From a virus, in the IMG/VR virus record IMGVR_UViG_3300045120_000483, positions 40,882 to 104,881 of that record: a stretch of 64,000 nucleotides of DNA; one strand, 5' to 3'. The position numbers and the translations under genes are program-made. Position 1 is the first letter of the stretch. Each line of letters begins with the position of its first letter. The notes under the pieces were generated by a model. The model was given only the letters and a program-made list of their open reading frames with translations, ran no database searches and was not told where the DNA came from. Positions 1 to 64,000 of this stretch are shown in pieces.

Positions 1-210
1 AGAATATCTCCCCTATGCCGTTCGAACAATTGATCATATCAACGGCCCCCTGATAGCCCGATTTCATTCAATGTCAGTAGCCGAAGATTTTGCGTTAGAG
101 AGGTCTAGGCGCTATCGAAATCACACATATTTTGTCATCGATACCAACTATAAAGACCCCCATATAACAACGATATTCCGAAATGGAGAAAGCATAACTT
201 AAAATAACAC

Positions 211-239
211 TTGACTTAAGATGCCGAATTTTGTATTCT
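211..239 (+). promoter_or_regulatory. sigma70-like early promoter
   Basis: TTGACT-N17-TATTCT upstream of ORF 279..614. Confidence 0.6.
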
Positions 240-278
240 CTCATTATCGGAAACGGGATGCAACGGAGGAACAAAATC

Positions 279-614
279 ATGGCAAATCATCTGGTTACCC
301 GCGACACGATGCAGACCCTGGTGAACAACCCGGCTCTTCGGGATCAGGTCATCGGGCGGGCCTTGGTTGTGATCTTCAAAAACCAGACTGCCTCAGAGCG
401 GATGGTCAATACCACTGAGGTAGACAACGGGGTGGGTTTCACCGGAGCGGACGCCAAGTCGGGCTCTATCACCGCCAAGTATTTCATCAAGCATGGAACT
501 TTGTTGGAGTGGCAGGTTGAAAGGTGGATGAAGCCCGGAAAGTCCGGCTTTGCGCGGATCACCAAATACTGGGCCCAATTGGATGAGGCCGCCAAGGCTA
601 AAGCGGCGGCTTAA
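279..614 (+). CDS. conserved phage hypothetical protein (early)
   Basis: GGAGG RBS before ATG 279; promoter upstream; hairpin AACCGGGT/ACCCGGTT downstream. Confidence 0.75.
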   Translation: MANHLVTRDTMQTLVNNPALRDQVIGRALVVIFKNQTASERMVNTTEVDNGVGFTGADAKSGSITAKYFIKHGTLLEWQVERWMKPGKSGFARITKYWAQLDEAAKAKAAA

Positions 615-627
615 AAAAGGAACCGGG

Positions 628-1128
628 TCAGGGAGAACTTACCCCCACCCGGTTCACTTCTGGCCCTAATATTGTAATCGAAACATTGATATCCTCTTCC
701 TGGATAGGCCAGATGTACTGTTGGAAAACATTACACCAGCGGGTCACTTTCGACCTGTAAATGGCCTGTCCAGGTTCGGCATCCTTCGGAATTGAAAACT
801 TAGTTTGAAAAGATTGTGGAGTGTGCTGCATCGCATAATGATAGGTCGTTGGAGCTTGTTCAAATTGTTGAACGATTGGCAGCATTCCAGGTTTATTCAC
901 ATTAGTAATTAAAAAGCGACGAACGATTCCATCACAATTACGATGTTCTGTGGCCAACCATTTGAAGGTTACTTCTGACCCGGGATAAATCTCCTTGGGA
1001 AAAATATCAACAGAATGAATTGTAATGGCGGGATGTCGATCCGCCAACATGAGAATAGGAGCGGCGATTACACTAATCGAAAATAATGCCGCCAAAATAT
1101 GACACATGATATAACGGGGAATCTTCAT
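628..1128 (-). CDS. membrane-anchored hypothetical protein
   Basis: N-terminal hydrophobic helix followed by a beta-rich domain with Cys pair; ATG 1128 coupled to upstream stop. Confidence 0.6.
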   Translation of the reverse strand: MKIPRYIMCHILAALFSISVIAAPILMLADRHPAITIHSVDIFPKEIYPGSEVTFKWLATEHRNCDGIVRRFLITNVNKPGMLPIVQQFEQAPTTYHYAMQHTPQSFQTKFSIPKDAEPGQAIYRSKVTRWCNVFQQYIWPIQEEDINVSITILGPEVNRVGVSSP

Positions 1129-1376
1129 TTTCCTACCCCCATAAAATGCTGAAGGGCCTCCCATGCTGCATAAAGAGCAACAGGAGCGCCAACAATCCAA
1201 CCAGCCCAGATTCTAACTGAGGCCCATAACCACTCCATTCTTGCATCCGACTCCATAATCTTTCGAAGCTGTTCAACCTCTTTATGGGTAAGTGGCCGGT
1301 GATCATCGGGGTCTCCCTCATATTTGTAGAATGGCCGATGAATTTCCGGATCGATACCCTTCTGTTCCTCAGTCAT
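1125..1376 (-). CDS. small protein with C-terminal TM helix (possible lysis accessory)
   Basis: WLWASVRIWAGWIVGAPVALYAAW helix; operon context. Confidence 0.55.
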   Translation of the reverse strand: MTEEQKGIDPEIHRPFYKYEGDPDDHRPLTHKEVEQLRKIMESDARMEWLWASVRIWAGWIVGAPVALYAAWEALQHFMGVGK

Positions 1377-1575
1377 CCTGCGCATCCCCCTTAACAAAGG
1401 AAATGCCATTTTGTTCCATAACTTTCTTTCTTTTTAAAAGAAAAGATGAAAACTTTCTACGCTTACCCAAAGCAGGATCATACATAGTCACCGGACCAGA
1501 TGTGGAGGAACTAGCCCCGGCACTACAAGTTGGGGCGTCTTCGTTGATTTCTTTAGATTCGTCTAAGTGCATCAA
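1369..1575 (-). CDS. small hypothetical protein (INE/DAPT motif, possible virion internal peptide)
   Basis: ORF in late operon; exact start uncertain. Confidence 0.45.
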   Translation of the reverse strand: MMHLDESKEINEDAPTCSAGASSSTSGPVTMYDPALGKRRKFSSFLLKRKKVMEQNGISFVKGDAQDD

Positions 1576-1945
1576 TGATCCCCTGATCCATCCCGATTTC
1601 GTCGGTCCTTATTATTCCCTCTTCCGAAACATTCCTAATAAGCTCCACCATGATCCCCAAATAGACTAAGAAGGGTTTCAGAAGAGACATATGCTGAACC
1701 ATTTTTAGGTAGAGAATTCTACATAATACCTCCGGAGAGAAGACATTATGTAGAACAATCAAATGGTTCAGTATCAGCCTATCTTTCAGTTCTCCTCTTT
1801 CTTGCCACCGGGTTAATAGTTTTTTAATGTACTTTATTCGGTTAACGTCTTCTAAAAATTCCTCCGTTGAGTGACACTGAGGATTGGAGTAGTTCTTGGC
1901 ACAGTATAAAAGAAAATTACGATCATTAAGGACTTCCATAATCAT
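1553..1945 (-). CDS. conserved T4-like phage hypothetical protein
   Basis: LNDRNFLLYCAKNYSNPQC...RLILNHLIVLHNVF motif typical of cyano-/alpha-T4-like phages. Confidence 0.8.
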   Translation of the reverse strand: MIMEVLNDRNFLLYCAKNYSNPQCHSTEEFLEDVNRIKYIKKLLTRWQERGELKDRLILNHLIVLHNVFSPEVLCRILYLKMVQHMSLLKPFLVYLGIMVELIRNVSEEGIIRTDEIGMDQGIIDALRRI

Positions 1946-2595
1946 GTAACTTTAATATGTAAAAGATCAACTCTATTAGAATATTCAGCTTTTGAGACTC
2001 TCAAAAAATTACCATTAAGGTCATGACAAGGTACTTTACCTTTGTATTTCAAACTATTTCCAGGTTTTAATTTTCCTTTATTACTATTACTAAGCTTAAT
2101 CCGAAGTTCATCAGGACAAGCTTTCCCTTTTAAGGCTTTCGAAAGGTTTAAACAATGTATAATCGACCTCTCTTTTCCTTTCAGTTTATTTGCATATTTG
2201 TTAACCCTTTCGTCTTTTTCTTTTGTCAATCCTTTATTCCAAGGAATTTTTCCTTTATTCACCACCCCTTTGCTTGAAGCACTAATTTTTCTTTTTGTAC
2301 TTTCATCACATTTTGCAAAATTTCCACCACCAGCTAATCGTGTTAAATTATAGTATTTTTTTCCAAGTTCATTCGGATGTATCAGATTAAGCCATTTTTG
2401 TTCAATCTCTCTTATAGTATCTTTTGTTTCAACGTATAATACTATCTTTCTCCTAAAGTCACTGGGTCTTCTTCTATATGAATTTAACATCCATTTTGAA
2501 CTACATACATAACCATCATTTTCCTCCCCCCAATGAGAACCTACATAATACATTCTTCGCTTCTTATCAAACCAAATATACACAAACCCGGACAT
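1942..2595 (-). mobile_element. GIY-YIG homing endonuclease (Seg-like) with NUMOD3-type repeats
   Basis: GFVYIW...YYVGSH N-terminus, YYNL, IPWNKG and basic NUMOD-like repeats; AT-rich. Confidence 0.85.
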
Positions 2596-2913
2596 TTAAA
2601 AATCACTTAATGCTACACGCTTAAGAACGTTATTTCCAGTAGCAAAATAAAGATAGGCATCACTGAATAACAAAGTCCCGGCCCCCACATTTAAAGCCGT
2701 GGAATTAGCCGGGTCTGAAATGGTGTTGGTAAAACCTAGATTGGCCGCTCTGATTTGAAGATTAGGGGTATTTGCCAGAAGATTGGCTAAGGTGATAATA
2801 GCCGTCTGAGCGGTAACAGAGTTGGCCGCATTATAGACAAAAAGGATTTTATCGGAAGTGTTTGCCGATGTCTTAACCGGCAACTCACTTGTTTTCTTGG
2901 TTGAGTCGGCCAC
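2596..2913 (-). CDS. putative virion structural protein
   Basis: Ala/Asn/Thr-rich; C-terminal YLYFATGNNVLKRVALSDF. Confidence 0.6.
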   Translation of the reverse strand: MADSTKKTSELPVKTSANTSDKILFVYNAANSVTAQTAIITLANLLANTPNLQIRAANLGFTNTISDPANSTALNVGAGTLLFSDAYLYFATGNNVLKRVALSDF

Positions 2914-2916
2914 GTA

Positions 2917-3771
2917 TTATGCCTCAGGCAAAATAGAATTTGCCGACGATGCGGTGTTGTTGCTCTGCAATGAAGACATTTCTACTAGGCATTCGTAATG
3001 AACTCTACCCGCACGTCCTCCCAGGACAGAGACGTTTGCAGCCCCGCCAGTGGACGCCTGAAGATTAGCTAGCAAAGTAGCCGATGAACCGTTGGAAGCA
3101 CCACCGTTGGCCGCCAGAACCGCAATAACAACATCCGTATTCGCTTTGGTATTTGCGAAAAGTCCGACGTTGGTCAGAGTAATATCGACATTACCAAAGC
3201 CCCCAATGGAGTTAGTCACCAAGGTGGCAGTGGCATTCACCGTTGCGTTACTTACTCTGATAGTATCGGTATTGTCATAACCCGAACCCCCAGTGACAGT
3301 CAGGTTCTTTAGAAGCTTCTCCCGCTGAAAAGCATAAACCAAACTGGAGTTGTTTGAAAAGATACCGGCCGCTCCGGTATTAACTGCCGCAGAGACAAGA
3401 TTTCCGGTTGCATTGGTTGTTAGAACCACCGTTGCATCAGAAGTGCCGCCACTAATCTTAAGAGTGCTACCATTCGCAAAAAGAGCGCCGTTGGCGACCA
3501 CTACCGTAACAATCGGGCCCTGACCTACCCGCCGAAGGTTCCAGCCCGGAGCGGTCACTTTTGACCCTTCTCCCGTAGTATTTGCCATTTTTGTCGGTGT
3601 TGCCGCCATCACCCCAATTGTCTGGGTATTAACAAAAGCATTAATGGTTGAATTAGCATACAATGCATCGTTATTGGCGCTTTGGTTTGTACGGCCCGAA
3701 CCCTTATTCAGGCTCATTGCGACGAACTTTGGGGCGTTATTAACTAAATCTACACCTTTATAAATTGGCAT
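2917..3771 (-). CDS. putative virion structural protein
   Basis: PGW and GRAGRVHYECLVEM motifs; GGSGY repeat; late promoter at 3800-3807. Confidence 0.7.
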   Translation of the reverse strand: MPIYKGVDLVNNAPKFVAMSLNKGSGRTNQSANNDALYANSTINAFVNTQTIGVMAATPTKMANTTGEGSKVTAPGWNLRRVGQGPIVTVVVANGALFANGSTLKISGGTSDATVVLTTNATGNLVSAAVNTGAAGIFSNNSSLVYAFQREKLLKNLTVTGGSGYDNTDTIRVSNATVNATATLVTNSIGGFGNVDITLTNVGLFANTKANTDVVIAVLAANGGASNGSSATLLANLQASTGGAANVSVLGGRAGRVHYECLVEMSSLQSNNTASSANSILPEA

Positions 3772-3776
3772 TTTTC

Positions 3777-5522
3777 TTAAACTCCTGATTTCTTTTGTGT
3801 ATTTATCATTTTGGATTCTACATTTAGGGTACTAGCCGACTTCCCCGTCTTATGGACATGGGCAATGGCATCATCCTGATTCTTAAAGACTTTGACCGGT
3901 CCCCCTCCGCCCGGAACGGCATGATACTTACCCTTCCGAAGATGAACATGACCAATCAGAAGACGACCCTTTCGGATACCTAGCTCATTGAGAGTTTCTT
4001 CCTTAGTCAGAAGGGGATGATGAAGACCATAGGTTCCATCGCGGCCTTTGGTAAGCTTTCCCCCTGATACCGGTTTGGGGCGGGCTCTTTTGACAATCGG
4101 CCCATGACCTTTCAACTTATCCCGGGCATCCTTATAGGTCTTGTACTGTTGGGCGTGATCTTTCATCTCCGCTTCAGCATCTCTTTTTTCCTTGGCGGCG
4201 TCCGCATAACGACCCAGATGATAGGCCCTCTGAGCCTGATTATGATGATAATCAGCAACTTTCTTTAGCTTATGATATTCATTTCCAGCCCTTCCGGTTG
4301 CCGCCCGGGCCTTATCACTAGCAGCTTCATACTTGTCTTCATGATGATTTTCGATATCACTTAATCGGCCCTTGCCGGTTAACTCCGAAAGGACATCCTC
4401 CTTCACATACTTCATTGCTTTTTCGTCCCATCTCTTACCCGGGAGTTTAGGCATAGCAAACGGGGGCTTGTCTTCTTTCTTATCATCTAACCGTTGGTTT
4501 TTGAAAGCATTATGAGCGGGCGTTACCTTCAGAAATAATCTCCGACCTTCTTCTAGCTCTTCCTTATTCAACCTCATGACATTCTGAGAATTCTGCTTCT
4601 GATGAGCCATCAACTTCATCAGTTTCTTACTGATAACCGGAGGCTTCTTTGGGGTGATCCAGGAAGGCTTCTTCAGAAGACTTTCATCCACTGCTTCATC
4701 AAAATATCTTTTCTCCAGGTACTTCTTAATCACCGGTAGATGTTCCTTTAGTTTTTTAACTTCATGGTCGGGTGCTTTGTGAATATAATTGGCAAGATGT
4801 TTTTGAGCAAAAGTATGGTGTAAGGATGCAGCTTCCAAAGCCGCCTTATGCTCTGACTCCTTTTTCTGACGGGCCCTATCACTCATTTTTTTAGTATTAA
4901 GTTCATGGTGAATATACTTGGCAAGACCATGCATCTCTTCGGATTGGGTGTTATGTTTCTCAAATTCTTTGACATGTTCATCGGACGTATAGCTACCCAT
5001 CTTCTTGGAGTTTAGAGCGGACTCCGAAAGCCGGTAGTGTTCCATGACCCGCTCAACGACGGTTTTCTTTTTGTCAAGAAGGACTTCCGAATCCTTTGCG
5101 GTCGGGTCAAGGATCACCGGGGTCTTACCTCCCAACTTAACCTTATCATCCTTTTTGGCTTCTTCTTCTTTCATCGTATTCTTTGTCATCTTTCGTAAGG
5201 CTAAGTTCATGGAATTCTTTCGTTTATTTAGCTTTTGGGCGGCATATTCCGGGTTGTCCTTCAGGTTCTTATTCCGCAGACCGGCATGAACGATATAGGG
5301 ACCCAACCGCTGATTTGACATTTCATTGATATTTTCGGCTGTTTTATGAGTTTTCACCAACCATTCAACGGCATCTTTTTTGGATGGATGATCCCTTTTT
5401 AAATTCCAATGAATAGACCGGGCATCCCAACCTTTTTTTCTAGGTTCAAAAATATTTCCTATATGCTTTCCATTGTATCTGACATTATGGACCGACCCGT
5501 CTTGTACTATCTTTACACTCAT
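3777..5522 (-). CDS. putative internal head protein / polyprotein
   Basis: Lys/His/Glu-rich with repeated (I/L)xE sites (INE, LSE, LEE, LNE) typical of prohead-protease substrates. Confidence 0.6.
   Translation of the reverse strand: MSVKIVQDGSVHNVRYNGKHIGNIFEPRKKGWDARSIHWNLKRDHPSKKDAVEWLVKTHKTAENINEMSNQRLGPYIVHAGLRNKNLKDNPEYAAQKLNKRKNSMNLALRKMTKNTMKEEEAKKDDKVKLGGKTPVILDPTAKDSEVLLDKKKTVVERVMEHYRLSESALNSKKMGSYTSDEHVKEFEKHNTQSEEMHGLAKYIHHELNTKKMSDRARQKKESEHKAALEAASLHHTFAQKHLANYIHKAPDHEVKKLKEHLPVIKKYLEKRYFDEAVDESLLKKPSWITPKKPPVISKKLMKLMAHQKQNSQNVMRLNKEELEEGRRLFLKVTPAHNAFKNQRLDDKKEDKPPFAMPKLPGKRWDEKAMKYVKEDVLSELTGKGRLSDIENHHEDKYEAASDKARAATGRAGNEYHKLKKVADYHHNQAQRAYHLGRYADAAKEKRDAEAEMKDHAQQYKTYKDARDKLKGHGPIVKRARPKPVSGGKLTKGRDGTYGLHHPLLTKEETLNELGIRKGRLLIGHVHLRKGKYHAVPGGGGPVKVFKNQDDAIAHVHKTGKSASTLNVESKMINTQKKSGV
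3800..3807 (-). promoter_or_regulatory. T4-type late promoter GATAAATA
   Basis: variant of TATAAATA upstream of a structural gene. Confidence 0.6.
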
Positions 5523-6058
5523 TGTTTCTTAATCAACTTTCGTATTGTTTTCAAGGTCTTAGAGCCTTGTCCGGGGGTGTCGTTTCGGTAATTCTTTAGA
5601 AGTTCGGGACTACCGGTCATGCGACGGGAGGACATCATTTCCATCTCTGTTAAGTCCCGATCAATATCCGCCCCGGCCAAAAAGCTATTGACCCGGTTGA
5701 ATGCCACATTTTCAGGTGTTAAATGGGAGGGACAATCTTGATTCAGACCCCTATTATAAACTTCCATAATGATTTCAAGAGGATAACCATGCTTATCCGC
5801 CTTGGCTTTTAGATTATCCAGGGCTTCCCGACGCATGTTATCCGCAAGCAAATCAACCCGCAGTCGCGAATACAACTGAGGGTCCTTCAGGACATATTTT
5901 ACAAGAGTTTCAAGGACCTCCGCCGCAAGGTCCCGGGTATAGGAATTGTTAAAAGATGAGCGGGGGTTGGTCAGAACTTGCCGATAATAGGCAATTCGGG
6001 AAATATTTTTTGCAAGTCCAGCCTGAAGTAATGCCGTTATTTTACCGTCTTGTGCCAT
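5519..6058 (-). CDS. conserved T4-like hypothetical late protein
   Basis: LKAKADKHG...EVYNRG...AFNRVNSFL and YRNDTPGQ motifs; late promoter at 6103-6110. Confidence 0.7.
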   Translation of the reverse strand: MAQDGKITALLQAGLAKNISRIAYYRQVLTNPRSSFNNSYTRDLAAEVLETLVKYVLKDPQLYSRLRVDLLADNMRREALDNLKAKADKHGYPLEIIMEVYNRGLNQDCPSHLTPENVAFNRVNSFLAGADIDRDLTEMEMMSSRRMTGSPELLKNYRNDTPGQGSKTLKTIRKLIKKQ

Positions 6059-6102
6059 CTCTAGGGTTGCCGTAGCCTTATCTAGGGGGTCAAATTTCCT
6101 AT

Positions 6103-6110
6103 TATTTATG
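6103..6110 (-). promoter_or_regulatory. T4-type late promoter CATAAATA
   Basis: consensus-like motif upstream of 6058. Confidence 0.65.
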
Positions 6111-6127
6111 AAATCTAGCCTTTTCAG

Positions 6128-6223
6128 CTAGATACCATGGATAACTAAGAAAATTACGACAACCCAAAGAGCTACTATTGCTAGTTGCAAAGCCCACTGA
6201 GGATCATTTGGACGTGTACTCAT
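6128..6223 (-). CDS. 31-aa membrane peptide
   Basis: MSTRPNDPQWALQLAIVALWVVVIFLVIHGI; CATAAATA and AGGG RBS upstream; below ORF-track cutoff. Confidence 0.45.
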   Translation of the reverse strand: MSTRPNDPQWALQLAIVALWVVVIFLVIHGI

Positions 6224-6264
6224 TTCACCCTATCCCTTTTTTAATTATTTATGGCATTTTGCTA

Positions 6265-6293
6265 TTGACAGGGAAATGGCATTTCTGTATAGT
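6265..6293 (+). promoter_or_regulatory. sigma70-like early promoter
   Basis: TTGACA-N17-TATAGT. Confidence 0.75.
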
Positions 6294-6322
6294 CGGGAAA
6301 TCGGAAACAGGAGGAACACCCC

Positions 6323-6598
6323 ATGGCTCTCAAGGTACCGACCATTCACCTCAATGGCACTTCCAAGAAAGACCTGTTGGATGGCTATAAGGCGGCCTAT
6401 CTGGCAGTCGGGGAAGCCCTTGATAAGCTTCAACAAACGGTCCCGCATGGTCGGGATTACTACGTCCAGGGTTCAGCAAGTTCTATCCAAGAGGCAATTG
6501 CTGAACATGTGGTCCGTTGGACCAAGCTGGATGATGTTCGGAAGGAGTTACTGGAGATCGCCATCGCCATTCAAGACCAGGGAAAGGACCGGTCATGA
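6323..6598 (+). CDS. hypothetical protein (early)
   Basis: AGGAGG RBS; PTIHLNGTS...PHGRDYY motif. Confidence 0.75.
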   Translation: MALKVPTIHLNGTSKKDLLDGYKAAYLAVGEALDKLQQTVPHGRDYYVQGSASSIQEAIAEHVVRWTKLDDVRKELLEIAIAIQDQGKDRS

Positions 6599-6861
6599 AC
6601 AAGTTCCCGATGAAGCTCAAGGTCACAGAACTGAAGCTGGGAGATGTTGTTGCCCTGGAATTCAATGGGGGGCCCTGGAACCATGCCATCGTGAGAAACA
6701 TAACCAAAACTGATGTGGTCCTTTGGCGGCCCTACGGGACTACCACCAATTTCTCCTATACGGGAGGGGTCATCTGCCTTATCGGGGTGGAGGATAATAT
6801 CGACTATTCTCTGACAACTGACCAAATCTTTGAAGTTGTCCAGCGGACGGAGTTGAAATAA
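6595..6861 (+). CDS. hypothetical protein
   Basis: ATGA-coupled to upstream ORF. Confidence 0.65.
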   Translation: MNKFPMKLKVTELKLGDVVALEFNGGPWNHAIVRNITKTDVVLWRPYGTTTNFSYTGGVICLIGVEDNIDYSLTTDQIFEVVQRTELK

Positions 6862-7127
6862 TGATCGTGATTCTCAATAAAGAAAATTTATTGAAAGAAC
6901 TACAAAAGCCCTATCGGGTCTTCGTAGAGGTCAAGAATGTGTGGATGGAAAGTAGATTTACTGGGTTAGGGGCGAAATATCCGCTAGGGTTTCAGGTTCC
7001 GAAAGGAGCAACAATTGAGCTAATTAAAACACACGTCCTTGACGATGCTCTATTCCGGGTCTGCATCGAAAATAATATCTATGTTCGCGTACCCAAAGAT
7101 ACCCTTACGTTCCTGGGACACATCTAG
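6861..7127 (+). CDS. hypothetical protein
   Basis: coupled to upstream ORF. Confidence 0.55.
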   Translation: MIVILNKENLLKELQKPYRVFVEVKNVWMESRFTGLGAKYPLGFQVPKGATIELIKTHVLDDALFRVCIENNIYVRVPKDTLTFLGHI

Positions 7128-7326
7128 ACACCCGCTTCCGAAATTCAAAAATGGAGTTCCGGAGGGCCCGGAAGGCATCATTAAGACTGTCCCGGTCCCC
7201 ATCATCAAGGTCCAGGACCTCTTCGTGAGTCCGCAGGACAGTATCAAAAACCTTCATCAGGTGTTCGGCATCAATTGCCAGATATTCAGCAAATTCAAGG
7301 GCATAGTCTTTGTTGTCTCTTGACAT
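7105..7326 (-). CDS. hypothetical protein
   Basis: ORF in - strand operon. Confidence 0.5.
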   Translation of the reverse strand: MSRDNKDYALEFAEYLAIDAEHLMKVFDTVLRTHEEVLDLDDGDRDSLNDAFRALRNSIFEFRKRVSRCVPGT

Positions 7327-7513
7327 AATTTAATTTTTTCCTAATCTCTTTTCGGTCAATTTCCCAGGAGGAAACAGCCTCTTCAACCTCTGAATTATCG
7401 GGGTACTTTTCTCTCAGGTCTATGATTGCTTCATCAATCTCTCTAAGAGTTTGTTCGGCCCGGACAATCCGTTGTTTCCGGGTCAGGACATAATCATCAA
7501 GACAGACCACCAT
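7295..7513 (-). CDS. hypothetical protein
   Basis: abuts upstream gene. Confidence 0.5.
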   Translation of the reverse strand: MVVCLDDYVLTRKQRIVRAEQTLREIDEAIIDLREKYPDNSEVEEAVSSWEIDRKEIRKKLNYVKRQQRLCP

Positions 7514-9349
7514 TTACTTCTTTCCTTTGGCCTGTTTCAGAGCAGTTCGCATTGTGACAAACATCCTCTTGGCCTTATTGTCATCTAGGTTAGCCGGGGC
7601 ATTCTTTCGGAAAGCTGGGAAGTCATTAGCCGCTACGGCCCGACGCTGTTTACTGGCGGACACTCCCCCAATTTCCTTGCTAGCCGGGTCTCTGTCCCCT
7701 CCGGAGACAATATTAATCTTTGAAAAATGGAACAATTTACCGGGCTCCGGTCCATTATATTTCGCCACAAGCTTCTTATAGTCCGCAACCCGGTCGGAAC
7801 CCGCCATAATCGTCAAATGTTTAACCCCCGAATGATGCATATGCTTCAACTGGGCGACAAGAGTGGCTTTATCGGGACCTGCGACCGCAACATCAGCCTT
7901 CGGAAACATACTTTTAAGCCATTTCAGTTTATCGGCCGGGGACAAGGGGTTTTTCTTATCTCCCTGAGAGCCTGAGGCGACCACTGATAACTTTCCGCCG
8001 GTTTTGGTAGCTATCCTACCCCCCTGATCAATTAATTGCCTGTGGCCCTCTGTGGGCGGATTAAAACGGCCCCAAACCAGGACGGTCGGGTTATCGGATG
8101 GATTGACCTTCGCATTCCAGTCAAAATTAGCCGCAGAGAAATGATTTCGATCCACCAGCTTGACGGGCTCATGATTTAGAGAAGCAACAAACCCCTCTGG
8201 TTTTGACTTGTTTCCTAGGATAGTCTCATCGTAAGGAGACTTGTGAGATAAAGTATCCACAAGCACGTTTTTAGCATTTTGAAGGTGTTTATGAGCCATA
8301 AACAGAGATTTGAAAGTATCTTCATTCCCCAAAACATTCTTAATCTCCGTATTCAAGTTAGATTTCAAGTTAGATTTACCTGAATCGGTCTTCAGGTCCT
8401 CCATTTTACTATTCATTTGCTTTCGAAGGAAGCTGATATAGCCTGAAACTGTATTTTCTTTCCGATTCTTTACCGCATCATTGATATAGGCCAGAAGGGT
8501 CTTTTCATGGTTCCGAACCGGCTCATGATCCGGAATTTTAGAAAAGACCTTTCGGGCCTTGGTCAGAGCATCACTGAACTTCTTCTGATCCCCGGGCGGA
8601 TAGTAAAAATTCCCCCCCACCTTGGTATTGAACAAATGGACATCTGGAGAATCCTTAAAAGCCCCATGATCAAATTTATATTTGGCTTTTAGAGTTCCAT
8701 CCATTTCGGGTTCATAAGTGGTATGGGGGGCAATCCCGATCTTCGAATCAGCTATTTTCCTGCCCTCCGCTGAGCCCTTCGGAACATGATAGGAAAGGGT
8801 ATTGGGAGAGAATGAATAATGGGAATTGTTAGCAACACCAACATCCTCCGCCGTGTACATCAGATCACCCTGATAAACGCCTTCCTTGGGGGTTATCCCC
8901 TTCAGGTGCTTCAGAGCATTCTTGAGCTTCTTAACCAGACCCGGGCTCTTTCCATGATTGGCCTCAATATCCTTATCCGAAAAGTTGATTTTTGGGCTCT
9001 TGTTGAAAAAAGCCTTGGTGCCTACAAAGAACTTTTTAGTTTCGGGGTGATGTCCCCAGACCAAAGAAGGGCTTCCGTCCATCTTTGTCGTCAAATTAAA
9101 CTTATCGTTCTTCTTGCCGGTCAGAAAATTATGAGTATGGGTCAGAAATTCTGAAGCCTTACTCAGACCATCGGGGTGACGGATTAGCAGGTCTTCAGCA
9201 TGATCTAAGTGCTGGTTTTTGGAAGATTTCTTCTCTTCCCTGGCTCCTTCGGTGAGAAGTTCGGCATCCTCAAAGATAGCCGAAAAATCCGGATCGACTA
9301 GAACGCCCTCCGGGAATAAATGGGTGATTTCATGTAATAATTTCATCAA
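7514..9349 (-). CDS. DUF6267-like ligase-fold domain fused to HIGH-type cytidyltransferase
   Basis: N-domain HLDHAED, TTKMDGSP, QGDLMY, EGFV, VKLVDR; C-domain GRFNPPTEGH, KNPL, GSDRV, SASKQR. Confidence 0.8.
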   Translation of the reverse strand: MMKLLHEITHLFPEGVLVDPDFSAIFEDAELLTEGAREEKKSSKNQHLDHAEDLLIRHPDGLSKASEFLTHTHNFLTGKKNDKFNLTTKMDGSPSLVWGHHPETKKFFVGTKAFFNKSPKINFSDKDIEANHGKSPGLVKKLKNALKHLKGITPKEGVYQGDLMYTAEDVGVANNSHYSFSPNTLSYHVPKGSAEGRKIADSKIGIAPHTTYEPEMDGTLKAKYKFDHGAFKDSPDVHLFNTKVGGNFYYPPGDQKKFSDALTKARKVFSKIPDHEPVRNHEKTLLAYINDAVKNRKENTVSGYISFLRKQMNSKMEDLKTDSGKSNLKSNLNTEIKNVLGNEDTFKSLFMAHKHLQNAKNVLVDTLSHKSPYDETILGNKSKPEGFVASLNHEPVKLVDRNHFSAANFDWNAKVNPSDNPTVLVWGRFNPPTEGHRQLIDQGGRIATKTGGKLSVVASGSQGDKKNPLSPADKLKWLKSMFPKADVAVAGPDKATLVAQLKHMHHSGVKHLTIMAGSDRVADYKKLVAKYNGPEPGKLFHFSKINIVSGGDRDPASKEIGGVSASKQRRAVAANDFPAFRKNAPANLDDNKAKRMFVTMRTALKQAKGKK

Positions 9350-9350
9350 A

Positions 9351-9358
9351 TATTTATC
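9351..9358 (-). promoter_or_regulatory. T4-type late promoter GATAAATA
   Basis: immediately upstream of 9349. Confidence 0.6.
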
Positions 9359-10720
9359 TCATTTGATCCCGGCAAATAACCCTTTCAGGACTTCCTTCCC
9401 GGCATCCATTACCGGGACACTATCCTTTTCGGGTTTAATGTCGGCAGAAACATCAAAAAGTCGCATCTTATCCAGGTCCAAACCCAGATGAAACCTCAAA
9501 TAGTAGTCCTTACGATTGTAGCGATTCTTAATTTGTTTGATAAAAACCTGTTTCAGAGCATCAAGCTCTTCCGTTCGAACAATTGCCAGAATAATATCAG
9601 CGGCGGCGGCAAGACCAAAGGATTCAGAGATATGATGCATCTCCGGTTCAGAACTCTTAAACCCCTCCCTATTGAACTGAGTGGCAGAAACAATGGGAAC
9701 GTTAAACTCCTTGGCCAACCCCCTGATCTCTTGAGCAATGGCCTGAACATATTCATAGAGACCGACGTTACCAGAAAGTTTAATTCGGGAGGACTTGCAG
9801 ATATTTAGATAGTCGATGTAGATGATATCCGGAACAAACTTCTTCTTCAACTTCAATTCATTGAGAAGATGACGAAAATTATCGGCCCCCGCCGTTGCTT
9901 CATTGTACTCCTGAATAATCAGCTTACCGGGAGTCTTGTCCCACACCTTCTTGATCTTATTATGAAAAGCCGCCTTATCCAGCTTAACAAGATCATTCAG
10001 GGCAACATCCATCAGATTGGCATCGATACGCTCCGCAATAAGCTGTTCGGCCATCTCCATAGTAATGTAGAGGACATTAAATCCCCTGACCAAATTAGCA
10101 GCCGCCATATGACACATGAACAGCGACTTACCGAAACCAACACCCCCCATAAGAATATTAAGGGTCTTTCGAATCAGACCCCCCTTGGTAATCTTGTTCA
10201 TAATCTCTAAATCAAAGGGGATACGAACATGCTTTTCATGAAAAAATGAGTGTCGATCTTCCCAATCTTCAAAATAGTCATGACCAATATGAGAATCAAA
10301 AGAAACAGCTAGAGCATCCGACAAGATTTGGGGGATAGCTCCCCGCCCCAGCGTGTTACCCTTTTTGTTCTCCATAATCGACATGGCCTTGTACAGACCA
10401 TTCTCAATCGCCTTATCCTGACAGAACTTCTCTGAGGCATTGACCAACCAATCCAACTCAAGCTTCTTACCGTCATAGGTGTCAACAATAACCTGACAAC
10501 CCTTGGCGGTTTCTTCCGTCAGGTCCCGTCGATTATCAATTTCAATCTTGACGGCCTGAAGCTCCGGAGACTTATTATACTTATTGACATAATCCCGGAT
10601 GACCTCAAAGGCTATCCGTTCGGAACGATCATGAAAATATTCCGGTTGAATATGAGGAAGAACTTTTCGGGAGAAATCTTCATTCGAAATCAGATTGTGA
10701 AGTATAGTTTGTTCGATCAA
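9359..10720 (-). CDS. 41: replicative DNA helicase gp41
   Basis: GGVGFGKS Walker A, YITMEMAE, IYIDYLNI, SATQFNR, SESFGL, KNRY. Confidence 0.97.
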   Translation of the reverse strand: MIEQTILHNLISNEDFSRKVLPHIQPEYFHDRSERIAFEVIRDYVNKYNKSPELQAVKIEIDNRRDLTEETAKGCQVIVDTYDGKKLELDWLVNASEKFCQDKAIENGLYKAMSIMENKKGNTLGRGAIPQILSDALAVSFDSHIGHDYFEDWEDRHSFFHEKHVRIPFDLEIMNKITKGGLIRKTLNILMGGVGFGKSLFMCHMAAANLVRGFNVLYITMEMAEQLIAERIDANLMDVALNDLVKLDKAAFHNKIKKVWDKTPGKLIIQEYNEATAGADNFRHLLNELKLKKKFVPDIIYIDYLNICKSSRIKLSGNVGLYEYVQAIAQEIRGLAKEFNVPIVSATQFNREGFKSSEPEMHHISESFGLAAAADIILAIVRTEELDALKQVFIKQIKNRYNRKDYYLRFHLGLDLDKMRLFDVSADIKPEKDSVPVMDAGKEVLKGLFAGIK

Positions 10721-11226
10721 TTTTGGGGAATTTCCTCTCTAGAAAGAACATAAACAACCGGTTCGGCATGAAACATCGACTCCTGAATGATCTCTGAAAT
10801 GATCTTCCAATCGCCGCCCCCTAGACCGGCCCCGATCTTTGGCATTGCCACGGCCGTAAAAGCGGGACCTCCAAAGTTTCCATCATAACAGAACGTGTTC
10901 AAACGCCTCATACATTCCCGAATGGCATTGTAATCAACATACTGTTTGTTTTGACGACCATAGAATTCTTGTGTGATGCAGTTCGCAATTGCCTTACCGC
11001 CCGAATAAGCAAAGATGATATCCCCCGGAACGAAAGGAGTTGTATCTTTAAATTCCATTATTTTTTGGGCGTAAGTTCTATAGGCAGATGGAAAAGCTTG
11101 TTTGATAGCTAAGGCGACTCCGGCCCCCATCACACCTTGAGCATTACAGCCATGAGCTATTATCGGCTCCGGAGCTTTTGTCAAATTCCCCACAACATAT
11201 CGAATATTTGTCATACACTTCTCCAA
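10717..11226 (-). CDS. macrodomain ADP-ribose hydrolase (Tk.4/Poa1-like)
   Basis: IAHGCNAQGVMGAGVA; MPKIGAGLGGGDW. Confidence 0.9.
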   Translation of the reverse strand: MEKCMTNIRYVVGNLTKAPEPIIAHGCNAQGVMGAGVALAIKQAFPSAYRTYAQKIMEFKDTTPFVPGDIIFAYSGGKAIANCITQEFYGRQNKQYVDYNAIRECMRRLNTFCYDGNFGGPAFTAVAMPKIGAGLGGGDWKIISEIIQESMFHAEPVVYVLSREEIPQN

Positions 11227-11241
11227 AACGACAAGTGTAGA

Positions 11242-12264
11242 TCACTCTACTGGGGTTGTCAAGTTTCCCTCCAAACAATATTTCTTCCGAATATGTTCCT
11301 TGAATTTCTCATTTTTGATTAGAACCTCCCAAAAGGAATCATCCTCTTCCAGAGTCTTGCGTTGAGACTTCTTCTCCATTCCTTCACATTGATACCAAGC
11401 CCCCGATTGAGTAATCAGCCCGGACTCTACCCCCTCTTCCAACAAACCCGACCACTTGAAGATGCCAGATTCAAATGAAACTGTAATCGGAATTTTGCTC
11501 TTTTCGCGAACCGTTCGGGATTTATCGATATTAATAATAAACTCATATCCAGACAATTCCTTGCCATCCTTATCCTGTTTACGTCCAATGACCCAAATAT
11601 CATTGCCGTTGTAGTAGCCGCCCCGGCCGCCGCTCACTACTTCTTTGGAATAGGTTTCCTGGGTCTGATAAGTGTGATTGACACAAATCAGAGGAATACC
11701 CTTGAGGGTCAATGACGGCCCAATAATTCGAAACACCGATTTAATTTGTTTTGCCCGGGTCATATCAGCCGCATCATTACCCTTCAGGGCATCGTCAACC
11801 TCTTTCTTTGAGGCGATATTTCCCAGAGAATCCACAAAGATAAAGACCTCATCCCCCTTTTTCATACTCTCAAGCTGAACAGCAATATCATGCTTGAACA
11901 TTTCGATATTAGTAATCGGGGTGTGAATAACCTTATCCATATTGATCTGAAGGGAATTGAAATACCCCTCCGGAGAACCAAACTCCGAATCATAAAACAA
12001 GCAGACCCCTTCGGGATACTTCCGTTGAAACGACTGTAGCATCAAAAGAGCAAAAATCGTTTTGAAATGTTTTGGGGGGCCCGCAATAATGGTCACCCCC
12101 GGTAGCAACCCGCCATCAAGTTCTCCACACAAGGCGACGTTGACCATGGGGACGACCGTTGATATTCGTTCCCGATCAGCAAAGACCGTTGATTCCGATA
12201 GAACGGAGGTCAGTTCGATAGTGGATGCTTTTAAAATACGATCCCGCAGGGTTGTATTAATCAT
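11242..12264 (-). CDS. uvsX: RecA-like recombinase UvsX
   Basis: AGPPKHFKT, YDSEFG, DSLGNIASKKE, ADMTRAKQIKS. Confidence 0.97.
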   Translation of the reverse strand: MINTTLRDRILKASTIELTSVLSESTVFADRERISTVVPMVNVALCGELDGGLLPGVTIIAGPPKHFKTIFALLMLQSFQRKYPEGVCLFYDSEFGSPEGYFNSLQINMDKVIHTPITNIEMFKHDIAVQLESMKKGDEVFIFVDSLGNIASKKEVDDALKGNDAADMTRAKQIKSVFRIIGPSLTLKGIPLICVNHTYQTQETYSKEVVSGGRGGYYNGNDIWVIGRKQDKDGKELSGYEFIINIDKSRTVREKSKIPITVSFESGIFKWSGLLEEGVESGLITQSGAWYQCEGMEKKSQRKTLEEDDSFWEVLIKNEKFKEHIRKKYCLEGNLTTPVE

Positions 12265-12463
12265 GATTTTTTTCCTTGTATATCTCTATGTCTGTTTGTG
12301 TTTTTTTGAGTTGAATGAAAAGTAAACTTTCTAGCTGTTGAAGGGTCACCTTCAGGGCTTCCGACCCTTTACATTCGGAATATAATGATTGCCAAAGTTG
12401 ACTTTGTAAGTCCAGAGCCGTTTGAAGCCGTTTTTCTTTCTTTACCAAAATATCATATATCAC
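12257..12463 (-). CDS. hypothetical protein
   Basis: short helical ORF between 43 and uvsX; AGGAG RBS. Confidence 0.5.
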   Translation of the reverse strand: MIYDILVKKEKRLQTALDLQSQLWQSLYSECKGSEALKVTLQQLESLLFIQLKKTQTDIEIYKEKNHD

Positions 12464-12532
12464 AGTATGACTACTCCTGTTAGGACTCCTGTTAAAATGA
12501 ATACAACTGCTATCATTAGCAGTAATTTGAGA

Positions 12533-15052
12533 TTATCCAAGAGCCGCGCCCAGTGTTGCTTTCTTCTCCGTATTCCAACCAATAACGCTGGTAATTGACT
12601 GGACCGGGTTTAGAAAAGTCTTCTCCCATTGGGTCACTCTGTCTACATACTTATCGACATTGATTTGCTTGGGAAGAAAGCCCTCATCCGGGAGGGTAAG
12701 AACGTGCGACCGAAAAATGTTGGGCTCTTTCAAATAGACAAACCGTATCTTGTCCCGGGACTTGATCTTGTTGAATTTGTTTTTCAGTTCATACTTATCG
12801 ATTTGTTCGTTATAGACAATTGCCCCTCTGACATGAATGGGGCAATGCGGTTTGAACCGAAACACCGGGTCAAAATAATCCTCAATCCCGTTGACGGTCT
12901 TGGGAAGAGCAATGTCCATAACGGACAATCTCATAAACTCCAGTTTAAACTTCTTCACAAGATCGTGAAGGGCTTTTTCATCCTTGAACATAATGATATT
13001 CAGGGCTTCTTTCATATGGTCCCGACAGGCCTTGGGTTTATCGGAACGGGCAACTTCAATACCCTTATAAAGGAGCTTGGGAGGATCATACCTAACCCCC
13101 TCCTTATCCAGAACGGACATCACATACATCTTCTTGCCGCGCCAAATCGCTTTGGCCGCGATCACTTCCCTCTTCATCTTTACAACATTATTGTAGCTGT
13201 TTAGCATTCGGGCCAAATCAGCACACTGTTTATCGATAAAGGGTTCTAGCTTTTTCTTACAAAGAGCATCAATAAAATCCAATTTCTTTTCCGGAGCAAT
13301 CTCCAGGGCCTTGGTAATAGCTTCGACTTTGATATACAAGCTATCCGTATCCCCCGCGACAATAAAATCCTGTCCCTCTGTCTTCAGAACCTTATTCAGA
13401 TAGATATTGATATTTCGCATTACCCACTTGATATACAACTGACCGGTCAAAGTCACCGACTCAGCCAAATTGATATCAAACCACCGGCAATATTCATTGC
13501 TCAAAGCGCCGTACAAACCATTAGTCAAAATTTTCAATGCATTCTGATAACTATCCAATTGTCCAATTTTGTTCTTGTCGGGATTATCAGACTTTTGCAT
13601 TTCCAGCATTTCTTGTTTAACCACATCTCTATCAGAGATAAACTGATCAACGATGGCCGGGATGAAGCCCCGAATATCTCTCCGATAGACACACTTATTT
13701 GCACATAATGTGAGGTTTTTGTCTTGGAGATATTCGGTAGCTCCATCCCAATTCTCTACGTCGAACTTAGTAAACTCCGGTATTCGATTGAAACCCGCCG
13801 TCAGAAACGTTTCCGGAGAAATGTTATGCTGAGAAATAAGAGAAGGATACAGGGACCTAAAGTCAAAAGAAATCACGTCATGGGAAAGACCAATCTGGGG
13901 GTCCAGAACGAAACCCCCACTAAAGTCCCGAACAGTCTGGGGTTTGTTCTGAGGGATAACAATTCCCCGCTCCAAAAGATAATTGTGAAGGATCACGTCC
14001 CAAGGTTTCACCGTCACAAAGGCATCATTCAAATTGACCTTGGCCTTGTAAGCCATGGCAAAAATCTGTCGAAGAAACCCCAACTTCTCTTCTAATTTTT
14101 GAACCAACACCGCATCATGAATATTGTAGTCATAGTAGCGTTCGGGGTCCTTCTCATACAAGTCATTCAGACTTTCAAACTCTGAATAATCCAGCTTGCG
14201 TTCCCCTAACTCCAGAAAGGCGATGTTGTCTAGTCGATAGGAATCCCGGGAAGAAGACGTGAATTTCTTGTAAAGCTGAATATAGTCAAGCTGACTGATC
14301 CCGGCAATCTCATAGATTTTATCCGTTCGATTCTCAATATTCTTCGAAGAATTAGACGTTGATTTGCCTCTAACCACATCCTTTTCATCTACAATCCGCC
14401 AGGGACTGAGCCGTAACATGGCATCCGTCCCAAGAATTCGTTCAATTCTATTAATAAGATAGGGCATGTCAAAACGGTCGGAATACCAACCGCTTACCAC
14501 ATCACAAACCCATTCATCCGACTCCCAGACATTTAGGAAATCATTCAACATCCTCCTTTCATCCTCATAGAGGACATAGACCACCTTAGGATTCTTCGGG
14601 AGATAATATTTGGTTCCGAAGGTAATAATCTTATCCCCCCGGACTAGAGTGATGGCCGTTACCTCATCCTCCCCTTTCATGGGGTTCGGCATTCCGTTCT
14701 TGGAATCGACCTCAATATCGATAAAATTAATTCGGATCAACCGGGGGTCATAATCCACCTTTCCCGGAAAATGATCGTTGATGAAGGGGTATTTAAAGTT
14801 CGTCATTCCATAGAATGGGATGTTCGAAACCCCTTCGTAATGCTTAATAAAGTCGCGGGCGGCTCCCAGACTATCGAATTCAACCTTTTGAGCGGAGGTC
14901 CCTTCAAGGGTCTTGAATGGCCCGGGGCCCGGTAAGAAGAGGTAGGGCTTATAATCAATTGTCTCTACAATACGCTTGTCCCCAAGGTATCCGATGAGAC
15001 AGATTTTATCACGTTTCTGATAAACGTTGGTATAAAAATACTTACTTGTCAT
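12533..15052 (-). CDS. 43: family B DNA polymerase gp43
   Basis: DIEV exonuclease, SFDFRSLYPS, KILTNGLYG, AGDTDS. Confidence 0.98.
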   Translation of the reverse strand: MTSKYFYTNVYQKRDKICLIGYLGDKRIVETIDYKPYLFLPGPGPFKTLEGTSAQKVEFDSLGAARDFIKHYEGVSNIPFYGMTNFKYPFINDHFPGKVDYDPRLIRINFIDIEVDSKNGMPNPMKGEDEVTAITLVRGDKIITFGTKYYLPKNPKVVYVLYEDERRMLNDFLNVWESDEWVCDVVSGWYSDRFDMPYLINRIERILGTDAMLRLSPWRIVDEKDVVRGKSTSNSSKNIENRTDKIYEIAGISQLDYIQLYKKFTSSSRDSYRLDNIAFLELGERKLDYSEFESLNDLYEKDPERYYDYNIHDAVLVQKLEEKLGFLRQIFAMAYKAKVNLNDAFVTVKPWDVILHNYLLERGIVIPQNKPQTVRDFSGGFVLDPQIGLSHDVISFDFRSLYPSLISQHNISPETFLTAGFNRIPEFTKFDVENWDGATEYLQDKNLTLCANKCVYRRDIRGFIPAIVDQFISDRDVVKQEMLEMQKSDNPDKNKIGQLDSYQNALKILTNGLYGALSNEYCRWFDINLAESVTLTGQLYIKWVMRNINIYLNKVLKTEGQDFIVAGDTDSLYIKVEAITKALEIAPEKKLDFIDALCKKKLEPFIDKQCADLARMLNSYNNVVKMKREVIAAKAIWRGKKMYVMSVLDKEGVRYDPPKLLYKGIEVARSDKPKACRDHMKEALNIIMFKDEKALHDLVKKFKLEFMRLSVMDIALPKTVNGIEDYFDPVFRFKPHCPIHVRGAIVYNEQIDKYELKNKFNKIKSRDKIRFVYLKEPNIFRSHVLTLPDEGFLPKQINVDKYVDRVTQWEKTFLNPVQSITSVIGWNTEKKATLGAALG

Positions 15053-15059
15053 TCATTCC

Positions 15060-15088
15060 ATGATATCTGAAAACGTCTTCTCTGTCAA
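15060..15088 (-). promoter_or_regulatory. sigma70-like promoter for gp43 (near-leaderless)
   Basis: TTGACA-N17-TATCAT just upstream of ATG 15052. Confidence 0.65.
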
Positions 15089-15091
15089 GAC

Positions 15092-15313
15092 CTAATGTAA
15101 CTTTCTCTCATTAGAAGTTTCGGCGGACGATACCACAAACCGATAACCATCCGGAGAGACCATATAAACCGGTTCCAGACCCGCCTTCTTGAAAATCTCC
15201 CCCCGAATCAGGAGGTTCTTGACATTCAACTCACATGTATAAATGTCCATCTTGGACTTCAACCAATCCTCCGTAACGATATCGTAAGTCGTAAAAACTT
15301 CGTAGGGTATCAT
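15092..15313 (-). CDS. hypothetical protein
   Basis: GAGGGAG RBS before ATG 15313. Confidence 0.55.
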   Translation of the reverse strand: MIPYEVFTTYDIVTEDWLKSKMDIYTCELNVKNLLIRGEIFKKAGLEPVYMVSPDGYRFVVSSAETSNERKLH

Positions 15314-15336
15314 TGCTACTCCCTCATTCTCACTTC

Positions 15337-15354
15337 TGTATTTAGCTAAATACA
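15337..15354. promoter_or_regulatory. palindromic divergent late promoter
   Basis: perfect 18-bp palindrome TGTATTTAGCTAAATACA giving GCTAAATA on both strands. Confidence 0.6.
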
Positions 15355-15357
15355 TGT

Positions 15358-15726
15358 ATGTTCGGTCTAAGCATCGGTACCAAGCTCATCATCATCTTAG
15401 GTCTTGTCCTTTCCCTTCTGGGAGCGGCGGGAGGAGGCTATCTGTTCATTCAGCATCAGGCCGCCCAAACTCAACTCTTGAAAGACCAAAAAGCTCAATT
15501 GGAACAAATCGTTGCCCAACAAAACAAAGTCATCGAACAAAATAATGCCATCATGGAACTGGGGGACGCCTCCACCAAGAAATTCTCCGAAGTCATTGAT
15601 ACTCTTAGCTTAAATCATGAAGCCCTGAAGGAATTTCTATCCTCCCCCGAAGCCAACAAAATGGATAGAGGGTCATCCGACCTACTTAAGAAAACCATAG
15701 AAGAATTATCTAAAAAGGGAAAATAA
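15358..15726 (+). CDS. i-spanin (Rz-like)
   Basis: N-terminal TM plus coiled coil; coupled to lipoprotein gene. Confidence 0.75.
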   Translation: MFGLSIGTKLIIILGLVLSLLGAAGGGYLFIQHQAAQTQLLKDQKAQLEQIVAQQNKVIEQNNAIMELGDASTKKFSEVIDTLSLNHEALKEFLSSPEANKMDRGSSDLLKKTIEELSKKGK

Positions 15727-16031
15727 TGAGAAAAACTATTCTAGCATCTATTTTGGGAACTTCCCTGCTACTTGCCGGTTGTAACGAAAATGACATGGTT
15801 CAACTTCAGACCCAATACAAGGTCGTAATCGCCCCCAACTCCTTGTATAATTGTCCTCAGGTCACTAAATGGCCAAAGGTAAAGACCCTGACAGACTTGC
15901 AGGTCGCCCGGGTCATGGTGCAATTGGCCGAAAGCAATAAGATTTGCGCGGCTAGCCTAAATGCCGTCAAGCAGTTCTATGCTGATGCCAAGGTTCGAAT
16001 TGAGGGTTCCAACCCTACTAAACGAAAGTAG
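15726..16031 (+). CDS. o-spanin lipoprotein (Rz1-like)
   Basis: LLAGC lipobox; P..LYNCP motif and second Cys. Confidence 0.75.
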   Translation: MRKTILASILGTSLLLAGCNENDMVQLQTQYKVVIAPNSLYNCPQVTKWPKVKTLTDLQVARVMVQLAESNKICAASLNAVKQFYADAKVRIEGSNPTKRK

Positions 16032-16277
16032 CCTCTTCGATGAGGGGTTTGTCTGCTAGCTGCATTCCCCGTAGGGACTTCAGAAAGTCGATCACTTCCT
16101 TCATGGAGGTAAAGAGCTTGGACTGATTAATCAGTTGCTTTTGCTCATTTCGATATTGATACGATACCTGAATCATCCAAATCCCCTATTTCTCTCTCAT
16201 TTAATGCTAAAATTGTACAGCATCTTCAATGAGTTGTCAAGGGGATTAATTTAACACAAATTCTACCAAAAATGGCA

Positions 16278-16306
16278 TTGACATCCTCCCAGAAATGAAC
16301 TATTAT
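16278..16306 (+). promoter_or_regulatory. sigma70-like promoter
   Basis: TTGACA-N17-TATTAT. Confidence 0.65.
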
Positions 16307-16357
16307 TTGCAATACTGAGGGCGACCGCCTTTCAGAGACAACAACCAGGGAGATATC

Positions 16358-16744
16358 ATGACTACATCAAGATTGGCCAAAAAGGCCGGAATTTCCGTGC
16401 AGAACGGAGAGGTTATCAAGCTGAACGTGATCACCACCGGACGCGATAAAGGGGGTGTTCCCATGCAACTTTCCGAAGTGGCGGGAGAAACGACCACTTG
16501 TTTCTACACCTTCACGCATCTTCCCAAGCCAATGAATAAGCTGGATGCCGCGAAGTACCTTCTGACCCTGCGGGAATATCAGGACCCCGCTACCGTTGCG
16601 TACCTACAGGCTGAAATTGCCAAACGGTCCAAGACGGAAATTACGATAAGAGTGGCGACCGACCCGGATACTACTTCTTCCGGTATTGATGCCATCAAGC
16701 AAGCCGTCAAGCAAGTTGTGAGAGAAGCCGCCCGAAAGGATTAA
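16358..16744 (+). CDS. hypothetical protein
   Basis: GGAG RBS, promoter and downstream hairpin. Confidence 0.7.
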   Translation: MTTSRLAKKAGISVQNGEVIKLNVITTGRDKGGVPMQLSEVAGETTTCFYTFTHLPKPMNKLDAAKYLLTLREYQDPATVAYLQAEIAKRSKTEITIRVATDPDTTSSGIDAIKQAVKQVVREAARKD

Positions 16745-16781
16745 TCCTTATGGCAAATTTGCCCTTCGGGAGCCAAAATGT

Positions 16782-16805
16782 AAGGGGGTCTAATCGGCCC
16801 CCTTC
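16782..16805. terminator. bidirectional hairpin between convergent genes
   Basis: AAGGGGGTC/GGCCCCCTT stem. Confidence 0.55.
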
Positions 16806-16816
16806 ATCATTCATTT

Positions 16817-17242
16817 TTACTTCTTTCCGCCAATGTTATATTTCGCTACAAGAGTATATTCCGACTTTTGGCTGTAGGGGAGAACCTTAATTTGATTGAG
16901 GGGAAGCTTATCCTTCACAAGCTCCGGATTGATAATCTTCAAAAGCCCCCAATCCTCCAGAAGAGAAACAACCAGATTGCGGCGTAACCGGTCCTCTTCG
17001 GAAAAATTGGTAGGCTTTCCATCAATACCAAACAATTCCTTAAAGTGCAGAATAGCATACTTCCCCTTCTTATGAAGGATATGACAGGACTGACATAGGG
17101 TCTTACTCTGAGTGGAGGGAATACCTACTCTTGTCAATGTTTCTCTGATTTTGAGAAAGGCGTCTCTTAGTTGGTCTTCAGCGGCGGCGTTTTGTGGTAG
17201 GGAAACCGGTACCCCATATCCCCGAAAAGTATCATTTTCCAT
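16817..17242 (-). CDS. regA: translational repressor RegA
   Basis: FLKIRETLTRVGI, QSCHILHKKGKYAILHFKELF, AKYNIG. Confidence 0.96.
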   Translation of the reverse strand: MENDTFRGYGVPVSLPQNAAAEDQLRDAFLKIRETLTRVGIPSTQSKTLCQSCHILHKKGKYAILHFKELFGIDGKPTNFSEEDRLRRNLVVSLLEDWGLLKIINPELVKDKLPLNQIKVLPYSQKSEYTLVAKYNIGGKK

Positions 17243-17264
17243 GATGTATTTCCTTTTATTGTTT

Positions 17265-17654
17265 TTATCCGCCCAACTCCATTGAGGTCTTGATTTGGGC
17301 CAGATCGTTCTTACTCAGTATATTTAGATACTCTTCGGCCTTCTTTCGGTTGACCTGATAATAAGTCATAAGCATTTCAGCCTGTTCAGTTTTTGGCTTC
17401 TTGGGCCATTTGGGATAGCCCCTCTTCATCCTTCGAATGGAATGCCAAAAGTAATCATATTCTTGCTTACCCGGGAGGGGAGCATAGAGGTTCATTTCAT
17501 TGGCGTAGAAGATAGCATCTAGATGCTGGGATAGCCCCCGTCTAGTCAGGAAGGCCATTTTCTCATAATCGGCGGCGTCCTGAGGGGTTTGAACCAGATG
17601 CTCTTTCTTATCGAAAATGGAGTTCAGGAACCGAAAGGGTTTATCATCTGTCAT
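17265..17654 (-). CDS. 62: clamp loader small subunit gp62
   Basis: RGLSQHLDAIFYANEMN; synteny. Confidence 0.9.
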   Translation of the reverse strand: MTDDKPFRFLNSIFDKKEHLVQTPQDAADYEKMAFLTRRGLSQHLDAIFYANEMNLYAPLPGKQEYDYFWHSIRRMKRGYPKWPKKPKTEQAEMLMTYYQVNRKKAEEYLNILSKNDLAQIKTSMELGG

Positions 17655-17938
17655 GAGGGGGGGTGCTTGGTCTGAACTATTGCATCATAGACGGCATCTC
17701 TCATTTCATGAGAAAGTCCGAAATCCCATACTTCTTTAGATACTAGAGCAAATCGGTTTATCTCTAGATAATAAAAATCCCTACCATCCAGAGCATCACT
17801 ACCCGGATTGGTGACATCCAGTTTAGTTACACCTATGATATCTGACCAATTTATAGGTCCGGGCCCTCTTCCAACATAATCGTATGGGGCCCTTACAATA
17901 TATCCCGGTACAAGATATTGTGAAACATGATCTGTCAT
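17651..17938 (-). CDS. hypothetical protein
   Basis: ORF inserted between 44 and 62. Confidence 0.55.
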   Translation of the reverse strand: MTDHVSQYLVPGYIVRAPYDYVGRGPGPINWSDIIGVTKLDVTNPGSDALDGRDFYYLEINRFALVSKEVWDFGLSHEMRDAVYDAIVQTKHPPS

Positions 17939-18127
17939 TTAACCCTCTTTCACAATCTCTCTCTTTTCAAGATCAACAACATGCCACCAGCGTTCTCTCC
18001 GGGAGAATTTCTTTACTATAATAGGATCAAGCATCGCTTCTTCAAGACTATCATAATCTTGATGGAGGTTATCCCATCCTCCCATACTTGATTCATAGAC
18101 ACCCACAAAAAGCAAATATCTCTTCAT
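17939..18127 (-). CDS. hypothetical protein
   Basis: GGAGG RBS; MKRYLLF..GGW..WWHVVDL motif. Confidence 0.6.
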   Translation of the reverse strand: MKRYLLFVGVYESSMGGWDNLHQDYDSLEEAMLDPIIVKKFSRRERWWHVVDLEKREIVKEG

Positions 18128-18129
18128 TT

Positions 18130-19065
18130 CTACCTCCATGAGGATTGTATCATTATTTCGACTAGACAAGATGCAAGATTGATCTCTTGATCGACCACAA
18201 AAACCGCCATGTGTTGGTATTTAGCCAGAATTGTCACAAGCTCTGCCACAAAAGACGGGGCGAAATGCTCCGCAGCCGTATCATAGAACTCCCGAAAGAT
18301 TGTTTGAGCATCATTCTGAACATTCTCTCCGACCCATTTCCGGACATTAGTGAAATCCTTATCCTTGAGGAAAGGAATAAGGGCGGTAATACTAGCTCCC
18401 TTCAGATTATTCAGAATGCCGCTGTCAATAGTCCCCGACATAGAATACTTCTGAAGTTCATTCAGGATACGTCGAAAATCAGGAAAGTGTTTATTGATAA
18501 CCCCAATTACCGCTTCCTTTTGGAAGGGAATATTCTCCAGAGTAAGGATTTCACAAACCCGCTTGAAAAAACGGGCGGCGATCTTTGGGCGATCCACTTT
18601 ACGATTGGTAAACTCAACGACAGAACATCGACTCTGAAGGGGAAGAATGATCTTGTTCTGAAAATTAGCTGTTAGGATGAAACCACAATTCTTGGCATAC
18701 CGCTCCATGAAGTTTCGAAGAGCACCTTGAGCCACATACGTAATGGAATCGGCCTCATCCAAGATGACGTATTTTCGTTTTCCTTTAAAAGAAACAGAAG
18801 AGGCAAACTGAGTGATTTGATTTCGGATGGTGTCAATATTGCCATCCAGACCACACGGCACAAAGATGTAATCACAATCCAGTTCCTCCAGAAGGGCTCT
18901 GGCGACTGTGGTCTTCCCCAATCCCGGAGGCCCCACTAAAAGCAGATTGGGGATATTTCCCTGAACAACCATCTGCTTGAAAATCTGGGTAAGGTCTACC
19001 GGTAGAATACACTCTTCAATTGTATGTGGTCTGTATTTTTCCGGCCAGACGAACTGTTCTCTCAT
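18130..19065 (-). CDS. 44: clamp loader large subunit gp44
   Basis: WPEKYRP, GPPGLGKT, ILDEAD, LQSRC, FPDFRR. Confidence 0.97.
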   Translation of the reverse strand: MREQFVWPEKYRPHTIEECILPVDLTQIFKQMVVQGNIPNLLLVGPPGLGKTTVARALLEELDCDYIFVPCGLDGNIDTIRNQITQFASSVSFKGKRKYVILDEADSITYVAQGALRNFMERYAKNCGFILTANFQNKIILPLQSRCSVVEFTNRKVDRPKIAARFFKRVCEILTLENIPFQKEAVIGVINKHFPDFRRILNELQKYSMSGTIDSGILNNLKGASITALIPFLKDKDFTNVRKWVGENVQNDAQTIFREFYDTAAEHFAPSFVAELVTILAKYQHMAVFVVDQEINLASCLVEIMIQSSWR

Positions 19066-19071
19066 AATCTA

Positions 19072-19263
19072 TCACTTTCCTATATCACCAACTTCTAGAT
19101 ATACTCCCGAAGCCTTAACATCAATCGGAAGAATAAAATCTACATGAGGACTAATACCAAAATCAGATACTATATTAGCACAAGGCCCGACCACCCTAAC
19201 ATCAATAATTTGTAGGCTGTGTTTATCGATTGTCAAACTCAAATACTGTTTACTCATTATCAA
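19072..19263 (-). CDS. hypothetical protein
   Basis: short ORF in operon. Confidence 0.4.
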   Translation of the reverse strand: MIMSKQYLSLTIDKHSLQIIDVRVVGPCANIVSDFGISPHVDFILPIDVKASGVYLEVGDIGK

Positions 19264-19437
19264 TCTCCAAGGGTAACAATTCCATTTACCAATTCAACAG
19301 ATTTCAAAATCTTTAAATTTGACGAATATCCCATATTTGGATGGGTATTGGAAACAGGTAAATCAGATAGAAGACGAACAGACGAAAAACCACCACAAGT
19401 ATTACTAATCCTAGGAATCGTAAATTCCAAATATTGT

Positions 19438-20124
19438 TTACTCATAGACGCTAGTATCCTCCGTCGCAATGAAATACTTCACATCCTGGGTAGTGAAGAC
19501 CCCAATTCCGACATCCACCCCCTTGATCGGGCCGTAGGTGATATCAATCTGATACTCCCCGGGAATGAGCTTCAGAAACTTATCGGCATTAATAAAGACA
19601 TTAAATTCCTTCTCAGAGGTTCCAACCTGACAAGTATAAGAGTCCCCCGTAGGATTTTCCGGATTGATACCCTCCACATTAACCTTCCCGTCATTAGCTC
19701 TGAGGGAGATTGTTGGAACTTTTAGAAAATTGGCCGCCTTGTTTAAGGCCGTGAAATCCTTTTCAAACAGCTTGAAAGAAGTAATAACCGGGGGTAGCGT
19801 TAGAGTATTTTCCGGATAGGCCGTCACTGCTTCCATATCGGCATAGACAAAGTTCAGCTTACGGGTTTCTTCATAGATCGTCAACATTGTATCAAAGAAC
19901 TCTACCCGGGGGTTCTTAAACAATGATAGCGCCCCCAATAGCCGGGAAAGCTCCCCCACCGCAAATTCCTGCGGAATGGTTTCTACAATAGAGGCTTCCG
20001 CAATAATATCCTGATGATCGGTTATAGTCTTCAGAAGGTTACCCGGCTTAAAGTGTAGAGACGGGTTGATTGCGGAGAAATTCGAAATGATATCCTTGGT
20101 TCTAGAAGAAAATTCAAATGTCAT
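19438..20124 (-). CDS. 45: sliding clamp gp45
   Basis: NFSAINPS, LKLIPGEY, YFIATE; synteny. Confidence 0.93.
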   Translation of the reverse strand: MTFEFSSRTKDIISNFSAINPSLHFKPGNLLKTITDHQDIIAEASIVETIPQEFAVGELSRLLGALSLFKNPRVEFFDTMLTIYEETRKLNFVYADMEAVTAYPENTLTLPPVITSFKLFEKDFTALNKAANFLKVPTISLRANDGKVNVEGINPENPTGDSYTCQVGTSEKEFNVFINADKFLKLIPGEYQIDITYGPIKGVDVGIGVFTTQDVKYFIATEDTSVYE

Positions 20125-20126
20125 AA

Positions 20127-20516
20127 TTATGTCCTCACATGTTCAATGGCTTTATCAATCGGTTGAGTTCGCCAATCCGGCCACTCCCGATTTTCATTCT
20201 TGGTCTGTTTGTATTGTAGCTTTGCTACAATCTCTTCCGGAGAATGTCCGCTTCTCCAGGCAGCATCACAAGCCAGGATGATGACATCAATCCATTCTTC
20301 CAGGTCTTGGCCGTTGACATCCTCAATCTCTTTCAATTCTTTTCGGATATGATCAAGAATTCCCTTGGTTCTATCTCCGGGTCCAAAGGTCTTCTCCGAA
20401 TGAGCTTTCTGACGGTAAAGATGGGCAACCAAATCAAAAACTGGCCTCACAGGATTAAATCCCCCACAATAATAAGTATCTAATACATCAGGGCTTATAG
20501 CAAACGACATAATCAA
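20127..20516 (-). CDS. DUF550 / MazG-like dNTP pyrophosphohydrolase
   Basis: HSEKTFGPG..GILDHIRKEL.E..DLEEWIDVIILA.D..KNENREWPDW. Confidence 0.85.
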   Translation of the reverse strand: MIMSFAISPDVLDTYYCGGFNPVRPVFDLVAHLYRQKAHSEKTFGPGDRTKGILDHIRKELKEIEDVNGQDLEEWIDVIILACDAAWRSGHSPEEIVAKLQYKQTKNENREWPDWRTQPIDKAIEHVRT

Positions 20517-20530
20517 ACCTTTCTTTTCCT

Positions 20531-20746
20531 CTAATACGTATAATTGTTAAATCTCTCAAAGAACGGATCATTCTTTCCTTGAATAGAGACTTCCATTAAG
20601 ACAGTATAATCCTCTCCAAATAGAGTAAAACTCAATTGAGGTTGGCATAATTCATGACAAACCCCTCTCCTAAAGTCCTTAATATCTTCAGGATTTGCAT
20701 CTTTCAATATCTCTTTAAAATGGTCTATCGTTTCAATTTTTGTCAT
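20531..20746 (-). CDS. hypothetical protein
   Basis: coupled ORF. Confidence 0.5.
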   Translation of the reverse strand: MTKIETIDHFKEILKDANPEDIKDFRRGVCHELCQPQLSFTLFGEDYTVLMEVSIQGKNDPFFERFNNYTY

Positions 20747-21606
20747 TTTTTACTCTTGTTCACTTCTTCGGGATCAGCAGTGGGATTCGCTCCCGCCGCC
20801 GCTAGATCAGCCAAAGACCCACTGAAAATATAGGTCCCGGTGTGTTGAAGCTTCATCCAGGGACAAAGCCATGTCTTCAATCCAATTTCATGGGCTTTCT
20901 GAGAAAACCAATAATCTTCACTCAGATAACGTTCCGTAGCAGGATCAACTTCCGCCTGAAAATACTGCATAATATAACGGGAACCATCGAAAGCCGCCGT
21001 CCGAATATGATCGGGCCGATATTTGTACCGTTCAAAATAAGCATCATGAAACTTATCCATGGTACGGCGGGGCACCATCATAAATCCCGTACCAATCTCC
21101 CGAACCTCCGCAGGCTCATTAATATTGATCGTCTGTTGTCCCGCCGCTGGATTGAATACAAAGTCTCCCACATACTTCTCTAGGTCATTGGGAGTACCTT
21201 TGGGAGGTTCCGCCAACCCCTTATTGACCGCTTGGACGACCTTCTCCCAGGCAATACATTTTTTGGGATAGGCCGCTCCAATAATATCGTAGTTGGGATT
21301 ACGATCAGTCAGGACCATCAAGGCCAAAATATCTCTGGGATTGAAGGTAATGTCCGCATCAATCCACATCAGATGTGTGGCGTCTGACCTCATAAACTCA
21401 TCGGCAATATAATTGCGGGCCCGGGTGATCAACGATTCATTGAACAAAAAATACAATGAAAGGGGGATGCTATATGCCGTACAAATCGCTGTTAGGTCAG
21501 CGGTTGACTTAGTAAATGTCCCGGTACACATACCCCCGAACATCGGGGTTCCAACAAATAACTTGAATTTCTTCAGTTCATCTGCATCAATCTGAATTTG
21601 CGCCAT
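20743..21606 (-). CDS. GT-A fold glycosyltransferase-like protein
   Basis: NESLITRARN, MWIDADI (DxD), GTGFMM, YLSEDYWF, HTG. Confidence 0.8.
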   Translation of the reverse strand: MAQIQIDADELKKFKLFVGTPMFGGMCTGTFTKSTADLTAICTAYSIPLSLYFLFNESLITRARNYIADEFMRSDATHLMWIDADITFNPRDILALMVLTDRNPNYDIIGAAYPKKCIAWEKVVQAVNKGLAEPPKGTPNDLEKYVGDFVFNPAAGQQTININEPAEVREIGTGFMMVPRRTMDKFHDAYFERYKYRPDHIRTAAFDGSRYIMQYFQAEVDPATERYLSEDYWFSQKAHEIGLKTWLCPWMKLQHTGTYIFSGSLADLAAAGANPTADPEEVNKSKK

Positions 21607-21638
21607 TTGTCTCCATTAAAAGGTAAAGAATATCAGAA

Positions 21639-21959
21639 TTAGTTCTTATTGTCAAGCTCAATTTGTTGTTTTTCGTTAATTTCTTTTTTGTAAAGATAGA
21701 GCAGAAGAAGACCATAATGGAGAACCTTCATGATGTCCCCATACTCTTCGCCCTTTTTCTGCTTCCACCGGGAAGCATATTTCAACATGTTTCCAATTGT
21801 GAAACCTTCCCCATGGCCGGTAGCAAAAATCAGGTCAAGAGTCTGAATATTGTCCTTTCCAACATAATGCTTGCCATAGGTTCCGGCAATGTAATTATGT
21901 AATTCCTTGATGAGGTTTGGCTCATCGTACTTGGCAGGAAAATCCTTGAATTCTGTCAT
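21639..21959 (-). CDS. DUF3310 / SaV-like protein
   Basis: YIAGTYGKHY, GNMLKYASRW..K, DIMKVLHY. Confidence 0.75.
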   Translation of the reverse strand: MTEFKDFPAKYDEPNLIKELHNYIAGTYGKHYVGKDNIQTLDLIFATGHGEGFTIGNMLKYASRWKQKKGEEYGDIMKVLHYGLLLLYLYKKEINEKQQIELDNKN

Positions 21960-21960
21960 T

Positions 21961-22302
21961 TTATCCACCCGCTCCATTGTTGTCGCCATAAGTAATAACC
22001 ACCGGGACTTCTTGTCCAAAAGGTCCGGGATTAGTAATGGTAATGCTAGTAATCCGATTATTCAGAAGTCCAATATAATCGGCCTTATTGGGCTCACAGG
22101 GACACCCAATCTTATCTTCCATTTCCTTGATCTCTTTCAGAAGATCACGATACTCCTTCAACTGTTCCAGGGTCCATTTAGGATGAGGGCCGGGTGTAAC
22201 TGGTTGGGGAATAGTGGGATAAACCGTTGGGTCTACATAAAAGGGGGGATTATGACGGAACGCCCAATCTCCCATACTACAATATGCACAAATAATTTTC
22301 AC
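21961..22302 (-). CDS. hypothetical protein
   Basis: coupled ORF. Confidence 0.5.
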   Translation of the reverse strand: MKIICAYCSMGDWAFRHNPPFYVDPTVYPTIPQPVTPGPHPKWTLEQLKEYRDLLKEIKEMEDKIGCPCEPNKADYIGLLNNRITSITITNPGPFGQEVPVVITYGDNNGAGG

Positions 22303-22868
22303 TCCCTATATAAATCAGTTATAGCTTGAATTGCCTCTGGGGATAAATTCTTGGGACGACTGCCAATTCCGGTGTACTTCCCCTGAGGCCTTGTTGGTTT
22401 ATTTATCTCCCAAATCAGCCGATTCTTATCCAAATGAGAAAATTTCTTCCAAACCGTATCGAAGACGTATATTTCGGGCACAGATAGCTGTATAGCCATT
22501 ACAACGGCCCAGGCCGTGCCTCCCTTGGGTCTCCCCTTCTCATCCAACTCAGTGGCGGCATAAACCCGTTCTGTGTCATAGACCTGATAATAATTCCGAC
22601 GAAGTAGGTTATTCACATCAGAGGTCTTGGTCGGAAACGTTCGCTGTAGGAGCTTATTAGCATCCTGAAGGTAGGTATCTGCCACCAACAGGTTTCGAAT
22701 GCTGAGAGGAAAACGATTTTCTATACCTTCATGATGTCCTTCAAAGGAAAAATGAACAACCTTATGACCGGCAGCTTTAGCTAGTTTTCCAAAAAGCTGA
22801 TCGGCCCCCGGGGCTCCTCCTGAAAATAGAATATCAGTCATCCCAATCATCCTTTTTCCTAAAAACAT
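22299..22868 (-). CDS. SLOG-superfamily (YspA/DprA-like) nucleotide-binding protein
   Basis: SGGAPGAD, LRRNYYQV, GGTAWAV, GIGSR. Confidence 0.7.
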   Translation of the reverse strand: MFLGKRMIGMTDILFSGGAPGADQLFGKLAKAAGHKVVHFSFEGHHEGIENRFPLSIRNLLVADTYLQDANKLLQRTFPTKTSDVNNLLRRNYYQVYDTERVYAATELDEKGRPKGGTAWAVVMAIQLSVPEIYVFDTVWKKFSHLDKNRLIWEINKPTRPQGKYTGIGSRPKNLSPEAIQAITDLYRE

Positions 22869-22965
22869 TCATAATAATAGCCCCCGTAGCTACCAAAATT
22901 GGAAACACCACAAAAATCACCAATATTAGTGCCCCTAAATTAAGCCAGCCCATAATAATCCTCTC

Positions 22966-23373
22966 CTACTGAATAAGATGGGAACCCGAAGACGTGGGTT
23001 CCGGGAGCCTTTCTTCCTCTTCGGGTTTGAAAGGAATTGAAAGATCAAACCCCCCAATAATCTGCTTATCCGCCGCCTGAACAGTCACCATGTTACTCAC
23101 ATTATGAAACAACTTACCATGCAACTGAAGAAAATGAAACGCAATGGCTGGTTTGGCAAACACAGAGCCAAAATCCAGGGGAATGATAATGGCCCTGGGA
23201 GGTTCCTGACTAACAAACAGAACAACCTCTACAATCCAAAACGATACCTTCTTCTCTTCGTCTATAAGTTCCGAAATGTTGTAAACGGCGGACTCATAGA
23301 GAAGCAAATGAAAATTGGGAAGAACAATTTCATTCTTCGGAAGATCATCAATAAGGGGGCTGTGCCATGTCAT
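22966..23373 (-). CDS. hypothetical protein
   Basis: ORF in operon. Confidence 0.55.
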   Translation of the reverse strand: MTWHSPLIDDLPKNEIVLPNFHLLLYESAVYNISELIDEEKKVSFWIVEVVLFVSQEPPRAIIIPLDFGSVFAKPAIAFHFLQLHGKLFHNVSNMVTVQAADKQIIGGFDLSIPFKPEEEERLPEPTSSGSHLIQ

Positions 23374-23908
23374 ATTTTGCTAACACAAGCTCCTTGGAGA
23401 AATAATCAAAGTTAAAGGGGTAAAAACTCTCTCCCCCTTTCAGTCTAGAGTTTTGTTGGGGCTTTATTCGTCTATCAGAAATCACCTTCTCAGCTTCCTT
23501 CCGAAAAACATTAAGATCAAGCAAATGCCATAAAACTAGATGGCCCCCCGCCGCCTTATCTCTCCAATAATACAAAAACTGATCACCATTTCCCTCCATT
23601 ATTTTAGCATACTCCGTAACAATATAAGCATTGGGATAACCCAATCGAATGGTAAATTGACCCAGATAATTCCGATAGGCTTCTTTATAATCCCTACCCC
23701 GGGATGCAATGTTGATTATACATGAAAGATTATCAGCTTCTACGACCCAATCAGTAGCCAATTTCCGGTCTTCATGGCTAGAAGCTTCTCTAATCAACCG
23801 CCCCGGATTTAGCTCCTGTAAAAGTTTTCTAACCCGTAACTTGTAATCTTTTTCAAATGCTTGACGCTGAGTAAACGTATCTTTTTCATAAAGTTTTGTT
23901 GTTATCAT
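23348..23908 (-). CDS. putative PD-(D/E)XK-like nuclease
   Basis: EDRKLATD, IASRGR, FTIR, TEYAKIMEG.GD.FLY. Confidence 0.5.
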   Translation of the reverse strand: MITTKLYEKDTFTQRQAFEKDYKLRVRKLLQELNPGRLIREASSHEDRKLATDWVVEADNLSCIINIASRGRDYKEAYRNYLGQFTIRLGYPNAYIVTEYAKIMEGNGDQFLYYWRDKAAGGHLVLWHLLDLNVFRKEAEKVISDRRIKPQQNSRLKGGESFYPFNFDYFSKELVLAKYDMAQPPY

Positions 23909-24432
23909 TTGGCGTATTTCATCATCCCTCTGTTGGAGTAATCATACTTACGCTTCTTCGCATCTTTGATAGAGCGGCTAAGTCTCAGCTTAGTAATACC
24001 TTCAAAAAACATCTTACCATCCAAATGACAAAGCTCATGTTGAGCAACCCGGGCGGACATACCCGTTAAGGTCCGGGAAAATGTCTCTCCATTTGGTCCC
24101 TGGAATCGAATACGAACTGAGGTTGAGCGGGGGACCTTGATAATCAGTCCCGGAAAGGATAAACACCCTTCCTCCAGGTTGTCTTTTTCTGGAGCAAAAT
24201 AAACAATCCGGGGGTTGAAGAAAACAAAGTCTTCCTGCGGACCTATCATCGCAAAGCAACGATAGGGAAGACCACACTGATTGGCGGCCAGACCATACCC
24301 ATTTCGGGAGTACATCGTCGCTACTAGATTAGTAGCTAATTCGGCTGGATCAATCGGGGGTTCATTAAAATCAAAATCCGGAACGGGCGTCGTCAGGAAC
24401 TCATCGTTATTCAGAGGGATGTCATATATCAC
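23905..24432 (-). CDS. def: peptide deformylase
   Basis: GYGLAANQCG, EGCLS, QHELCHLDG. Confidence 0.95.
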   Translation of the reverse strand: MIYDIPLNNDEFLTTPVPDFDFNEPPIDPAELATNLVATMYSRNGYGLAANQCGLPYRCFAMIGPQEDFVFFNPRIVYFAPEKDNLEEGCLSFPGLIIKVPRSTSVRIRFQGPNGETFSRTLTGMSARVAQHELCHLDGKMFFEGITKLRLSRSIKDAKKRKYDYSNRGMMKYAK

Positions 24433-24689
24433 TTCATCTTCACTTTCGTTGATGGTAGTTTCTTATAATCTTGAGATCGTTCCCTTACGTAATTATACTC
24501 CAAAGGAAACCGGTAAACATCCACAACAGTCCAATTTTCCCAAATCCCCTTCGCATTTCTCATCTCAAGAGGTCTACCAACTTCAGCAAAAACTGCGGGA
24601 ATCCATGAAGTAGTATATATTTGAGGATAAGGACCATCCTTCTCCAAATAACACTGCTTCATCTCATAATTATCCGACAAGGCTACCAA
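24429..24689 (-). CDS. hypothetical protein
   Basis: coupled ORF. Confidence 0.55.
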   Translation of the reverse strand: MVALSDNYEMKQCYLEKDGPYPQIYTTSWIPAVFAEVGRPLEMRNAKGIWENWTVVDVYRFPLEYNYVRERSQDYKKLPSTKVKMK

Positions 24690-24692
24690 AAT

Positions 24693-25067
24693 TCAATTCC
24701 TTCTCTTGATGCTCAAAATACAATATTTGGGGTGAAGAACCGCGGGAGAAAAAGCACAGGGAGCATGTTCAGCAGACGTTATATAAGTAATATTAAATGT
24801 TGCTGTACGTCCCGTGTAGACCTTTTCTCCCCAGTTGTATTCTTGGAGAACCAAGAAATCCCCAATCTTGTAGTCTCTATCCATGACACGAACATCATGG
24901 GTTTTATGACCTGCAAGAGCATCCGGAAACAAGGTTGTCCAAGATTTTACGTAATGAGTATCAGGAGGATACACCTTTTCAAGGTGCTTTTTTCCCCGAC
25001 AACAAGTCCCGGCTATGTTCATTGTATGGGCAAAGACACACCCCGGATCACAACTCAAAATTATCAA
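24693..25067 (-). CDS. ASCH / DUF3850 domain protein
   Basis: H.VKSW..F.....GHKTHDVR..DRDYKIGDFLVLQEY...YTGR. Confidence 0.85.
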   Translation of the reverse strand: MIILSCDPGCVFAHTMNIAGTCCRGKKHLEKVYPPDTHYVKSWTTLFPDALAGHKTHDVRVMDRDYKIGDFLVLQEYNWGEKVYTGRTATFNITYITSAEHAPCAFSPAVLHPKYCILSIKRRN

Positions 25068-26773
25068 CCTCTAATTTGTGAGAAATTTTTGGTTTTTTCG
25101 ACATGAAGAACTCTGGAAAATTTGTCTTCATATGAAGTAACCTTGTGAGAGATCATAACGATATTTTCGCCCATTGTCAAGCTCTGAATCAACTTTAAAA
25201 AGGCTTCCGAACCATCAATGTCCAAACTACCATCAAAAATCTCATCAAAAACTATGAGGTTTACATCTATAGACCCCCGGAGCTTTGCCAGGGCTCTCCA
25301 GGTAAAGAGAATTGCCAAATTCAATCGGGCTTTCTCTCCCTCCGAAAAACTAGCATAAGTGAAGTTATCCCTGAAACGGGATTTGATGGTCTCCTTAAAG
25401 TTCTCATCTAACTGAAACTCCACAAAGAAGTCCAGACAGGCCAGATACTTTTGAATTAGTTGATTGATGATCGGGACATAGGTCTTGATAATCTGAGCCT
25501 TGATGCCGGTATCTTTTAGCATTTGTGAGGCAAACGACATCACATGTTCTTCATCCCTCTTCGCCAAGATGTCCGCCTGAAGCCTGTCCTTCTCAATCAA
25601 CCAATCTACCAATCCGGACGCATCAATCACCTTCTTTTGAGACAGAGTTTCAATTTCCTTTTTGGTATTATCTACCGCCGTCTGATAATACCGAAGACCC
25701 TGTTGTAGCTCAATGATCTTGTTGGATCGAACATTAATCTCATTTTGAATATGAGAAATAGCATTCAGACGTAGTTGAACTTCCTCAAGCAGACCCCGAA
25801 GCTTCTTTAACCCCCCATCGATATCCCCCAGGACCTTACTCTTTTCAAAGGTAGTCTTTTGTTTAAAATCCTCTTCAATTTCTTGATGACAGGTCGGGCA
25901 AGAATCGTTGTTAGTCAAAAATGATACTTCCCTCTTTAGGCTTCCACTCTTTTGCTGCAACTGAGTTTGAATTTTTGTCAATTCGGCTAGCCGGGAATTA
26001 ACCTGTTTCAGGTCCGCCGTATCTTTCGCATATTCCTGAATTTCGTTCTGAAGGGTAGTAATCTGATTTTCCGTCTCCCGAAACTTTATAAAAGTTTCTT
26101 CAATGAACTTCTTCTTGACCTTAATCTGATCCTCATTGTCGATTTTCATTTGTTCGACATGTCGGGTCGTCAGGGTGATTTTCTCTTCCAAAAGCTTCTT
26201 TTCTGCTTCCCATCCCTCAATTAGCTTCTCCGTTTCAGAAACCTGATCCTTAAGGAGGGTATTCATCCGACTGAACACCTTCAGGTCCAAAAGGTCTTCA
26301 ATGATAGCCCGACGCTCCGGGGCCTTTAGAGCCATAAATGGGCTGAAAGTAGCGGACCCCAACATCACAATCTGAGAGAAGGTCTTGTGGTTGACCCGCA
26401 AAATATGCTTCTCAAAGGCATCCTGATAATCCCTAGTATCGGCCGCCTCTGTGATCAGTTCCCCGTCCTTATAGATTTCAAAAAGGGTCGGGCGGATACC
26501 CCTCCGAACCTGAAAATCATGACCATTGATTGAGAAAGCCAACTCCACTAGACACTGATGCTTGTTTAATGATGAAGCAAGTTGGGGCTTGTTGATATCC
26601 CGAAACGGCTTATTGAACAGGGCGAAGGAAATAGCATCAATCAGAGTGCTCTTACCGGCCCCGTTCTTTCCAACTATCAATGTCGTGGCATGTTTATCTA
26701 ACTCTACCTCCGTCCACTGGTTACCAAAGGATAGGAAATTTTGCCACCGGACACTCTTAAGATGTAGTCTCAT
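25064..26773 (-). CDS. 46: recombination ATPase gp46 (Rad50/SbcC-like)
   Basis: GKNGAGKS, CPTC hook, FSEGEK, FDEIFDGSLD. Confidence 0.97.
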   Translation of the reverse strand: MRLHLKSVRWQNFLSFGNQWTEVELDKHATTLIVGKNGAGKSTLIDAISFALFNKPFRDINKPQLASSLNKHQCLVELAFSINGHDFQVRRGIRPTLFEIYKDGELITEAADTRDYQDAFEKHILRVNHKTFSQIVMLGSATFSPFMALKAPERRAIIEDLLDLKVFSRMNTLLKDQVSETEKLIEGWEAEKKLLEEKITLTTRHVEQMKIDNEDQIKVKKKFIEETFIKFRETENQITTLQNEIQEYAKDTADLKQVNSRLAELTKIQTQLQQKSGSLKREVSFLTNNDSCPTCHQEIEEDFKQKTTFEKSKVLGDIDGGLKKLRGLLEEVQLRLNAISHIQNEINVRSNKIIELQQGLRYYQTAVDNTKKEIETLSQKKVIDASGLVDWLIEKDRLQADILAKRDEEHVMSFASQMLKDTGIKAQIIKTYVPIINQLIQKYLACLDFFVEFQLDENFKETIKSRFRDNFTYASFSEGEKARLNLAILFTWRALAKLRGSIDVNLIVFDEIFDGSLDIDGSEAFLKLIQSLTMGENIVMISHKVTSYEDKFSRVLHVEKTKNFSQIRG

Positions 26774-26990
26774 TCACCCCGCCATATCTAGTTCCAAATG
26801 ATAATGGTGGTACAAAAGATTCCGGTAAATTCTTAAAATGAAGAGGGATGTAAGGACAATAGACAACGACCGCATCAATAATCTGTTTGCCCTTATAATG
26901 CATAATCAGGGGTTGTGCTATACTCTTAAGAGGAGAAGCAACAACCGCTACGGCGGCAAACAGACCCGATAAGAACCCCCGTCTATTCAT
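26757..26990 (-). CDS. Tat-signal protein carrying a gp23 C-terminal-like segment
   Basis: MNRRGFL signal; YKG...DA...YCPYIPL...P...F.TRYG. Confidence 0.6.
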   Translation of the reverse strand: MNRRGFLSGLFAAVAVVASPLKSIAQPLIMHYKGKQIIDAVVVYCPYIPLHFKNLPESFVPPLSFGTRYGGVNETTS

Positions 26991-27372
26991 ATCCCATTCC
27001 TCTCAACACAAACAAATACAACGTCAGTATCAAGGTAGTTTGATGAATTAACTGATCCAATCCAATCACCACAAAAAAGGAATGGATATCTCCCTTACTA
27101 TAAAAATAAGCTGTTATCCGGCTGGTGATTGCATCTGTTATAAAATGAGCGAACCCATTGAAAAATACAAAACCCAACCACACAAAAGGAAATCCTATAA
27201 AAGCTAGTTCCATGGTCCCTACACCCAGAAGGGCTGTATAGAAAGTCACATGCTCTAATAAAGCATCCCAATTTTTACTCTTATTTTCGGCCTGCCATCG
27301 GGTCTGACAAACAAAATCAGCAAACCAGTGTATGCCTAAAAGACATACAACAATCAATATCACATTTTCCAT
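26983..27372 (-). CDS. DUF3307 membrane protein
   Basis: HWFADFVCQ..WQAENK..HFITD..GLDQLIH. Confidence 0.85.
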   Translation of the reverse strand: MENVILIVVCLLGIHWFADFVCQTRWQAENKSKNWDALLEHVTFYTALLGVGTMELAFIGFPFVWLGFVFFNGFAHFITDAITSRITAYFYSKGDIHSFFVVIGLDQLIHQTTLILTLYLFVLRGMGYE

Positions 27373-27376
27373 GATC

Positions 27377-28417
27377 TCACTCCATAGCCAAAGCTTGATT
27401 ATACAAATCAACAAACAAGGTGTCAAGCTTGGAATGATCGACTGTGGCGTTTACCGCTTTGGCATAATCCCGCATGATCGTCAGGGTATCTTTAGTATCG
27501 GAAATGATCAGGTCATCAGAGACCTTATCCAGGTTAAGATGATCCTCAACTATCTGAAACTCAATGGGCTTGGCGGCCTCTACTCTAGAAAGGAAATGAT
27601 CATATTTGATTTGATTGTTACGTTCCCTGACAATGACCTTGACGTATTTTCCGGTTATAGCGGCAGGATCGAATTGTCCTCCATCGGCATCGTCATAATG
27701 GACTTTGGCGAAAAGATCATACGGATTACAGATAAACTCAAGTTCTCTAGTGTCAGTATCAAAAATGTGAAAGCCCCTAGCATCACCAAAATCAGTCCAA
27801 GTAAACTGAGAATGACTCCCAAGATAATGGATATTGGCGCGTGAAGACCGGTGATGGAAATGTCCCGTACAGACCATTTCAAATTTTTGATAGATTGCCG
27901 GATCGTCGCCATCATGATTGAACACCCCTCTGAACATCGGAAATCCCGCTAACTCCAAATGACCAAAGACGATTTTGGCGTCTGTGCTATTTAGCAAATC
28001 GACCGTTTTGTCTCTGTTGCCGTCACATATCCAGGGAACGAAAAGAATTTTGGTACCGTTAAAAACAACTTCGGCGGGGTCCTCATAATAGGTCAGATCA
28101 TACTTATCCAGAATTTCAGTAGCAATAGAGATACACATATCTTCTCTGTTGAAGATATCATGGTTCCCCAAGATCAGATGAAAATCATAATCCCGACAAA
28201 GAGGTTCCACAAAATCCTTTCGTAAGCAGGAAAGACTTTTGAAGTTGATGTACTTACGTCGGTCAACGATATCACCCAAATGAACAACGGTCGTTATTCC
28301 CCGCTGTTTCAGGGTCGGAAAGAACACCATATCAAAGAAACGTTTATCGTTCTCTATGAAGACCGGAGCGTCATTCCGGACGCCTGCATGGGTATCAGTT
28401 ATCAAAGCAAGCTTCAT
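27377..28417 (-). CDS. 47: recombination nuclease gp47 (Mre11/SbcD-like)
   Basis: TDTHAG, HLGD, GNHD, GHLE, GHFH. Confidence 0.97.
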   Translation of the reverse strand: MKLALITDTHAGVRNDAPVFIENDKRFFDMVFFPTLKQRGITTVVHLGDIVDRRKYINFKSLSCLRKDFVEPLCRDYDFHLILGNHDIFNREDMCISIATEILDKYDLTYYEDPAEVVFNGTKILFVPWICDGNRDKTVDLLNSTDAKIVFGHLELAGFPMFRGVFNHDGDDPAIYQKFEMVCTGHFHHRSSRANIHYLGSHSQFTWTDFGDARGFHIFDTDTRELEFICNPYDLFAKVHYDDADGGQFDPAAITGKYVKVIVRERNNQIKYDHFLSRVEAAKPIEFQIVEDHLNLDKVSDDLIISDTKDTLTIMRDYAKAVNATVDHSKLDTLFVDLYNQALAME

Positions 28418-29040
28418 GTAAAGGCCGTAGCAAGGCTTGATTTAGGAATAGGCTTATCATCCGGACTGAAATGCGTATAGGTTGGTTCCAATTTAGGATC
28501 AAGAGGTAACATGGGTATGTTTCCATTATTTTCTAAATAATCAGCCATTCTTCGATGTAATTCTGCTTCTTCTCCCAACCTTGTATTACAGCTATGACAC
28601 AACAGACCCCGAATATCTCCTGTATAATGGTCATGATCAGACGCTAATCTTATAATCTTTCCCGATTTTGATCTCATAGACTCAGGCTTATTACAACATT
28701 TACAACGGCCCTCTTGTTCGGCAAATCGCCAAGGATATTCCGCTCTTGCTCTTTTTCGATTTTCAGATGCACACGTCTTGCAAATATTATCCTTCTGATG
28801 ATTGTTGTATCTTATAACTGCGAAACACGCTAATGGTTTGATTTCCTTACATTGTCTACAGGTCAGAGACGCCTTTCCGCCCCTGAATTGTTCATTGTTA
28901 ATCTTGTAAAACCCCTTCCTGATCATTTTATCACAATTCCCATCATTTTGCTGATTTAATTCAAAATTATCATATTGTAACATCATTTCAATGTTAGCTT
29001 CTATCACCTTTTTTACGTCAACTATATTAACATTACTCAC
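28414..29040 (-). mobile_element. Endonuclease VII-family (HNH) homing endonuclease
   Basis: QEGRCKCC...DHDHYTGDIRGLLCHSCNTRLG plus N-terminal Zn motifs; free-standing between 55 and 47. Confidence 0.8.
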
Positions 29041-29216
29041 TTTCTCCTTGCCTTCTTGGCATACTGTTCCAGGGATGCAATACAGTAATCCCGAATAACC
29101 TCAATCTGTTGAGCATAGGTGTCCCGAACCTCCGGGCGATTGGCCTCAGTAAGTAGCTGAGCTACTCTATCCTGAACAGCGGGGGGAACTAGATGTAAAT
29201 TCTTGATATTCCACAT
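29037..29216 (-). CDS. small hypothetical protein (59 aa)
   Basis: MWNIKNLHLVPPAVQDRV...IEVIRDYC; fills the gap after gp55. Confidence 0.5.
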   Translation of the reverse strand: MWNIKNLHLVPPAVQDRVAQLLTEANRPEVRDTYAQQIEVIRDYCIASLEQYAKKARRK

Positions 29217-29217
29217 A

Positions 29218-29739
29218 TTATTTCACTTTCTCTTTTTTCTTACGTAAGTATTCTTCGAACTCCGTTATAACTTTATCGGTGTATTCGTTATCCGTCGAAT
29301 CTCTTGAAAAGTTGCCAGTAACCTCATCAATGGTATGAAGCTCCCGGTAATTCTTGTGTTTTATGTAATTCTGTTTCTTCTCTATATTGATCCTATTTTG
29401 AAAGGCATGGTAGGCAATCATTGTAAAATAATTAAAAATGTTATTGGTCTTGGTAATCTTGGCGGGATCAAACTTCGTAATAGCTCTGCAACAAACCTCA
29501 ATGGCATCATCCACCATTGCCTCTTTCCAATTGTTCGTATAGCGAATGAACTTCGGGTGGTTGGAAAGACCGTTACAAAGGTCAAAAATATACATTCCAA
29601 AAACGTTGGGCTGATTGGGTATGATCTGCCCGTTCTCCCGGCAGAACCGGGCCCTCTCTTGATATTCCAGAACGACTTTTTCTAGGTCTTCTTTTTGAAT
29701 GTAAAATTTGTTGGGATCAGACGGCTTCTTTTTTCTCAT
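29218..29739 (-). CDS. 55: late sigma factor gp55
   Basis: PKFIRYT..WKEAMVDDAIE..FDP...FNYFTMIAYHAF..RI..EKKQ. Confidence 0.93.
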   Translation of the reverse strand: MRKKKPSDPNKFYIQKEDLEKVVLEYQERARFCRENGQIIPNQPNVFGMYIFDLCNGLSNHPKFIRYTNNWKEAMVDDAIEVCCRAITKFDPAKITKTNNIFNYFTMIAYHAFQNRINIEKKQNYIKHKNYRELHTIDEVTGNFSRDSTDNEYTDKVITEFEEYLRKKKEKVK

Positions 29740-31189
29740 TAAGTCCTATTTGGTAAAGTTTGTAATCGTATTGTTCTTCATTATAAAGCTTAATTCTCTC
29801 CATGCTATGTTTAATGATAGTATTCGGTCTATCCTTATAAGTCATATCATCAGCAATATCATAAAGTGTACAAGTTTGACCTTTGTATTTCCTCAGACCT
29901 CTTCCGATAGACTGAAGGACCTTGATTTTTGATTTGTAGGGACTACCGAATATGATGTGTTTCAGGGTCGGAGCATCAAACCCCTCCGACACACACCCGT
30001 AACTCCCCAACAAAACAGCATTGGACTGGTTTGCCAGCTTGGCCCTGATAAGCTCCCGCTCATTCAATCCGGTACCTCCATAAATCAAATGAAGGGGACG
30101 ATCCGGGGGAAGGAGCTTCTTCAGGTCCTCATAAAGAATTTTGCCATGTTTATCCACAAGGCGGAAAAGAATTATTGTATTCCCTTTAAGGGATAATGTC
30201 AAGTTGTTTATGTATCTCTTTCGACATTCTTGAGAAAGTATATATTCTAGCTCAGCGGGATAATCCGGATGATATCCCAGACCCTTACAGATAGGGTCCG
30301 GATACCTCAGGGATAGCACTTTTATCTTAAGTTGGGCAACATCTCCCCTGTCCATCAGTTCTTTGGTAGTTACGACCTTATGAATAGGGCCCAGAAGTCC
30401 TTCTATTACCCACTGGTTCATTTCAACATCATCTAGGGTACCGGTGAAGCCATAGCGGTATTCGACGCCCCTACAGGCCTCTAAAACGTTCTTAATAGAT
30501 TGGGACTTCGCTCCATGGACCTCATCGACCATAACCAGTTCAAATTGGTTAAAATATTCCGGGGGTTCCTGATAAATCGACTGCCAAGTGCTGACCACAA
30601 TCGTTTTGTCTGTTTTTTTAGATTGTCCCTCATAGATCGGATGAACTTCCCGGGGGTCCAGGCCATATTCTTTAAAATGCCCAATTAGCTGTTCAACCAA
30701 CCCAATCCGGGGGACGATAATCAGGGTCTTCATTCCCATGAAGTATCGCACCAAAAGATAGATAATCAGGCTTTTACCGGATGCAGTCGGAGAGATATAG
30801 ACCCCCCGCTTCTCCCGGGCGGCCTTGATGAAAGTGTCTAGCTGATAATCTCTAACAGGAAAAGGAAGCTTCAGGGATTTGATGAAATCCTCTGCTTCAA
30901 CAACGGAGAACTCATTCTGAATGATAGGATTGGCAAACTCAACGGAATAACCATTATCCTTCGCGAAATGCTCCAGATGATGACGTAGCCCCGCATAAAG
31001 CCGGGACCTACCCTTCTGGAAAAGATGTAATTTTCCGTCCCAGTTCTTCAGACGGGGCGACCTCTTCCTCATGTGTTCCGCGTTGGGAACATCAAAGGTA
31101 AAGGCGTCGTAAAGCTCCAGGGCTATGTGTTCTTCGCACTCAATTCGATCATAAACTGAATTTACCGAAAATACTTTAATGTCAGACAC
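29717..31189 (-). CDS. uvsW: DNA helicase UvsW
   Basis: WDGK, RDYQ, SPTASGKS, DEVH, GFTGT, QSIGRGLR. Confidence 0.97.
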   Translation of the reverse strand: MSDIKVFSVNSVYDRIECEEHIALELYDAFTFDVPNAEHMRKRSPRLKNWDGKLHLFQKGRSRLYAGLRHHLEHFAKDNGYSVEFANPIIQNEFSVVEAEDFIKSLKLPFPVRDYQLDTFIKAAREKRGVYISPTASGKSLIIYLLVRYFMGMKTLIIVPRIGLVEQLIGHFKEYGLDPREVHPIYEGQSKKTDKTIVVSTWQSIYQEPPEYFNQFELVMVDEVHGAKSQSIKNVLEACRGVEYRYGFTGTLDDVEMNQWVIEGLLGPIHKVVTTKELMDRGDVAQLKIKVLSLRYPDPICKGLGYHPDYPAELEYILSQECRKRYINNLTLSLKGNTIILFRLVDKHGKILYEDLKKLLPPDRPLHLIYGGTGLNERELIRAKLANQSNAVLLGSYGCVSEGFDAPTLKHIIFGSPYKSKIKVLQSIGRGLRKYKGQTCTLYDIADDMTYKDRPNTIIKHSMERIKLYNEEQYDYKLYQIGLNEKKEAV

Positions 31190-32015
31190 TTACAGTTGTA
31201 TTTACACTCCTATAATTCTCTTCAGCTACTTCACTGACAGCTACAACAATTTTTTCAATATCAGCACAATAATGACCGGCCGAATGAAAGTCACCCATTT
31301 CTATAATTTTCAATTCCCCATCCTCCATCGCTCCAATATCAAGAACCAAAACCAGGGTCGGATTCCACTCTCTTATTCGCTCTTCCGCAAAAGTAATTAC
31401 TTGTGGAGGTACATAAGGACTTTTTCTTAATTGCCCATCTACCCGATAGAGACTTCCGGTAACAACCTTTCCATCCACAATAAACAACCTCCATTCCTGT
31501 TCGATCACCTTAGGTAGGGAAACAGCAATTAAGAGGGACCCATCAAATTCATATCCACCTTTGCAAATTTCTTCAGACCATTTACAAAGGGAATTCACTG
31601 TCATAAGCATCCCATCAAACTGCTTCATATCCCCATTAGGACGAACAAAAACCTTATCATTTTGTCTATATGAAAAAAGTTTTGTTGAAACTACCCCAAG
31701 AGGAAGAATACTGGCATCATGATTGACCATGTACGGACCCCAATGATCTAAATAATTCTTTACCGTAAAAATATTCTCATCAAAAAAAGCCCCCGGGCTC
31801 CATCGGCCGGAATCCACTACATTTTTAATAAAACGGGTAGAACCATAAGCAATAATTGGACCATCATGATTTATAACAAGAAGACCTTCCGGACCCGTGA
31901 ACGGAATTACAACAATACCTTGAAATGATCGACCATGCTTAATACAAGCTGCTTGTATAGCAGCAGAACTATCCTCATTTAGTAAATTAGATTGGACTAC
32001 CCAAAGAGCTTTCAT
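31182..32015 (-). CDS. ATP-grasp (R2K / DUF4343-like) protein
   Basis: FVRP...KQFDG, EWRLFIVDGKVV.GSLY, VLDIG, KIIE. Confidence 0.85.
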   Translation of the reverse strand: MKALWVVQSNLLNEDSSAAIQAACIKHGRSFQGIVVIPFTGPEGLLVINHDGPIIAYGSTRFIKNVVDSGRWSPGAFFDENIFTVKNYLDHWGPYMVNHDASILPLGVVSTKLFSYRQNDKVFVRPNGDMKQFDGMLMTVNSLCKWSEEICKGGYEFDGSLLIAVSLPKVIEQEWRLFIVDGKVVTGSLYRVDGQLRKSPYVPPQVITFAEERIREWNPTLVLVLDIGAMEDGELKIIEMGDFHSAGHYCADIEKIVVAVSEVAEENYRSVNTTVSV

Positions 32016-32016
32016 T

Positions 32017-32259
32017 TCATTTCCCTTCTTTCCAATCCTGCCAAGAAATATATTTTCCTTTCGAAAAAGTCCTTAATTGCTTTCCTCTATCTAAATGATA
32101 GAGGATATCAGTTGGATCATTGAACCACATCTCAAAGAAACACTCCGGATCAGTCGCGTGATTATCCAGACATTCCTGACAAAACCCCAGGCTATAAGGT
32201 GCGGATGTCGCATACACACCAACTATCGGCCGCTCCCTATCACAAATTCCACAGTTCAT
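32017..32259 (-). CDS. small Zn-finger protein
   Basis: CGIC...CQEC. Confidence 0.55.
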   Translation of the reverse strand: MNCGICDRERPIVGVYATSAPYSLGFCQECLDNHATDPECFFEMWFNDPTDILYHLDRGKQLRTFSKGKYISWQDWKEGK

Positions 32260-32376
32260 TTCTTTCCAAACCTTTTATTCATCCAATCCGATATTAGAAT
32301 AATCAACGAAATTATCATTCTTAAGATAAATTCCACGATTGACCAAAATTTATGTTTTTTATCCCACCGGTACGGC

Positions 32377-32799
32377 TCACCCATTTTTCATCTTCTCTTC
32401 CAGAATCGCATTACGACGGGCCTGAATATGTTCAGAAAAGTCATTATCCAGGTTACTAGCAGAAGTGTGATACCTAGAAAGATGATCCAGGACCCGGTTA
32501 TCGCCAAAATGATAAGTGCGTATGACCTCTTGGTTTTTAACCCTTCCAGGCTGGTCTTTATTGATCTGAGCAACAATCCAGGGCTCCAATAGCTTTCCCA
32601 ACGCCGAAAAGGCCTCAGAGAAGTTCTGCTTCCGGCTGCGTTGCCGCTGTCCGGTGGTTTTCAGACCGGACGGAATGTGAGTGACCCGGCAACAAGCCTG
32701 AGATTTATTCCGGTTTTGGCCGCCGTTCCCTGTTCCGGAAAACCACTCTATCCGGAAGTCTTTTCGGGTGTAACAATATCGTTCGATTCGTTCTGCCAT
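32377..32799 (-). CDS. truncated class I release factor / peptidyl-tRNA hydrolase (GGQ)
   Basis: SGTGNGGQNRNK, RVTHIPSG, RSRKQN, IRTYHFGDNRVLDH. Confidence 0.9.
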   Translation of the reverse strand: MAERIERYCYTRKDFRIEWFSGTGNGGQNRNKSQACCRVTHIPSGLKTTGQRQRSRKQNFSEAFSALGKLLEPWIVAQINKDQPGRVKNQEVIRTYHFGDNRVLDHLSRYHTSASNLDNDFSEHIQARRNAILEEKMKNG

Positions 32800-33149
32800 G
32801 GATGCCGTTCCGGGTTAGGTACAACAATGAATTCATGATCACTCACAAAGGAGTATTGAATAATCTGGCTGTCGTCGGGAGGGACAGAATTGTACTTCAC
32901 CCAAGCCACAAATATTCCAATCCCCCGGTCGCGACTAACAACAGAATCATTGATTACTCCTCCCTGTTTAAGTAGGGCCAGAACCAACCAAATCCGACTA
33001 TGAGTGTAAATATCATAGGAATTCTCCACAGCCTCTTTCAAAGCCGTAAAGACCGTAATGCGGGGGTCCTCAGTCGCTAGAGAAAGGCGGGGGAGAAGAC
33101 TTACAAGGGCAGTTGCCGCCACACCCCGAAGCAGATTTCGTCTGTTCAT
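32748..33149 (-). CDS. Tat-signal hypothetical protein
   Basis: MNRRNLLRG...SLA signal. Confidence 0.6.
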   Translation of the reverse strand: MNRRNLLRGVAATALVSLLPRLSLATEDPRITVFTALKEAVENSYDIYTHSRIWLVLALLKQGGVINDSVVSRDRGIGIFVAWVKYNSVPPDDSQIIQYSFVSDHEFIVVPNPERHPWQNESNDIVTPEKTSG

Positions 33150-33272
33150 TGATCTCTCCTATGACCTGTTCAAGATTATTTCGGGCGTCCTGCACGTCCA
33201 TCACATCACCGAATCGCGTCCTAGCTGTGATTAACTGGTCGATAGCCTCAACTAAATCTCTGGCTACCCTCA

Positions 33273-33464
33273 TTATATATTCCTTTGTGACATAAGGTCA
33301 ATAAGGATTCGAACCGACTGAGCCAGAACTTGAATGCATTCATTCTGAGCTTGAATGACTAAAGCTAGATCGATAATTTTCTGTCCTAGGAATTCTTGTC
33401 GGGCTTTCAAGTCTTCGATTTCTTGGGCCACGCTAAAAATGGTTGGAGATGGTTCGTCTGTCAC
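33273..33464 (-). CDS. hypothetical coiled-coil protein
   Basis: coupled ORF. Confidence 0.5.
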   Translation of the reverse strand: MTDEPSPTIFSVAQEIEDLKARQEFLGQKIIDLALVIQAQNECIQVLAQSVRILIDLMSQRNI

Positions 33465-33661
33465 GTAATTTTCCTTCTGTGACTATTGGTATACAACGGT
33501 ACATCCTGGGAAAGGAGGATAAGAGACTTTTCCAAACGATTGTACTTCTCTTCCAACGTTTGATATTGTTCTTTTGTTACAAACCTGTCGTTTAATATCT
33601 CCAGGACAAGTTCGCCTAAACGAATACCCAAAGCCTGAGCTTCTTCTACATGTCCCATCAA
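33461..33661 (-). CDS. hypothetical protein
   Basis: coupled to uvsY. Confidence 0.5.
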   Translation of the reverse strand: MMGHVEEAQALGIRLGELVLEILNDRFVTKEQYQTLEEKYNRLEKSLILLSQDVPLYTNSHRRKIT

Positions 33662-34089
33662 TATTGTCCTTCCTTGAATCTCTCATGCTGCATTAGATTG
33701 TTGATGGCTCTGATATGCTCCGCCACCTGTCGAATGACCAGTTTGGCACACTCCACCCTTAATTCCAGGGCTGAGATGTTCTCTACAAGAACCAACACGT
33801 CTTCGTCCGCATCCACATAGGTCGGAACCTCTGTCTTCAGAATCTTTCCGGAGGCTGGCATTTTCCAACCGGGGCGGGCTTTCGCGGGCCCATACATATA
33901 ATGTTCATGCTTTTCCAACCGAAGCTTCTTCATTTGGCCTTCCAGGCCCCGAAGAGAAGCAACCGCTGAAACATATTCTCTTAAATACTTAGCATGAAGC
34001 CGAAGGGCTTCTTCTTGGGATTTTCGATAGTTAGTGGGATCGACAACGGTGTCTTTGTCCCATTGTTCTAATAGATTGGTTAGGTTCAT
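33658..34089 (-). CDS. uvsY: recombination mediator UvsY
   Basis: W.KD..VD...LHAKYL...Y.G...LKTEV.TYVDADED...F.EG. Confidence 0.9.
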   Translation of the reverse strand: MNLTNLLEQWDKDTVVDPTNYRKSQEEALRLHAKYLREYVSAVASLRGLEGQMKKLRLEKHEHYMYGPAKARPGWKMPASGKILKTEVPTYVDADEDVLVLVENISALELRVECAKLVIRQVAEHIRAINNLMQHERFKEGQY

Positions 34090-34096
34090 GTTATCA

Positions 34097-34125
34097 TTTA
34101 TATCTGAAAATCAACGGCTTGTCAA
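34097..34125 (-). promoter_or_regulatory. uvsY promoter
   Basis: TTGACA-N17-TATAAA; back-to-back with + promoter at 34138. Confidence 0.6.
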
Positions 34126-34137
34126 GTGAAAAAAGTC

Positions 34138-34166
34138 TTGACAAGAAATGCCATTTCTACTATTAT
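34138..34166 (+). promoter_or_regulatory. sigma70-like promoter
   Basis: TTGACA-N17-TATTAT. Confidence 0.65.
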
Positions 34167-34187
34167 CCCCAAATCGGAGGAAAACAA

Positions 34188-34652
34188 ATGACCGCCACAA
34201 TCTTCATAATCTCAGTAATGGTCATGAGCTTTCTCCTGGAAAAGGACCATGGCGATAAAGACGTTGCCCTCACCCCGGCTTGGTACCAACATCAGTTTCG
34301 GAGGATTTTCAGAATGAACACCTATACCTACACAACCGTAGATAGCAGGGTCTTTGTCATCCGGAATGGCATTGGTCAAGGCTATATCGATGAGACCCCG
34401 AATTCATATGTGATGGTCATCCATGGCTTTGATTCAACCTTTAATAGCATGAAACCCAAAAGCCTGGATGATGTCAAGAAACTGTTCAATGTCATCCAAT
34501 CCAGCCTGAACCCCCACTTTGGTAGGGACCTTGCCCGGGATGTAGCAAATCTGCCTGTTTCGAAAAATTATAGCAAACTTACCAGTTTCGAAAAAGCATG
34601 TAATGAACGTAGTTCAAGCAGGCCTGAGGCCTGCTTAGGCAAGAGCCTATAA
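34188..34652 (+). CDS. hypothetical protein (start 34188 or 34314)
   Basis: GGAGG RBS before both ATGs. Confidence 0.5.
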   Translation: MTATIFIISVMVMSFLLEKDHGDKDVALTPAWYQHQFRRIFRMNTYTYTTVDSRVFVIRNGIGQGYIDETPNSYVMVIHGFDSTFNSMKPKSLDDVKKLFNVIQSSLNPHFGRDLARDVANLPVSKNYSKLTSFEKACNERSSSRPEACLGKSL

Positions 34653-34689
34653 TGTTGTTTTTATTACATAATTATTATCTTATTCTTAA

Positions 34690-35140
34690 CAGCAATTGCC
34701 TGTGTTCGGAACGCACTTTTGGCTCCCTGACCAAAAGTGTACTTCCTAGGATAGGTTTTGCCTATGCGTCCCGGAGATAGCACATCGATTTGAACAACTC
34801 TCAAGCGGAGAGGAAAGCGCGGTTGCGCGGCTACTTTTTATGTTCAGGTTTTTCAACCCCAACCTATCATGCCAATCGATCAACAATGATAAGTCCCCGG
34901 GTCGCAAGTGAGACGTTGCCCGGTCGTGCTCCGATAATCAAATCGGAACTTGTCGTAAAGCATCATACCCCAGGCCTTGGGAAGCCTTTTCAAATAGGGA
35001 TAACCGCCGCTTTCGCCCGGGGGAGATTCGATAGATCGTTTTCAAAATACGATCACCACTTCAACATGACACGAAAGTTTCAATTTTTGAATGTATGTTA
35101 CTTATGTACGTATGTGAAATGTTTATATATTTTACTTATG
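34690..35140 (-). ncRNA. candidate large structured RNA / origin transcript
   Basis: promoter 35148-35176 (TTGACA-N17-TCTAAT), about 10 hairpins, no credible ORF. Confidence 0.45.
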
Positions 35141-35210
35141 AACGCCTATTAGAACACATCTGGAGGGACGTGTCAAGCCTTTATTTATTCTCTATTCAAA
35201 TGTAATACAG

Positions 35211-35741
35211 TTACAGGTCGCTACCTGATTGATAATCCCAATTGATATACGCAAATGTAGCATTACATTTGATGTGCTTGACCCCGGTAGCTGAGCTAGT
35301 GAAGACTATTTTTGACACTGAGATGGGGAAGGCATCGTAGTAGGTTATGTTGAAATTGGCATTCCTAGCCGAATCCAGGACAGAGACAACAATGTCGCTC
35401 TTGACCCCCAGACCGGTCCATTGGGGTTGATCGTCCAGGGCCTTGTATTGCTCAAAGTTATCGGCATGAGAAATGGACCTTATCCAGGAATGAACTTCTA
35501 TCCAGTTTAAAAAATCTTCATCGACCAGAAAGGTGATCGAAAGAGGATCGAAATCCAGATGATCTCCGGGTTCTGGAATGGGGACGAAGGGGGTAGATGC
35601 GGCCGGGGAAGGTAGATTGCAGCCCGGAAGCTCCACGTCTGTACAGAGAAAATTCAGGGTCGGGGTCCTTTTCATCAACACCCTGAAATTGATTTGAGAG
35701 AGCAGATTGGGGTTGATGATGTTATTTTGAAGAGCGGTCAT
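35211..35741 (-). CDS. 3: tail tube terminator / sheath stabiliser gp3
   Basis: NLLSQINFR..PTLNF...LPG...PGD.L.FDPLSITFLVDEDF.NW.EV..W...DAFP.S; late promoter 35747-35754. Confidence 0.85.
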   Translation of the reverse strand: MTALQNNIINPNLLSQINFRVLMKRTPTLNFLCTDVELPGCNLPSPAASTPFVPIPEPGDHLDFDPLSITFLVDEDFLNWIEVHSWIRSISHADNFEQYKALDDQPQWTGLGVKSDIVVSVLDSARNANFNITYYDAFPISVSKIVFTSSATGVKHIKCNATFAYINWDYQSGSDL

Positions 35742-35820
35742 AATGATATTTAGCCCTTGACAAATCGTATAGATGAGATATTGTGTTATATTCAATTGAT
35801 TTTATGAAAGGGAGGAAATT

Positions 35821-36450
35821 ATGAAATTATACAAGTTGACTGATGAAAATTTTCAGACCAAAAACCAGACTCAATGGGGGGAGAACGTCACCCATGAAAC
35901 TGGTGGGGAAGGTGACCTATGCGGCCCCGGTTGGCTTCATGCCTACCTGAATCCTTATCTGGCGGTCCTTCTCTCCCCTTTACATGTTTTCTTTGAGCAT
36001 CCTGTTCTTTGGGAGGCGGAGGGGGATGGGACATTCAAATACGAACGCCAGCTTAAGGTGGGTTGTACTAAACTAACAACCCTCAAACAGATACCAATGC
36101 CGGTTGTAATGACTGATGATATAGGATCAAATTTGCTATTCTTTGTGCCAAAAAGGTTTGTAATGATGAGAAGTGGAACCTATGGGCCGACAAGTGGTTG
36201 AGCGGGGAAGATAGGAGCAGTGAGGCTACTTATGCTGCCTATGCTGTTAATGCTGCTACTTATGCAGCTAATGCTGCTACTTATGCAGCTAATGCTGCTA
36301 CTTATGCTGCTGCTGCTACTTATGCTGCTGCTGCTGCTAATGCTGCTGCTAATGCTGCTACTTATGCAGCTAATGCCGCTCATTATGCTGTTGGTGCTGG
36401 TGGTGTCCTTTTCGATCTTCTTGAGATTGTCAAGGAAATGTGGTCAGAAT
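35821..36450 (+). pseudogene. frameshifted conserved phage protein with Ala-rich tail
   Basis: removing AT at 36121-36122 joins ORF 35821 to RIKFAILCAKKVCNDEKWNLWADKWLSGEDRS and the 36198 ORF. Confidence 0.7.
36226..36390 (+). repeat. low-complexity GCT/TAT/AAT repeat (AATYAAN)
   Basis: repeated TATGCAGCTAATGCTGCTACT-like units. Confidence 0.85.
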
Positions 36451-36455
36451 AAATA
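36448..36455 (+). promoter_or_regulatory. T4-type late promoter AATAAATA
   Basis: upstream of GAGGAG RBS and ATG 36473. Confidence 0.6.
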
Positions 36456-36472
36456 TACGTAGAGGAGTACTC

Positions 36473-37090
36473 ATGACCCGAAAGTTTTCCAGTTTCCTGA
36501 ACGAAGCCGCCCGAAAGTCCCTAAGCCGGGTACAATCTAAATTTGCCAATTCCAACGTGGGAATTATTACGGCCCACCGGGGTAATTACGACGACAAACC
36601 CGCCGAAGAGCACGCAGCCCATAACAATGTTCAGAATGGATACTTAGCTAAAGATATCCGTGCTCATGGTTTTGGGTTCCAACATATTCGGGGTCGTTTT
36701 ATTGAAAAACACGGTACCCCTGCGGCTCATCCGGTCGATGAGCACTCCTTCCTGGTCAGTCATCCCAACGCAAACAAGCTGAAGCACTTCCTAACGAAGC
36801 ACGGGGAGAAGTATGGTCAGGATTCGGTGCTGTTCAAGCACAAGGATTCGGAGCACGCCCACCTGATCGGGACCAAGGAAGGGGCCTTCCCCGGTAAGGG
36901 AGTAGAGCACTCCGTTGGTAAATTCCATGCCAATCGGTTTCCGGAGTTTCATAGTCTATTGCACCGGGGCGGGGATGCCAAGCCGGGGAAGACTGCCTCC
37001 ACCAAAAAAGGCTTTGCCTTTGAGGATTATGAGAACTTTGGGGTCTATATGCCGATTAGTTGGTTTTCCCGCCGGGAAGAACTCTATTAA
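36473..37090 (+). CDS. SAM-lyase (T3 SAMase)-like protein with capsid-targeting-like leader
   Basis: IITAHR..N..N..L..DIR..G.F.E..DEHSFLV..KYGQDSVLF..AHLIG aligns by eye with T3 SAMase motifs; MTRKFSSFLNE leader. Confidence 0.55.
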   Translation: MTRKFSSFLNEAARKSLSRVQSKFANSNVGIITAHRGNYDDKPAEEHAAHNNVQNGYLAKDIRAHGFGFQHIRGRFIEKHGTPAAHPVDEHSFLVSHPNANKLKHFLTKHGEKYGQDSVLFKHKDSEHAHLIGTKEGAFPGKGVEHSVGKFHANRFPEFHSLLHRGGDAKPGKTASTKKGFAFEDYENFGVYMPISWFSRREELY

Positions 37091-37161
37091 GAAATAGCAT
37101 TCTCTTCTTGACAGAACTGTTTCTTTCTGGTAGTCTGATTCTCTCTTAAAGGAGGTAAACC

Positions 37162-37368
37162 ATGGTTCAATCAATTCAAGAAAAACGTCAGTATACCGCT
37201 CTATTGGACTGTCCCCACGACGTTCTTCTGCTGAACGTTCGCAACGTCTATTTTTGTCGGGAATGTGGGGGAGAGGTATCGTTTCGGTGTGTGCGTATCG
37301 CGGTGCCGGGACAGGTTCTTCAAGAAGACGATAAGATTACCTTTTGTGAAGGGGAGAAATCCCTTTGA
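37162..37368 (+). CDS. small Cys-rich protein
   Basis: AAGGAGG RBS; promoter at about 37108. Confidence 0.6.
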   Translation: MVQSIQEKRQYTALLDCPHDVLLLNVRNVYFCRECGGEVSFRCVRIAVPGQVLQEDDKITFCEGEKSL

Positions 37369-37391
37369 GCTACTAAAAAGGAGGATATATC

Positions 37392-37634
37392 ATGTTTGGG
37401 AATAGGTCTGACCGGTATGAGGTCGGGGACGTTGTGAAGTTTCGGATATTTGACCCTGATTTTCCGGAACTGGTGGAGTGGGCGGAAGTAGTAGATGCCC
37501 TTCAACAAAATTTGGGGACCAAACCCTACAGGGTAACGAACATAGAGGACACTAAATTCAAAGCTCATCCTCAGTTTCTTACTATCAACGATGCTTTTAC
37601 TTATTCCGGCTGGTGGTTTGAACCGCTTCGATAA
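37392..37634 (+). CDS. hypothetical protein
   Basis: GAGG RBS. Confidence 0.6.
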   Translation: MFGNRSDRYEVGDVVKFRIFDPDFPELVEWAEVVDALQQNLGTKPYRVTNIEDTKFKAHPQFLTINDAFTYSGWWFEPLR

Positions 37635-37642
37635 ATAGGGAT

Positions 37643-37807
37643 ATGGGAAAGAAAAAAGCAGGACAACATGCCACTACCTGCAAGGCATATAAGGCCGGTA
37701 AGAGACGCGAAAAGAATAAGGTTCTCAAGCTACGGCGGCATTTGAAGCGTTTTGGGGATGATGCGGCGGCCCAGGCTTCTCTTGAAAAATATCAAAAAAT
37801 AGCATAA
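37643..37807 (+). CDS. 54-aa basic protein
   Basis: MGKKKAGQH...KLRRHLKRFGDDAAAQ; GATAAATA directly upstream. Confidence 0.55.
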   Translation: MGKKKAGQHATTCKAYKAGKRREKNKVLKLRRHLKRFGDDAAAQASLEKYQKIA

Positions 37808-37815
37808 AAAGACGC

Positions 37816-37844
37816 TTGACAGGGGGTTCGGTTTAGAGTAGACT
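37816..37844 (+). promoter_or_regulatory. sigma70-like promoter of ncRNA cluster
   Basis: TTGACA-N17-TAGACT. Confidence 0.6.
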
Positions 37845-37864
37845 CCAAAATATAGAGAGTGATC

Positions 37865-38082
37865 AAGAGGGGGAGAGATACCCCCGACATCCTAGTCAGG
37901 GGATTAGTCACAACCTGACACAACCCGGAGGCGTGTCATGTAACAAGAATCTCAGCTTTTGGACAGTAGTAATAGATAAAAAGTTGAAGTTTTGTGTTAT
38001 AATTGGTCGGGTGTCAAGTGTATGAGGGGGATGGAGGGCTTTAAGCTTAAGTCCCGACAGAGGCCTGTTGAAGTCCCCCTCT
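37865..38082 (+). ncRNA. candidate multi-stem ncRNA
   Basis: closing stem AAGAGGGG/CCCCTCTT; internal stems CCCGAC/GTCGGG, TGACAC/GTGTCA, TCAGCTTTT/AAAAGTTGA. Confidence 0.5.
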
Positions 38083-38091
38083 TCTAAAATC

Positions 38092-38195
38092 AGTATTCTC
38101 AAGCGGGAGGGTGTGGACCTTTACCTCCTTTCAGGTCCACCGGCCCCTAACACCCGGGTAACCACTAGTTAACCACCCTCCTACTTGAGGATATT
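38092..38195 (+). ncRNA. candidate sRNA with anti-SD loop
   Basis: 22-bp basal stem; TGGACCT-[TTACCTCCTTTC]-AGGTCCA hairpin. Confidence 0.6.
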
Positions 38196-38203
38196 CTGGA
38201 ATG

Positions 38204-38278
38204 GAAAGACAGGCCGGTCCTTTCAGCCGGGGCAGACCCTGATGAAATCTTACAATTGAACCGGGGTTCCTGTCTTTC
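38204..38278 (+). ncRNA. candidate sRNA with TCCTTTC loop
   Basis: GAAAGACAGG/CCTGTCTTTC stem; CCGG-[TCCTTTCAG]-CCGG. Confidence 0.5.
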
Positions 38279-38295
38279 TTTTTGAGGATATCATC

Positions 38296-38523
38296 ATGAA
38301 ATATGTTAGCATTAATAGCCATACCATCCGGCGAAATAAGAAGCATGGGGAGAATAATCCCCCAATTCGGATAGCCCGAACCCCCTCCGATAAGAAACCG
38401 GTCTATGCCTTTGAAGCGGAGATTGTGGGACCAGCTAAGCTCATTTATAATCCCAAGGCACCAATATTGAAGTGCGGGGCGCGGCTGGTCCTTCAATGTG
38501 AAAAAGTAAATATTCTGAAATAA
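38296..38523 (+). CDS. conserved phage hypothetical protein
   Basis: N.H.IRRN.KHG.N.PPI...YA.E..I.GP..L.Y.P..P.L.CGAR. Confidence 0.75.
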   Translation: MKYVSINSHTIRRNKKHGENNPPIRIARTPSDKKPVYAFEAEIVGPAKLIYNPKAPILKCGARLVLQCEKVNILK

Positions 38524-38848
38524 GGTACGAAATGCAGCTTCGAAAGAAAAATAAGTTACCACCCCACGTTGTCCCGGTGCATCCAGCATTTGGAGATATT
38601 CGGGCTTGGCAAACTCAGACTCATGAATATTGGATTCACCCTACAAAGGGATTGCGAAAAAGAAGGAAATAAGGCATCCAGCCTTAATTGAAAAACTAAA
38701 TAGAGGACTAGGTGAACTAGTTCTTGACATCATGAAATAAAATCTTATATAAGGGTACGATGAAAAACGCCTGTTCCATAAAAGTCAATACGAACCCCGC
38801 CCAAAAGCGGGGAGAGCGGACGTTTTCGAAGTATACTATTTAACTTTT

Positions 38849-39013
38849 CGGTTGGATCAATCCGGTCCTTCCGCAAAGGAGGGACGAAAGAGATCACAAA
38901 TCTCCCAATCCCTGTTTAAGACGTGGAAATAGGGAAATCCATTACATAAAAGCCCTCACCGGATAGACACAAAAGAATACGAATTGTGTTTATTTTTTCG
39001 GACGTGCCAACCG
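38849..39013 (+). ncRNA. candidate multi-branch ncRNA
   Basis: CGGTTGG/CCAACCG, ATCCGGT/ACCGGAT, GTCCTTCC-GCAAA-GGAGGGAC, TCCCTGTTT/AAATAGGGA; promoter at 38724. Confidence 0.55.
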
Positions 39014-39141
39014 CAATTTAAATTGCGCTGATAGGGTCATCTCTTGGGGCATACGGATAGAAACGGGTTCGTGTTCAAATTGAAATGGTAAAGCGCGGCT
39101 CCGACGCTAGTATCGGGCAACAATTACAATTCAGAGGGATT

Positions 39142-39897
39142 ATGCATAAGTTCTGGAAATCGGTTGAAAAGAACTTTAACGTTCAAGACTTGAACAATTT
39201 CAAGAATTGGGAGGATGTCCGCAAGATACCCCTTTACATTGAGCGGGACTGGGTTGACGGCTATTACCCGGACGTAAAGGCGATGATCGAAACCAACCCC
39301 AACAAGGATTGGGAGAAGGTCTATTTAGAACCGGCTCTGGGACATACGCCGGAAAGCCTGCTTCAGGCGGAATTTATTTTTGAAGGAAAAATCAGATCGA
39401 CAGGTTTCCGGTTGAAGTCCATGCATCATGGACTGACCTATGAAACGTTAGCCGGTAAATCGCTCCTCAATTATGATATGATAATTGAGTTTGGGGCGGG
39501 TATCGGAGAGTTAGCAAAAACAATTTTTGAGTTGGGTTATGGGGGTCGCTATGTTGTCGTGGACCTTCCGGTAATATCTCAGATTTCCAGTTTCTATAAT
39601 AACGGGATGACGGAGAGCGTTTCCTCAATTGACCAGATTCTTGGTATCCCGAAGAATACGTTGTTTATCGCAACGTGGTCACTCTCCGAAACTCCCTTTG
39701 GAGTCCGTAAGGTGGTGGCCGAAACTATCAAAGGTATGGACCAGTTGATTCTCTTTCAGAAGAGCTTTTTTGAGATTGAGAATTTTGAATATTTTACGGA
39801 AGAGTGGCCCCTTCTAACTAACACCTTCTTCCGGCTCAAGAAGATTTGGTTTCATGAACATCAGAACGGAAACTATTACTTAGTTTGTAAGTCGTGA
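39142..39897 (+). CDS. SAM-dependent (sugar O-)methyltransferase-like protein
   Basis: IIEFGAGIG, YVVVDLP, FIATWSLSE. Confidence 0.8.
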   Translation: MHKFWKSVEKNFNVQDLNNFKNWEDVRKIPLYIERDWVDGYYPDVKAMIETNPNKDWEKVYLEPALGHTPESLLQAEFIFEGKIRSTGFRLKSMHHGLTYETLAGKSLLNYDMIIEFGAGIGELAKTIFELGYGGRYVVVDLPVISQISSFYNNGMTESVSSIDQILGIPKNTLFIATWSLSETPFGVRKVVAETIKGMDQLILFQKSFFEIENFEYFTEEWPLLTNTFFRLKKIWFHEHQNGNYYLVCKS

Positions 39898-39899
39898 GA

Positions 39900-40048
39900 G
39901 GGCGTCGTCTTGTCGGTTGGTTTCTTCCATTGTTACCCAATCGGCGGTCATCCGGCAGAGAGAGGATGATAAATGTAAGGGGACAAAAGGTATTTCTCCG
40001 GAGTTGTGTATGTTGAAGTAAACGGAGAGTGTATAGTACAAACTCCCT
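39900..40048 (+). ncRNA. candidate structured RNA
   Basis: GTCGGTTGG/CCAATCGGC, TCATCC/GGATGA, GGAGTT..GT/ACAAACTCC; possible TTCTCCG/CGGAGAG pairing. Confidence 0.4.
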
Positions 40049-40051
40049 TAT

Positions 40052-40126
40052 GCTAGTTTAGCTTAAATGGTAGAGCATCTGATTCGTATCCAGATAGGTT
40101 CCTTTTCGATAAGGAAACTAGCACCA
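40052..40126 (+). tRNA. tRNA-Thr(CGT)
   Basis: cloverleaf, loop TTCGTAT, ACCA. Confidence 0.8.
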
Positions 40127-40133
40127 ATTTAAT

Positions 40134-40209
40134 GCCGATTTATCCTTAGTGGTTAAAGGTCTGCCCTTGTAACGCAGGTACGCGGGTTCGATTCCTGCAA
40201 TCGGCTCCA
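40134..40209 (+). tRNA. tRNA-Thr(TGT)
   Basis: cloverleaf, loop CTTGTAA, TCCA. Confidence 0.85.
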
Positions 40210-40216
40210 GTTCAAT

Positions 40217-40292
40217 GGGATCATAGTTTAGCGGTCAGAATCCCGCCCTTTCAAGGCGTGAGACCGGGGTTCGAATCCCCGTGGTCCTACCA
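40217..40292 (+). tRNA. tRNA-Glu(TTC)
   Basis: cloverleaf, loop CTTTCAA, ACCA. Confidence 0.9.
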
Positions 40293-40325
40293 TTCGAAGA
40301 AATGCATGAAATCATAAATACTTTC

Positions 40326-40688
40326 ATGCGTAATCAAATTAAATTAAAAGAATACAATCGACAACATTATTTGAAAATTCGGGTTTATCGTCGTGATGAA
40401 GTATTGGACCGTCAGCGTTTTATTAGAGGCAGAGTTAGGGAACTTAAAGTTGAACTTGGGTGTTCGCTTTGTGGATACAATAAATGTGCCAGGGCTCTCC
40501 AATTTCATCATTTAAGTGGAAAAGATGAAAATGTAGCAAGAATGGCGGCTCAAGGAAGATCGATGAAGAGAATTCTTGAAGAGATAGATAAGTGTGTTTG
40601 TGTATGTGCTAATTGTCATGCTGAATTACATGATGAAAAAGAGAAAAATAAAGCTCCGAAAGCTAACTTAGTAGAAGCGCCAGTCTGA
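40326..40688 (+). mobile_element. HNH endonuclease (putative homing endonuclease)
   Basis: CSLCGY..ALQFHH..EIDKC..VCANCHAELH; CATAAATA upstream. Confidence 0.85.
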
Positions 40689-40728
40689 AGAATTGGATGA
40701 GTGGGGGCGGAACCTACACGGGGCACCA
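40653..40728 (+). tRNA. tRNA-Phe(GAA)
   Basis: loop CTGAAGA; atypical T loop GCGGAAC; ACCA. Confidence 0.8.
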
Positions 40729-40732
40729 TTTT

Positions 40733-40826
40733 TGATCGGTAGCTTAAGCAAAGCGTATCTCACCAAAGGCCATACTGTGGTTTTTGGGGAGGTAAGATGG
40801 AGGTCCAAGCCCTCCCTGATCAGCCA
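40733..40826 (+). ncRNA. tRNA-like RNA with elongated anticodon arm
   Basis: TGATCGG/CTGATCA+GCCA, D and T arms, about 16-bp anticodon-position helix. Confidence 0.7.
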
Positions 40827-40831
40827 ATTTA

Positions 40832-40903
40832 TGTCCGATGTAGCTTAAGCGTAAAGCAGACCTCCAAGGGAGGATCGTTGAGGGTTCAAGCCCCTCCCGG
40901 GCA
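40832..40903 (+). ncRNA. degenerate tRNA-like RNA
   Basis: TGTCCG/CGGGCA, same D arm as 40733 element, T arm GAGGG-TTCAAGC-CCCTC, 3-nt anticodon-position loop, no CCA. Confidence 0.55.
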
Positions 40904-40968
40904 GAAACAAAACCGTGTAAGCCGGTGGCAAAGAGCGGGTTATCCCGCCGCTAGCTAAATCATTTTAA

Positions 40969-41042
40969 CGCGGGGTAGAGGAGTAGTTCCTTGCCAGCCT
41001 CATAAGCTGGAGACATCGGTGCAAGTCCGGTCCACGCAACCA
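40969..41042 (+). tRNA. initiator-type tRNA-fMet(CAT)
   Basis: CGCGGGG...CGCAACCA with C1xA72; loop CTCATAA. Confidence 0.85.
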
Positions 41043-41047
41043 TTAAT

Positions 41048-41131
41048 GGGCAAGGCGCGGTCTGGGAACCCAGAGAGTCTGTAAAACTCACGCTTATAGC
41101 TAGAGAGGTTCGATTCCTCTTTTGCCCACCA
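41048..41131 (+). tRNA. tRNA-Tyr(GTA)
   Basis: loop CTGTAAA, variable arm, ACCA. Confidence 0.85.
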
Positions 41132-41132
41132 T

Positions 41133-41211
41133 TTTCTACTCAGGTTCGAATCCTGACGTTCAAGGACAGTCTATAGGCGAACGAACACTTGCGGAGATCG
41201 GTCAGTAGAAA
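41133..41211 (+). ncRNA. circularly permuted tRNA-like RNA 1
   Basis: TTTCTAC/GTAGAAA terminal stem; T arm TCAGG-TTCGAAT-CCTGA first; then capped CGTTC/GAACG; weak D arm. Confidence 0.55.
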
Positions 41212-41220
41212 TTCATTTAT

Positions 41221-41297
41221 GGGACTGTAGCTCAATTGGGAGAGCAACGCTTTTGCAAAGCGAAGGTTGTGGGTTCAAGTCCCACCTGTTTCCACCA
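41221..41297 (+). tRNA. tRNA-Ala(TGC)
   Basis: G3:U70, loop TTTGCAA, ACCA. Confidence 0.85.
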
Positions 41298-41301
41298 TTA
41301 T

Positions 41302-41362
41302 GGAGGGGTACCGGCCGCCTCCGGATACGCTGGTCTCAAAGACCGTGAAAAGACCTCCACCA
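41302..41362 (+). ncRNA. NCCA-ended mini tRNA-like RNA (family A, copy 1)
   Basis: GGAGG/CCTCC-ACCA; homologous to 51672..51727. Confidence 0.55.
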
Positions 41363-41386
41363 AATTCTTATTATGGGAGAAAAGGA

Positions 41387-41830
41387 ATGAACTGGACGGA
41401 TAATTATCCAGAGTTTACGGATACAGCTAATTGCTTTATACGGGCAACTAGTATAGCCCTAGAGAAATCATATGAAGACTCTTACAAAGAAGTTTCATTT
41501 CTCATTGAAAAGAATAATGATCCGCCAGTGAGCCCCAATCAGGGTGTATATCTAGATGTTATGATTAACTACATGGAATCAGTAGGTTGGAAATGGAATG
41601 GAGTATCCCTCTACAGACCACAACGAAATGATGTTTTAGTGGGGGGTTATCTCAGGGATGTCCCCAAAAAAGGTTGTTTCGTTGTCCTAATTTTTCTTCC
41701 TGATTTGAAACAACCGAAACAACGTTATGATGGTCATGCCCTTGCTGTAATTGATGGCACTATTCATGAACATTCTGTTTTTAAAAAAGTTTTTGATGAG
41801 CACGCCCCTTTGTGGGGATATTTCTCATAG
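41387..41830 (+). CDS. papain-like (C39-type) peptidase-like protein
   Basis: NCFIRATSIAL...Y...GHALAVIDG; AAGGA RBS. Confidence 0.65.
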   Translation: MNWTDNYPEFTDTANCFIRATSIALEKSYEDSYKEVSFLIEKNNDPPVSPNQGVYLDVMINYMESVGWKWNGVSLYRPQRNDVLVGGYLRDVPKKGCFVVLIFLPDLKQPKQRYDGHALAVIDGTIHEHSVFKKVFDEHAPLWGYFS

Positions 41831-41848
41831 CAAAGTTTCCACCATTTC

Positions 41849-41923
41849 GCCTCTGTATTTTTAATGGTAGAAGTCATTCTTGGTACGAATGGAGATGGCG
41901 TTCGATTCGCCACTGAGGCACCA
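41849..41923 (+). tRNA. tRNA-Thr(GGT)
   Basis: loop TTGGTAC, ACCA. Confidence 0.85.
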
Positions 41924-41953
41924 TAGAAAAAGGAAAAGTTCAGAAGTAGGCAA

Positions 41954-42023
41954 GGGGGCTAGCCTCCGGTCGGTACTCTAGACCGGTGACCAACACAAAT
42001 CGTTGGTCTGATAAATGGCCCTC
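41954..42023 (+). ncRNA. candidate three-way-junction RNA
   Basis: GGGGGCTA/TGGCCCTC enclosing CCGGTC/GACCGG and GACCAAC/GTTGGTC. Confidence 0.45.
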
Positions 42024-42031
42024 AAATTTAA

Positions 42032-42115
42032 GGTGGATGGGGTCCAAGGTGGACACACGGCTTTGAATACCGTCCCTCCGAAAGGATGAGAGTTCGATTC
42101 TTTCATCCACCGCCA
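42032..42115 (+). tRNA. tRNA-Ser(TGA)
   Basis: loop TTTGAAT, long variable arm, GCCA. Confidence 0.85.
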
Positions 42116-42117
42116 GT

Positions 42118-42233
42118 TTCTTCGAAGATCACTGTAGTAGGTGTGGGTTCATGTTCCTTCTAGACTATAAGGAGCTAGCCGTACTAACAGGTGTCTAGAC
42201 CGATGTGGGCGATAATGTTAACCTTTCGAAGAA
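42118..42233 (+). ncRNA. candidate pseudoknotted RNA
   Basis: TTCTTCGAAG/TTTCGAAGAA; loop CTAGAC complementary to GTCTAG. Confidence 0.45.
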
Positions 42234-42240
42234 TTCAATT

Positions 42241-42322
42241 GCAGATATGGTGAAATGGAAAACACACTACGCTTAGAACGTAGCGCGAAAGCTTGCGGGT
42301 TCAAGTCCTGCTATCTGCACCA
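42241..42322 (+). tRNA. tRNA-Leu(TAG)
   Basis: loop CTTAGAA, variable arm, ACCA. Confidence 0.9.
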
Positions 42323-42328
42323 TAAATA
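42321..42328 (+). promoter_or_regulatory. late promoter CATAAATA overlapping tRNA CCA end
   Basis: upstream of GAGG RBS of 42352. Confidence 0.6.
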
Positions 42329-42351
42329 CTAAAAAAACAGAGGAAAATGAA

Positions 42352-43197
42352 ATGAAAAAATTGAGAGAAATCCTGAATGAAAAATTTATTAAAGATATGT
42401 CCTCTGTGGAACATAAGAGACATCGACAATCTGAAGCTGAAGGGAGCCAGTGGCATCAGGATCACCCCGTAAGTCATGAAAATATAATCAATCATTTTAA
42501 TGCTGCCACTTCGGAGGAGCATCATAATGGGATGAGTTGGTATAAAGATGCTCATCATACGATGAAGGCTTTAGCTCATGACACCAAAACTCCCCATCAT
42601 CAGATGGCGGGTCTAATTTCAAATTATTCGCCCCAGACACATTGGTTTACAAATATCCATACTGCCGCAAAAGTTGCCCGGGAGAAGAAAGCTGTGGGCG
42701 GCCCCGGATCAGGAGTTTTTGCTTCAGGTCAACAAAAACATGCTGCACATAGGATGTTGCAGGGGGAACATTATAATAACGTTCTTGTTGGACATAAGGT
42801 GAGACATTTTGCTCATTTAATTGAGCATGGGGGCAATGAACATCCCGATCACCCCCATGTTGTGTTGGATCGTCATGCACATTCGGTGGCATCAGGAAGC
42901 CGTATTACTGATGCGGCATTTAGTCAAGCCGGACTCAAATCCAAGAAAAAATATGCTGATATGAGTAATGCCTATATAAAAGCGGCTCATCATCTATCGG
43001 AAATTCACAAACAAACAATTCATCCTCATCAAGTTCAGGCTGTAACTTGGCTGGTACGTCAACGGTTGAATGCTCAAGAAGATAAAGGGCAGGCGAAAAA
43101 CAAAAGTAATAAGGCAAAAGATACATGGCACAAATATGCGGAGGAACATCATCCAAGTGTGATTGGTCAAGAGCCCGGAACAGGTTATGGCCATTGA
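42352..43197 (+). CDS. HhH-type DNA glycosylase-like (DUF7178-like) protein with capsid-targeting-like leader
   Basis: GMSWY..A..SPQTHW..N..GHKVRHF..LDRH..Y..AA..PHQVQAVTW; MKKLREILNE leader. Confidence 0.6.
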   Translation: MKKLREILNEKFIKDMSSVEHKRHRQSEAEGSQWHQDHPVSHENIINHFNAATSEEHHNGMSWYKDAHHTMKALAHDTKTPHHQMAGLISNYSPQTHWFTNIHTAAKVAREKKAVGGPGSGVFASGQQKHAAHRMLQGEHYNNVLVGHKVRHFAHLIEHGGNEHPDHPHVVLDRHAHSVASGSRITDAAFSQAGLKSKKKYADMSNAYIKAAHHLSEIHKQTIHPHQVQAVTWLVRQRLNAQEDKGQAKNKSNKAKDTWHKYAEEHHPSVIGQEPGTGYGH

Positions 43198-43206
43198 TTC
43201 AACTAA

Positions 43207-43282
43207 GCTTCACTAGCCCAGCGGTAGAGGCAGCAGATTTAAATCCTGTTAAGGCCGGGTCCGAATCCCGGGTGAAGCACCA
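43207..43282 (+). tRNA. tRNA-Leu(TAA), short variable loop
   Basis: loop TTTAAAT, 76 nt, ACCA. Confidence 0.8.
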
Positions 43283-43288
43283 TTTAAT

Positions 43289-43364
43289 GGCTCTTTAGAC
43301 AAACCGGCATAGTCGCTTCCCTCAAAAAGAAGAGTTCTGGATTCGAATTCCAGGAGAGCTACCA
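43289..43364 (+). tRNA. tRNA-Leu(CAA), short variable loop
   Basis: loop CTCAAAA, 76 nt, ACCA. Confidence 0.8.
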
Positions 43365-43373
43365 AAATATCTC

Positions 43374-43402
43374 TTGACATGTTCTGACACTTTGGTTATC
43401 AT
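43374..43402 (+). promoter_or_regulatory. sigma70-like promoter of second RNA block
   Basis: TTGACA-N17-TATCAT. Confidence 0.65.
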
Positions 43403-43410
43403 ATTGAAAG

Positions 43411-43552
43411 TGGATGGGAAGCGCGTTGTGTTTTCGTCTTTCAACAAAAGCGGTCCCGTCCATTCTTGTTCTTAATTGTGGAATACCTTGCTGTTCAAGG
43501 GCTTATGCAAGGGATAGACTTTGTAAGAAGGCGGTATTCCACAGTTAAGAAC
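43411..43552 (+). ncRNA. two long hairpin RNAs
   Basis: TGGATGGGA/TCCCGTCCA; 21-bp TGTTCTTAATTGTGGAATACC/GGTATTCCACAGTTAAGAACA. Confidence 0.5.
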
Positions 43553-43646
43553 ATGGTGTTCCTGGCTGGCTTAATCTAAGCTTCCCACAAGTCGCTTAGA
43601 ACGTTTTGTGGAACGTAAGGAAGGGTTCGAATCTCTTCGACACCAT
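43553..43646 (+). ncRNA. tRNA-like RNA with elongated arm bearing a Leu(TAG)-type loop
   Basis: TGGTGTT/GACACCA, GCTT/AAGC, CCACAAG.CG-CTTAGAA-CG.TTTGTGG, GTTCGAATC T loop. Confidence 0.6.
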
Positions 43647-43725
43647 CGTAATAAGAACGGGATGATATCTTAACCCGAATAACGGCGAATCCTTCGGAAA
43701 AGTCGTTTCGTTCTTTCTTTTTAAT

Positions 43726-43801
43726 GCCCCTTTAGCTCAGTGACCAGAGCGGTTGTTTTACATACAACGGGTCGGGAGTTTGATTCTCTCAAGGGGTACC
43801 A
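43726..43801 (+). tRNA. tRNA-Val(TAC)
   Basis: loop TTTACAT, ACCA. Confidence 0.9.
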
Positions 43802-43806
43802 GAGAT

Positions 43807-44000
43807 AACGGTGTTGTCGCACCGTAGCCCGGTTTGACGGGCTTAAAGGATAGCAGTAGCGATACTGTCAAAGTAAGGAAGCTTACAGCCTTACACCGGA
43901 GCAATCCGGCCCATTCAAGCAGGTCCGGTTCACCCGAAAGGGCAGTCATACTAGACTGTGGCGGGAAGCAGGACGATGAGGAGACAAGACCCGAAAGGGA
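43807..44000 (+). ncRNA. candidate GNRA-rich structured RNA
   Basis: eight hairpins with GCGA, GCAA and two GAAA tetraloops; TTTGAC/GTCAAA pseudoknot. Confidence 0.55.
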
Positions 44001-44009
44001 TAAGAATAT

Positions 44010-44083
44010 AGCCTAGTGCCGGAATGGTTACGGGACCGCCTGCAAAGCGGGAGACAGGAGTTCGATCCTCCTCTAGGCTTCCA
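44010..44083 (+). tRNA. tRNA-Cys(GCA)
   Basis: loop CTGCAAA, U73, CCA. Confidence 0.9.
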
Positions 44084-44195
44084 GCACACCGATGAAGATA
44101 TTCGTAGCGTTGTGGACCCGTGGCGAACGAATAAAAATAAGGGAGCAAATTTCAGTACGCGACTGACCCACAAGTTAACGGTTTTCCAATAGAAT

Positions 44196-44270
44196 GCATC
44201 TTTAGCTCAGAGGAAGAGTGTCGCATCGACATTGCGAAGGTCCGGATATCGTAATTCCGAAGATGTACCA
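44196..44270 (+). tRNA. tRNA-Val(GAC)
   Basis: loop TCGACAT (C33), T loop ATCGTAA, ACCA. Confidence 0.75.
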
Positions 44271-44291
44271 CCTTAAACAAAAGGAAACATT

Positions 44292-44441
44292 ATGTTTGAA
44301 GCTCTGTTGATGACAATTTTAATTGCTGTTGTTATTGTGGTTATAGCGGAATGGTTTTCTCCGGATGCCCGTCTTACATGGATTGTTCGTTTGTTGGTTT
44401 TTGTTTGGTTGATTTACAAGCTTCTTCCGTTTTTGAAGTAA
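44292..44441 (+). CDS. 49-aa two-TM membrane protein
   Basis: AAGGA RBS; MFEALLMTILIAVVIVVIAEWFSPDARLTWIVRLLVFVWLIYKLLPFLK. Confidence 0.6.
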   Translation: MFEALLMTILIAVVIVVIAEWFSPDARLTWIVRLLVFVWLIYKLLPFLK

Positions 44442-44448
44442 AGTTAAT

Positions 44449-44527
44449 GTGGGAGTAGGGGAGTCTGGCCGTCCCCTCTTGCCTTGGAAGCAAGAAATCG
44501 TGAGTTCGAATCTCACTTCCCGCACCA
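44449..44527 (+). tRNA. tRNA-Pro(TGG)
   Basis: loop CTTGGAA, ACCA. Confidence 0.85.
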
Positions 44528-44535
44528 TTTAGGAG

Positions 44536-44730
44536 TTGATAATGTTTTGGAAAAGCCTTACACCCCCTGAAGCCGTTGAGTATTATAATCTTCTACAAAA
44601 GATTAGCATTTGGTCGGGCCACTGTGAGACTTGTCGAAAGGCAAAGTCTCCGGTACAAGAAGACTTGCGACCAACGGACCAAGAGTTTATGCGTTGGAAT
44701 GAACTGTTCTGGAAATTTTGGACAAAATAA
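44536..44730 (+). CDS. hypothetical protein
   Basis: AGGAG RBS. Confidence 0.5.
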   Translation: MIMFWKSLTPPEAVEYYNLLQKISIWSGHCETCRKAKSPVQEDLRPTDQEFMRWNELFWKFWTK

Positions 44731-44770
44731 AACATAATTCTAGCTAATCGGAGAAGCGACGTTAGTTTAT

Positions 44771-44847
44771 GGGGGTATAGTTCAAAGGTAGAATAGGCGC
44801 TTGATAGGCGTTTGATCGTTCGGGTTCGATTCCCCGTATCCCTACCA
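44771..44847 (+). tRNA. tRNA-Ile(GAT)
   Basis: loop TTGATAG, ACCA. Confidence 0.85.
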
Positions 44848-44866
44848 GTTTTTTAAAAGCAATCGT

Positions 44867-45199
44867 CTATTTAGCGTCGTCTGGCGACGTGGAATAATCG
44901 TCTGGAGACAACTCCACAAGAGGTTGGGGTGGCGCTTCGGGAGTGTGCTCTGTCTGAATCCTAGCCATTGCCAGGGCATCGGAAGTTGATCGTAAAGTAA
45001 AAGCTAGCTTAGCTAGGTCTTTGTTATATTTACTAATACCGGCCTCAATGCCTTTGTCAATTTCTTTCTGGATGTCAACCCTGTCTTCTTGACAGTTTTT
45101 ATAGTATAAATCGTCACACTCCCGGTCCCTTCGGGCTAGTTCTCTATCATGCAGGATAATTGCTTCTAGGGTGGCGACGATCATTTGTCGAAAGTTCAT
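44867..45199 (-). CDS. hypothetical late protein
   Basis: GATAAATA and GAGG upstream. Confidence 0.55.
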   Translation of the reverse strand: MNFRQMIVATLEAIILHDRELARRDRECDDLYYKNCQEDRVDIQKEIDKGIEAGISKYNKDLAKLAFTLRSTSDALAMARIQTEHTPEAPPQPLVELSPDDYSTSPDDAK

Positions 45200-45231
45200 T
45201 TAATTTCCCTCTCTAAATCAATATTTATCGC

Positions 45232-45260
45232 TTGACATTCCTTATAATATAAAGTATCAT
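45232..45260 (+). promoter_or_regulatory. sigma70-like promoter (near-leaderless HD gene)
   Basis: TTGACA-N17-TATCAT. Confidence 0.65.
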
Positions 45261-45267
45261 TATTGGA

Positions 45268-45825
45268 ATGAATAGAGATTTTACCAGAATCAACGATGCC
45301 TGTATGTACGCCGGTCTGGCCCATGCATCCATTGGGCAGGTACGTAAGTACAGTAAAGAGTCCTATATCGTTCATCCCATGCGGGTTTGCCGCCTTCTTG
45401 ATGAAGTGGGGGAAACCGATGATGTTCTTATTGGCGCTCTTCTTCATGATGTGGTAGAAGATACGCCGATTACGTTGGCGGAAATTCAGGCCAAATTTGG
45501 GATGGAAATTGCCAAATATGTGGAAGGGATGACAGATGTCTCTAAACCTGAGGATGGTAACAGAGCCGTTCGTAAAACGATTGATAGGGAGCATTCTTGG
45601 GAAGCGTGTGGAGAATCCCAGACGATCAAGTGTGCGGACCTTATCGACAACACAGAGGACATTACTTCCCACGATAAAGATTTCTCTCAGGTTTACCTCC
45701 GGGAAAAGAGACTACTTCTTCCGGGTCTGACCAAAGCCAATCCAGCCCTTATTCAAAAGGCCTGGGAGACATTGGAAGCCGCTGAAATCAAAATTTTTGG
45801 AATTATTCAAGGAGAAAGAACATGA
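45268..45825 (+). CDS. HD-domain small alarmone hydrolase ((p)ppGpp hydrolase, Mesh1/SpoT-like)
   Basis: AH..GQVRKY..YIVHP..ALLHDVVEDT..IKCADLIDN. Confidence 0.9.
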   Translation: MNRDFTRINDACMYAGLAHASIGQVRKYSKESYIVHPMRVCRLLDEVGETDDVLIGALLHDVVEDTPITLAEIQAKFGMEIAKYVEGMTDVSKPEDGNRAVRKTIDREHSWEACGESQTIKCADLIDNTEDITSHDKDFSQVYLREKRLLLPGLTKANPALIQKAWETLEAAEIKIFGIIQGERT

Positions 45826-46052
45826 AGGTTGACGTGAAGGTGACTAGTGCGGGGAACGGCTCCCGGGCATATCCTAAAATTAGAAGGAGTATTGCCTACC
45901 AATACTTGGTTTGGTTCTCCACCCCTACAGTGGGGATAGTTGTATCCCAAGGTACGGGAACACAACTTCCCGGAAAATATTCAAATGATTGGGCCCCGGA
46001 GTGTTTTGAAGAGTGGACGGGAGAGGTCGTTTTAACGCTGACACAGGAGTAA
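45822..46052 (+). CDS. hypothetical protein
   Basis: coupled ORF; resembles 46056 and 53375 small proteins. Confidence 0.55.
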   Translation: MKVDVKVTSAGNGSRAYPKIRRSIAYQYLVWFSTPTVGIVVSQGTGTQLPGKYSNDWAPECFEEWTGEVVLTLTQE

Positions 46053-46055
46053 ATC

Positions 46056-46307
46056 ATGACATTGAGAGTCAAAGCTACAGAGGCCGAAGCTAAGAAAGCT
46101 GAGTTAGCGTTTCCCTGCCTGATGAGGTCCAAGAGCGATGGTTGGATTATGTTAGTTACGGGGGTAGAGAATAATATTGTTAGTGGTATGGTTGTTTCCG
46201 ATCCTAATAAGTATTGGTCTTCTCCGATCTTGAGATATTCGAATCGAATGACCGCTATTTCGACTCTTGAACCCTGGGTTGGTAAGGTAGAGTTTATTTC
46301 AGAGTAA
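46056..46307 (+). CDS. hypothetical protein
   Basis: AGGAG RBS. Confidence 0.55.
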   Translation: MTLRVKATEAEAKKAELAFPCLMRSKSDGWIMLVTGVENNIVSGMVVSDPNKYWSSPILRYSNRMTAISTLEPWVGKVEFISE

Positions 46308-46311
46308 GCCG

Positions 46312-46422
46312 GATGGTGGACAGTGAGGATGCATTCCCTGAGTGGTCAAAAGGGCCGGTCTTTTAAACCGATGCGAAAGCTACGTGGGTTCGAATCCCCC
46401 TGCATCCTCACTGTCCATTATC
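46312..46422 (+). tRNA. atypical tRNA-Lys(TTT)-like RNA (class II body, 22-bp extended acceptor helix, no CCA)
   Basis: core 46327..46408; loop CTTTTAA; GC-GAAA-GC variable arm. Confidence 0.7.
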
Positions 46423-47250
46423 ATATAATTTATAGAGGTCTTTGATTTTAAGACCGGTTTTGTTTTCTACATAACTGAAAACCTCCTGGAGGTCCGGTAG
46501 ATAAAGAATTTGGATGGGTTCTGTTACTCCTGAAAGTTTAAAGTCATCAACGGGAGATTTGAAGCCTTTGATTTCGATTAATTTTCCGTTTACCCGAAAG
46601 TCTGGGTAAAAGTTATGTTCTCTTTGAGTTATAGGATTGAAGTATAGATAAGGGGCCTTGTTTCTAGTAATGGAAATTTGGTGTTCTGTGCAAAAAATAT
46701 AGTAAGCTATTTCGTATGTGGAATTACAAAAAAATCCTTGATAGTATCCCTGTTTTCCTCTCCCCGCCCGGTGTCGAAAGCATCCAGGTTTTCCTTTTTT
46801 AGTTATGCTGATATTCTTCGCAGAAAGCGCCTTATTGCACTTAAGAGAACATGTCTTTAAACGTCGGTGTGTATATGGAAGAGGTACCTTGCATTCTTGA
46901 CATATTGAGGGAGATTGCAAATAAAGCTTTTTTGTGATTAAAGATTTTTGTTGTCCTGATATTCTAGAAATTTCCGAAAGACGTTTTTTAGTTTCTGATG
47001 AATGTTGCCACCCGCTTTCTTCTCTCTTTTTCATATTAGCTTTAGCTCCACAAGATTTAGAACAATACCGATATAAGCGACTTTTGTAGGAAATAGGATT
47101 CTGACAAAATTCACAGATTTTTGGGTTTAAAGCGTATTTTTGTTGACTACGCTCAGAAAGCCTGATACCATGGCAAGTAGGAGAACAAATTTTACTTCGC
47201 GGGTCTTGAGGGGTAAAAGGGGCTGAACAAACAAGACAAGAAATTGTCAT
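46408..47250 (-). mobile_element. PD-(D/E)XK homing endonuclease with Zn-ribbon repeats
   Basis: three CxxC..CS..C repeats; STYE..FYPDF..LIEIKG; AT-rich; in tRNA cluster. Confidence 0.8.
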
Positions 47251-47310
47251 TTCTAGAATTAACTCCGGAGTTGATAGGTTACAACTCTATTTATCTTCCA
47301 AAATATAGAT

Positions 47311-47387
47311 GGATCAATGGCTAGACTGGCAATGCAACGGACTCTTAATCCGTCCCCATGGGGGTTCGATTCCCCCTTGATCCTCCA
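47311..47387 (+). tRNA. tRNA-Lys(CTT)
   Basis: loop CTCTTAA, TCCA. Confidence 0.85.
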
Positions 47388-47394
47388 AAATTAT

Positions 47395-47458
47395 GCGGAG
47401 TTCCGATCTGGAAGTAACAAGAACTAATAGGATTTATCCTGATTAGTCCTCCGCACCA
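47395..47458 (+). ncRNA. ACCA-ended mini tRNA-like RNA
   Basis: GCGGAG/CTCCGC-ACCA with two internal hairpins and no anticodon loop. Confidence 0.55.
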
Positions 47459-47463
47459 AGTTT

Positions 47464-47539
47464 ACCCGTAGATGCTGCTAGTTGTGGCAGAATGATTGTC
47501 AATCATTTGAGTGGAGGGCAGAACTCCATACGGGTGCCA
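47464..47539 (+). tRNA. tRNA-Asp(GTC)
   Basis: loop TTGTCAA, G73, atypical T loop GCAGAAC. Confidence 0.75.
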
Positions 47540-47544
47540 TTTAA

Positions 47545-47601
47545 GGGGTCGGGTATATTGGTACCAGATAAGATGCGGTAAAAGTCCGTCTCACCCCACC
47601 A
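47545..47601 (+). ncRNA. anticodon-armless mini tRNA-like RNA
   Basis: GGGGT/ACCCC-ACCA; D-like GGTA-TATTGG-TACC; T-like GCGG-TAAAAGT-CCGT. Confidence 0.6.
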
Positions 47602-47606
47602 AGTCA

Positions 47607-47675
47607 GGAAGAAACATCGGTGCAAATCCGGTACAGATAACGGTTTCTGTTCGTCCAGTAGACTAGGACGCTTCC
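47607..47675 (+). ncRNA. circularly permuted tRNA-like RNA 2
   Basis: GGAAG-var-T arm-capped acceptor ACAGA/TCTGT-D arm GTCC/GGAC-CTTCC. Confidence 0.75.
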
Positions 47676-47768
47676 GCTCCTACCTGGGTATAGCTTTCCC
47701 CTAAGAGTGGTTTCTGGGGGTAAAGGGTGAGCGTCCCATAAAAAACGGAACCCACTAATTTTGAGCTA

Positions 47769-47842
47769 GGGGGAGATACGGTTCGATTCCGATACTAGTC
47801 GCGCGTGAAAGCTAGTTGGACCTAATGGATATGGTCGCCCCC
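47769..47842 (+). ncRNA. circularly permuted tRNA-like RNA 3
   Basis: GGGGG-var-CGG TTCGATT CCG-capped ACTAGT/GCTAGT-D arm GACC TAATGGATAT GGTC-CCCCC. Confidence 0.75.
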
Positions 47843-47846
47843 GTTA

Positions 47847-47937
47847 CCCGTCTAGAACTGGTGTTCAGAGGAGCCTTATAAACTCTTTGCTCCGGACTGG
47901 AGTCTTTGGCGCGGATCGTAACCGTGAGGCGGGACCA
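47847..47937 (+). ncRNA. tRNA-like RNA with 14-nt anticodon-position loop
   Basis: CCCGTCT/AGGCGGG-ACCA; GAAC/GTTC; GGAGC/GCTCC; T arm CGCGG-ATCGTAA-CCGTG. Confidence 0.6.
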
Positions 47938-47953
47938 ATTTAAGGAGTCTGTT

Positions 47954-48121
47954 ATGGAAGATGAAGAGGAAATATTCTACCGGGTTAAGTGTGTTCATTG
48001 CGGTCGTTTCATGTCGTCCAAAGACGCCCGTTATCACTTTATTCCGGATAGTCATTTTGGACCGGAAGAGGGATGGTGGGAGCATCGGGGATACTGTAAT
48101 GAAAATATATCTAAAGTTTGA
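47954..48121 (+). CDS. small Zn-finger protein
   Basis: AAGGAG RBS; CVHCGRF. Confidence 0.5.
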   Translation: MEDEEEIFYRVKCVHCGRFMSSKDARYHFIPDSHFGPEEGWWEHRGYCNENISKV

Positions 48122-48491
48122 TGAGAATGTCTTTCCCCCGAAGCTGACGCTTTCTGTCAAAGGTGCTCCCCATTCCCGTCAACACCGGGCAATTTTTAAG
48201 ACTTATCGAAATGCAATCTGGGAAGCTTGGGAGAAGGCAGGTTATAATCATCAGATTGATTATCCCATTGACCTGGACGTAATTTTTTGTGATCCGGCAT
48301 CACCAGATTTAGACCATACCCTAATGGCGCTCTATTCTGCTATTGATGGCAAGTCCACGCTGAAGGGTAATAAGAATGACAAGAGTCCAAGGCACCCGGC
48401 TCTGATGACGGATGATGGATATATTTCAGAAATTCGAATGCGAAACTTCTGGCCTAACGAAGCTACCAGAGCCGACAACCGAATCTATTAA
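48099..48491 (+). CDS. RusA-like resolvase/nuclease
   Basis: PDLDHTLMALYSAIDG...MTDDGYISE. Confidence 0.6.
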   Translation: MKIYLKFDENVFPPKLTLSVKGAPHSRQHRAIFKTYRNAIWEAWEKAGYNHQIDYPIDLDVIFCDPASPDLDHTLMALYSAIDGKSTLKGNKNDKSPRHPALMTDDGYISEIRMRNFWPNEATRADNRIY

Positions 48492-48505
48492 CAGGGAGAG
48501 AGATT

Positions 48506-48820
48506 ATGCAAGCAGAGATCAAGACCAAGTGGGCGAACGCTCTTCGTTCCGGAAAGTATGCCCAGGGCACCGGGGGCCTTAAGAAAGATAATGCCTTTTG
48601 TTGTTTGGGAGTCCTTTGTGATATTATTAATCCCGATGGTTGGGAGGATAGTACCATACCATCCCAAAGATTTACTTATGGAGGAGAAAGTTCTTATTGT
48701 TCCTTACCCGAAAGCCTAAAGACAGAGCTTGGGTTTAAAGCTACTCTGAGGTTCATTGAAATGAATGATCAACAAGGACGATCTTTCGACTATATTGCAG
48801 ATTATGTGGAGAACCTATGA
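48506..48820 (+). CDS. hypothetical protein, CCLGV/MND paralog family
   Basis: KW..ALRSGKYAQG..FCCLGVLC..MND..SF..IAD. Confidence 0.8.
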   Translation: MQAEIKTKWANALRSGKYAQGTGGLKKDNAFCCLGVLCDIINPDGWEDSTIPSQRFTYGGESSYCSLPESLKTELGFKATLRFIEMNDQQGRSFDYIADYVENL

Positions 48821-49005
48821 CCGTCCTGGAGCAATTTATAGAAACTTTTGGGGAAGCTTGTGATATGGATTCGCCGGACAGACTGTTTGTCTTCAAATCA
48901 ATTCTTCTTGAGTTTGCCACCTTGGCTATAAATGATAAGGACTTTCAAGAAGAAGTGCTTTCCGAAGCAAAGAAGGTCAATGAAATTTTAGCTAAAATGA
49001 CATAA
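48817..49005 (+). CDS. hypothetical protein
   Basis: coupled ORF. Confidence 0.5.
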   Translation: MTVLEQFIETFGEACDMDSPDRLFVFKSILLEFATLAINDKDFQEEVLSEAKKVNEILAKMT

Positions 49006-49081
49006 GCCTACGTAATTCAATGGATAGAAATCATGCCTTCGAAGCATGAAGTTGCGGGTCCGAATCCTGCCGTAGGTTCCA
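49006..49081 (+). tRNA. tRNA-Arg(TCG)
   Basis: loop CTTCGAA, TCCA. Confidence 0.85.
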
Positions 49082-49100
49082 CCTTAAAAAAGGATATATT

Positions 49101-49448
49101 ATGAAGCAACATAGTTTTCGTTATATTCTGCTTGAGCTTTTTGATGGAAATAATGTTTATTGGGATTATGGGTCGCCGCTCATTCTGAGAAAAGATGAAA
49201 CTTTTACATTTTTTGCGGCTTATTCTGCCAAAGATTTTCCGGAGTTTGAGGACCGACTAGCCATCAATTCTATGATACTTCCTAAAAAAGTAGTCTGGAA
49301 ATGGGATGATCTAGGTTCTAAAAAAGAGGCGGCCGGTACTTTCTCCTTGAGAGAGAAGCTTCCAGATTTTGCGCGCAGACTATCTGTCAAAGGTGTTAAT
49401 GATCCAACAGCCCTTAAAGCTGAAGGTCGGGTCCTGACCAAAGACTAA
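49101..49448 (+). CDS. hypothetical protein
   Basis: AAGGA RBS. Confidence 0.6.
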   Translation: MKQHSFRYILLELFDGNNVYWDYGSPLILRKDETFTFFAAYSAKDFPEFEDRLAINSMILPKKVVWKWDDLGSKKEAAGTFSLREKLPDFARRLSVKGVNDPTALKAEGRVLTKD

Positions 49449-49474
49449 ATTCACTTGTAGTCATACAACACTAT

Positions 49475-49939
49475 TTACTTGCATTCGTCAAAAATCTGAA
49501 ATGCCACAATTTGATCTGCCATCATGTAGCTGACTTTAGGCGTCAGGGGTCGTCTAGTGTCGATGAATGCCTGGACGATCTCCGGATAGAATCTTCGAAT
49601 TAGCATATCAGTTAGTTCGGGTTCCGGAACACTCCCTCTAGGGGTCTGGGTAGATGCCAAATGAAAACCAAAGCTGGCCCGGGGAGTCACACAGACTTGT
49701 TCCTTGGGAAGCATCAGAACAAGGGTACAGGCAGAGACACACCAGCCATCGATTTTGACCGGGGCATGAGAGGCCAGAAGGCGTTTATACCATTTGTTAT
49801 ATTCATCGACTTCGCCACCCCAATCATCTGCAATGGTGAAGTAGGTCTGACCGGAAGAGATAGAGGAAGTAGCAGGTTGGGCAAAACAGGTGGAGATTGT
49901 CAGAAAAAGAGCAAAAAAAGTCGAAAGAAATCTTGACAT
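49475..49939 (-). CDS. secreted ClpP/crotonase-like protein
   Basis: signal peptide; DWGGEV, IDGWCVSACTL, FGFH; GCTAAATA upstream. Confidence 0.65.
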   Translation of the reverse strand: MSRFLSTFFALFLTISTCFAQPATSSISSGQTYFTIADDWGGEVDEYNKWYKRLLASHAPVKIDGWCVSACTLVLMLPKEQVCVTPRASFGFHLASTQTPRGSVPEPELTDMLIRRFYPEIVQAFIDTRRPLTPKVSYMMADQIVAFQIFDECK

Positions 49940-50080
49940 GGGGCCTCTCTCTTGATAAGATACTAGGCATATTTAGCAAATTAGGAATTAGCCCGGAAGT
50001 AAGGCAATTCCTGATACCGAAGAAGGGGACTAACGTATTCCTCTTTTTCACCCCAATTTTCTGTGAAAAGGAACTTTATT

Positions 50081-50428
50081 ATGTCAGAGGTAGAGAAAGT
50101 CGTTCTGTCCCCCGAACAAATTCTGAATAGGGCAGCCGACCTGATTGATAAGAATGGTTTGGCCAAGGCAAGCTTTTGTACGGCGGACTTAGGAAACGAT
50201 TGGACGGAACAGGATTGTTTCTGTATAGCGGGGGCTATTGCTTTTGCTTCTGGTTATTCTGGTTCGCCCCGGTCTCCAATAAAATTACATAAGGCTTATA
50301 GTATTCCCCTTGAGAAGGAGTTTAGAGACTCTACTGAGGCCTTTGAATGGAATGATGACCCCAAAACCACCAAAAAAATGGTAGTCAATTGTTTGAGAGA
50401 TATGGCAAAGAAGGAGACGAAATCATGA
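50081..50428 (+). CDS. hypothetical protein (DUF6197-like, CIAGA/WND)
   Basis: L.RAADLI.KNG..C.CIAGAI..WND; promoter at 49933. Confidence 0.75.
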   Translation: MSEVEKVVLSPEQILNRAADLIDKNGLAKASFCTADLGNDWTEQDCFCIAGAIAFASGYSGSPRSPIKLHKAYSIPLEKEFRDSTEAFEWNDDPKTTKKMVVNCLRDMAKKETKS

Positions 50429-50748
50429 GCACTCTGAAGGATGTCTATCTAAAAGCGGCGGAATTGATTGAGAAGAATGGCCTCTACACGGCCGGGGGAT
50501 ATGCCAATAAACCTCTTTATTGTTGTAAAGAAAATGATTGTGTTTGTATAGCCGGGGCAGTTGTGATTGCTAAGGGGTTGTTGCTTGGTAAAGATGAATT
50601 CGATAATTATGCTAAAGAAGCAACAAAACCTTTGTTTTGTTATTTTGACCCGGATGGTCAATATGATAAACTGTTTGATTGGAATGACAGTCAAGGTACC
50701 AAGGAAGCAGCTATAGCAATCCTGAAAGAGATTGCCGAAACACTGTGA
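50425..50748 (+). CDS. tandem paralog of 50081 protein
   Basis: KAAELIEKNG..CIAGAV..WND. Confidence 0.75.
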   Translation: MSTLKDVYLKAAELIEKNGLYTAGGYANKPLYCCKENDCVCIAGAVVIAKGLLLGKDEFDNYAKEATKPLFCYFDPDGQYDKLFDWNDSQGTKEAAIAILKEIAETL

Positions 50749-50910
50749 GTTTTAGTCCACATGAAGCATTTGCCGCATGGTGGAACGCTCATTCCCATGA
50801 GGATCGACAAAGGTTAGTAACTGATAATGTACATATTGCTCTTGGAACGTGGGAGAGGATCGAAGGCCGGGATGTTTATATACGACAAATAGGTCAAAGT
50901 TACAGAGTTT

Positions 50911-50964
50911 GCCCGATCAGTATATTTTCGGAGCCATTAATTGGTGGTCCCGAATCGGGCACCA
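50911..50964 (+). ncRNA. ACCA-ended mini tRNA-like RNA
   Basis: 7-bp GCCCGAT/ATCGGGC-ACCA plus one long hairpin. Confidence 0.5.
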
Positions 50965-50970
50965 GTTCAA

Positions 50971-51044
50971 GCGGGAGTAGTTCAATGACAGAACATTGCT
51001 TTGCCAAGGCAAATACGGGGGTTTGATTCCCCCTTTCCGCTCCA
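50971..51044 (+). tRNA. tRNA-Gly(GCC)
   Basis: GCGGGAG, loop TTGCCAA, TCCA. Confidence 0.9.
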
Positions 51045-51050
51045 GTTTAT

Positions 51051-51137
51051 GGAAATGTCAACTAGCGGGGAGCTAGCACTGTTTGGAAAACAGTTGAGAC
51101 CGAAAGGTTGAGGGATCGTTTCCCTGAGTTTCCGCCA
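51051..51137 (+). tRNA. tRNA-Ser(GGA)
   Basis: loop TTGGAAA, variable arm, GCCA. Confidence 0.8.
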
Positions 51138-51146
51138 TTTTAAGTA

Positions 51147-51222
51147 GGGCCTGTAGTGATAGAAGGTAGCATTCCGCACTTGCAATGCGGGGGACACGGG
51201 GCAGTACCGTGCTGGTCCACCA
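51147..51222 (+). tRNA. tRNA-Ala(TGC), second divergent copy
   Basis: G3:U70, loop CTTGCAA, T loop GCAGTAC. Confidence 0.8.
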
Positions 51223-51248
51223 TTTAACATAATGAAAGGAAATACATC

Positions 51249-51716
51249 ATGGAAGCGTCAGAGGTTTTGAAGATTGTTGCTAACGGACTGGCCTCTCAGG
51301 GGGGCCCGGCTTATGAAAGTGGAGCGTGTCTTTATCGGGCTTCGGGAGGTCGAAAGTGTGCGGCCGGATGGATCATTACCGATGAAGAGATTATGAGGGG
51401 CGTTCGGAGTATGAATTTATCTAGCTTGAAACATGAAGGAACCCTTCCAAAGAGTTGTGAGGAACATTTTAGTCTATTAGAATTATTGCAAGAAGTTCAT
51501 GATAGTTGTGCTTTGAATTATTCATATGTTTCAGTAACAAAACCCGAACCGGATCAATTGGCTATGTGGAAGAATGTCCATGGACCATGCGGTATTGCAA
51601 CCAAACTGAGAAGGGTTGCCCGGGAAAATGATCTTGATCCGGAGATTGTGACTGAAGCGTTCAAAAATTATGGAGGGGTCACGGCCGATTCCGATGATGC
51701 TAGAAATAGCGAATAA
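51249..51716 (+). CDS. hypothetical protein
   Basis: L..QG.PA...CLYR..GRKCAAG...LQEVHD. Confidence 0.75.
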   Translation: MEASEVLKIVANGLASQGGPAYESGACLYRASGGRKCAAGWIITDEEIMRGVRSMNLSSLKHEGTLPKSCEEHFSLLELLQEVHDSCALNYSYVSVTKPEPDQLAMWKNVHGPCGIATKLRRVARENDLDPEIVTEAFKNYGGVTADSDDARNSE

Positions 51717-51727
51717 AACCTCCGCCA
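51672..51727 (+). ncRNA. NCCA-ended mini RNA (family A, copy 2)
   Basis: GGAGGGGT..CGGCCG..CCG..hairpin..AAA.CCTCC-GCCA, like 41302. Confidence 0.55.
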
Positions 51728-51736
51728 AATTTTAAT

Positions 51737-51811
51737 GACTTGGTAGCTCAGTGACAGAGCGGGAGTCCGTTAAACTCTTGGTCGGGGGTTTGATTCCCTC
51801 CCTTGTCTCCA
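51737..51811 (+). tRNA. atypical tRNA-Asn(GTT)
   Basis: loop CCGTTAA (C33), two U-U mismatches in acceptor, U73. Confidence 0.6.
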
Positions 51812-51825
51812 AATTAAAAATTTAT

Positions 51826-51906
51826 TCCCACGAAGGCGAAGCAAGGTGCATTCGCGTCCGCTGTTAACGGAAGATTAGGCAGGTTCGATTCCTGCGGTGG
51901 GAGCCA
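51826..51906 (+). tRNA. tRNA-Asn(GTT)
   Basis: TCCCAC/GTGGGA-GCCA, loop CTGTTAA. Confidence 0.85.
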
Positions 51907-51912
51907 ATTTTT

Positions 51913-51987
51913 GGGGTATTCGTCTAGCGGTCAGGATGCTGCTTTCTCAATGCAGTGACAGGGATTCAACTTCCCTATACCCTACCA
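51913..51987 (+). tRNA. tRNA-Glu(CTC)
   Basis: loop TTCTCAA, ACCA. Confidence 0.85.
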
Positions 51988-51993
51988 GTTCAT

Positions 51994-52070
51994 ACTCTAG
52001 TAGCTCAGTGGAATAGAGCGTCACCCTGCGAAGGTGAGGGTCGGAAGTTCGAATCTTCCTTAGAGTGCCA
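51994..52070 (+). tRNA. tRNA-Arg(GCG)
   Basis: loop CTGCGAA, GCCA. Confidence 0.85.
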
Positions 52071-52076
52071 TAGAAA

Positions 52077-52098
52077 AAGGGAGCCGTTAAGCTCCCTT
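52077..52098. terminator. hairpin terminator between convergent units
   Basis: AAGGGAGC-CGTTAA-GCTCCCTT with A-run. Confidence 0.55.
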
Positions 52099-52122
52099 CC
52101 CCAACTCTTATTGAAAAGGTTA

Positions 52123-52314
52123 TTAACCTTTTACAGATACGTCCAAAGCGTCGGCCGCGTCATGAAGCTTGGTTGTCAGTTCGACAACTGCGGCTTTGTC
52201 ACCGCCTGCTGCGGCGATCTGGTCGGCAAGGTCCTTGAACTTTACGACGGCAAGACCGACTTCGGTTACCATACGGTCAACTTCAGTAGATAGGGCATCG
52301 AATTCTACGCTCAT
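52123..52314 (-). CDS. small Ala-rich helical late protein
   Basis: AAGGA RBS; GATAAATA upstream. Confidence 0.6.
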   Translation of the reverse strand: MSVEFDALSTEVDRMVTEVGLAVVKFKDLADQIAAAGGDKAAVVELTTKLHDAADALDVSVKG

Positions 52315-52389
52315 ATTTTATATTCCTTCTTTTGTTTGTTGTTGCAACAATAATAACGTCATGTGTACTATTTATCTTTCAAATTTCTT

Positions 52390-52464
52390 GGGGAATTAGC
52401 ATAACGGCTAGTGCATTCGGCTCTGACCCGAAAGGTGGGGGATCATTCCCCTCATTCCCTTCCA
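52390..52464 (+). tRNA. tRNA-Gln(CTG)
   Basis: loop CTCTGAC, atypical T loop, TCCA. Confidence 0.8.
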
Positions 52465-52472
52465 TTTTCTTC

Positions 52473-52501
52473 TTGACAACCCCTCTTTCATTCAATATAA
52501 T
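52473..52501 (+). promoter_or_regulatory. consensus sigma70 promoter
   Basis: TTGACA-N17-TATAAT. Confidence 0.85.
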
Positions 52502-52540
52502 GTGAAAATTGAACATGACAACAAAAAGGATATTTTCGTC

Positions 52541-52765
52541 ATGAATGACCGTCCGCAACTTAGTATAAAGCCCCGTAATTGGCCCGAAGCGGTATCTATG
52601 GGTAAGGAAAAAAGTTCCAAGTGTACCAAGCCTTATCGGAATACCGATGGGGGCAAGCTGGGACGTAAGCAGGCCAATTTGAGTCGCCGCCGCAACGACC
52701 ATGCCGCGACTATTAAGGCCGCCCGTGATCCTCAGGCATATAAGACACCGGGGAGCATGAAGTAG
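52541..52765 (+). CDS. small basic protein
   Basis: AAGGA RBS; ends YKTPGSMK. Confidence 0.55.
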   Translation: MNDRPQLSIKPRNWPEAVSMGKEKSSKCTKPYRNTDGGKLGRKQANLSRRRNDHAATIKAARDPQAYKTPGSMK

Positions 52766-53184
52766 ATGATGTCTCCCTATGAGATGAAACATCTTCATGA
52801 TTTTCGAATTTCCTGGTTCCGGGTTCTTGTGAATGGGACTAATGAAATTCTTCTGAATCATATGAAACTTCGGGAACCTACCGCTGAAATGGCGGAGTTC
52901 AATTTTCGAAGAGAATATCCGAAAGTTGATGATTATGAACTGGTGGAAATATGAGATATGTAGCCCTTACAAAATGGACCTTTTCTAAAAAGGTCATATG
53001 GCGACAATATATTTCCTTTCATGGTGGGTATACGGAGTATACCTGGATATTCTTGGATCGTTATAAGGAATATAGGGGAGAGTCTTTTCATATTAATGCA
53101 GAGGTTTATGTATCGGGAAGTATTACCCCCGATATTGGTCCGTGGTATGATGCGTTGAAGAGACATCCTTTCACCGTGTTTTAA
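52766..53184 (+). CDS. two coupled small hypothetical ORFs (52766..52954, 52951..53184)
   Basis: ATGA coupling. Confidence 0.45.
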
Positions 53185-53328
53185 TTTAAATGGAGGAACA
53201 ACAAATGGACGTAAAGACCTACTTGTTGCAAGACCGACAATGGCCCCGGGAGTTGCGTATCGCCCATGCTCAATTTCAGTTGAAGAAGGTTACTGTTCCG
53301 GAGGAATTTGATTTCTGGAAGGCCGTTC

Positions 53329-53383
53329 TGGAGGCAAACGAATCATGAAATCACTTGGTGGAGACAAACGAATCATGAAATCA
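53329..53383 (+). repeat. 30-bp-period tandem duplication of RBS/start region
   Basis: TGGAG(G/A)CAAACGAATCATGAAATCA twice. Confidence 0.8.
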
Positions 53384-53629
53384 ACATTTGTACAGGCTCA
53401 AGAACCGATTAAACCGGAATACCCTTGCTTCAAAAGGTTTTCTAGATACATGGATGGGGAATCGGAGGTTAGGCCGGGGGACCAATACATCGTTTTTTTT
53501 ACTTCTCCGGGAAATGGGGTAGTAGTTCAGAAGAATGAAGATGTTGTGTTTTATATTGGATATACATCTAATTGTTGGATGGAATCCCGTTTTGATAAGG
53601 TTCACGGTGTTATCACTCTAGAGTTTTAA
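53375..53629 (+). CDS. hypothetical protein (start 53345 or 53375)
   Basis: YPC...IVFFTSPGNGVVV...F...G.ITL. Confidence 0.6.
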   Translation: MKSTFVQAQEPIKPEYPCFKRFSRYMDGESEVRPGDQYIVFFTSPGNGVVVQKNEDVVFYIGYTSNCWMESRFDKVHGVITLEF

Positions 53630-53708
53630 ACCCTTGTATGCCGCCACACTTCTAATGTGGAGAAAGCTAACTGGAAACATGCGGGTTCGAATCCTGCCAA
53701 GGGTGCCA
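53630..53708 (+). tRNA. D-armless tRNA-Arg(TCT)
   Basis: ACCCTTG/CAAGGGT-GCCA; CCACA-CTTCTAA-TGTGG; canonical T arm; 20-nt variable region. Confidence 0.75.
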
Positions 53709-53712
53709 CTAA

Positions 53713-53788
53713 ACCCCAGTACCGGTCTTGTTTCCTAAACAAGATACCGTAAGGGACTATAGGGGTCCGACTCCCCTCTGGGGTTCCA
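53713..53788 (+). tRNA. D-armless tRNA-Arg(CCT)
   Basis: ACCCCAG/CTGGGGT-TCCA; CTTGT-TTCCTAA-ACAAG. Confidence 0.7.
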
Positions 53789-53812
53789 CTGTTAACAAAG
53801 GAAAGAGATTTT

Positions 53813-54013
53813 ATGAAAAAAGGAATCTGTCTTATCTATTTTTTGGGAGTTGTAGTAGTATTCGGCTATTCCTGGAAATATGATTGTGTTCTTGATAGTA
53901 GTAGTGTCTTTGTCGTCAGGAAGAGTGATCAAATTTTTTGTTCGACAGGAAATGCGTTGGCTTGGCCCATTATACTTCCCCTGAAGGCTTCGATTTGGGT
54001 TTGGAGTAAGTGA
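53813..54013 (+). CDS. small membrane protein
   Basis: two hydrophobic segments. Confidence 0.5.
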   Translation: MKKGICLIYFLGVVVVFGYSWKYDCVLDSSSVFVVRKSDQIFCSTGNALAWPIILPLKASIWVWSK

Positions 54014-54015
54014 TC

Positions 54016-54333
54016 ATGGATCAAGATATCAAAGACAGGTGGGTTGCCGCCCTCCGTAGTGGAGAATATGCTCAGGGACATACCAGACTCCGGACTGATG
54101 ATGATATTCCAAAATATTGTTGTTTGGGGGTCCTTTGTCGGATCGTTGGGCTTCCAATAAGTGAAGATGGGATGTCTATAGACGGGGAGAAGTTTGGGGG
54201 TTATTGGGCTCTGGGAAGGTTTATGTCGAACGAACAGATGACAGTTCTTTGGAACATGAATGACGGATTAGATACTTGTACTAGGGTCCATAGTTTCGAA
54301 GAGATTGCGGACTACATAGAGAAGAATTTATAA
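54016..54333 (+). CDS. hypothetical protein, CCLGV/MND paralog family
   Basis: WVAALRSGEYAQG..CCLGVLC..MND..SFEEIADYIE. Confidence 0.8.
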   Translation: MDQDIKDRWVAALRSGEYAQGHTRLRTDDDIPKYCCLGVLCRIVGLPISEDGMSIDGEKFGGYWALGRFMSNEQMTVLWNMNDGLDTCTRVHSFEEIADYIEKNL

Positions 54334-54419
54334 AGAAAGCTAACCAGATGGGTTCTGGACACGCCTGCTAAGCGTTGTGTCCCTGAGGGGGTGTGGGTCG
54401 GGACCACAGTTTTCTGCCA
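54334..54419 (+). tRNA. tRNA-Ser(GCT)
   Basis: loop CTGCTAA, variable arm, GCCA. Confidence 0.75.
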
Positions 54420-54436
54420 ACTTAAAGGATAGATAA

Positions 54437-54625
54437 ATGAAATTCAATTATGAACAGTTTGTTGTCGATATCAAAGCAGTCTGCGATCAACATGGTGTTG
54501 AGATCGCCGGTACATGTGATAGTGAAGGAATCTATGGAGAAATTACCATAGAACGTAAAGGGGATGCTACTTATAAAGGGTGGAATGAACGTAAATTTAA
54601 TTTTTCTGAAGGAACCACTCTATAA
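54437..54625 (+). CDS. hypothetical protein
   Basis: AAGGA RBS. Confidence 0.55.
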   Translation: MKFNYEQFVVDIKAVCDQHGVEIAGTCDSEGIYGEITIERKGDATYKGWNERKFNFSEGTTL

Positions 54626-54629
54626 TAAT

Positions 54630-54703
54630 GCGTGGCTGGTATATTGGCAGTGCCTTAGCCTTCCAAGCTTTTGATAGGGGTTCGATTCCCCTGCTACGCT
54701 CCA
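54630..54703 (+). tRNA. tRNA-Gly(TCC)
   Basis: loop CTTCCAA, TCCA. Confidence 0.9.
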
Positions 54704-54737
54704 GATAAATACTCTTACAAATAGAAGGAAATTAAAT

Positions 54738-54908
54738 ATGACTGCGTTTGTTGCTGTTTTGCTTTTGGCCACCGTTCTGGGACATTCCAATGTCTCTCCC
54801 CGGGTTCATTCTACATCTGCCGTTCATGATGTATATGTCGGCGGTAAGTATGTTGGGTCTGATCCGGACGTGAGGGTCCGTAGGGAACTGGCCAGAGATC
54901 AATATTAA
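54738..54908 (+). CDS. 56-aa secreted peptide
   Basis: signal-like N-terminus; DVYVGGKYVGSDPD.RVR.ELARD; GATAAATA upstream. Confidence 0.55.
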   Translation: MTAFVAVLLLATVLGHSNVSPRVHSTSAVHDVYVGGKYVGSDPDVRVRRELARDQY

Positions 54909-54956
54909 ATAGCCCTGATAGACGGCCCCCTAGGTAATAGTCTATCTCTAATTTAA

Positions 54957-55030
54957 TGTGGTTTCGTCCAGTGACAGGGCCGGGGTCTTTGAAGCCTCAG
55001 ACGTAGGTTTGATTCCTACAACCACTGCCA
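54957..55030 (+). tRNA. tRNA-Gln(TTG)
   Basis: loop CTTTGAA, GCCA. Confidence 0.85.
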
Positions 55031-55037
55031 TTTTAAT

Positions 55038-55104
55038 GCTCTTGTACCGGCGTACAACTTTCTTTCATACGGAAGGTTTGGCGGGATCGACCCCCGCAAG
55101 AGCT
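55038..55104 (+). tRNA. atypical tRNA-Met/Ile2(CAT)-like
   Basis: GCTCTT/AAGAGC, reduced D arm, 8-bp anticodon stem, loop TTCATAC, no CCA. Confidence 0.55.
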
Positions 55105-55106
55105 AC

Positions 55107-55180
55107 GCTACCGTAGCCCAAAAGTAAGGCGTCTGACTGTGAATCAGGATAATTAGGGGCGGTACCTAACGGTAGTACCA
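55107..55180 (+). tRNA. tRNA-His(GTG), alphaproteobacterial type (no G-1, A73)
   Basis: loop CTGTGAA; ACCA; preceded by C. Confidence 0.85.
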
Positions 55181-55186
55181 TTTAAT

Positions 55187-55261
55187 GCGTTGGTAGTGTA
55201 ACGGCAACACATCGGCCTCCAAACCCGTAAAATGGGCGTTCGAATCGCTCCCAACGTGCCA
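55187..55261 (+). tRNA. tRNA-Trp(CCA)
   Basis: loop CTCCAAA, G73. Confidence 0.8.
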
Positions 55262-55301
55262 GCTTTTCTCAATTTGAACACGAATCCGAAAGAAACAGAT
55301 A

Positions 55302-55403
55302 ATGCCCATAATCCTATTACTCTCTTTCCTGCTTGTCGGTTGCGGCGGACCTGGAGCTTGTCCCGCTAGCGATCCCGCCTGTACATATCCCACCCAAAAA
55401 TAA
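55302..55403 (+). CDS. 33-aa lipoprotein
   Basis: MPIILLLSFLLVGC lipobox; two more Cys. Confidence 0.5.
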   Translation: MPIILLLSFLLVGCGGPGACPASDPACTYPTQK

Positions 55404-55420
55404 TTGGAGTAATCTTGATC

Positions 55421-55639
55421 ATGGCCGATACCATAGATAAAATCTATATCGCGATAGCTCTGGTCCGTCATATTGCTAAACGATATGATATGTATAACGA
55501 CCGGAAAGAACCCGGGGATTTGCATCTCCTGGGAAAGGAAATTGGTGATACCTTGGAACATCTGGAAAGTTTGAAACATTATCAATGCTCCTGTCGGGAA
55601 CCAACTTGGGTTGAGGATCGAAAAGAGAATTTATCATGA
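55421..55639 (+). CDS. hypothetical protein
   Basis: GGAG RBS; coupled to transporter gene. Confidence 0.5.
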   Translation: MADTIDKIYIAIALVRHIAKRYDMYNDRKEPGDLHLLGKEIGDTLEHLESLKHYQCSCREPTWVEDRKENLS

Positions 55640-56940
55640 CAATGGCATATGAAAAATTCTTTGCCGCTAATCGCAACGTCGGGTTGTTGGTTGGCGGCCT
55701 TACGGTATGTGCCTCTTGGCTGTGGGGGATTGCTCTTTTAGTATCCTCTCAACAAGCATTTGTGGGAGGTATAGCACAGTTCCTGTGGTTTGCTGTTCCT
55801 AATGCCTTGGCCCTTCTTCTCTTTGCATTTTTGACCATTCGAATCCAGAAGGTTATGCCGAACGGTTACACCGTTATGGATGTGATTGATAATGGAGAAC
55901 GGGTTTCTCCTAAATCCCTAACCCTATCCTTTTGGGGTATTACCCTTCTCACCGAAGTATATTCCTTTACGGTTCAATTGACAGCCGCCACCCTGCTTTT
56001 TAGTTTTCTTTTTTCGACCGTTCCGGCATGGGTAGTAGCTTCGAATTTGGCGGGTCTCATGTATATTACTGTTCGCTGGGGAGGATTAAATGTAATTACC
56101 AAGTATGCCGATCTTTTCAAGATGGGGTTGATCCTGATCCTTTTGGGAGCGATTGGATATTCTTTTTATGATCTAAGTACCATGGCTCTTACGGAAAACC
56201 CGATGGCAAACGCCTTAAACTTTGGGGACCTATTTAACTGGCACCCCGCCATTGATTTTGGTCTTCCCATTTCCATTTCTCTTCTGTCGGGGGTGGTGAT
56301 CGGTAATCAGGTCTGGCAACGAAACACTGCCCTGTCTCCCAAAAATGTACAATCTTCCTTCATTCTAGGAGCTTGTATTTGGTGGGTTGTTGTTTTTGGT
56401 CTGGGAATGTTGGGGTTACTTGCATCTGGTATTTTTCTTGATGTGTGGAATACCCAATTGGTCGGGGTCTTTACCCTCTCCCGTTTTCTCCCAAACCTCA
56501 CCATTGGGCTTGTGTCCGCATTTATCGGGGTTCTGGTGGTGTCCGGGGCTAGTGCCCTCTCATCCTTCGCTTCTTTGATAGCGGCTGATGTCAGTCATGG
56601 AATAGAGACAAAGATAAGTGCTATTCTTCTGGGCCGGATTAGCATTTTTGTGGTGGGTATAGTCGGTTATTTTTTGACCCTTCTACAAATTCCTTTAGTC
56701 ACCATGCTTCAATTCCTGGGGGTTCGCGCCGCCTTCTTTATTCCATTTCTCATAATTCTTTATTCTAAACCTGATACCAAATTCACTTTCGACTTGACAT
56801 TGGCCATTTGGTTCGGTATACTGGTTTACATGATATTATTCTTTGGAACGGACCTGAAGGCCTTTGCTGGTTTGGCGGCCCTTCTCCTTCCCGGATATGT
56901 CTTCCTCAACAAATCGTTAATAGCGGAGAGATCAACATGA
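55636..56940 (+). CDS. solute:sodium symporter family transporter
   Basis: about 12 TM; FFAANR.VG, ASWLW, GGL.V..YAD, NQVWQR. Confidence 0.85.
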   Translation: MTMAYEKFFAANRNVGLLVGGLTVCASWLWGIALLVSSQQAFVGGIAQFLWFAVPNALALLLFAFLTIRIQKVMPNGYTVMDVIDNGERVSPKSLTLSFWGITLLTEVYSFTVQLTAATLLFSFLFSTVPAWVVASNLAGLMYITVRWGGLNVITKYADLFKMGLILILLGAIGYSFYDLSTMALTENPMANALNFGDLFNWHPAIDFGLPISISLLSGVVIGNQVWQRNTALSPKNVQSSFILGACIWWVVVFGLGMLGLLASGIFLDVWNTQLVGVFTLSRFLPNLTIGLVSAFIGVLVVSGASALSSFASLIAADVSHGIETKISAILLGRISIFVVGIVGYFLTLLQIPLVTMLQFLGVRAAFFIPFLIILYSKPDTKFTFDLTLAIWFGILVYMILFFGTDLKAFAGLAALLLPGYVFLNKSLIAERST

Positions 56941-56956
56941 ATGTCGGGGTGAAATA

Positions 56957-57975
56957 ATGGGGCCTGAGATTGGAATTATAGCGTTAATAGTTTTGGGGGT
57001 CGCGGGGCTTTCCCTCTACCTTCTTACCCGCCCTCCTAGGAAGACAGAGGACCTTATTGCAAGAGAAGATGCATTAAAGACTCTTTTAATGGAAGACGAT
57101 CAAATAGCAAAATATGCTCAACAGATTAGTAAAGATGTTGCTACAAAGCGTATTTTGAAAGAAAGGAAACAGGAGTTACCCGGTCTTAACACTCAGCCTT
57201 GGTATCCTCCGGAGAACCCCCAATAAGACAAAAATGATGAGAATTCTATTTTGTATAAACTGTGGATGGTGGATTAGTGGGGCTGGGATGGCGATGAAAC
57301 CTGTCTGTCCGGATTGTGAACATGGGCTTAGTTTTGTTAATTATGAACCGGAAGAGCAGGATGAAGTAGATCGCATTTTAGAAGGATACAAAATGACAAA
57401 TGAGACAGTCGAATTTACCAGAGAGCTTACACGCTTATTAAATAGGTACTGTAAAGATCATGAGTGTAAGACACCGGACTATATTCTGGCCGAACACATT
57501 GTCAATTATCTAAAGGTCTATCGGGATACTTTGCAACTGAATGCCGGGTGGCATCAATGGAAGGTCTTGTAATGACAACAATCAAAGATTGGACTGTTAA
57601 AGAAGTTGTCGATGAAATGAATTCCGAAACAACTTTGAATAACGTCCGCCGTCTATTTGCTTTTGGGTCAGCGAAGATTGAGAACGCCAACGCCCAAAAA
57701 ACACCACTCAATATCATTGAAATGAGAAAGATGGAATTTGAAATTGCTCAGAAGATTATTAATCTTGTAAGGGCGGCCGTATGAAAATTAGCATTCGAAT
57801 CGCCCATGAAACGGGATGGTCTACGTTTATAGGGAATGTTCCGGATGGAAGTGATGAAGAATGTTATAGACTTCCGAAGGTTGAGGGGGAAGCAGCCTCT
57901 AGAGCGGAATTTTGGTCGGCCCAGACGGGTTTAAATATCCCGGAAGGTCGGGGATTAATTTGGGAAGTGGTATAA
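56957..57975 (+). CDS. cluster of small hypothetical ORFs (56957, 57234, 57572, 57781)
   Basis: closely packed or coupled ORFs; 57234 includes LLNRYC.D..CKTPDYILA motif. Confidence 0.5.
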
Positions 57976-58011
57976 AATAAAATTCCTCTTTATCTGTCAA
58001 GAGGAATGTGA

Positions 58012-58019
58012 GATAAATA
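58012..58019 (+). promoter_or_regulatory. late promoter GATAAATA upstream of tmRNA
   Basis: motif about 15 nt before the acceptor piece. Confidence 0.5.
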
Positions 58020-58029
58020 TGATTGTTGC

Positions 58030-58360
58030 TAGATGAAATAGCTACTAGGTAGCAGGATACCCGGGGCGCGACCCCCCGGCATCTCCACCAAGGGCTCACT
58101 AGGCTTCCTGTACAAGGTTCTGATCAAACCTCCAGGTAAGAGCTTCGAAATTAGACTACTAGTGAGCCTTTGGGGGGGATGAGCAGGTTCGATCTTGTAC
58201 TGAAAAGGTTGTGGATAGCGACTCACTGGCCAAGTGGCCGTAAACTAACCGGCAACACTCTTGTAGCCGATAATGACAACTCTTTCGGTGAGCTTGCGCT
58301 TGCTGCCTAAGTTGGCATAATCTGGGGTCTGGAACCGTACCTTATTACCCAAACGGTTCA
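58030..58360 (+). ncRNA. ssrA: two-piece (circularly permuted) tmRNA
   Basis: 3' piece ending CATCTCCACCA (58090), intervening hairpin, GGGGATG (58175) with G3:U70; tag ORF 58269..58310 DNDNSFGELALAA*. Confidence 0.92.
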
Positions 58361-58388
58361 CTTCCCTCTTTTCAAAAGGAAATTATAC

Positions 58389-58770
58389 ATGGTATATACG
58401 CTTGTTATTTTGGCTTGCCTAATAGCTGCTAAGGATAGTTGTGAGGTTGTCTACACGCCCCCTACGACTTATGCGACTTTAGAGGCTTGTGAAACAACGG
58501 TAGAAGTGTTTAAGGATAATTGGGCCCCGCTGCCAGGGTATGTATTTGTGAGTTCTTGTTCCAAAATCACAGGACCATAATATGTCATTTACCTTAGTAG
58601 TCTTTATTTGTACCTCCCTGACTTTTGGTTGTCAGGTTCGTCCCATTATGTCTTTTAAGACCGAATCTCAATGTAATCTTGCCGCTTTAACGTATGCAGA
58701 AGGTATTATTAAGGACCTTGACCCAGAAAGAAAAGACGGAACAGAAGTTAGGGCCATTTGTTTTCGATGA
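58389..58770 (+). CDS. two small Cys-containing paralogous secreted proteins (58389..58580, 58582..58770)
   Basis: M..TLV...C......C.......T...C...C pattern. Confidence 0.55.
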
Positions 58771-59009
58771 TCGAATTTGATAATCTAGACATTTCCCACA
58801 CATTTTTTTCCGAAGTTGAAGAACTGGTCAAGGCGACCGACAACTCCTATATAGATGTCATCTGTTCTTGGTGCGACCGCAATTGTATTGAGCTTGAGGT
58901 TGTGGCCAAAATCATTCAGTCCAACCCGGCGTGGTTAGCCAAGCTTCAGATTGAGGGAGAAAAACTCCACATGGTTGCGAAGAGTGGGAAGAAGAGGTTG
59001 CCGTTATGA
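58767..59009 (+). CDS. 33: late transcription co-activator gp33
   Basis: F..EVEELV....SYID....C....IELE.VAKII...L.AKL..E...L...RLPL. Confidence 0.88.
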   Translation: MIEFDNLDISHTFFSEVEELVKATDNSYIDVICSWCDRNCIELEVVAKIIQSNPAWLAKLQIEGEKLHMVAKSGKKRLPL

Positions 59010-59268
59010 CATTTTGGTTTTTATTATGGTATCTAATAGGGTGCGGTAAGTTTTTTCTATTGGTATAACAGAGAACATGATTTTACTACATCAGATATTT
59101 GTCCCATGCTTTGTATAAGCCTCTTAGGCCCGTTTATGTTTATTGCGGGATGGTTTATTTTTGGTAAACCCCCTTCCTAAAAAGATATTGATTAAGAAAA
59201 GACAGAAGAATGTTTGAACTAGGAATGTTAATATATTATCTATTCGTCCTCTGGCTTTTGGTAATGCC

Positions 59269-59799
59269 GTGAATCATTGGGACCTGAAATATCTTGATCT
59301 ATGCCGGAAGGTGGCGTCCTGGAGTAAAGACCCCTCCACAAAATGTGGGGCCTGGATTGTCGATGATGAGCACCGCCCCCTTTCTTTTGGTTTCAATGGC
59401 TTCCCCCGGGGCGTAGATGACCGCCCAGAGCTTTATCTGGATAGAGAGGCCAAATACGCCCGGGTCGAACATGCCGAAAAGAATGCCCTTTGGAATTGTA
59501 ATTTAAGACCGGTCGGGGCAACCCTGTATGTTTGGTCTTCCACCGGATGGGCGGTTTGTAATGAATGTGCCAAAGGTATTATTCAGACCGGTATCAGGCG
59601 TGTCGTTATGCCATCTGTTTTTACCTCCCCCAACCGGTCTCAATCTCAAGTTAAAGTTGCATTAGAAATGATGATACAACGGGGGTTGCAAGTGACTGAA
59701 TATTTCCCAGGGCTAAATATTCCGGACTACACCATTTGGGGGCCGGTTACCTATGAGGATTGCTCTTGTAAATGTACCGGAGAAGATAACAAGCACTGA
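59269..59799 (+). CDS. cd: dCMP deaminase
   Basis: SKDPSTKCGA, GFNGFPRG, HAEKNA, CNECAKGIIQ. Confidence 0.93.
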   Translation: MNHWDLKYLDLCRKVASWSKDPSTKCGAWIVDDEHRPLSFGFNGFPRGVDDRPELYLDREAKYARVEHAEKNALWNCNLRPVGATLYVWSSTGWAVCNECAKGIIQTGIRRVVMPSVFTSPNRSQSQVKVALEMMIQRGLQVTEYFPGLNIPDYTIWGPVTYEDCSCKCTGEDNKH

Positions 59800-60259
59800 A
59801 ATCAGGCAAGCCATTGATTTCTTTAATAAATATCTGCTAACCGAACGGCTTGCTCAAGAAATAGCATTAAATATTACATTTGTCCCGGGATTGCGAAAAG
59901 AGCAAAAATGTGTCGCTCAGTGTTATCCGGCAGCAGATGCGACAGCTAAGCGACCCCGGTCCTTTCGGATGGATATCGATCCCAAGATACCCCGGATGAA
60001 AATTATAAAAACTCTAGCCCATGAGTTAATACATGTGCGACAATGGGCAAAGGGTTATCTCTACGACTATGCTAATCATCAGGAGTCCAGGTGGAAAGGA
60101 CAAATTCATCGATACTCCCTGAAAGAGACCTTTGAAGAATACTATATGTTTCCCTGGGAGTGGGAAGCCTACGGGGGGGAACTATGTCTTATGAGACTCT
60201 ATGCCAAAGAGCGAAAACGGATAAAACGGAAAATTCGTAATGGAACAAGCAAACAGTGA
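59753..60259 (+). CDS. zincin-like metallopeptidase
   Basis: TLAHELIHVRQ...PWEWEAY. Confidence 0.8.
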   Translation: MRIALVNVPEKITSTEIRQAIDFFNKYLLTERLAQEIALNITFVPGLRKEQKCVAQCYPAADATAKRPRSFRMDIDPKIPRMKIIKTLAHELIHVRQWAKGYLYDYANHQESRWKGQIHRYSLKETFEEYYMFPWEWEAYGGELCLMRLYAKERKRIKRKIRNGTSKQ

Positions 60260-60596
60260 GGGGGTCTTTACCCCGGATATCTATTTGAAACCAGACCGAC
60301 CAACGTGTAAATGTGGTAGTGGTAAAGAGATAACATGTTTGGTTTCTATGAAAGAGGGTGGATGGGTTATGCGATGTGAGGAGTGTGCCAATGAAGAATT
60401 TGAAAAACGGAAGTCTGGTTGAGGCCTTTCATATTTCCGGAAAGAGGTATGGTAAGATAGTCGGAAGGATGTTAGCAATAGAATGTTGGATGGTGGATTT
60501 TGGAGAGGAATTTTCAACGGATTATCCCTTTTCGGTCGTTCTTTTTGACGATGATAGTGTACGTCCCCTGAAGCTTCAAACAAAACCAGATTGGTC

Positions 60597-61163
60597 ATGA
60601 ACGGCCCCGAAGCCTATGGCCTCTACATGGCCTTACGCCTTCATTTTTCAGTTAAGAGCTATGATGCCAAAAAGTTCAATTTCAAGACAAAACATAGATA
60701 TGAAGGACGGGCCGACAACTATCTGTTTGTTAAGCTAGCAAAGCACCGCGACCCTCAGGGCCTCATGATTGCTAACTTCTCTCATGATCCAGGAATGTGG
60801 TTCGGTCAACTGTTCTCCGCTGAGGCTCAAAAACGATATACCAATTGGGCGGGCTATCGGGAAGCGATGCCCTATTTCTTTTCTCAAGAGCTTAATAAGC
60901 TGGATAGGGATGACTTCCGGGCAGATAGCCAACATCCCCCGGCTCTTCGGAAGTTCTTCCGAAAAGAAATAACCCTTGATACCCTGACGATCTGTAATGA
61001 TTTCATTCGGTTTTCAGAGGTCTGGAAAAGGGGGCTAGGAAATGATCCGACATGGAAGGAGGTTCACCACTTAATTCAAAAAAACAAAACCTTTCTGGAC
61101 TATGATAAAGAAAAGTTCAAAACTATTTTAGCTAAATGGCTAGAAAACTGCTTGACATCATGA
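60597..61163 (+). CDS. 59: helicase loader gp59
   Basis: AY..Y.AL.LHF...YD..K...F.KLA...HPP.L...I.L.TL; synteny with 33 and 32. Confidence 0.88.
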   Translation: MNGPEAYGLYMALRLHFSVKSYDAKKFNFKTKHRYEGRADNYLFVKLAKHRDPQGLMIANFSHDPGMWFGQLFSAEAQKRYTNWAGYREAMPYFFSQELNKLDRDDFRADSQHPPALRKFFRKEITLDTLTICNDFIRFSEVWKRGLGNDPTWKEVHHLIQKNKTFLDYDKEKFKTILAKWLENCLTS

Positions 61164-61180
61164 TAAATATCAGTTACAAT
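61152..61180 (+). promoter_or_regulatory. gp32 promoter: sigma70 with nested late motif
   Basis: TTGACA-N17-TACAAT containing GATAAATA. Confidence 0.7.
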
Positions 61181-61242
61181 CTGTTTTTTATGATCGCAAG
61201 TGGATAAACAACATACATTAACATAAGGAAATAAGTACATAC

Positions 61243-62220
61243 ATGTCTACATTTCTAGAACTTAAGAAAAATCGCGAACTAGCTTCCAAGCAAAGAATGG
61301 CTGCAATGGCCAAGACGGCGGCAGGAAAATCCAAGGGAGACGATGACACCTATTGGGCTCCCACAATCGATACGGAAGGAAATGGCGAAGCTCTTATTCG
61401 CTATCTTACCGCTCCGGAGGGAGAAGACCTTGCCCTAATTCCCTATTGGGACCATGTTTTTAATGGTCCGGGAGGCTGGTTTTTCGAAAAATCCCTAACA
61501 ACTCTTGGACAGACTGGCGAACCTTTCGATTCTCTTCGGGAAATTTTCGGGTCTGATGATCCCGTTACGGAATACAATTCCATGCTCTGGAACAGAAATG
61601 GTCCGGGAGATCGGGAGAGAGTGTCGGGACAACCCCTTAAGAAAATTCCGGGAACAAAGCGTAAGCTTCATTATGTCTCCAATGTCTACATTATCAATGA
61701 TCCCGCCAAACCTCAGATGAATGGTACGGTCAAGCGATATAAGTACGGAGCCAAACTTTTTGGGATTTTAAATAACGCAGCAAACCCAAAGTTTGCAAGT
61801 CAAAGGCCGTGTGATCCCTTTAATATGTGGGATGGAGCAAATCTCCGAATCCGCGTCATGAAGGACGCGGGATGGCCCAGCTATTCTTCAAGCGTTCTGG
61901 AAACACCGGGTCCCCTGGTTGTCGGGAGCGATGGTCAGGCCGATGATGCCGCTATTGAGGCTATCTGGAAACAATGCCATTCTTTGCTGGCTGTTGTTGC
62001 CCGTTCGGAATTTAAAAGTTACGCGGTTCTGAAAGCCCGAATGAATAAGGTCCTAGGATTGACAGGAGATGTTGGAACACCGACTCCTGCTACGGCTCCA
62101 GTAACTATTCCGGGTACTGTTGCTCTTGATCCACAGGCTGCAACAGCATCAGAAGCTCCTTGGGATGAAGACACTAAAGTAGATGATGATTTGGACGGCT
62201 TTCGGGCCCTGGCGAACTAA
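61243..62220 (+). CDS. 32: single-stranded DNA-binding protein gp32
   Basis: GNG.A.IR, H.F.GPGGW..E.SLTT, KRKL.Y.SN, DPF..WDGAN, FKSY..LK, acidic tail. Confidence 0.96.
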   Translation: MSTFLELKKNRELASKQRMAAMAKTAAGKSKGDDDTYWAPTIDTEGNGEALIRYLTAPEGEDLALIPYWDHVFNGPGGWFFEKSLTTLGQTGEPFDSLREIFGSDDPVTEYNSMLWNRNGPGDRERVSGQPLKKIPGTKRKLHYVSNVYIINDPAKPQMNGTVKRYKYGAKLFGILNNAANPKFASQRPCDPFNMWDGANLRIRVMKDAGWPSYSSSVLETPGPLVVGSDGQADDAAIEAIWKQCHSLLAVVARSEFKSYAVLKARMNKVLGLTGDVGTPTPATAPVTIPGTVALDPQAATASEAPWDEDTKVDDDLDGFRALAN

Positions 62221-62231
62221 GGAGATAGATC

Positions 62232-63272
62232 ATGAAGCAGTACATCGGTTTGGTCCGTGACAAGAGTATCTCTATGCGCGGACATGCTAAGAAGGCCTTG
62301 GAAGACTACAATTCCAACATCGATATCATTAAGCGAAACGCCGCAACATTTGATATTGATACCATAGTCTCTGTGGTTGATTGTGGGGGCCCGGGAGTCA
62401 AGGATGCCGTCATTAACTCAAGCGTCAATAGCCTGAAGGTATTGACAACATATGATACTCCGGGAGGTTCTACTCCACTCTATGATTCTATCGGGCGGGT
62501 TATTGATATTCTTAAATCTGTTCCCGATAAAGATGACAAAAATGTTTCTTTTCTGGTCATGGTCATTACAGATGGGGAAGAAAATGCTTCCATAAAGTGG
62601 AATAATTATAGCTTAGGGGGGGCCATCCAGGGTCTTCAGAACTCTGATCGTTGGACTTTTACGTTCAGAGTACCTAGGGGTTATGGCCAAAACATTGTTA
62701 ATAATTTGAATATTCCGATTGGTAATGTGGTTGAATGGGAACAGACGGAAAAGGGTTGGAGAGAAGCAACGACCGTTAATCAAGACTCTGTTGCAGCTTA
62801 TTATCATACCCGTTCTACCGGACAAACCGCCACCCGAAACTTCTTTACCAATATCGATACCGGTAAGATGAAGACGGATATCAAGAAGCTCCAGGATTTT
62901 TCGGACGAAATCAAGAGCTATACGGTAACAATCCGGGATGCCATTAAAAAGTCTGCAAAGGGGGTGGCTTGTATTGATATCCTTCCCTTTGTGGAGAAGA
63001 AGACTAAGAAGCCTTACGTTCAAGGAACGGCCTTTTATCAACTCCTGAAGAAGGAAGAGGTCCAGGTCGGAAAGCGGATTTTGATCCGAAATAAGAATGG
63101 TAAGGTTTTTGGAGGTACTCAGGCCAGAGACGTACTGGGTCTTCCCAAGAAGGAAAGTATCAAGCTGTTTCCCGGTTATCATGGGGATTATGATATATTT
63201 GTTCAGTCAACGTCTGTGAACAGATTACTTCCGGTCGGGACAGAATTGTTGTATTGGCCGACATCTGTCTAA
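62232..63272 (+). CDS. vWA (MIDAS) domain protein
   Basis: DKSISM, GSTPLYDSIG, VITDGEENAS; C-terminal FVQSTSVNR. Confidence 0.85.
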   Translation: MKQYIGLVRDKSISMRGHAKKALEDYNSNIDIIKRNAATFDIDTIVSVVDCGGPGVKDAVINSSVNSLKVLTTYDTPGGSTPLYDSIGRVIDILKSVPDKDDKNVSFLVMVITDGEENASIKWNNYSLGGAIQGLQNSDRWTFTFRVPRGYGQNIVNNLNIPIGNVVEWEQTEKGWREATTVNQDSVAAYYHTRSTGQTATRNFFTNIDTGKMKTDIKKLQDFSDEIKSYTVTIRDAIKKSAKGVACIDILPFVEKKTKKPYVQGTAFYQLLKKEEVQVGKRILIRNKNGKVFGGTQARDVLGLPKKESIKLFPGYHGDYDIFVQSTSVNRLLPVGTELLYWPTSV

Positions 63273-63285
63273 AGCGAAATGATCG

Positions 63286-63360
63286 GGAGAGTACCAACAG
63301 GGCCATCGGACGATCAGAAGGGTTAGGACTGTCCGATGGAGTCTCCTAAGCCTAACCTTC
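63286..63360 (+). ncRNA. candidate pseudoknotted cis-element
   Basis: CCATCGGAC/GTCCGATGG stem; loop GAAGGGTTAGG pairs with CCTAACCTTC. Confidence 0.45.
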
Positions 63361-63467
63361 AACTCAAGAAGAAATGACCGGAATATTGGTTTAAGGTCTA
63401 TGGCTCAAAACCGACCATTCAACTTCCAAGTTTTGAGATTTTAAACAAATCAACAGGAGAAGAAATT

Positions 63468-63875
63468 ATGAAGAGATCATGGGCAAGAAAATGGGCATCG
63501 TATTTGGAAAAGCCCTATGTACGTCAGGCTCAAGAGTGTCTGATGAGTGGAAAAGACACACGTTGTTGTCTGGGTCATGCGGAGGTCGTGGCCGGGAAGA
63601 AGTTCTACCGTTCCAAGAACGTTTTTAACGGCAAAGCATCATATGTAGTTAGGGATGAGGATCGGGACATAGAAAAGGAAGACCTTTTGACAGATGATAC
63701 CAAGCATTTGTTTGAAATGGCAACCAATAATGGTCAGTTTGAAGGATATGTTAGGGTAGAAGGATTTACCCCTGATGATGAACGGGGATATGGTAGTCTT
63801 GCAGAAATGAACGACGCGGGCGTCCCTCTCAAAACTATCGCCAAGATCATCCGAAAGAAGTACAAGGAACTCTAG
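63468..63875 (+). CDS. hypothetical protein, CCLG/MND paralog family
   Basis: KW..YL....RQ....CCLG..EMND.G..L..IAKII. Confidence 0.7.
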   Translation: MKRSWARKWASYLEKPYVRQAQECLMSGKDTRCCLGHAEVVAGKKFYRSKNVFNGKASYVVRDEDRDIEKEDLLTDDTKHLFEMATNNGQFEGYVRVEGFTPDDERGYGSLAEMNDAGVPLKTIAKIIRKKYKEL

Positions 63876-64000
63876 GCTTGAATGGAGTCGGATAGGCTAG
63901 AAGAATATAAGTGCTTGATCCGATATGGATAAAGGAGGGGAGGGCCTTTATCCGTTCAGTTTGCCATAGGCGTGAATTCCAAGAATAGCTCCAAACGCAA

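What the first reader, a model, noticed from the sequence alone, without database searches (positions are those of the whole stretch)
47607..47842. Circularly permuted tRNA-like RNAs opened at the anticodon (two here, a third at 41133-41211)
Seen in sequence: 47607-47675 reads GGAAG (anticodon-stem 3' strand), AAAC (variable), ATCGG-TGCAAAT-CCGGT (T arm), ACAGA-loop-TCTGT (acceptor capped by a loop), TC, GTCC-AGTAGACTA-GGAC (D arm), G, CTTCC (anticodon-stem 5' strand). 47769-47842 has the same order with a canonical TTCGATT T loop and TAATGGAT D loop; 41133-41211 is a weaker third copy. The sequences differ but the topology is the same. Known: this is the topology of the tRNA module of bacterial YrlA Y RNAs and of permuted tRNA genes in some algae and archaea. 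These copies lack the long Ro60-binding stem, have no CCA in the capped acceptor, and no TROVE/Rsr gene is in the window. Inference: they form a family of phage elbow-mimic or pre-cleaved-tRNA mimics that may decoy tRNA-targeting defences (anticodon nucleases, tRNA-modifying toxins) or be substrates for RNA ligation/circularisation.
Basis: partly seen in the sequence, partly recalled or inferred. Interest (0 to 1): 0.9.

Follow-up and report, generated by a model that had tools for sequence, protein, structure and literature searches.

The report
Sealed back-to-front tRNA look-alikes in phage
Two small RNA genes in the tRNA cluster of an uncultured T4-like phage are tRNA bodies written in rotated order, sealed at the amino-acid end and lacking an anticodon loop, so they most likely act as non-decoding tRNA mimics; this design is known from bacterial Y RNAs but here has no docking stem and no Ro protein gene.

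Summary
Two of the three elements are confirmed: d (47607-47675) and e (47769-47842). Each is a self-closed cloverleaf in the order anticodon-stem 3' strand, variable region, T arm, loop-capped acceptor, D arm, anticodon-stem 5' strand, with tRNA junction lengths.

- **Re-permutation test:** ARAGORN calls both as tRNAs at default settings. A scan of all possible break pairs finds only these two stand-alone calls in the window, none on the minus strand, and 0.2 per 128 kb in shuffles.
- **Independent model:** a covariance model built only from other phages' permuted units finds both at exactly these borders (19.8 and 17.0 bits).
- **Third copy (41133-41211):** not supported as a permuted tRNA. 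It has a real T arm and a closing stem only.

They are not YrlA family members (Rfam RF02553 gives no hit there). They have no basal docking stem. The 59%-complete record holds no TROVE, DUF2828, RtcB, Rnl1/2 or CCA-adding enzyme gene. No close relative of this phage was found, so orthologous covariation is untestable.

Similar sealed permuted units recur in unrelated phage tRNA arrays, but there they sit on flanking stems. This scan has noted such units before in at least 84 other genomes.

Best reading: expressed, non-decoding tRNA-body mimics. Their function as decoys is inferred, not shown.

The parts
47607..47675 (+). Unit d, a sealed permuted tRNA-like cloverleaf (69 nt). Segments: anticodon-stem 3' strand 47607-47611; variable 47612-47615; T arm 47616-47632 (loop TGCAAAT); acceptor 3' strand 47633-47639; cap ACGG 47640-47643; acceptor 5' strand 47644-47650; TC 47651-47652; D arm 47653-47669; G 47670; anticodon-stem 5' strand 47671-47675.
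   Evidence: The MFE fold is the cloverleaf. ARAGORN calls the re-permuted sequence a tRNA. R2 scores 19.8 bits, E 2.4e-4 over the 16-kb array, with exact borders. tRNA tertiary-pair partners are kept: U8/A14, G15/C48, T54/A58, G53-C61 (read from the sequence). A T.G wobble in the T stem fits the plus-strand RNA only.
47769..47842 (+). Unit e, a sealed permuted tRNA-like cloverleaf (74 nt). Segments: GGGGG 47769-47773; AG 47774-47775; T arm 47776-47793 (stem with bulged A, loop TTCGATT); acceptor 3' strand ACTAGT 47794-47799; cap 47800-47810; acceptor 5' strand GCTAGT 47811-47816; TG 47817-47818; D arm 47819-47836 (loop TAATGGATAT); G 47837; CCCCC 47838-47842.
   Evidence: ARAGORN calls the re-permuted sequence a tRNA. 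R2 scores 17.0 bits, E 0.0064 over the whole window, with exact borders. The cloverleaf is 3.4 kcal/mol above the MFE, as for a typical tRNA here.
41133..41211 (+). The 'third copy': a 7-8 bp closing stem, a canonical T arm (TCAGG-TTCGAAT-CCTGA), a 5-bp hairpin with a 17-nt loop, and no convincing D arm. It fills a tRNA-sized slot between tRNA-Tyr and tRNA-Ala.
   Evidence: Not called as a permuted tRNA at any break point. R2 matches it only as a straddle with tRNA-Ala. z = -0.7.
47395..47601 (+). Upstream neighbours, packed with 5-7 nt spacers: a 47395-47458 (three-way junction ending ACCA); b 47464-47539 (tRNA-Asp GTC with odd T and D loops, ending GCCA); c 47545-47601 (acceptor plus D-like and T-like arms, no anticodon arm, ending ACCA). 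Unit d starts 5 nt after c's CCA.
   Evidence: Sequence and folds. None is found by ARAGORN or Rfam.
47676..47768 (+). A 93-nt spacer between d and e, with no recognised fold. Its first bases G-CTCCTAC-C would complete a canonical anticodon loop (Arg CCU) if they were joined to the 5' end of d.
   Evidence: z = +0.9, so not unusually stable. ARAGORN builds tRNA-Arg(CCU) from 47607-47684 joined end to start. This may be coincidence.
47311..47387 (+). tRNA-Lys(CTT), the canonical tRNA that heads this run of units. A sigma-70-like promoter match lies at 47143-47171.
   Evidence: the promoter is a consensus match only.

Best explanation
d and e are small, non-decoding RNA genes derived from tRNAs. 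Each folds into a tRNA body whose acceptor end is closed by a short loop and whose chain ends lie at the bottom of an intact 5-bp anticodon stem that has no anticodon loop.

**Likely production (inferred).** They are transcribed with the tRNA array on the plus strand and set free when their tRNA-like neighbours are processed.

**What follows from the fold.**
- They have no 3' CCA end and no anticodon, so they can be neither charged nor decode.
- They are also not attackable by enzymes that act on those two sites.
- They still present the acceptor/T-arm stack and the D/T-loop elbow, which many tRNA-binding proteins recognise.

**Likely action (inferred).** They occupy one or more tRNA-recognising proteins, as a decoy or sponge or as a partner RNA. 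They would be bare versions of the tRNA-like module of YrlA Y RNAs.

Shown here: tRNA ancestry, topology, strand, intact helices, and placement in tRNA-sized slots. Inferred: transcription, release and protein binding.
For: **tRNA-derived and matched halves**
- ARAGORN calls the re-permuted d and e as tRNAs.
- They are the only stand-alone calls in 128 kb, against 0.2 expected.
- Unrelated halves are compatible only 2.3% of the time.

**Same architecture as units in other phages**
- Models built from other phages (R1, R2) recover d and e with exact borders.

**Helices look maintained**
- d has 19 of 19 core pairs plus 6 of 7 acceptor pairs.
- No tRNA in the window is a recent parent. Best half identities are 0.68-0.76, and for d the two halves match different tRNAs; for e several tRNAs tie.

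**Placement and sealing**
- Both lie on the tRNA strand. d starts 5 nt after a CCA end, the same spacing as between the tRNAs.
- The caps hold no CCA (sequence).

**Recurrence**
- About 20 stand-alone permuted units were found on the tRNA strand in 1.3 Mb of other phage arrays, against about 4 expected.
- Several have 2-4 nt caps like d, for example L081:3128-3194 and L120:19285-19357.
- In the two related units L034:18072-18140 and L081:2850-2927, the T and acceptor stems differ through paired changes.

**Precedent**
- The YrlA tRNA-like domain has this topology and is recognised by tRNA enzymes (PMC4201824).
Against: - No relative of this phage was found, so there is no orthologous conservation or covariation for d or e themselves.
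- There are no expression data.
- e has a flawed T stem and no thermodynamic signal (z = -0.5).
- The T loop of d has G where tRNAs have U55, and its D loop lacks GG, so its elbow may be non-canonical.
- No partner protein was identified.
- The comparable units in other phages sit on basal stems that d and e lack, so they may not work the same way.
Confidence: 0.5

Rival explanations
1. Rearrangement debris. Tandem duplication or recombination among array tRNA genes left the inner halves (3' half, spacer, 5' half) of a duplicated tRNA. The units are young pseudogenes without function. Homing-endonuclease activity nearby would favour such rearrangements.
For: - An HNH-like endonuclease gene lies next to the region (46408-47250, minus strand). 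Its homologues sit in many phage tRNA arrays.
- The region 47388-47945 is crowded with other odd tRNA-like units.
- e is imperfect.
- Any two adjacent similar tRNAs already give straddling 'permuted' calls.
Against: - It needs two exact deletions at the anticodon-stem borders, twice over.
- The cap of d is 4 nt with no CCA or spacer remnant.
- No parent tRNA is present in the window, yet the helices are almost perfect.
- The same sealed design, with tight caps, recurs in unrelated phages far above the chance rate.
Confidence: 0.25
2. Precursors of a working or two-piece tRNA. RNase P and 3' processing would open the cap, as in M. smegmatis YrlA and two-piece tmRNA. For d, the 3' flank CTCCTAC would supply an anticodon loop, so that joining the ends would give tRNA-Arg(CCU), an anticodon absent from the array.
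For: [quoted passage not shown]
- ARAGORN builds a canonical tRNA-Arg(CCU) from 47607-47684 joined end to start.
- The phage itself carries a permuted tmRNA gene.
- Another phage contig holds a complete tRNA-Phe(GAA) permuted at positions 26/27 with an encoded CCA (L024:14021-14106).
Against: - There is no CCA in either cap.
- The cap of d is only 4 nt, which leaves no free leader.
- e has no usable loop in either flank (read from the sequence).
- No RtcB, Rnl1, Rnl2 or CCA-adding enzyme gene is in the record.
- Bacteria have no known tRNA splicing endonuclease (established knowledge).
- A 7-nt stretch with U33 and a purine at 37 is expected by chance about once in ten.
Confidence: 0.12
3. Y-RNA-like partners of a Ro60-like ring protein encoded in the missing 41% of the genome, as other reports of this scan propose for permuted tRNA mimics mounted on 'handles'.
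For: - The record is only 59% complete.
- Comparable units in other phages sit on flanking helices.
- Earlier reports of this scan place such units next to Ro60-shaped protein genes (unchecked AI notes).
Against: - d and e have no basal helix. The flanks of d belong to its neighbours, and the flanks of e form only 3 pairs with each other.
- The handle motifs seen elsewhere are absent from the array (ACAGCAA, GCTTATTTC).
- YrlA RF02553 gives no hit at d or e.
- No TROVE or DUF2828 gene is in the record.
Confidence: 0.1
4. Chance folds in an ordinary spacer.
For: A loose stem descriptor finds about 150 cloverleaves per 128 kb at two mismatches.
Against: - Two stand-alone ARAGORN calls lie 94 nt apart on the tRNA strand, against 0.2 expected per 128 kb.
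- An independent model hits both with exact borders.
Confidence: 0.03

Closest known systems
YrlA Y RNAs of bacteria and mycobacteriophages (Rfam RF02553; Chen et al. 2014, PMC4201824)
   Same: The order of elements matches the YrlA tRNA-like domain: variable region, T arm, loop-closed acceptor-like stem, D arm, closed by an anticodon-stem-like helix. Conserved tRNA tertiary-pair positions are kept. Both are non-decoding.
   Different: d and e have no Ro60-binding stem, no GNCGAAN0-1G motif in a basal helix, and no neighbouring Rsr/TROVE gene. They are 69-74 nt against a 114-position model, and RF02553 gives no hit at d or e. They lie inside a tRNA operon of a T4-like phage.
Permuted tRNA mimics mounted on a conserved 'handle' in phage tRNA arrays
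   Same: A sealed acceptor, often with a tight cap; permuted order; position on the tRNA strand of phage arrays; absence from Rfam at gathering score.
   Different: Those units are clamped by complementary flanks of 8-27 pairs. Some carry a full anticodon arm (L034:18072 region TCT, L081:2850 region GGT). d and e are bare and share none of the handle motifs.
Circularly permuted tRNA genes of Cyanidioschyzon merolae, some green algae and Thermofilum (recalled from established literature)
   Same: The 3' half is encoded upstream of the 5' half, and the acceptor strands are joined by a short intervening sequence.
   Different: Those genes encode complete tRNAs. They are matured through a bulge-helix-bulge motif, a circular intermediate, and RNase P and tRNase Z. 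Here there is no anticodon loop within the unit, no CCA or processing spacer in the cap, and the virus is bacterial, where no splicing endonuclease is known.
Two-piece (permuted) tmRNA, Rfam RF04321; a copy lies in this window at 58027-58310
   Same: Permuted gene order of a tRNA-like domain: T arm and acceptor 3' strand lie before the acceptor 5' strand.
   Different: tmRNA has CCA after the acceptor 3' strand, a long intervening segment that is excised, and a coding part. d and e have none of these.
Phage T4 stable RNAs rnaC and rnaD (species 1 and 2)
   Same: Small RNAs of unknown function that abut the tRNA cluster of a T4-type phage beside a homing endonuclease gene. rnaC carries a T arm.
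   Different: They are not permuted. No stand-alone permuted call is found in the T4 cluster.

Membership tests
YrlA (Rfam RF02553) | Match to the family covariance model at or above the gathering score (69 bits) | tested here: not met
   The best hit in the whole record scores 17.5 bits and lies elsewhere, as a tRNA straddle. Nothing is found at d or e at E up to 10.
YrlA (Rfam RF02553) | tRNA-like domain in the order variable region, T arm, loop-closed acceptor-like stem, D arm | tested here: met
   Sequence parse, MFE fold of d, ARAGORN on re-permuted sequences. The topology is as described in PMC4201824.
YrlA (Rfam RF02553) | Basal Ro60-binding helix with the GNCGAAN0-1G motif | tested here: not met
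   There is no helix between the flanks of d or e. The only nearby GNCGAA is inside the 'third' element at 41176, and it is not in a basal helix.
YrlA (Rfam RF02553) | Encoded next to an Rsr/Ro60 (TROVE) gene | tested here: not met
   PF05731 gives no hit in the 104,881-bp record. The controls were positive in D. radiodurans and B. thetaiotaomicron. The record is 59% complete, so a distant gene cannot be excluded.
Handle-borne permuted tRNA mimics of phages (this scan) | Unit clamped by a helix formed by its 5' and 3' flanks, with conserved handle motifs | tested here: not met
   Pairs between flanks: e 3; d 11, but these use the acceptor strand of neighbour c. The values are 8-27 in L034, L081, L040, L093 and L120. 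The motifs ACAGCAA, GCTTATTTC and TGCTTA are absent near d and e.
Handle-borne permuted tRNA mimics of phages (this scan) | Neighbouring Ro60-shaped or DUF2828-type protein gene | tested here: not met
   PF05731 and PF11443 give no hit in the record. The flanking ORFs are small. The 434-aa ORF at 55636-56940 resembles a transporter N-terminus.
Circularly permuted tRNA gene (algal or archaeal type) | The two halves reconstitute a complete tRNA, including the anticodon loop | tested here: inconclusive
   Body and stems are complete. No loop lies within either unit. The 3' flank of d could supply CTCCTAC. The flanks of e cannot (sequence).
Circularly permuted tRNA gene (algal or archaeal type) | An intervening sequence between acceptor strands that allows RNase P and 3'-end processing, with CCA encoded or added | tested here: not met
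   The caps are ACGG (4 nt) and an 11-nt loop, both without CCA (sequence). Actual processing is not testable here.
Circularly permuted tRNA gene (algal or archaeal type) | Bulge-helix-bulge motif and a splicing endonuclease or ligase for end joining | tested here: not met
   No helix forms between the flanks. No RtcB, Rnl1 or Rnl2 gene is in the record. The host is unknown.
Canonical tRNA (Rfam RF00005) | Match to the tRNA model in native order | tested here: not met
   There is no tRNA hit in 47380-47960 at E up to 10. ARAGORN finds none there, even with relaxed settings.

The most novel reading that the evidence does not exclude
Bare, sealed, anticodon-less tRNA bodies are an independent class of phage small RNA. 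They would work without a Ro-type partner, for instance as uncleavable sponges for host tRNA-targeting defence nucleases or tRNA-end-modifying toxins. Alternatively, d would be the first circularly permuted tRNA gene (Arg CCU) of a bacterial virus, matured by end joining.
Probability: 0.15. Interest if true: 0.85.

Novelty: new variant of a known kind. Interest (0 to 1): 0.55.

Why it matters
Large phage tRNA arrays are now read mainly as a counter to host tRNA depletion and cleavage. RNAs that keep the tRNA shape but lack both sites that enzymes attack or use (the 3' end and the anticodon loop) would be a different tool from spare tRNAs. They would be inert look-alikes that can tie up tRNA-binding proteins.

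This case strips the YrlA-type design down to the tRNA body alone, with no docking stem and no Ro gene in sight. If these units are functional, the tRNA-like module has a role of its own. That bears on the open question of what the tRNA-like domain of Y RNAs is for.

The claim is directly testable with small-RNA sequencing, RNase P assays and deletion mutants, once the phage or a relative is in culture.

Tried and rejected
- **Rfam, all families, at E up to 10 over 47380-47960:** only a meaningless IS009 match.
- **YrlA model on the whole record:** only weak tRNA straddles.
- **Search for relatives:**
  - blastn against GenBank phages found nothing.
  - Exact 19-30-mers of d, e and tRNA-Lys in IMG/VR gave no true relative. 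L001 is a chance T-arm match.
  - DNA polymerase as a query found no close relative in IMG/VR, and 39% identity at best to cyanomyoviruses.
  - The neighbouring 280-aa protein is a mobile HNH-like gene, so it is not a synteny marker.
  - The neighbouring 176-aa ORF gave no hits.
- **blastn of the region against 126 fetched loci:** only T-arm matches.
- **A plain helix descriptor** proved too unspecific at 1-2 mismatches and was replaced by the ARAGORN re-permutation scan.
- **A MAFFT alignment of nine other-phage units** was structurally inconsistent. I therefore built a single-sequence model and iterated.
- **Group I intron or tandem intron-bearing tRNAs** as an explanation: no intron family was found in the comparison loci at gathering score, and the window's own gathering-score scan lists none.
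- **Minus-strand reading as a normal tRNA:** rejected. The junction lengths fit only the plus-strand permuted order, and a T.G pair would become A.C.
- **The 434-aa ORF at the end of the array as a Ro-like protein:** rejected.
- **T4 rnaC and rnaD as the same kind of RNA:** rejected.

Full report
**Setting**

The window is bases 40882-104881 of a 104,881-bp IMG/VR virus record, rated 59% complete. The phage is T4-like. Its DNA polymerase is 39% identical to those of cyanomyoviruses, and a gp32-like protein is present.

A tRNA array runs on the plus strand from about 40050 to 55260. It holds 26 ARAGORN calls plus a few more from Rfam, and most encode CCA. A permuted tmRNA gene lies at 58027-58310 (RF04321, 48.1 bits).

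The finding sits in a 560-nt non-coding stretch, 47388-47945, between tRNA-Lys(CTT) and a small ORF that starts at 47955.

**What the stretch holds**

Reading the sequence and folding the pieces shows a chain of tRNA-sized units separated by 5-7 nt:

| Unit | Coordinates | Description |
|---|---|---|
| a | 47395-47458 | three-way junction ending ACCA |
| b | 47464-47539 | complete tRNA-Asp(GTC) cloverleaf with unusual T and D loops, missed by both ARAGORN and Rfam |
| c | 47545-47601 | acceptor plus two arms, no anticodon arm, ending ACCA |
| d | 47607-47675 | permuted cloverleaf |
| (spacer) | 47676-47768 | 93 nt |
| e | 47769-47842 | permuted cloverleaf |
| (tail) | 47843-47945 | 103 nt, up to the Shine-Dalgarno sequence of the ORF |

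The junction lengths are those of a tRNA read in rotated order: variable region 4 nt, T arm to acceptor 0, acceptor to D arm 2 (TC), D arm to anticodon stem 1.

The acceptor of d is in fact 7 bp with one T.T mismatch, capped by ACGG. Several tertiary-pair partners of tRNA are in place: U8/A14, G15/C48, T54/A58, G53-C61. Position 55 is G, and the D loop lacks GG.

The cloverleaf of d is the minimum-free-energy structure (41% of the ensemble, z = -2.0).

e has the same order, with a canonical TTCGATT T loop and a GG-bearing D loop. Its T stem needs a bulged A. Its cloverleaf lies 3.4 kcal/mol above the MFE. That is no worse than the window's own tRNAs, whose median gap is 3.5 kcal/mol, with only 3 of 26 at the MFE.

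**Is this more than chance?**

A bare helix descriptor is not enough. Perfect helices plus a T.C.A T-loop motif, as in d, are expected 0.08 times per 128 kb. Two mismatches plus the motif, as in e, are expected 3.8 times.

I therefore cut each candidate at the cap, joined the halves through an artificial anticodon loop, and asked ARAGORN at default settings.
- Both d and e are called as tRNAs.
- I extended this to every pair of positions 60-110 nt apart whose 5-nt ends can pair. The other calls are straddles across adjacent canonical tRNAs.
- The minus strand gives none. The two strands of the remaining 41 kb of the record give 0 and 1. Fifteen dinucleotide shuffles give 3 clusters in all.
- Pairing the 3' half of one window tRNA with the 5' half of another is accepted in 15 of 650 cases. 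The two halves of d, and of e, are therefore matched to each other.
- Neither unit has a recent parent among the window's tRNAs. The best half identities are 0.68-0.76, the same range as between unrelated tRNAs; the two halves of d point to different tRNAs, and those of e tie across several.

**Independent models**

Orthologous covariation therefore cannot be tested.

Instead I scanned 126 loci (1.3 Mb, 849 tRNAs) that had been fetched through a mobile HNH-like gene common in phage tRNA arrays. The scan gave about 20 unique stand-alone permuted calls on the tRNA strand, against about 4 expected. Many are clean cloverleaves, several with 2-4-nt caps on a 7-bp acceptor. Examples:
- L034:20444-20516
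- L034:18072-18140
- L081:2850-2927
- L081:3128-3194
- L040:3824-3904
- L093:16842-16913 (minus strand)
- L031:9027-9093
- L120:19285-19357 (minus strand)

None of those checked is covered by any Rfam family at gathering score.

Model R1, built from L034:20444-20516 alone, gives d and e as the two best hits in the 581-nt region, full length. Model R2, built from 26 R1 hits in other phages with no window sequence, scores:
- d at 19.8 bits (E 2.4e-4 over the 16-kb array);
- e at 17.0 bits (E 0.0064 over the whole window);
- the next hit in the region at 2.3 bits.

Every hit with E below 0.2 is on the plus strand.

**The third copy**

41133-41211 has a canonical T arm and a 7-8-bp closing stem, and it fills a tRNA-sized slot. 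ARAGORN accepts no break point for it. R2 aligns only its T arm together with the 5' half of the next tRNA. I do not count it as a permuted tRNA.

**Comparison with known systems**

The topology is that of the tRNA-like domain of YrlA (PMC4201824). d and e are nevertheless not YrlA family members:
- RF02553 scores at most 17.5 bits in the record, and not at d or e.
- There is no basal helix or GNCGAAN0-1G motif in one.
- No TROVE gene is present.

Earlier reports of this scan describe sealed permuted tRNA mimics mounted on conserved "handles" next to Ro60-shaped proteins, in at least 84 other genomes. I tested that lead.
- The comparison units in L034, L081, L040, L093 and L120 are indeed clamped by complementary flanks of 8-27 pairs. 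In L034 and L081 the handle helix shows paired changes.
- Around e the flanks form 3 pairs with each other. The 5' flank of d is the acceptor strand of its neighbour c.
- The handle motifs are absent from the array.
- No DUF2828 gene is found.

d and e are therefore bare versions of the design.

They are also unlike algal and archaeal permuted tRNA genes. There is no anticodon loop inside the unit, no CCA or processing spacer in the cap, and no ligase gene in the record.

One oddity remains. The 8 nt after d (G-CTCCTAC) plus C47684 would, if joined to G47607, give a 6-bp anticodon stem and a canonical Arg(CCU) loop. e offers nothing similar, and the chance of such a loop is roughly one in ten.

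Phage T4's cluster has the same general layout: tRNAs, a homing endonuclease, and two stable RNAs of unknown role. It holds no permuted unit.

**Mechanism**

Shown:
- tRNA ancestry;
- rotated order;
- a sealed acceptor;
- an intact, open-ended anticodon stem;
- the plus-strand reading, since wobble pairs fit only that strand;
- tRNA-like spacing in the array.

Inferred:
- co-transcription with the array (a sigma-70-like match at 47143-47171, and no terminator-like site between 47388 and 47945, consensus scans only);
- release through processing of the neighbours;
- action through binding of proteins that read the tRNA body.

With neither a 3' end nor an anticodon loop, the RNAs can be neither used in translation nor attacked at the two usual target sites. 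This fits a decoy or partner role, but nothing here tests it.

The main rival is debris from array rearrangement. It is weakened by the exact borders, the remodelled 4-nt cap, the near-perfect helices without a parent, and the recurrence of the design in other phages.

**Verdict**

- The topological reading is right.
- The functional reading is open.
- This is a new variant (bare, handle-less, in a T4-like phage) of a known kind (YrlA-type tRNA mimics). It is related in design to a wider, uncatalogued set of phage RNAs that this scan has met repeatedly.

Noticed in passing
window 47464-47539 (+): A complete tRNA-Asp(GTC) cloverleaf: 7-bp acceptor, anticodon loop TTGTCAA, GCCA end. Its T loop (GGCAGAA) and D loop (no GG) are non-canonical. 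ARAGORN misses it even at relaxed settings, and Rfam tRNA misses it too. It is the only Asp tRNA seen in the array.
   Followed up: partly
window 47395-47458 and 47545-47601 (+): Two mini tRNA-like units with an acceptor stem and an encoded ACCA end but incomplete cloverleaves. Unit c has D-like and T-like arms and no anticodon arm. They are spaced like tRNA genes.
   Followed up: no
L024:14021-14106 (+): Another phage contig carries what reads as a complete tRNA-Phe(GAA) circularly permuted between positions 26 and 27. The order is: anticodon arm (TTCGT-TTGAAAC-ACGAA), variable region, T arm, acceptor 3' strand with A-CCA, a 5-nt spacer, acceptor 5' strand, D arm.
   Followed up: partly
L034:18030-18185 and 20400-20560; L081:2810-2975 and 3085-3235: Permuted tRNA units sit on a conserved handle (5' GAGCYNRTGCTTATTTCT ... 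3' AGCYRRGCC), with paired changes in the handle helix. Two of them also offer a canonical anticodon arm upstream (loops CTTCTAA and CTGGTAA) that competes with the closing stem.
   Followed up: partly
window 47677-47681 and 47942-47947: CUCCU, right after unit d, is complementary to the Shine-Dalgarno AAGGAG of the ORF at 47955. The MFE fold of 47676-47950 pairs the two.
   Followed up: no
window 41176-41183: GGCGAACG inside the 'third' element matches the YrlA Ro-binding motif GNCGAAN0-1G. It lies in a hairpin, not in a basal helix. Such a short motif is expected often by chance.
   Followed up: no
window 46408-47250 (-): A 280-aa Cys-rich protein with no Pfam match. It has relatives next to tRNA arrays in more than 100 phage contigs, including Lak phages. 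It is probably a mobile endonuclease gene, like segB in T4's tRNA cluster.
   Followed up: partly
window 40733-40904 (+): Two adjacent non-canonical tRNA-like genes, seen by ARAGORN only at relaxed settings. Their anticodon stems are mutually complementary, which gives a strong straddling hit to the permuted model (30.5 bits with R1).
   Followed up: no
window 55636-56940 (+): A 434-aa ORF at the end of the array. Its first ~90 residues resemble urea-proton symporter DUR3 (E 9e-5 against PDB sequences). No Pfam family matches.
   Followed up: no
window 58027-58310 (+): A permuted (two-piece) tmRNA gene in a T4-like phage. The ARAGORN tag peptide ends ...GELALAA.
   Followed up: no
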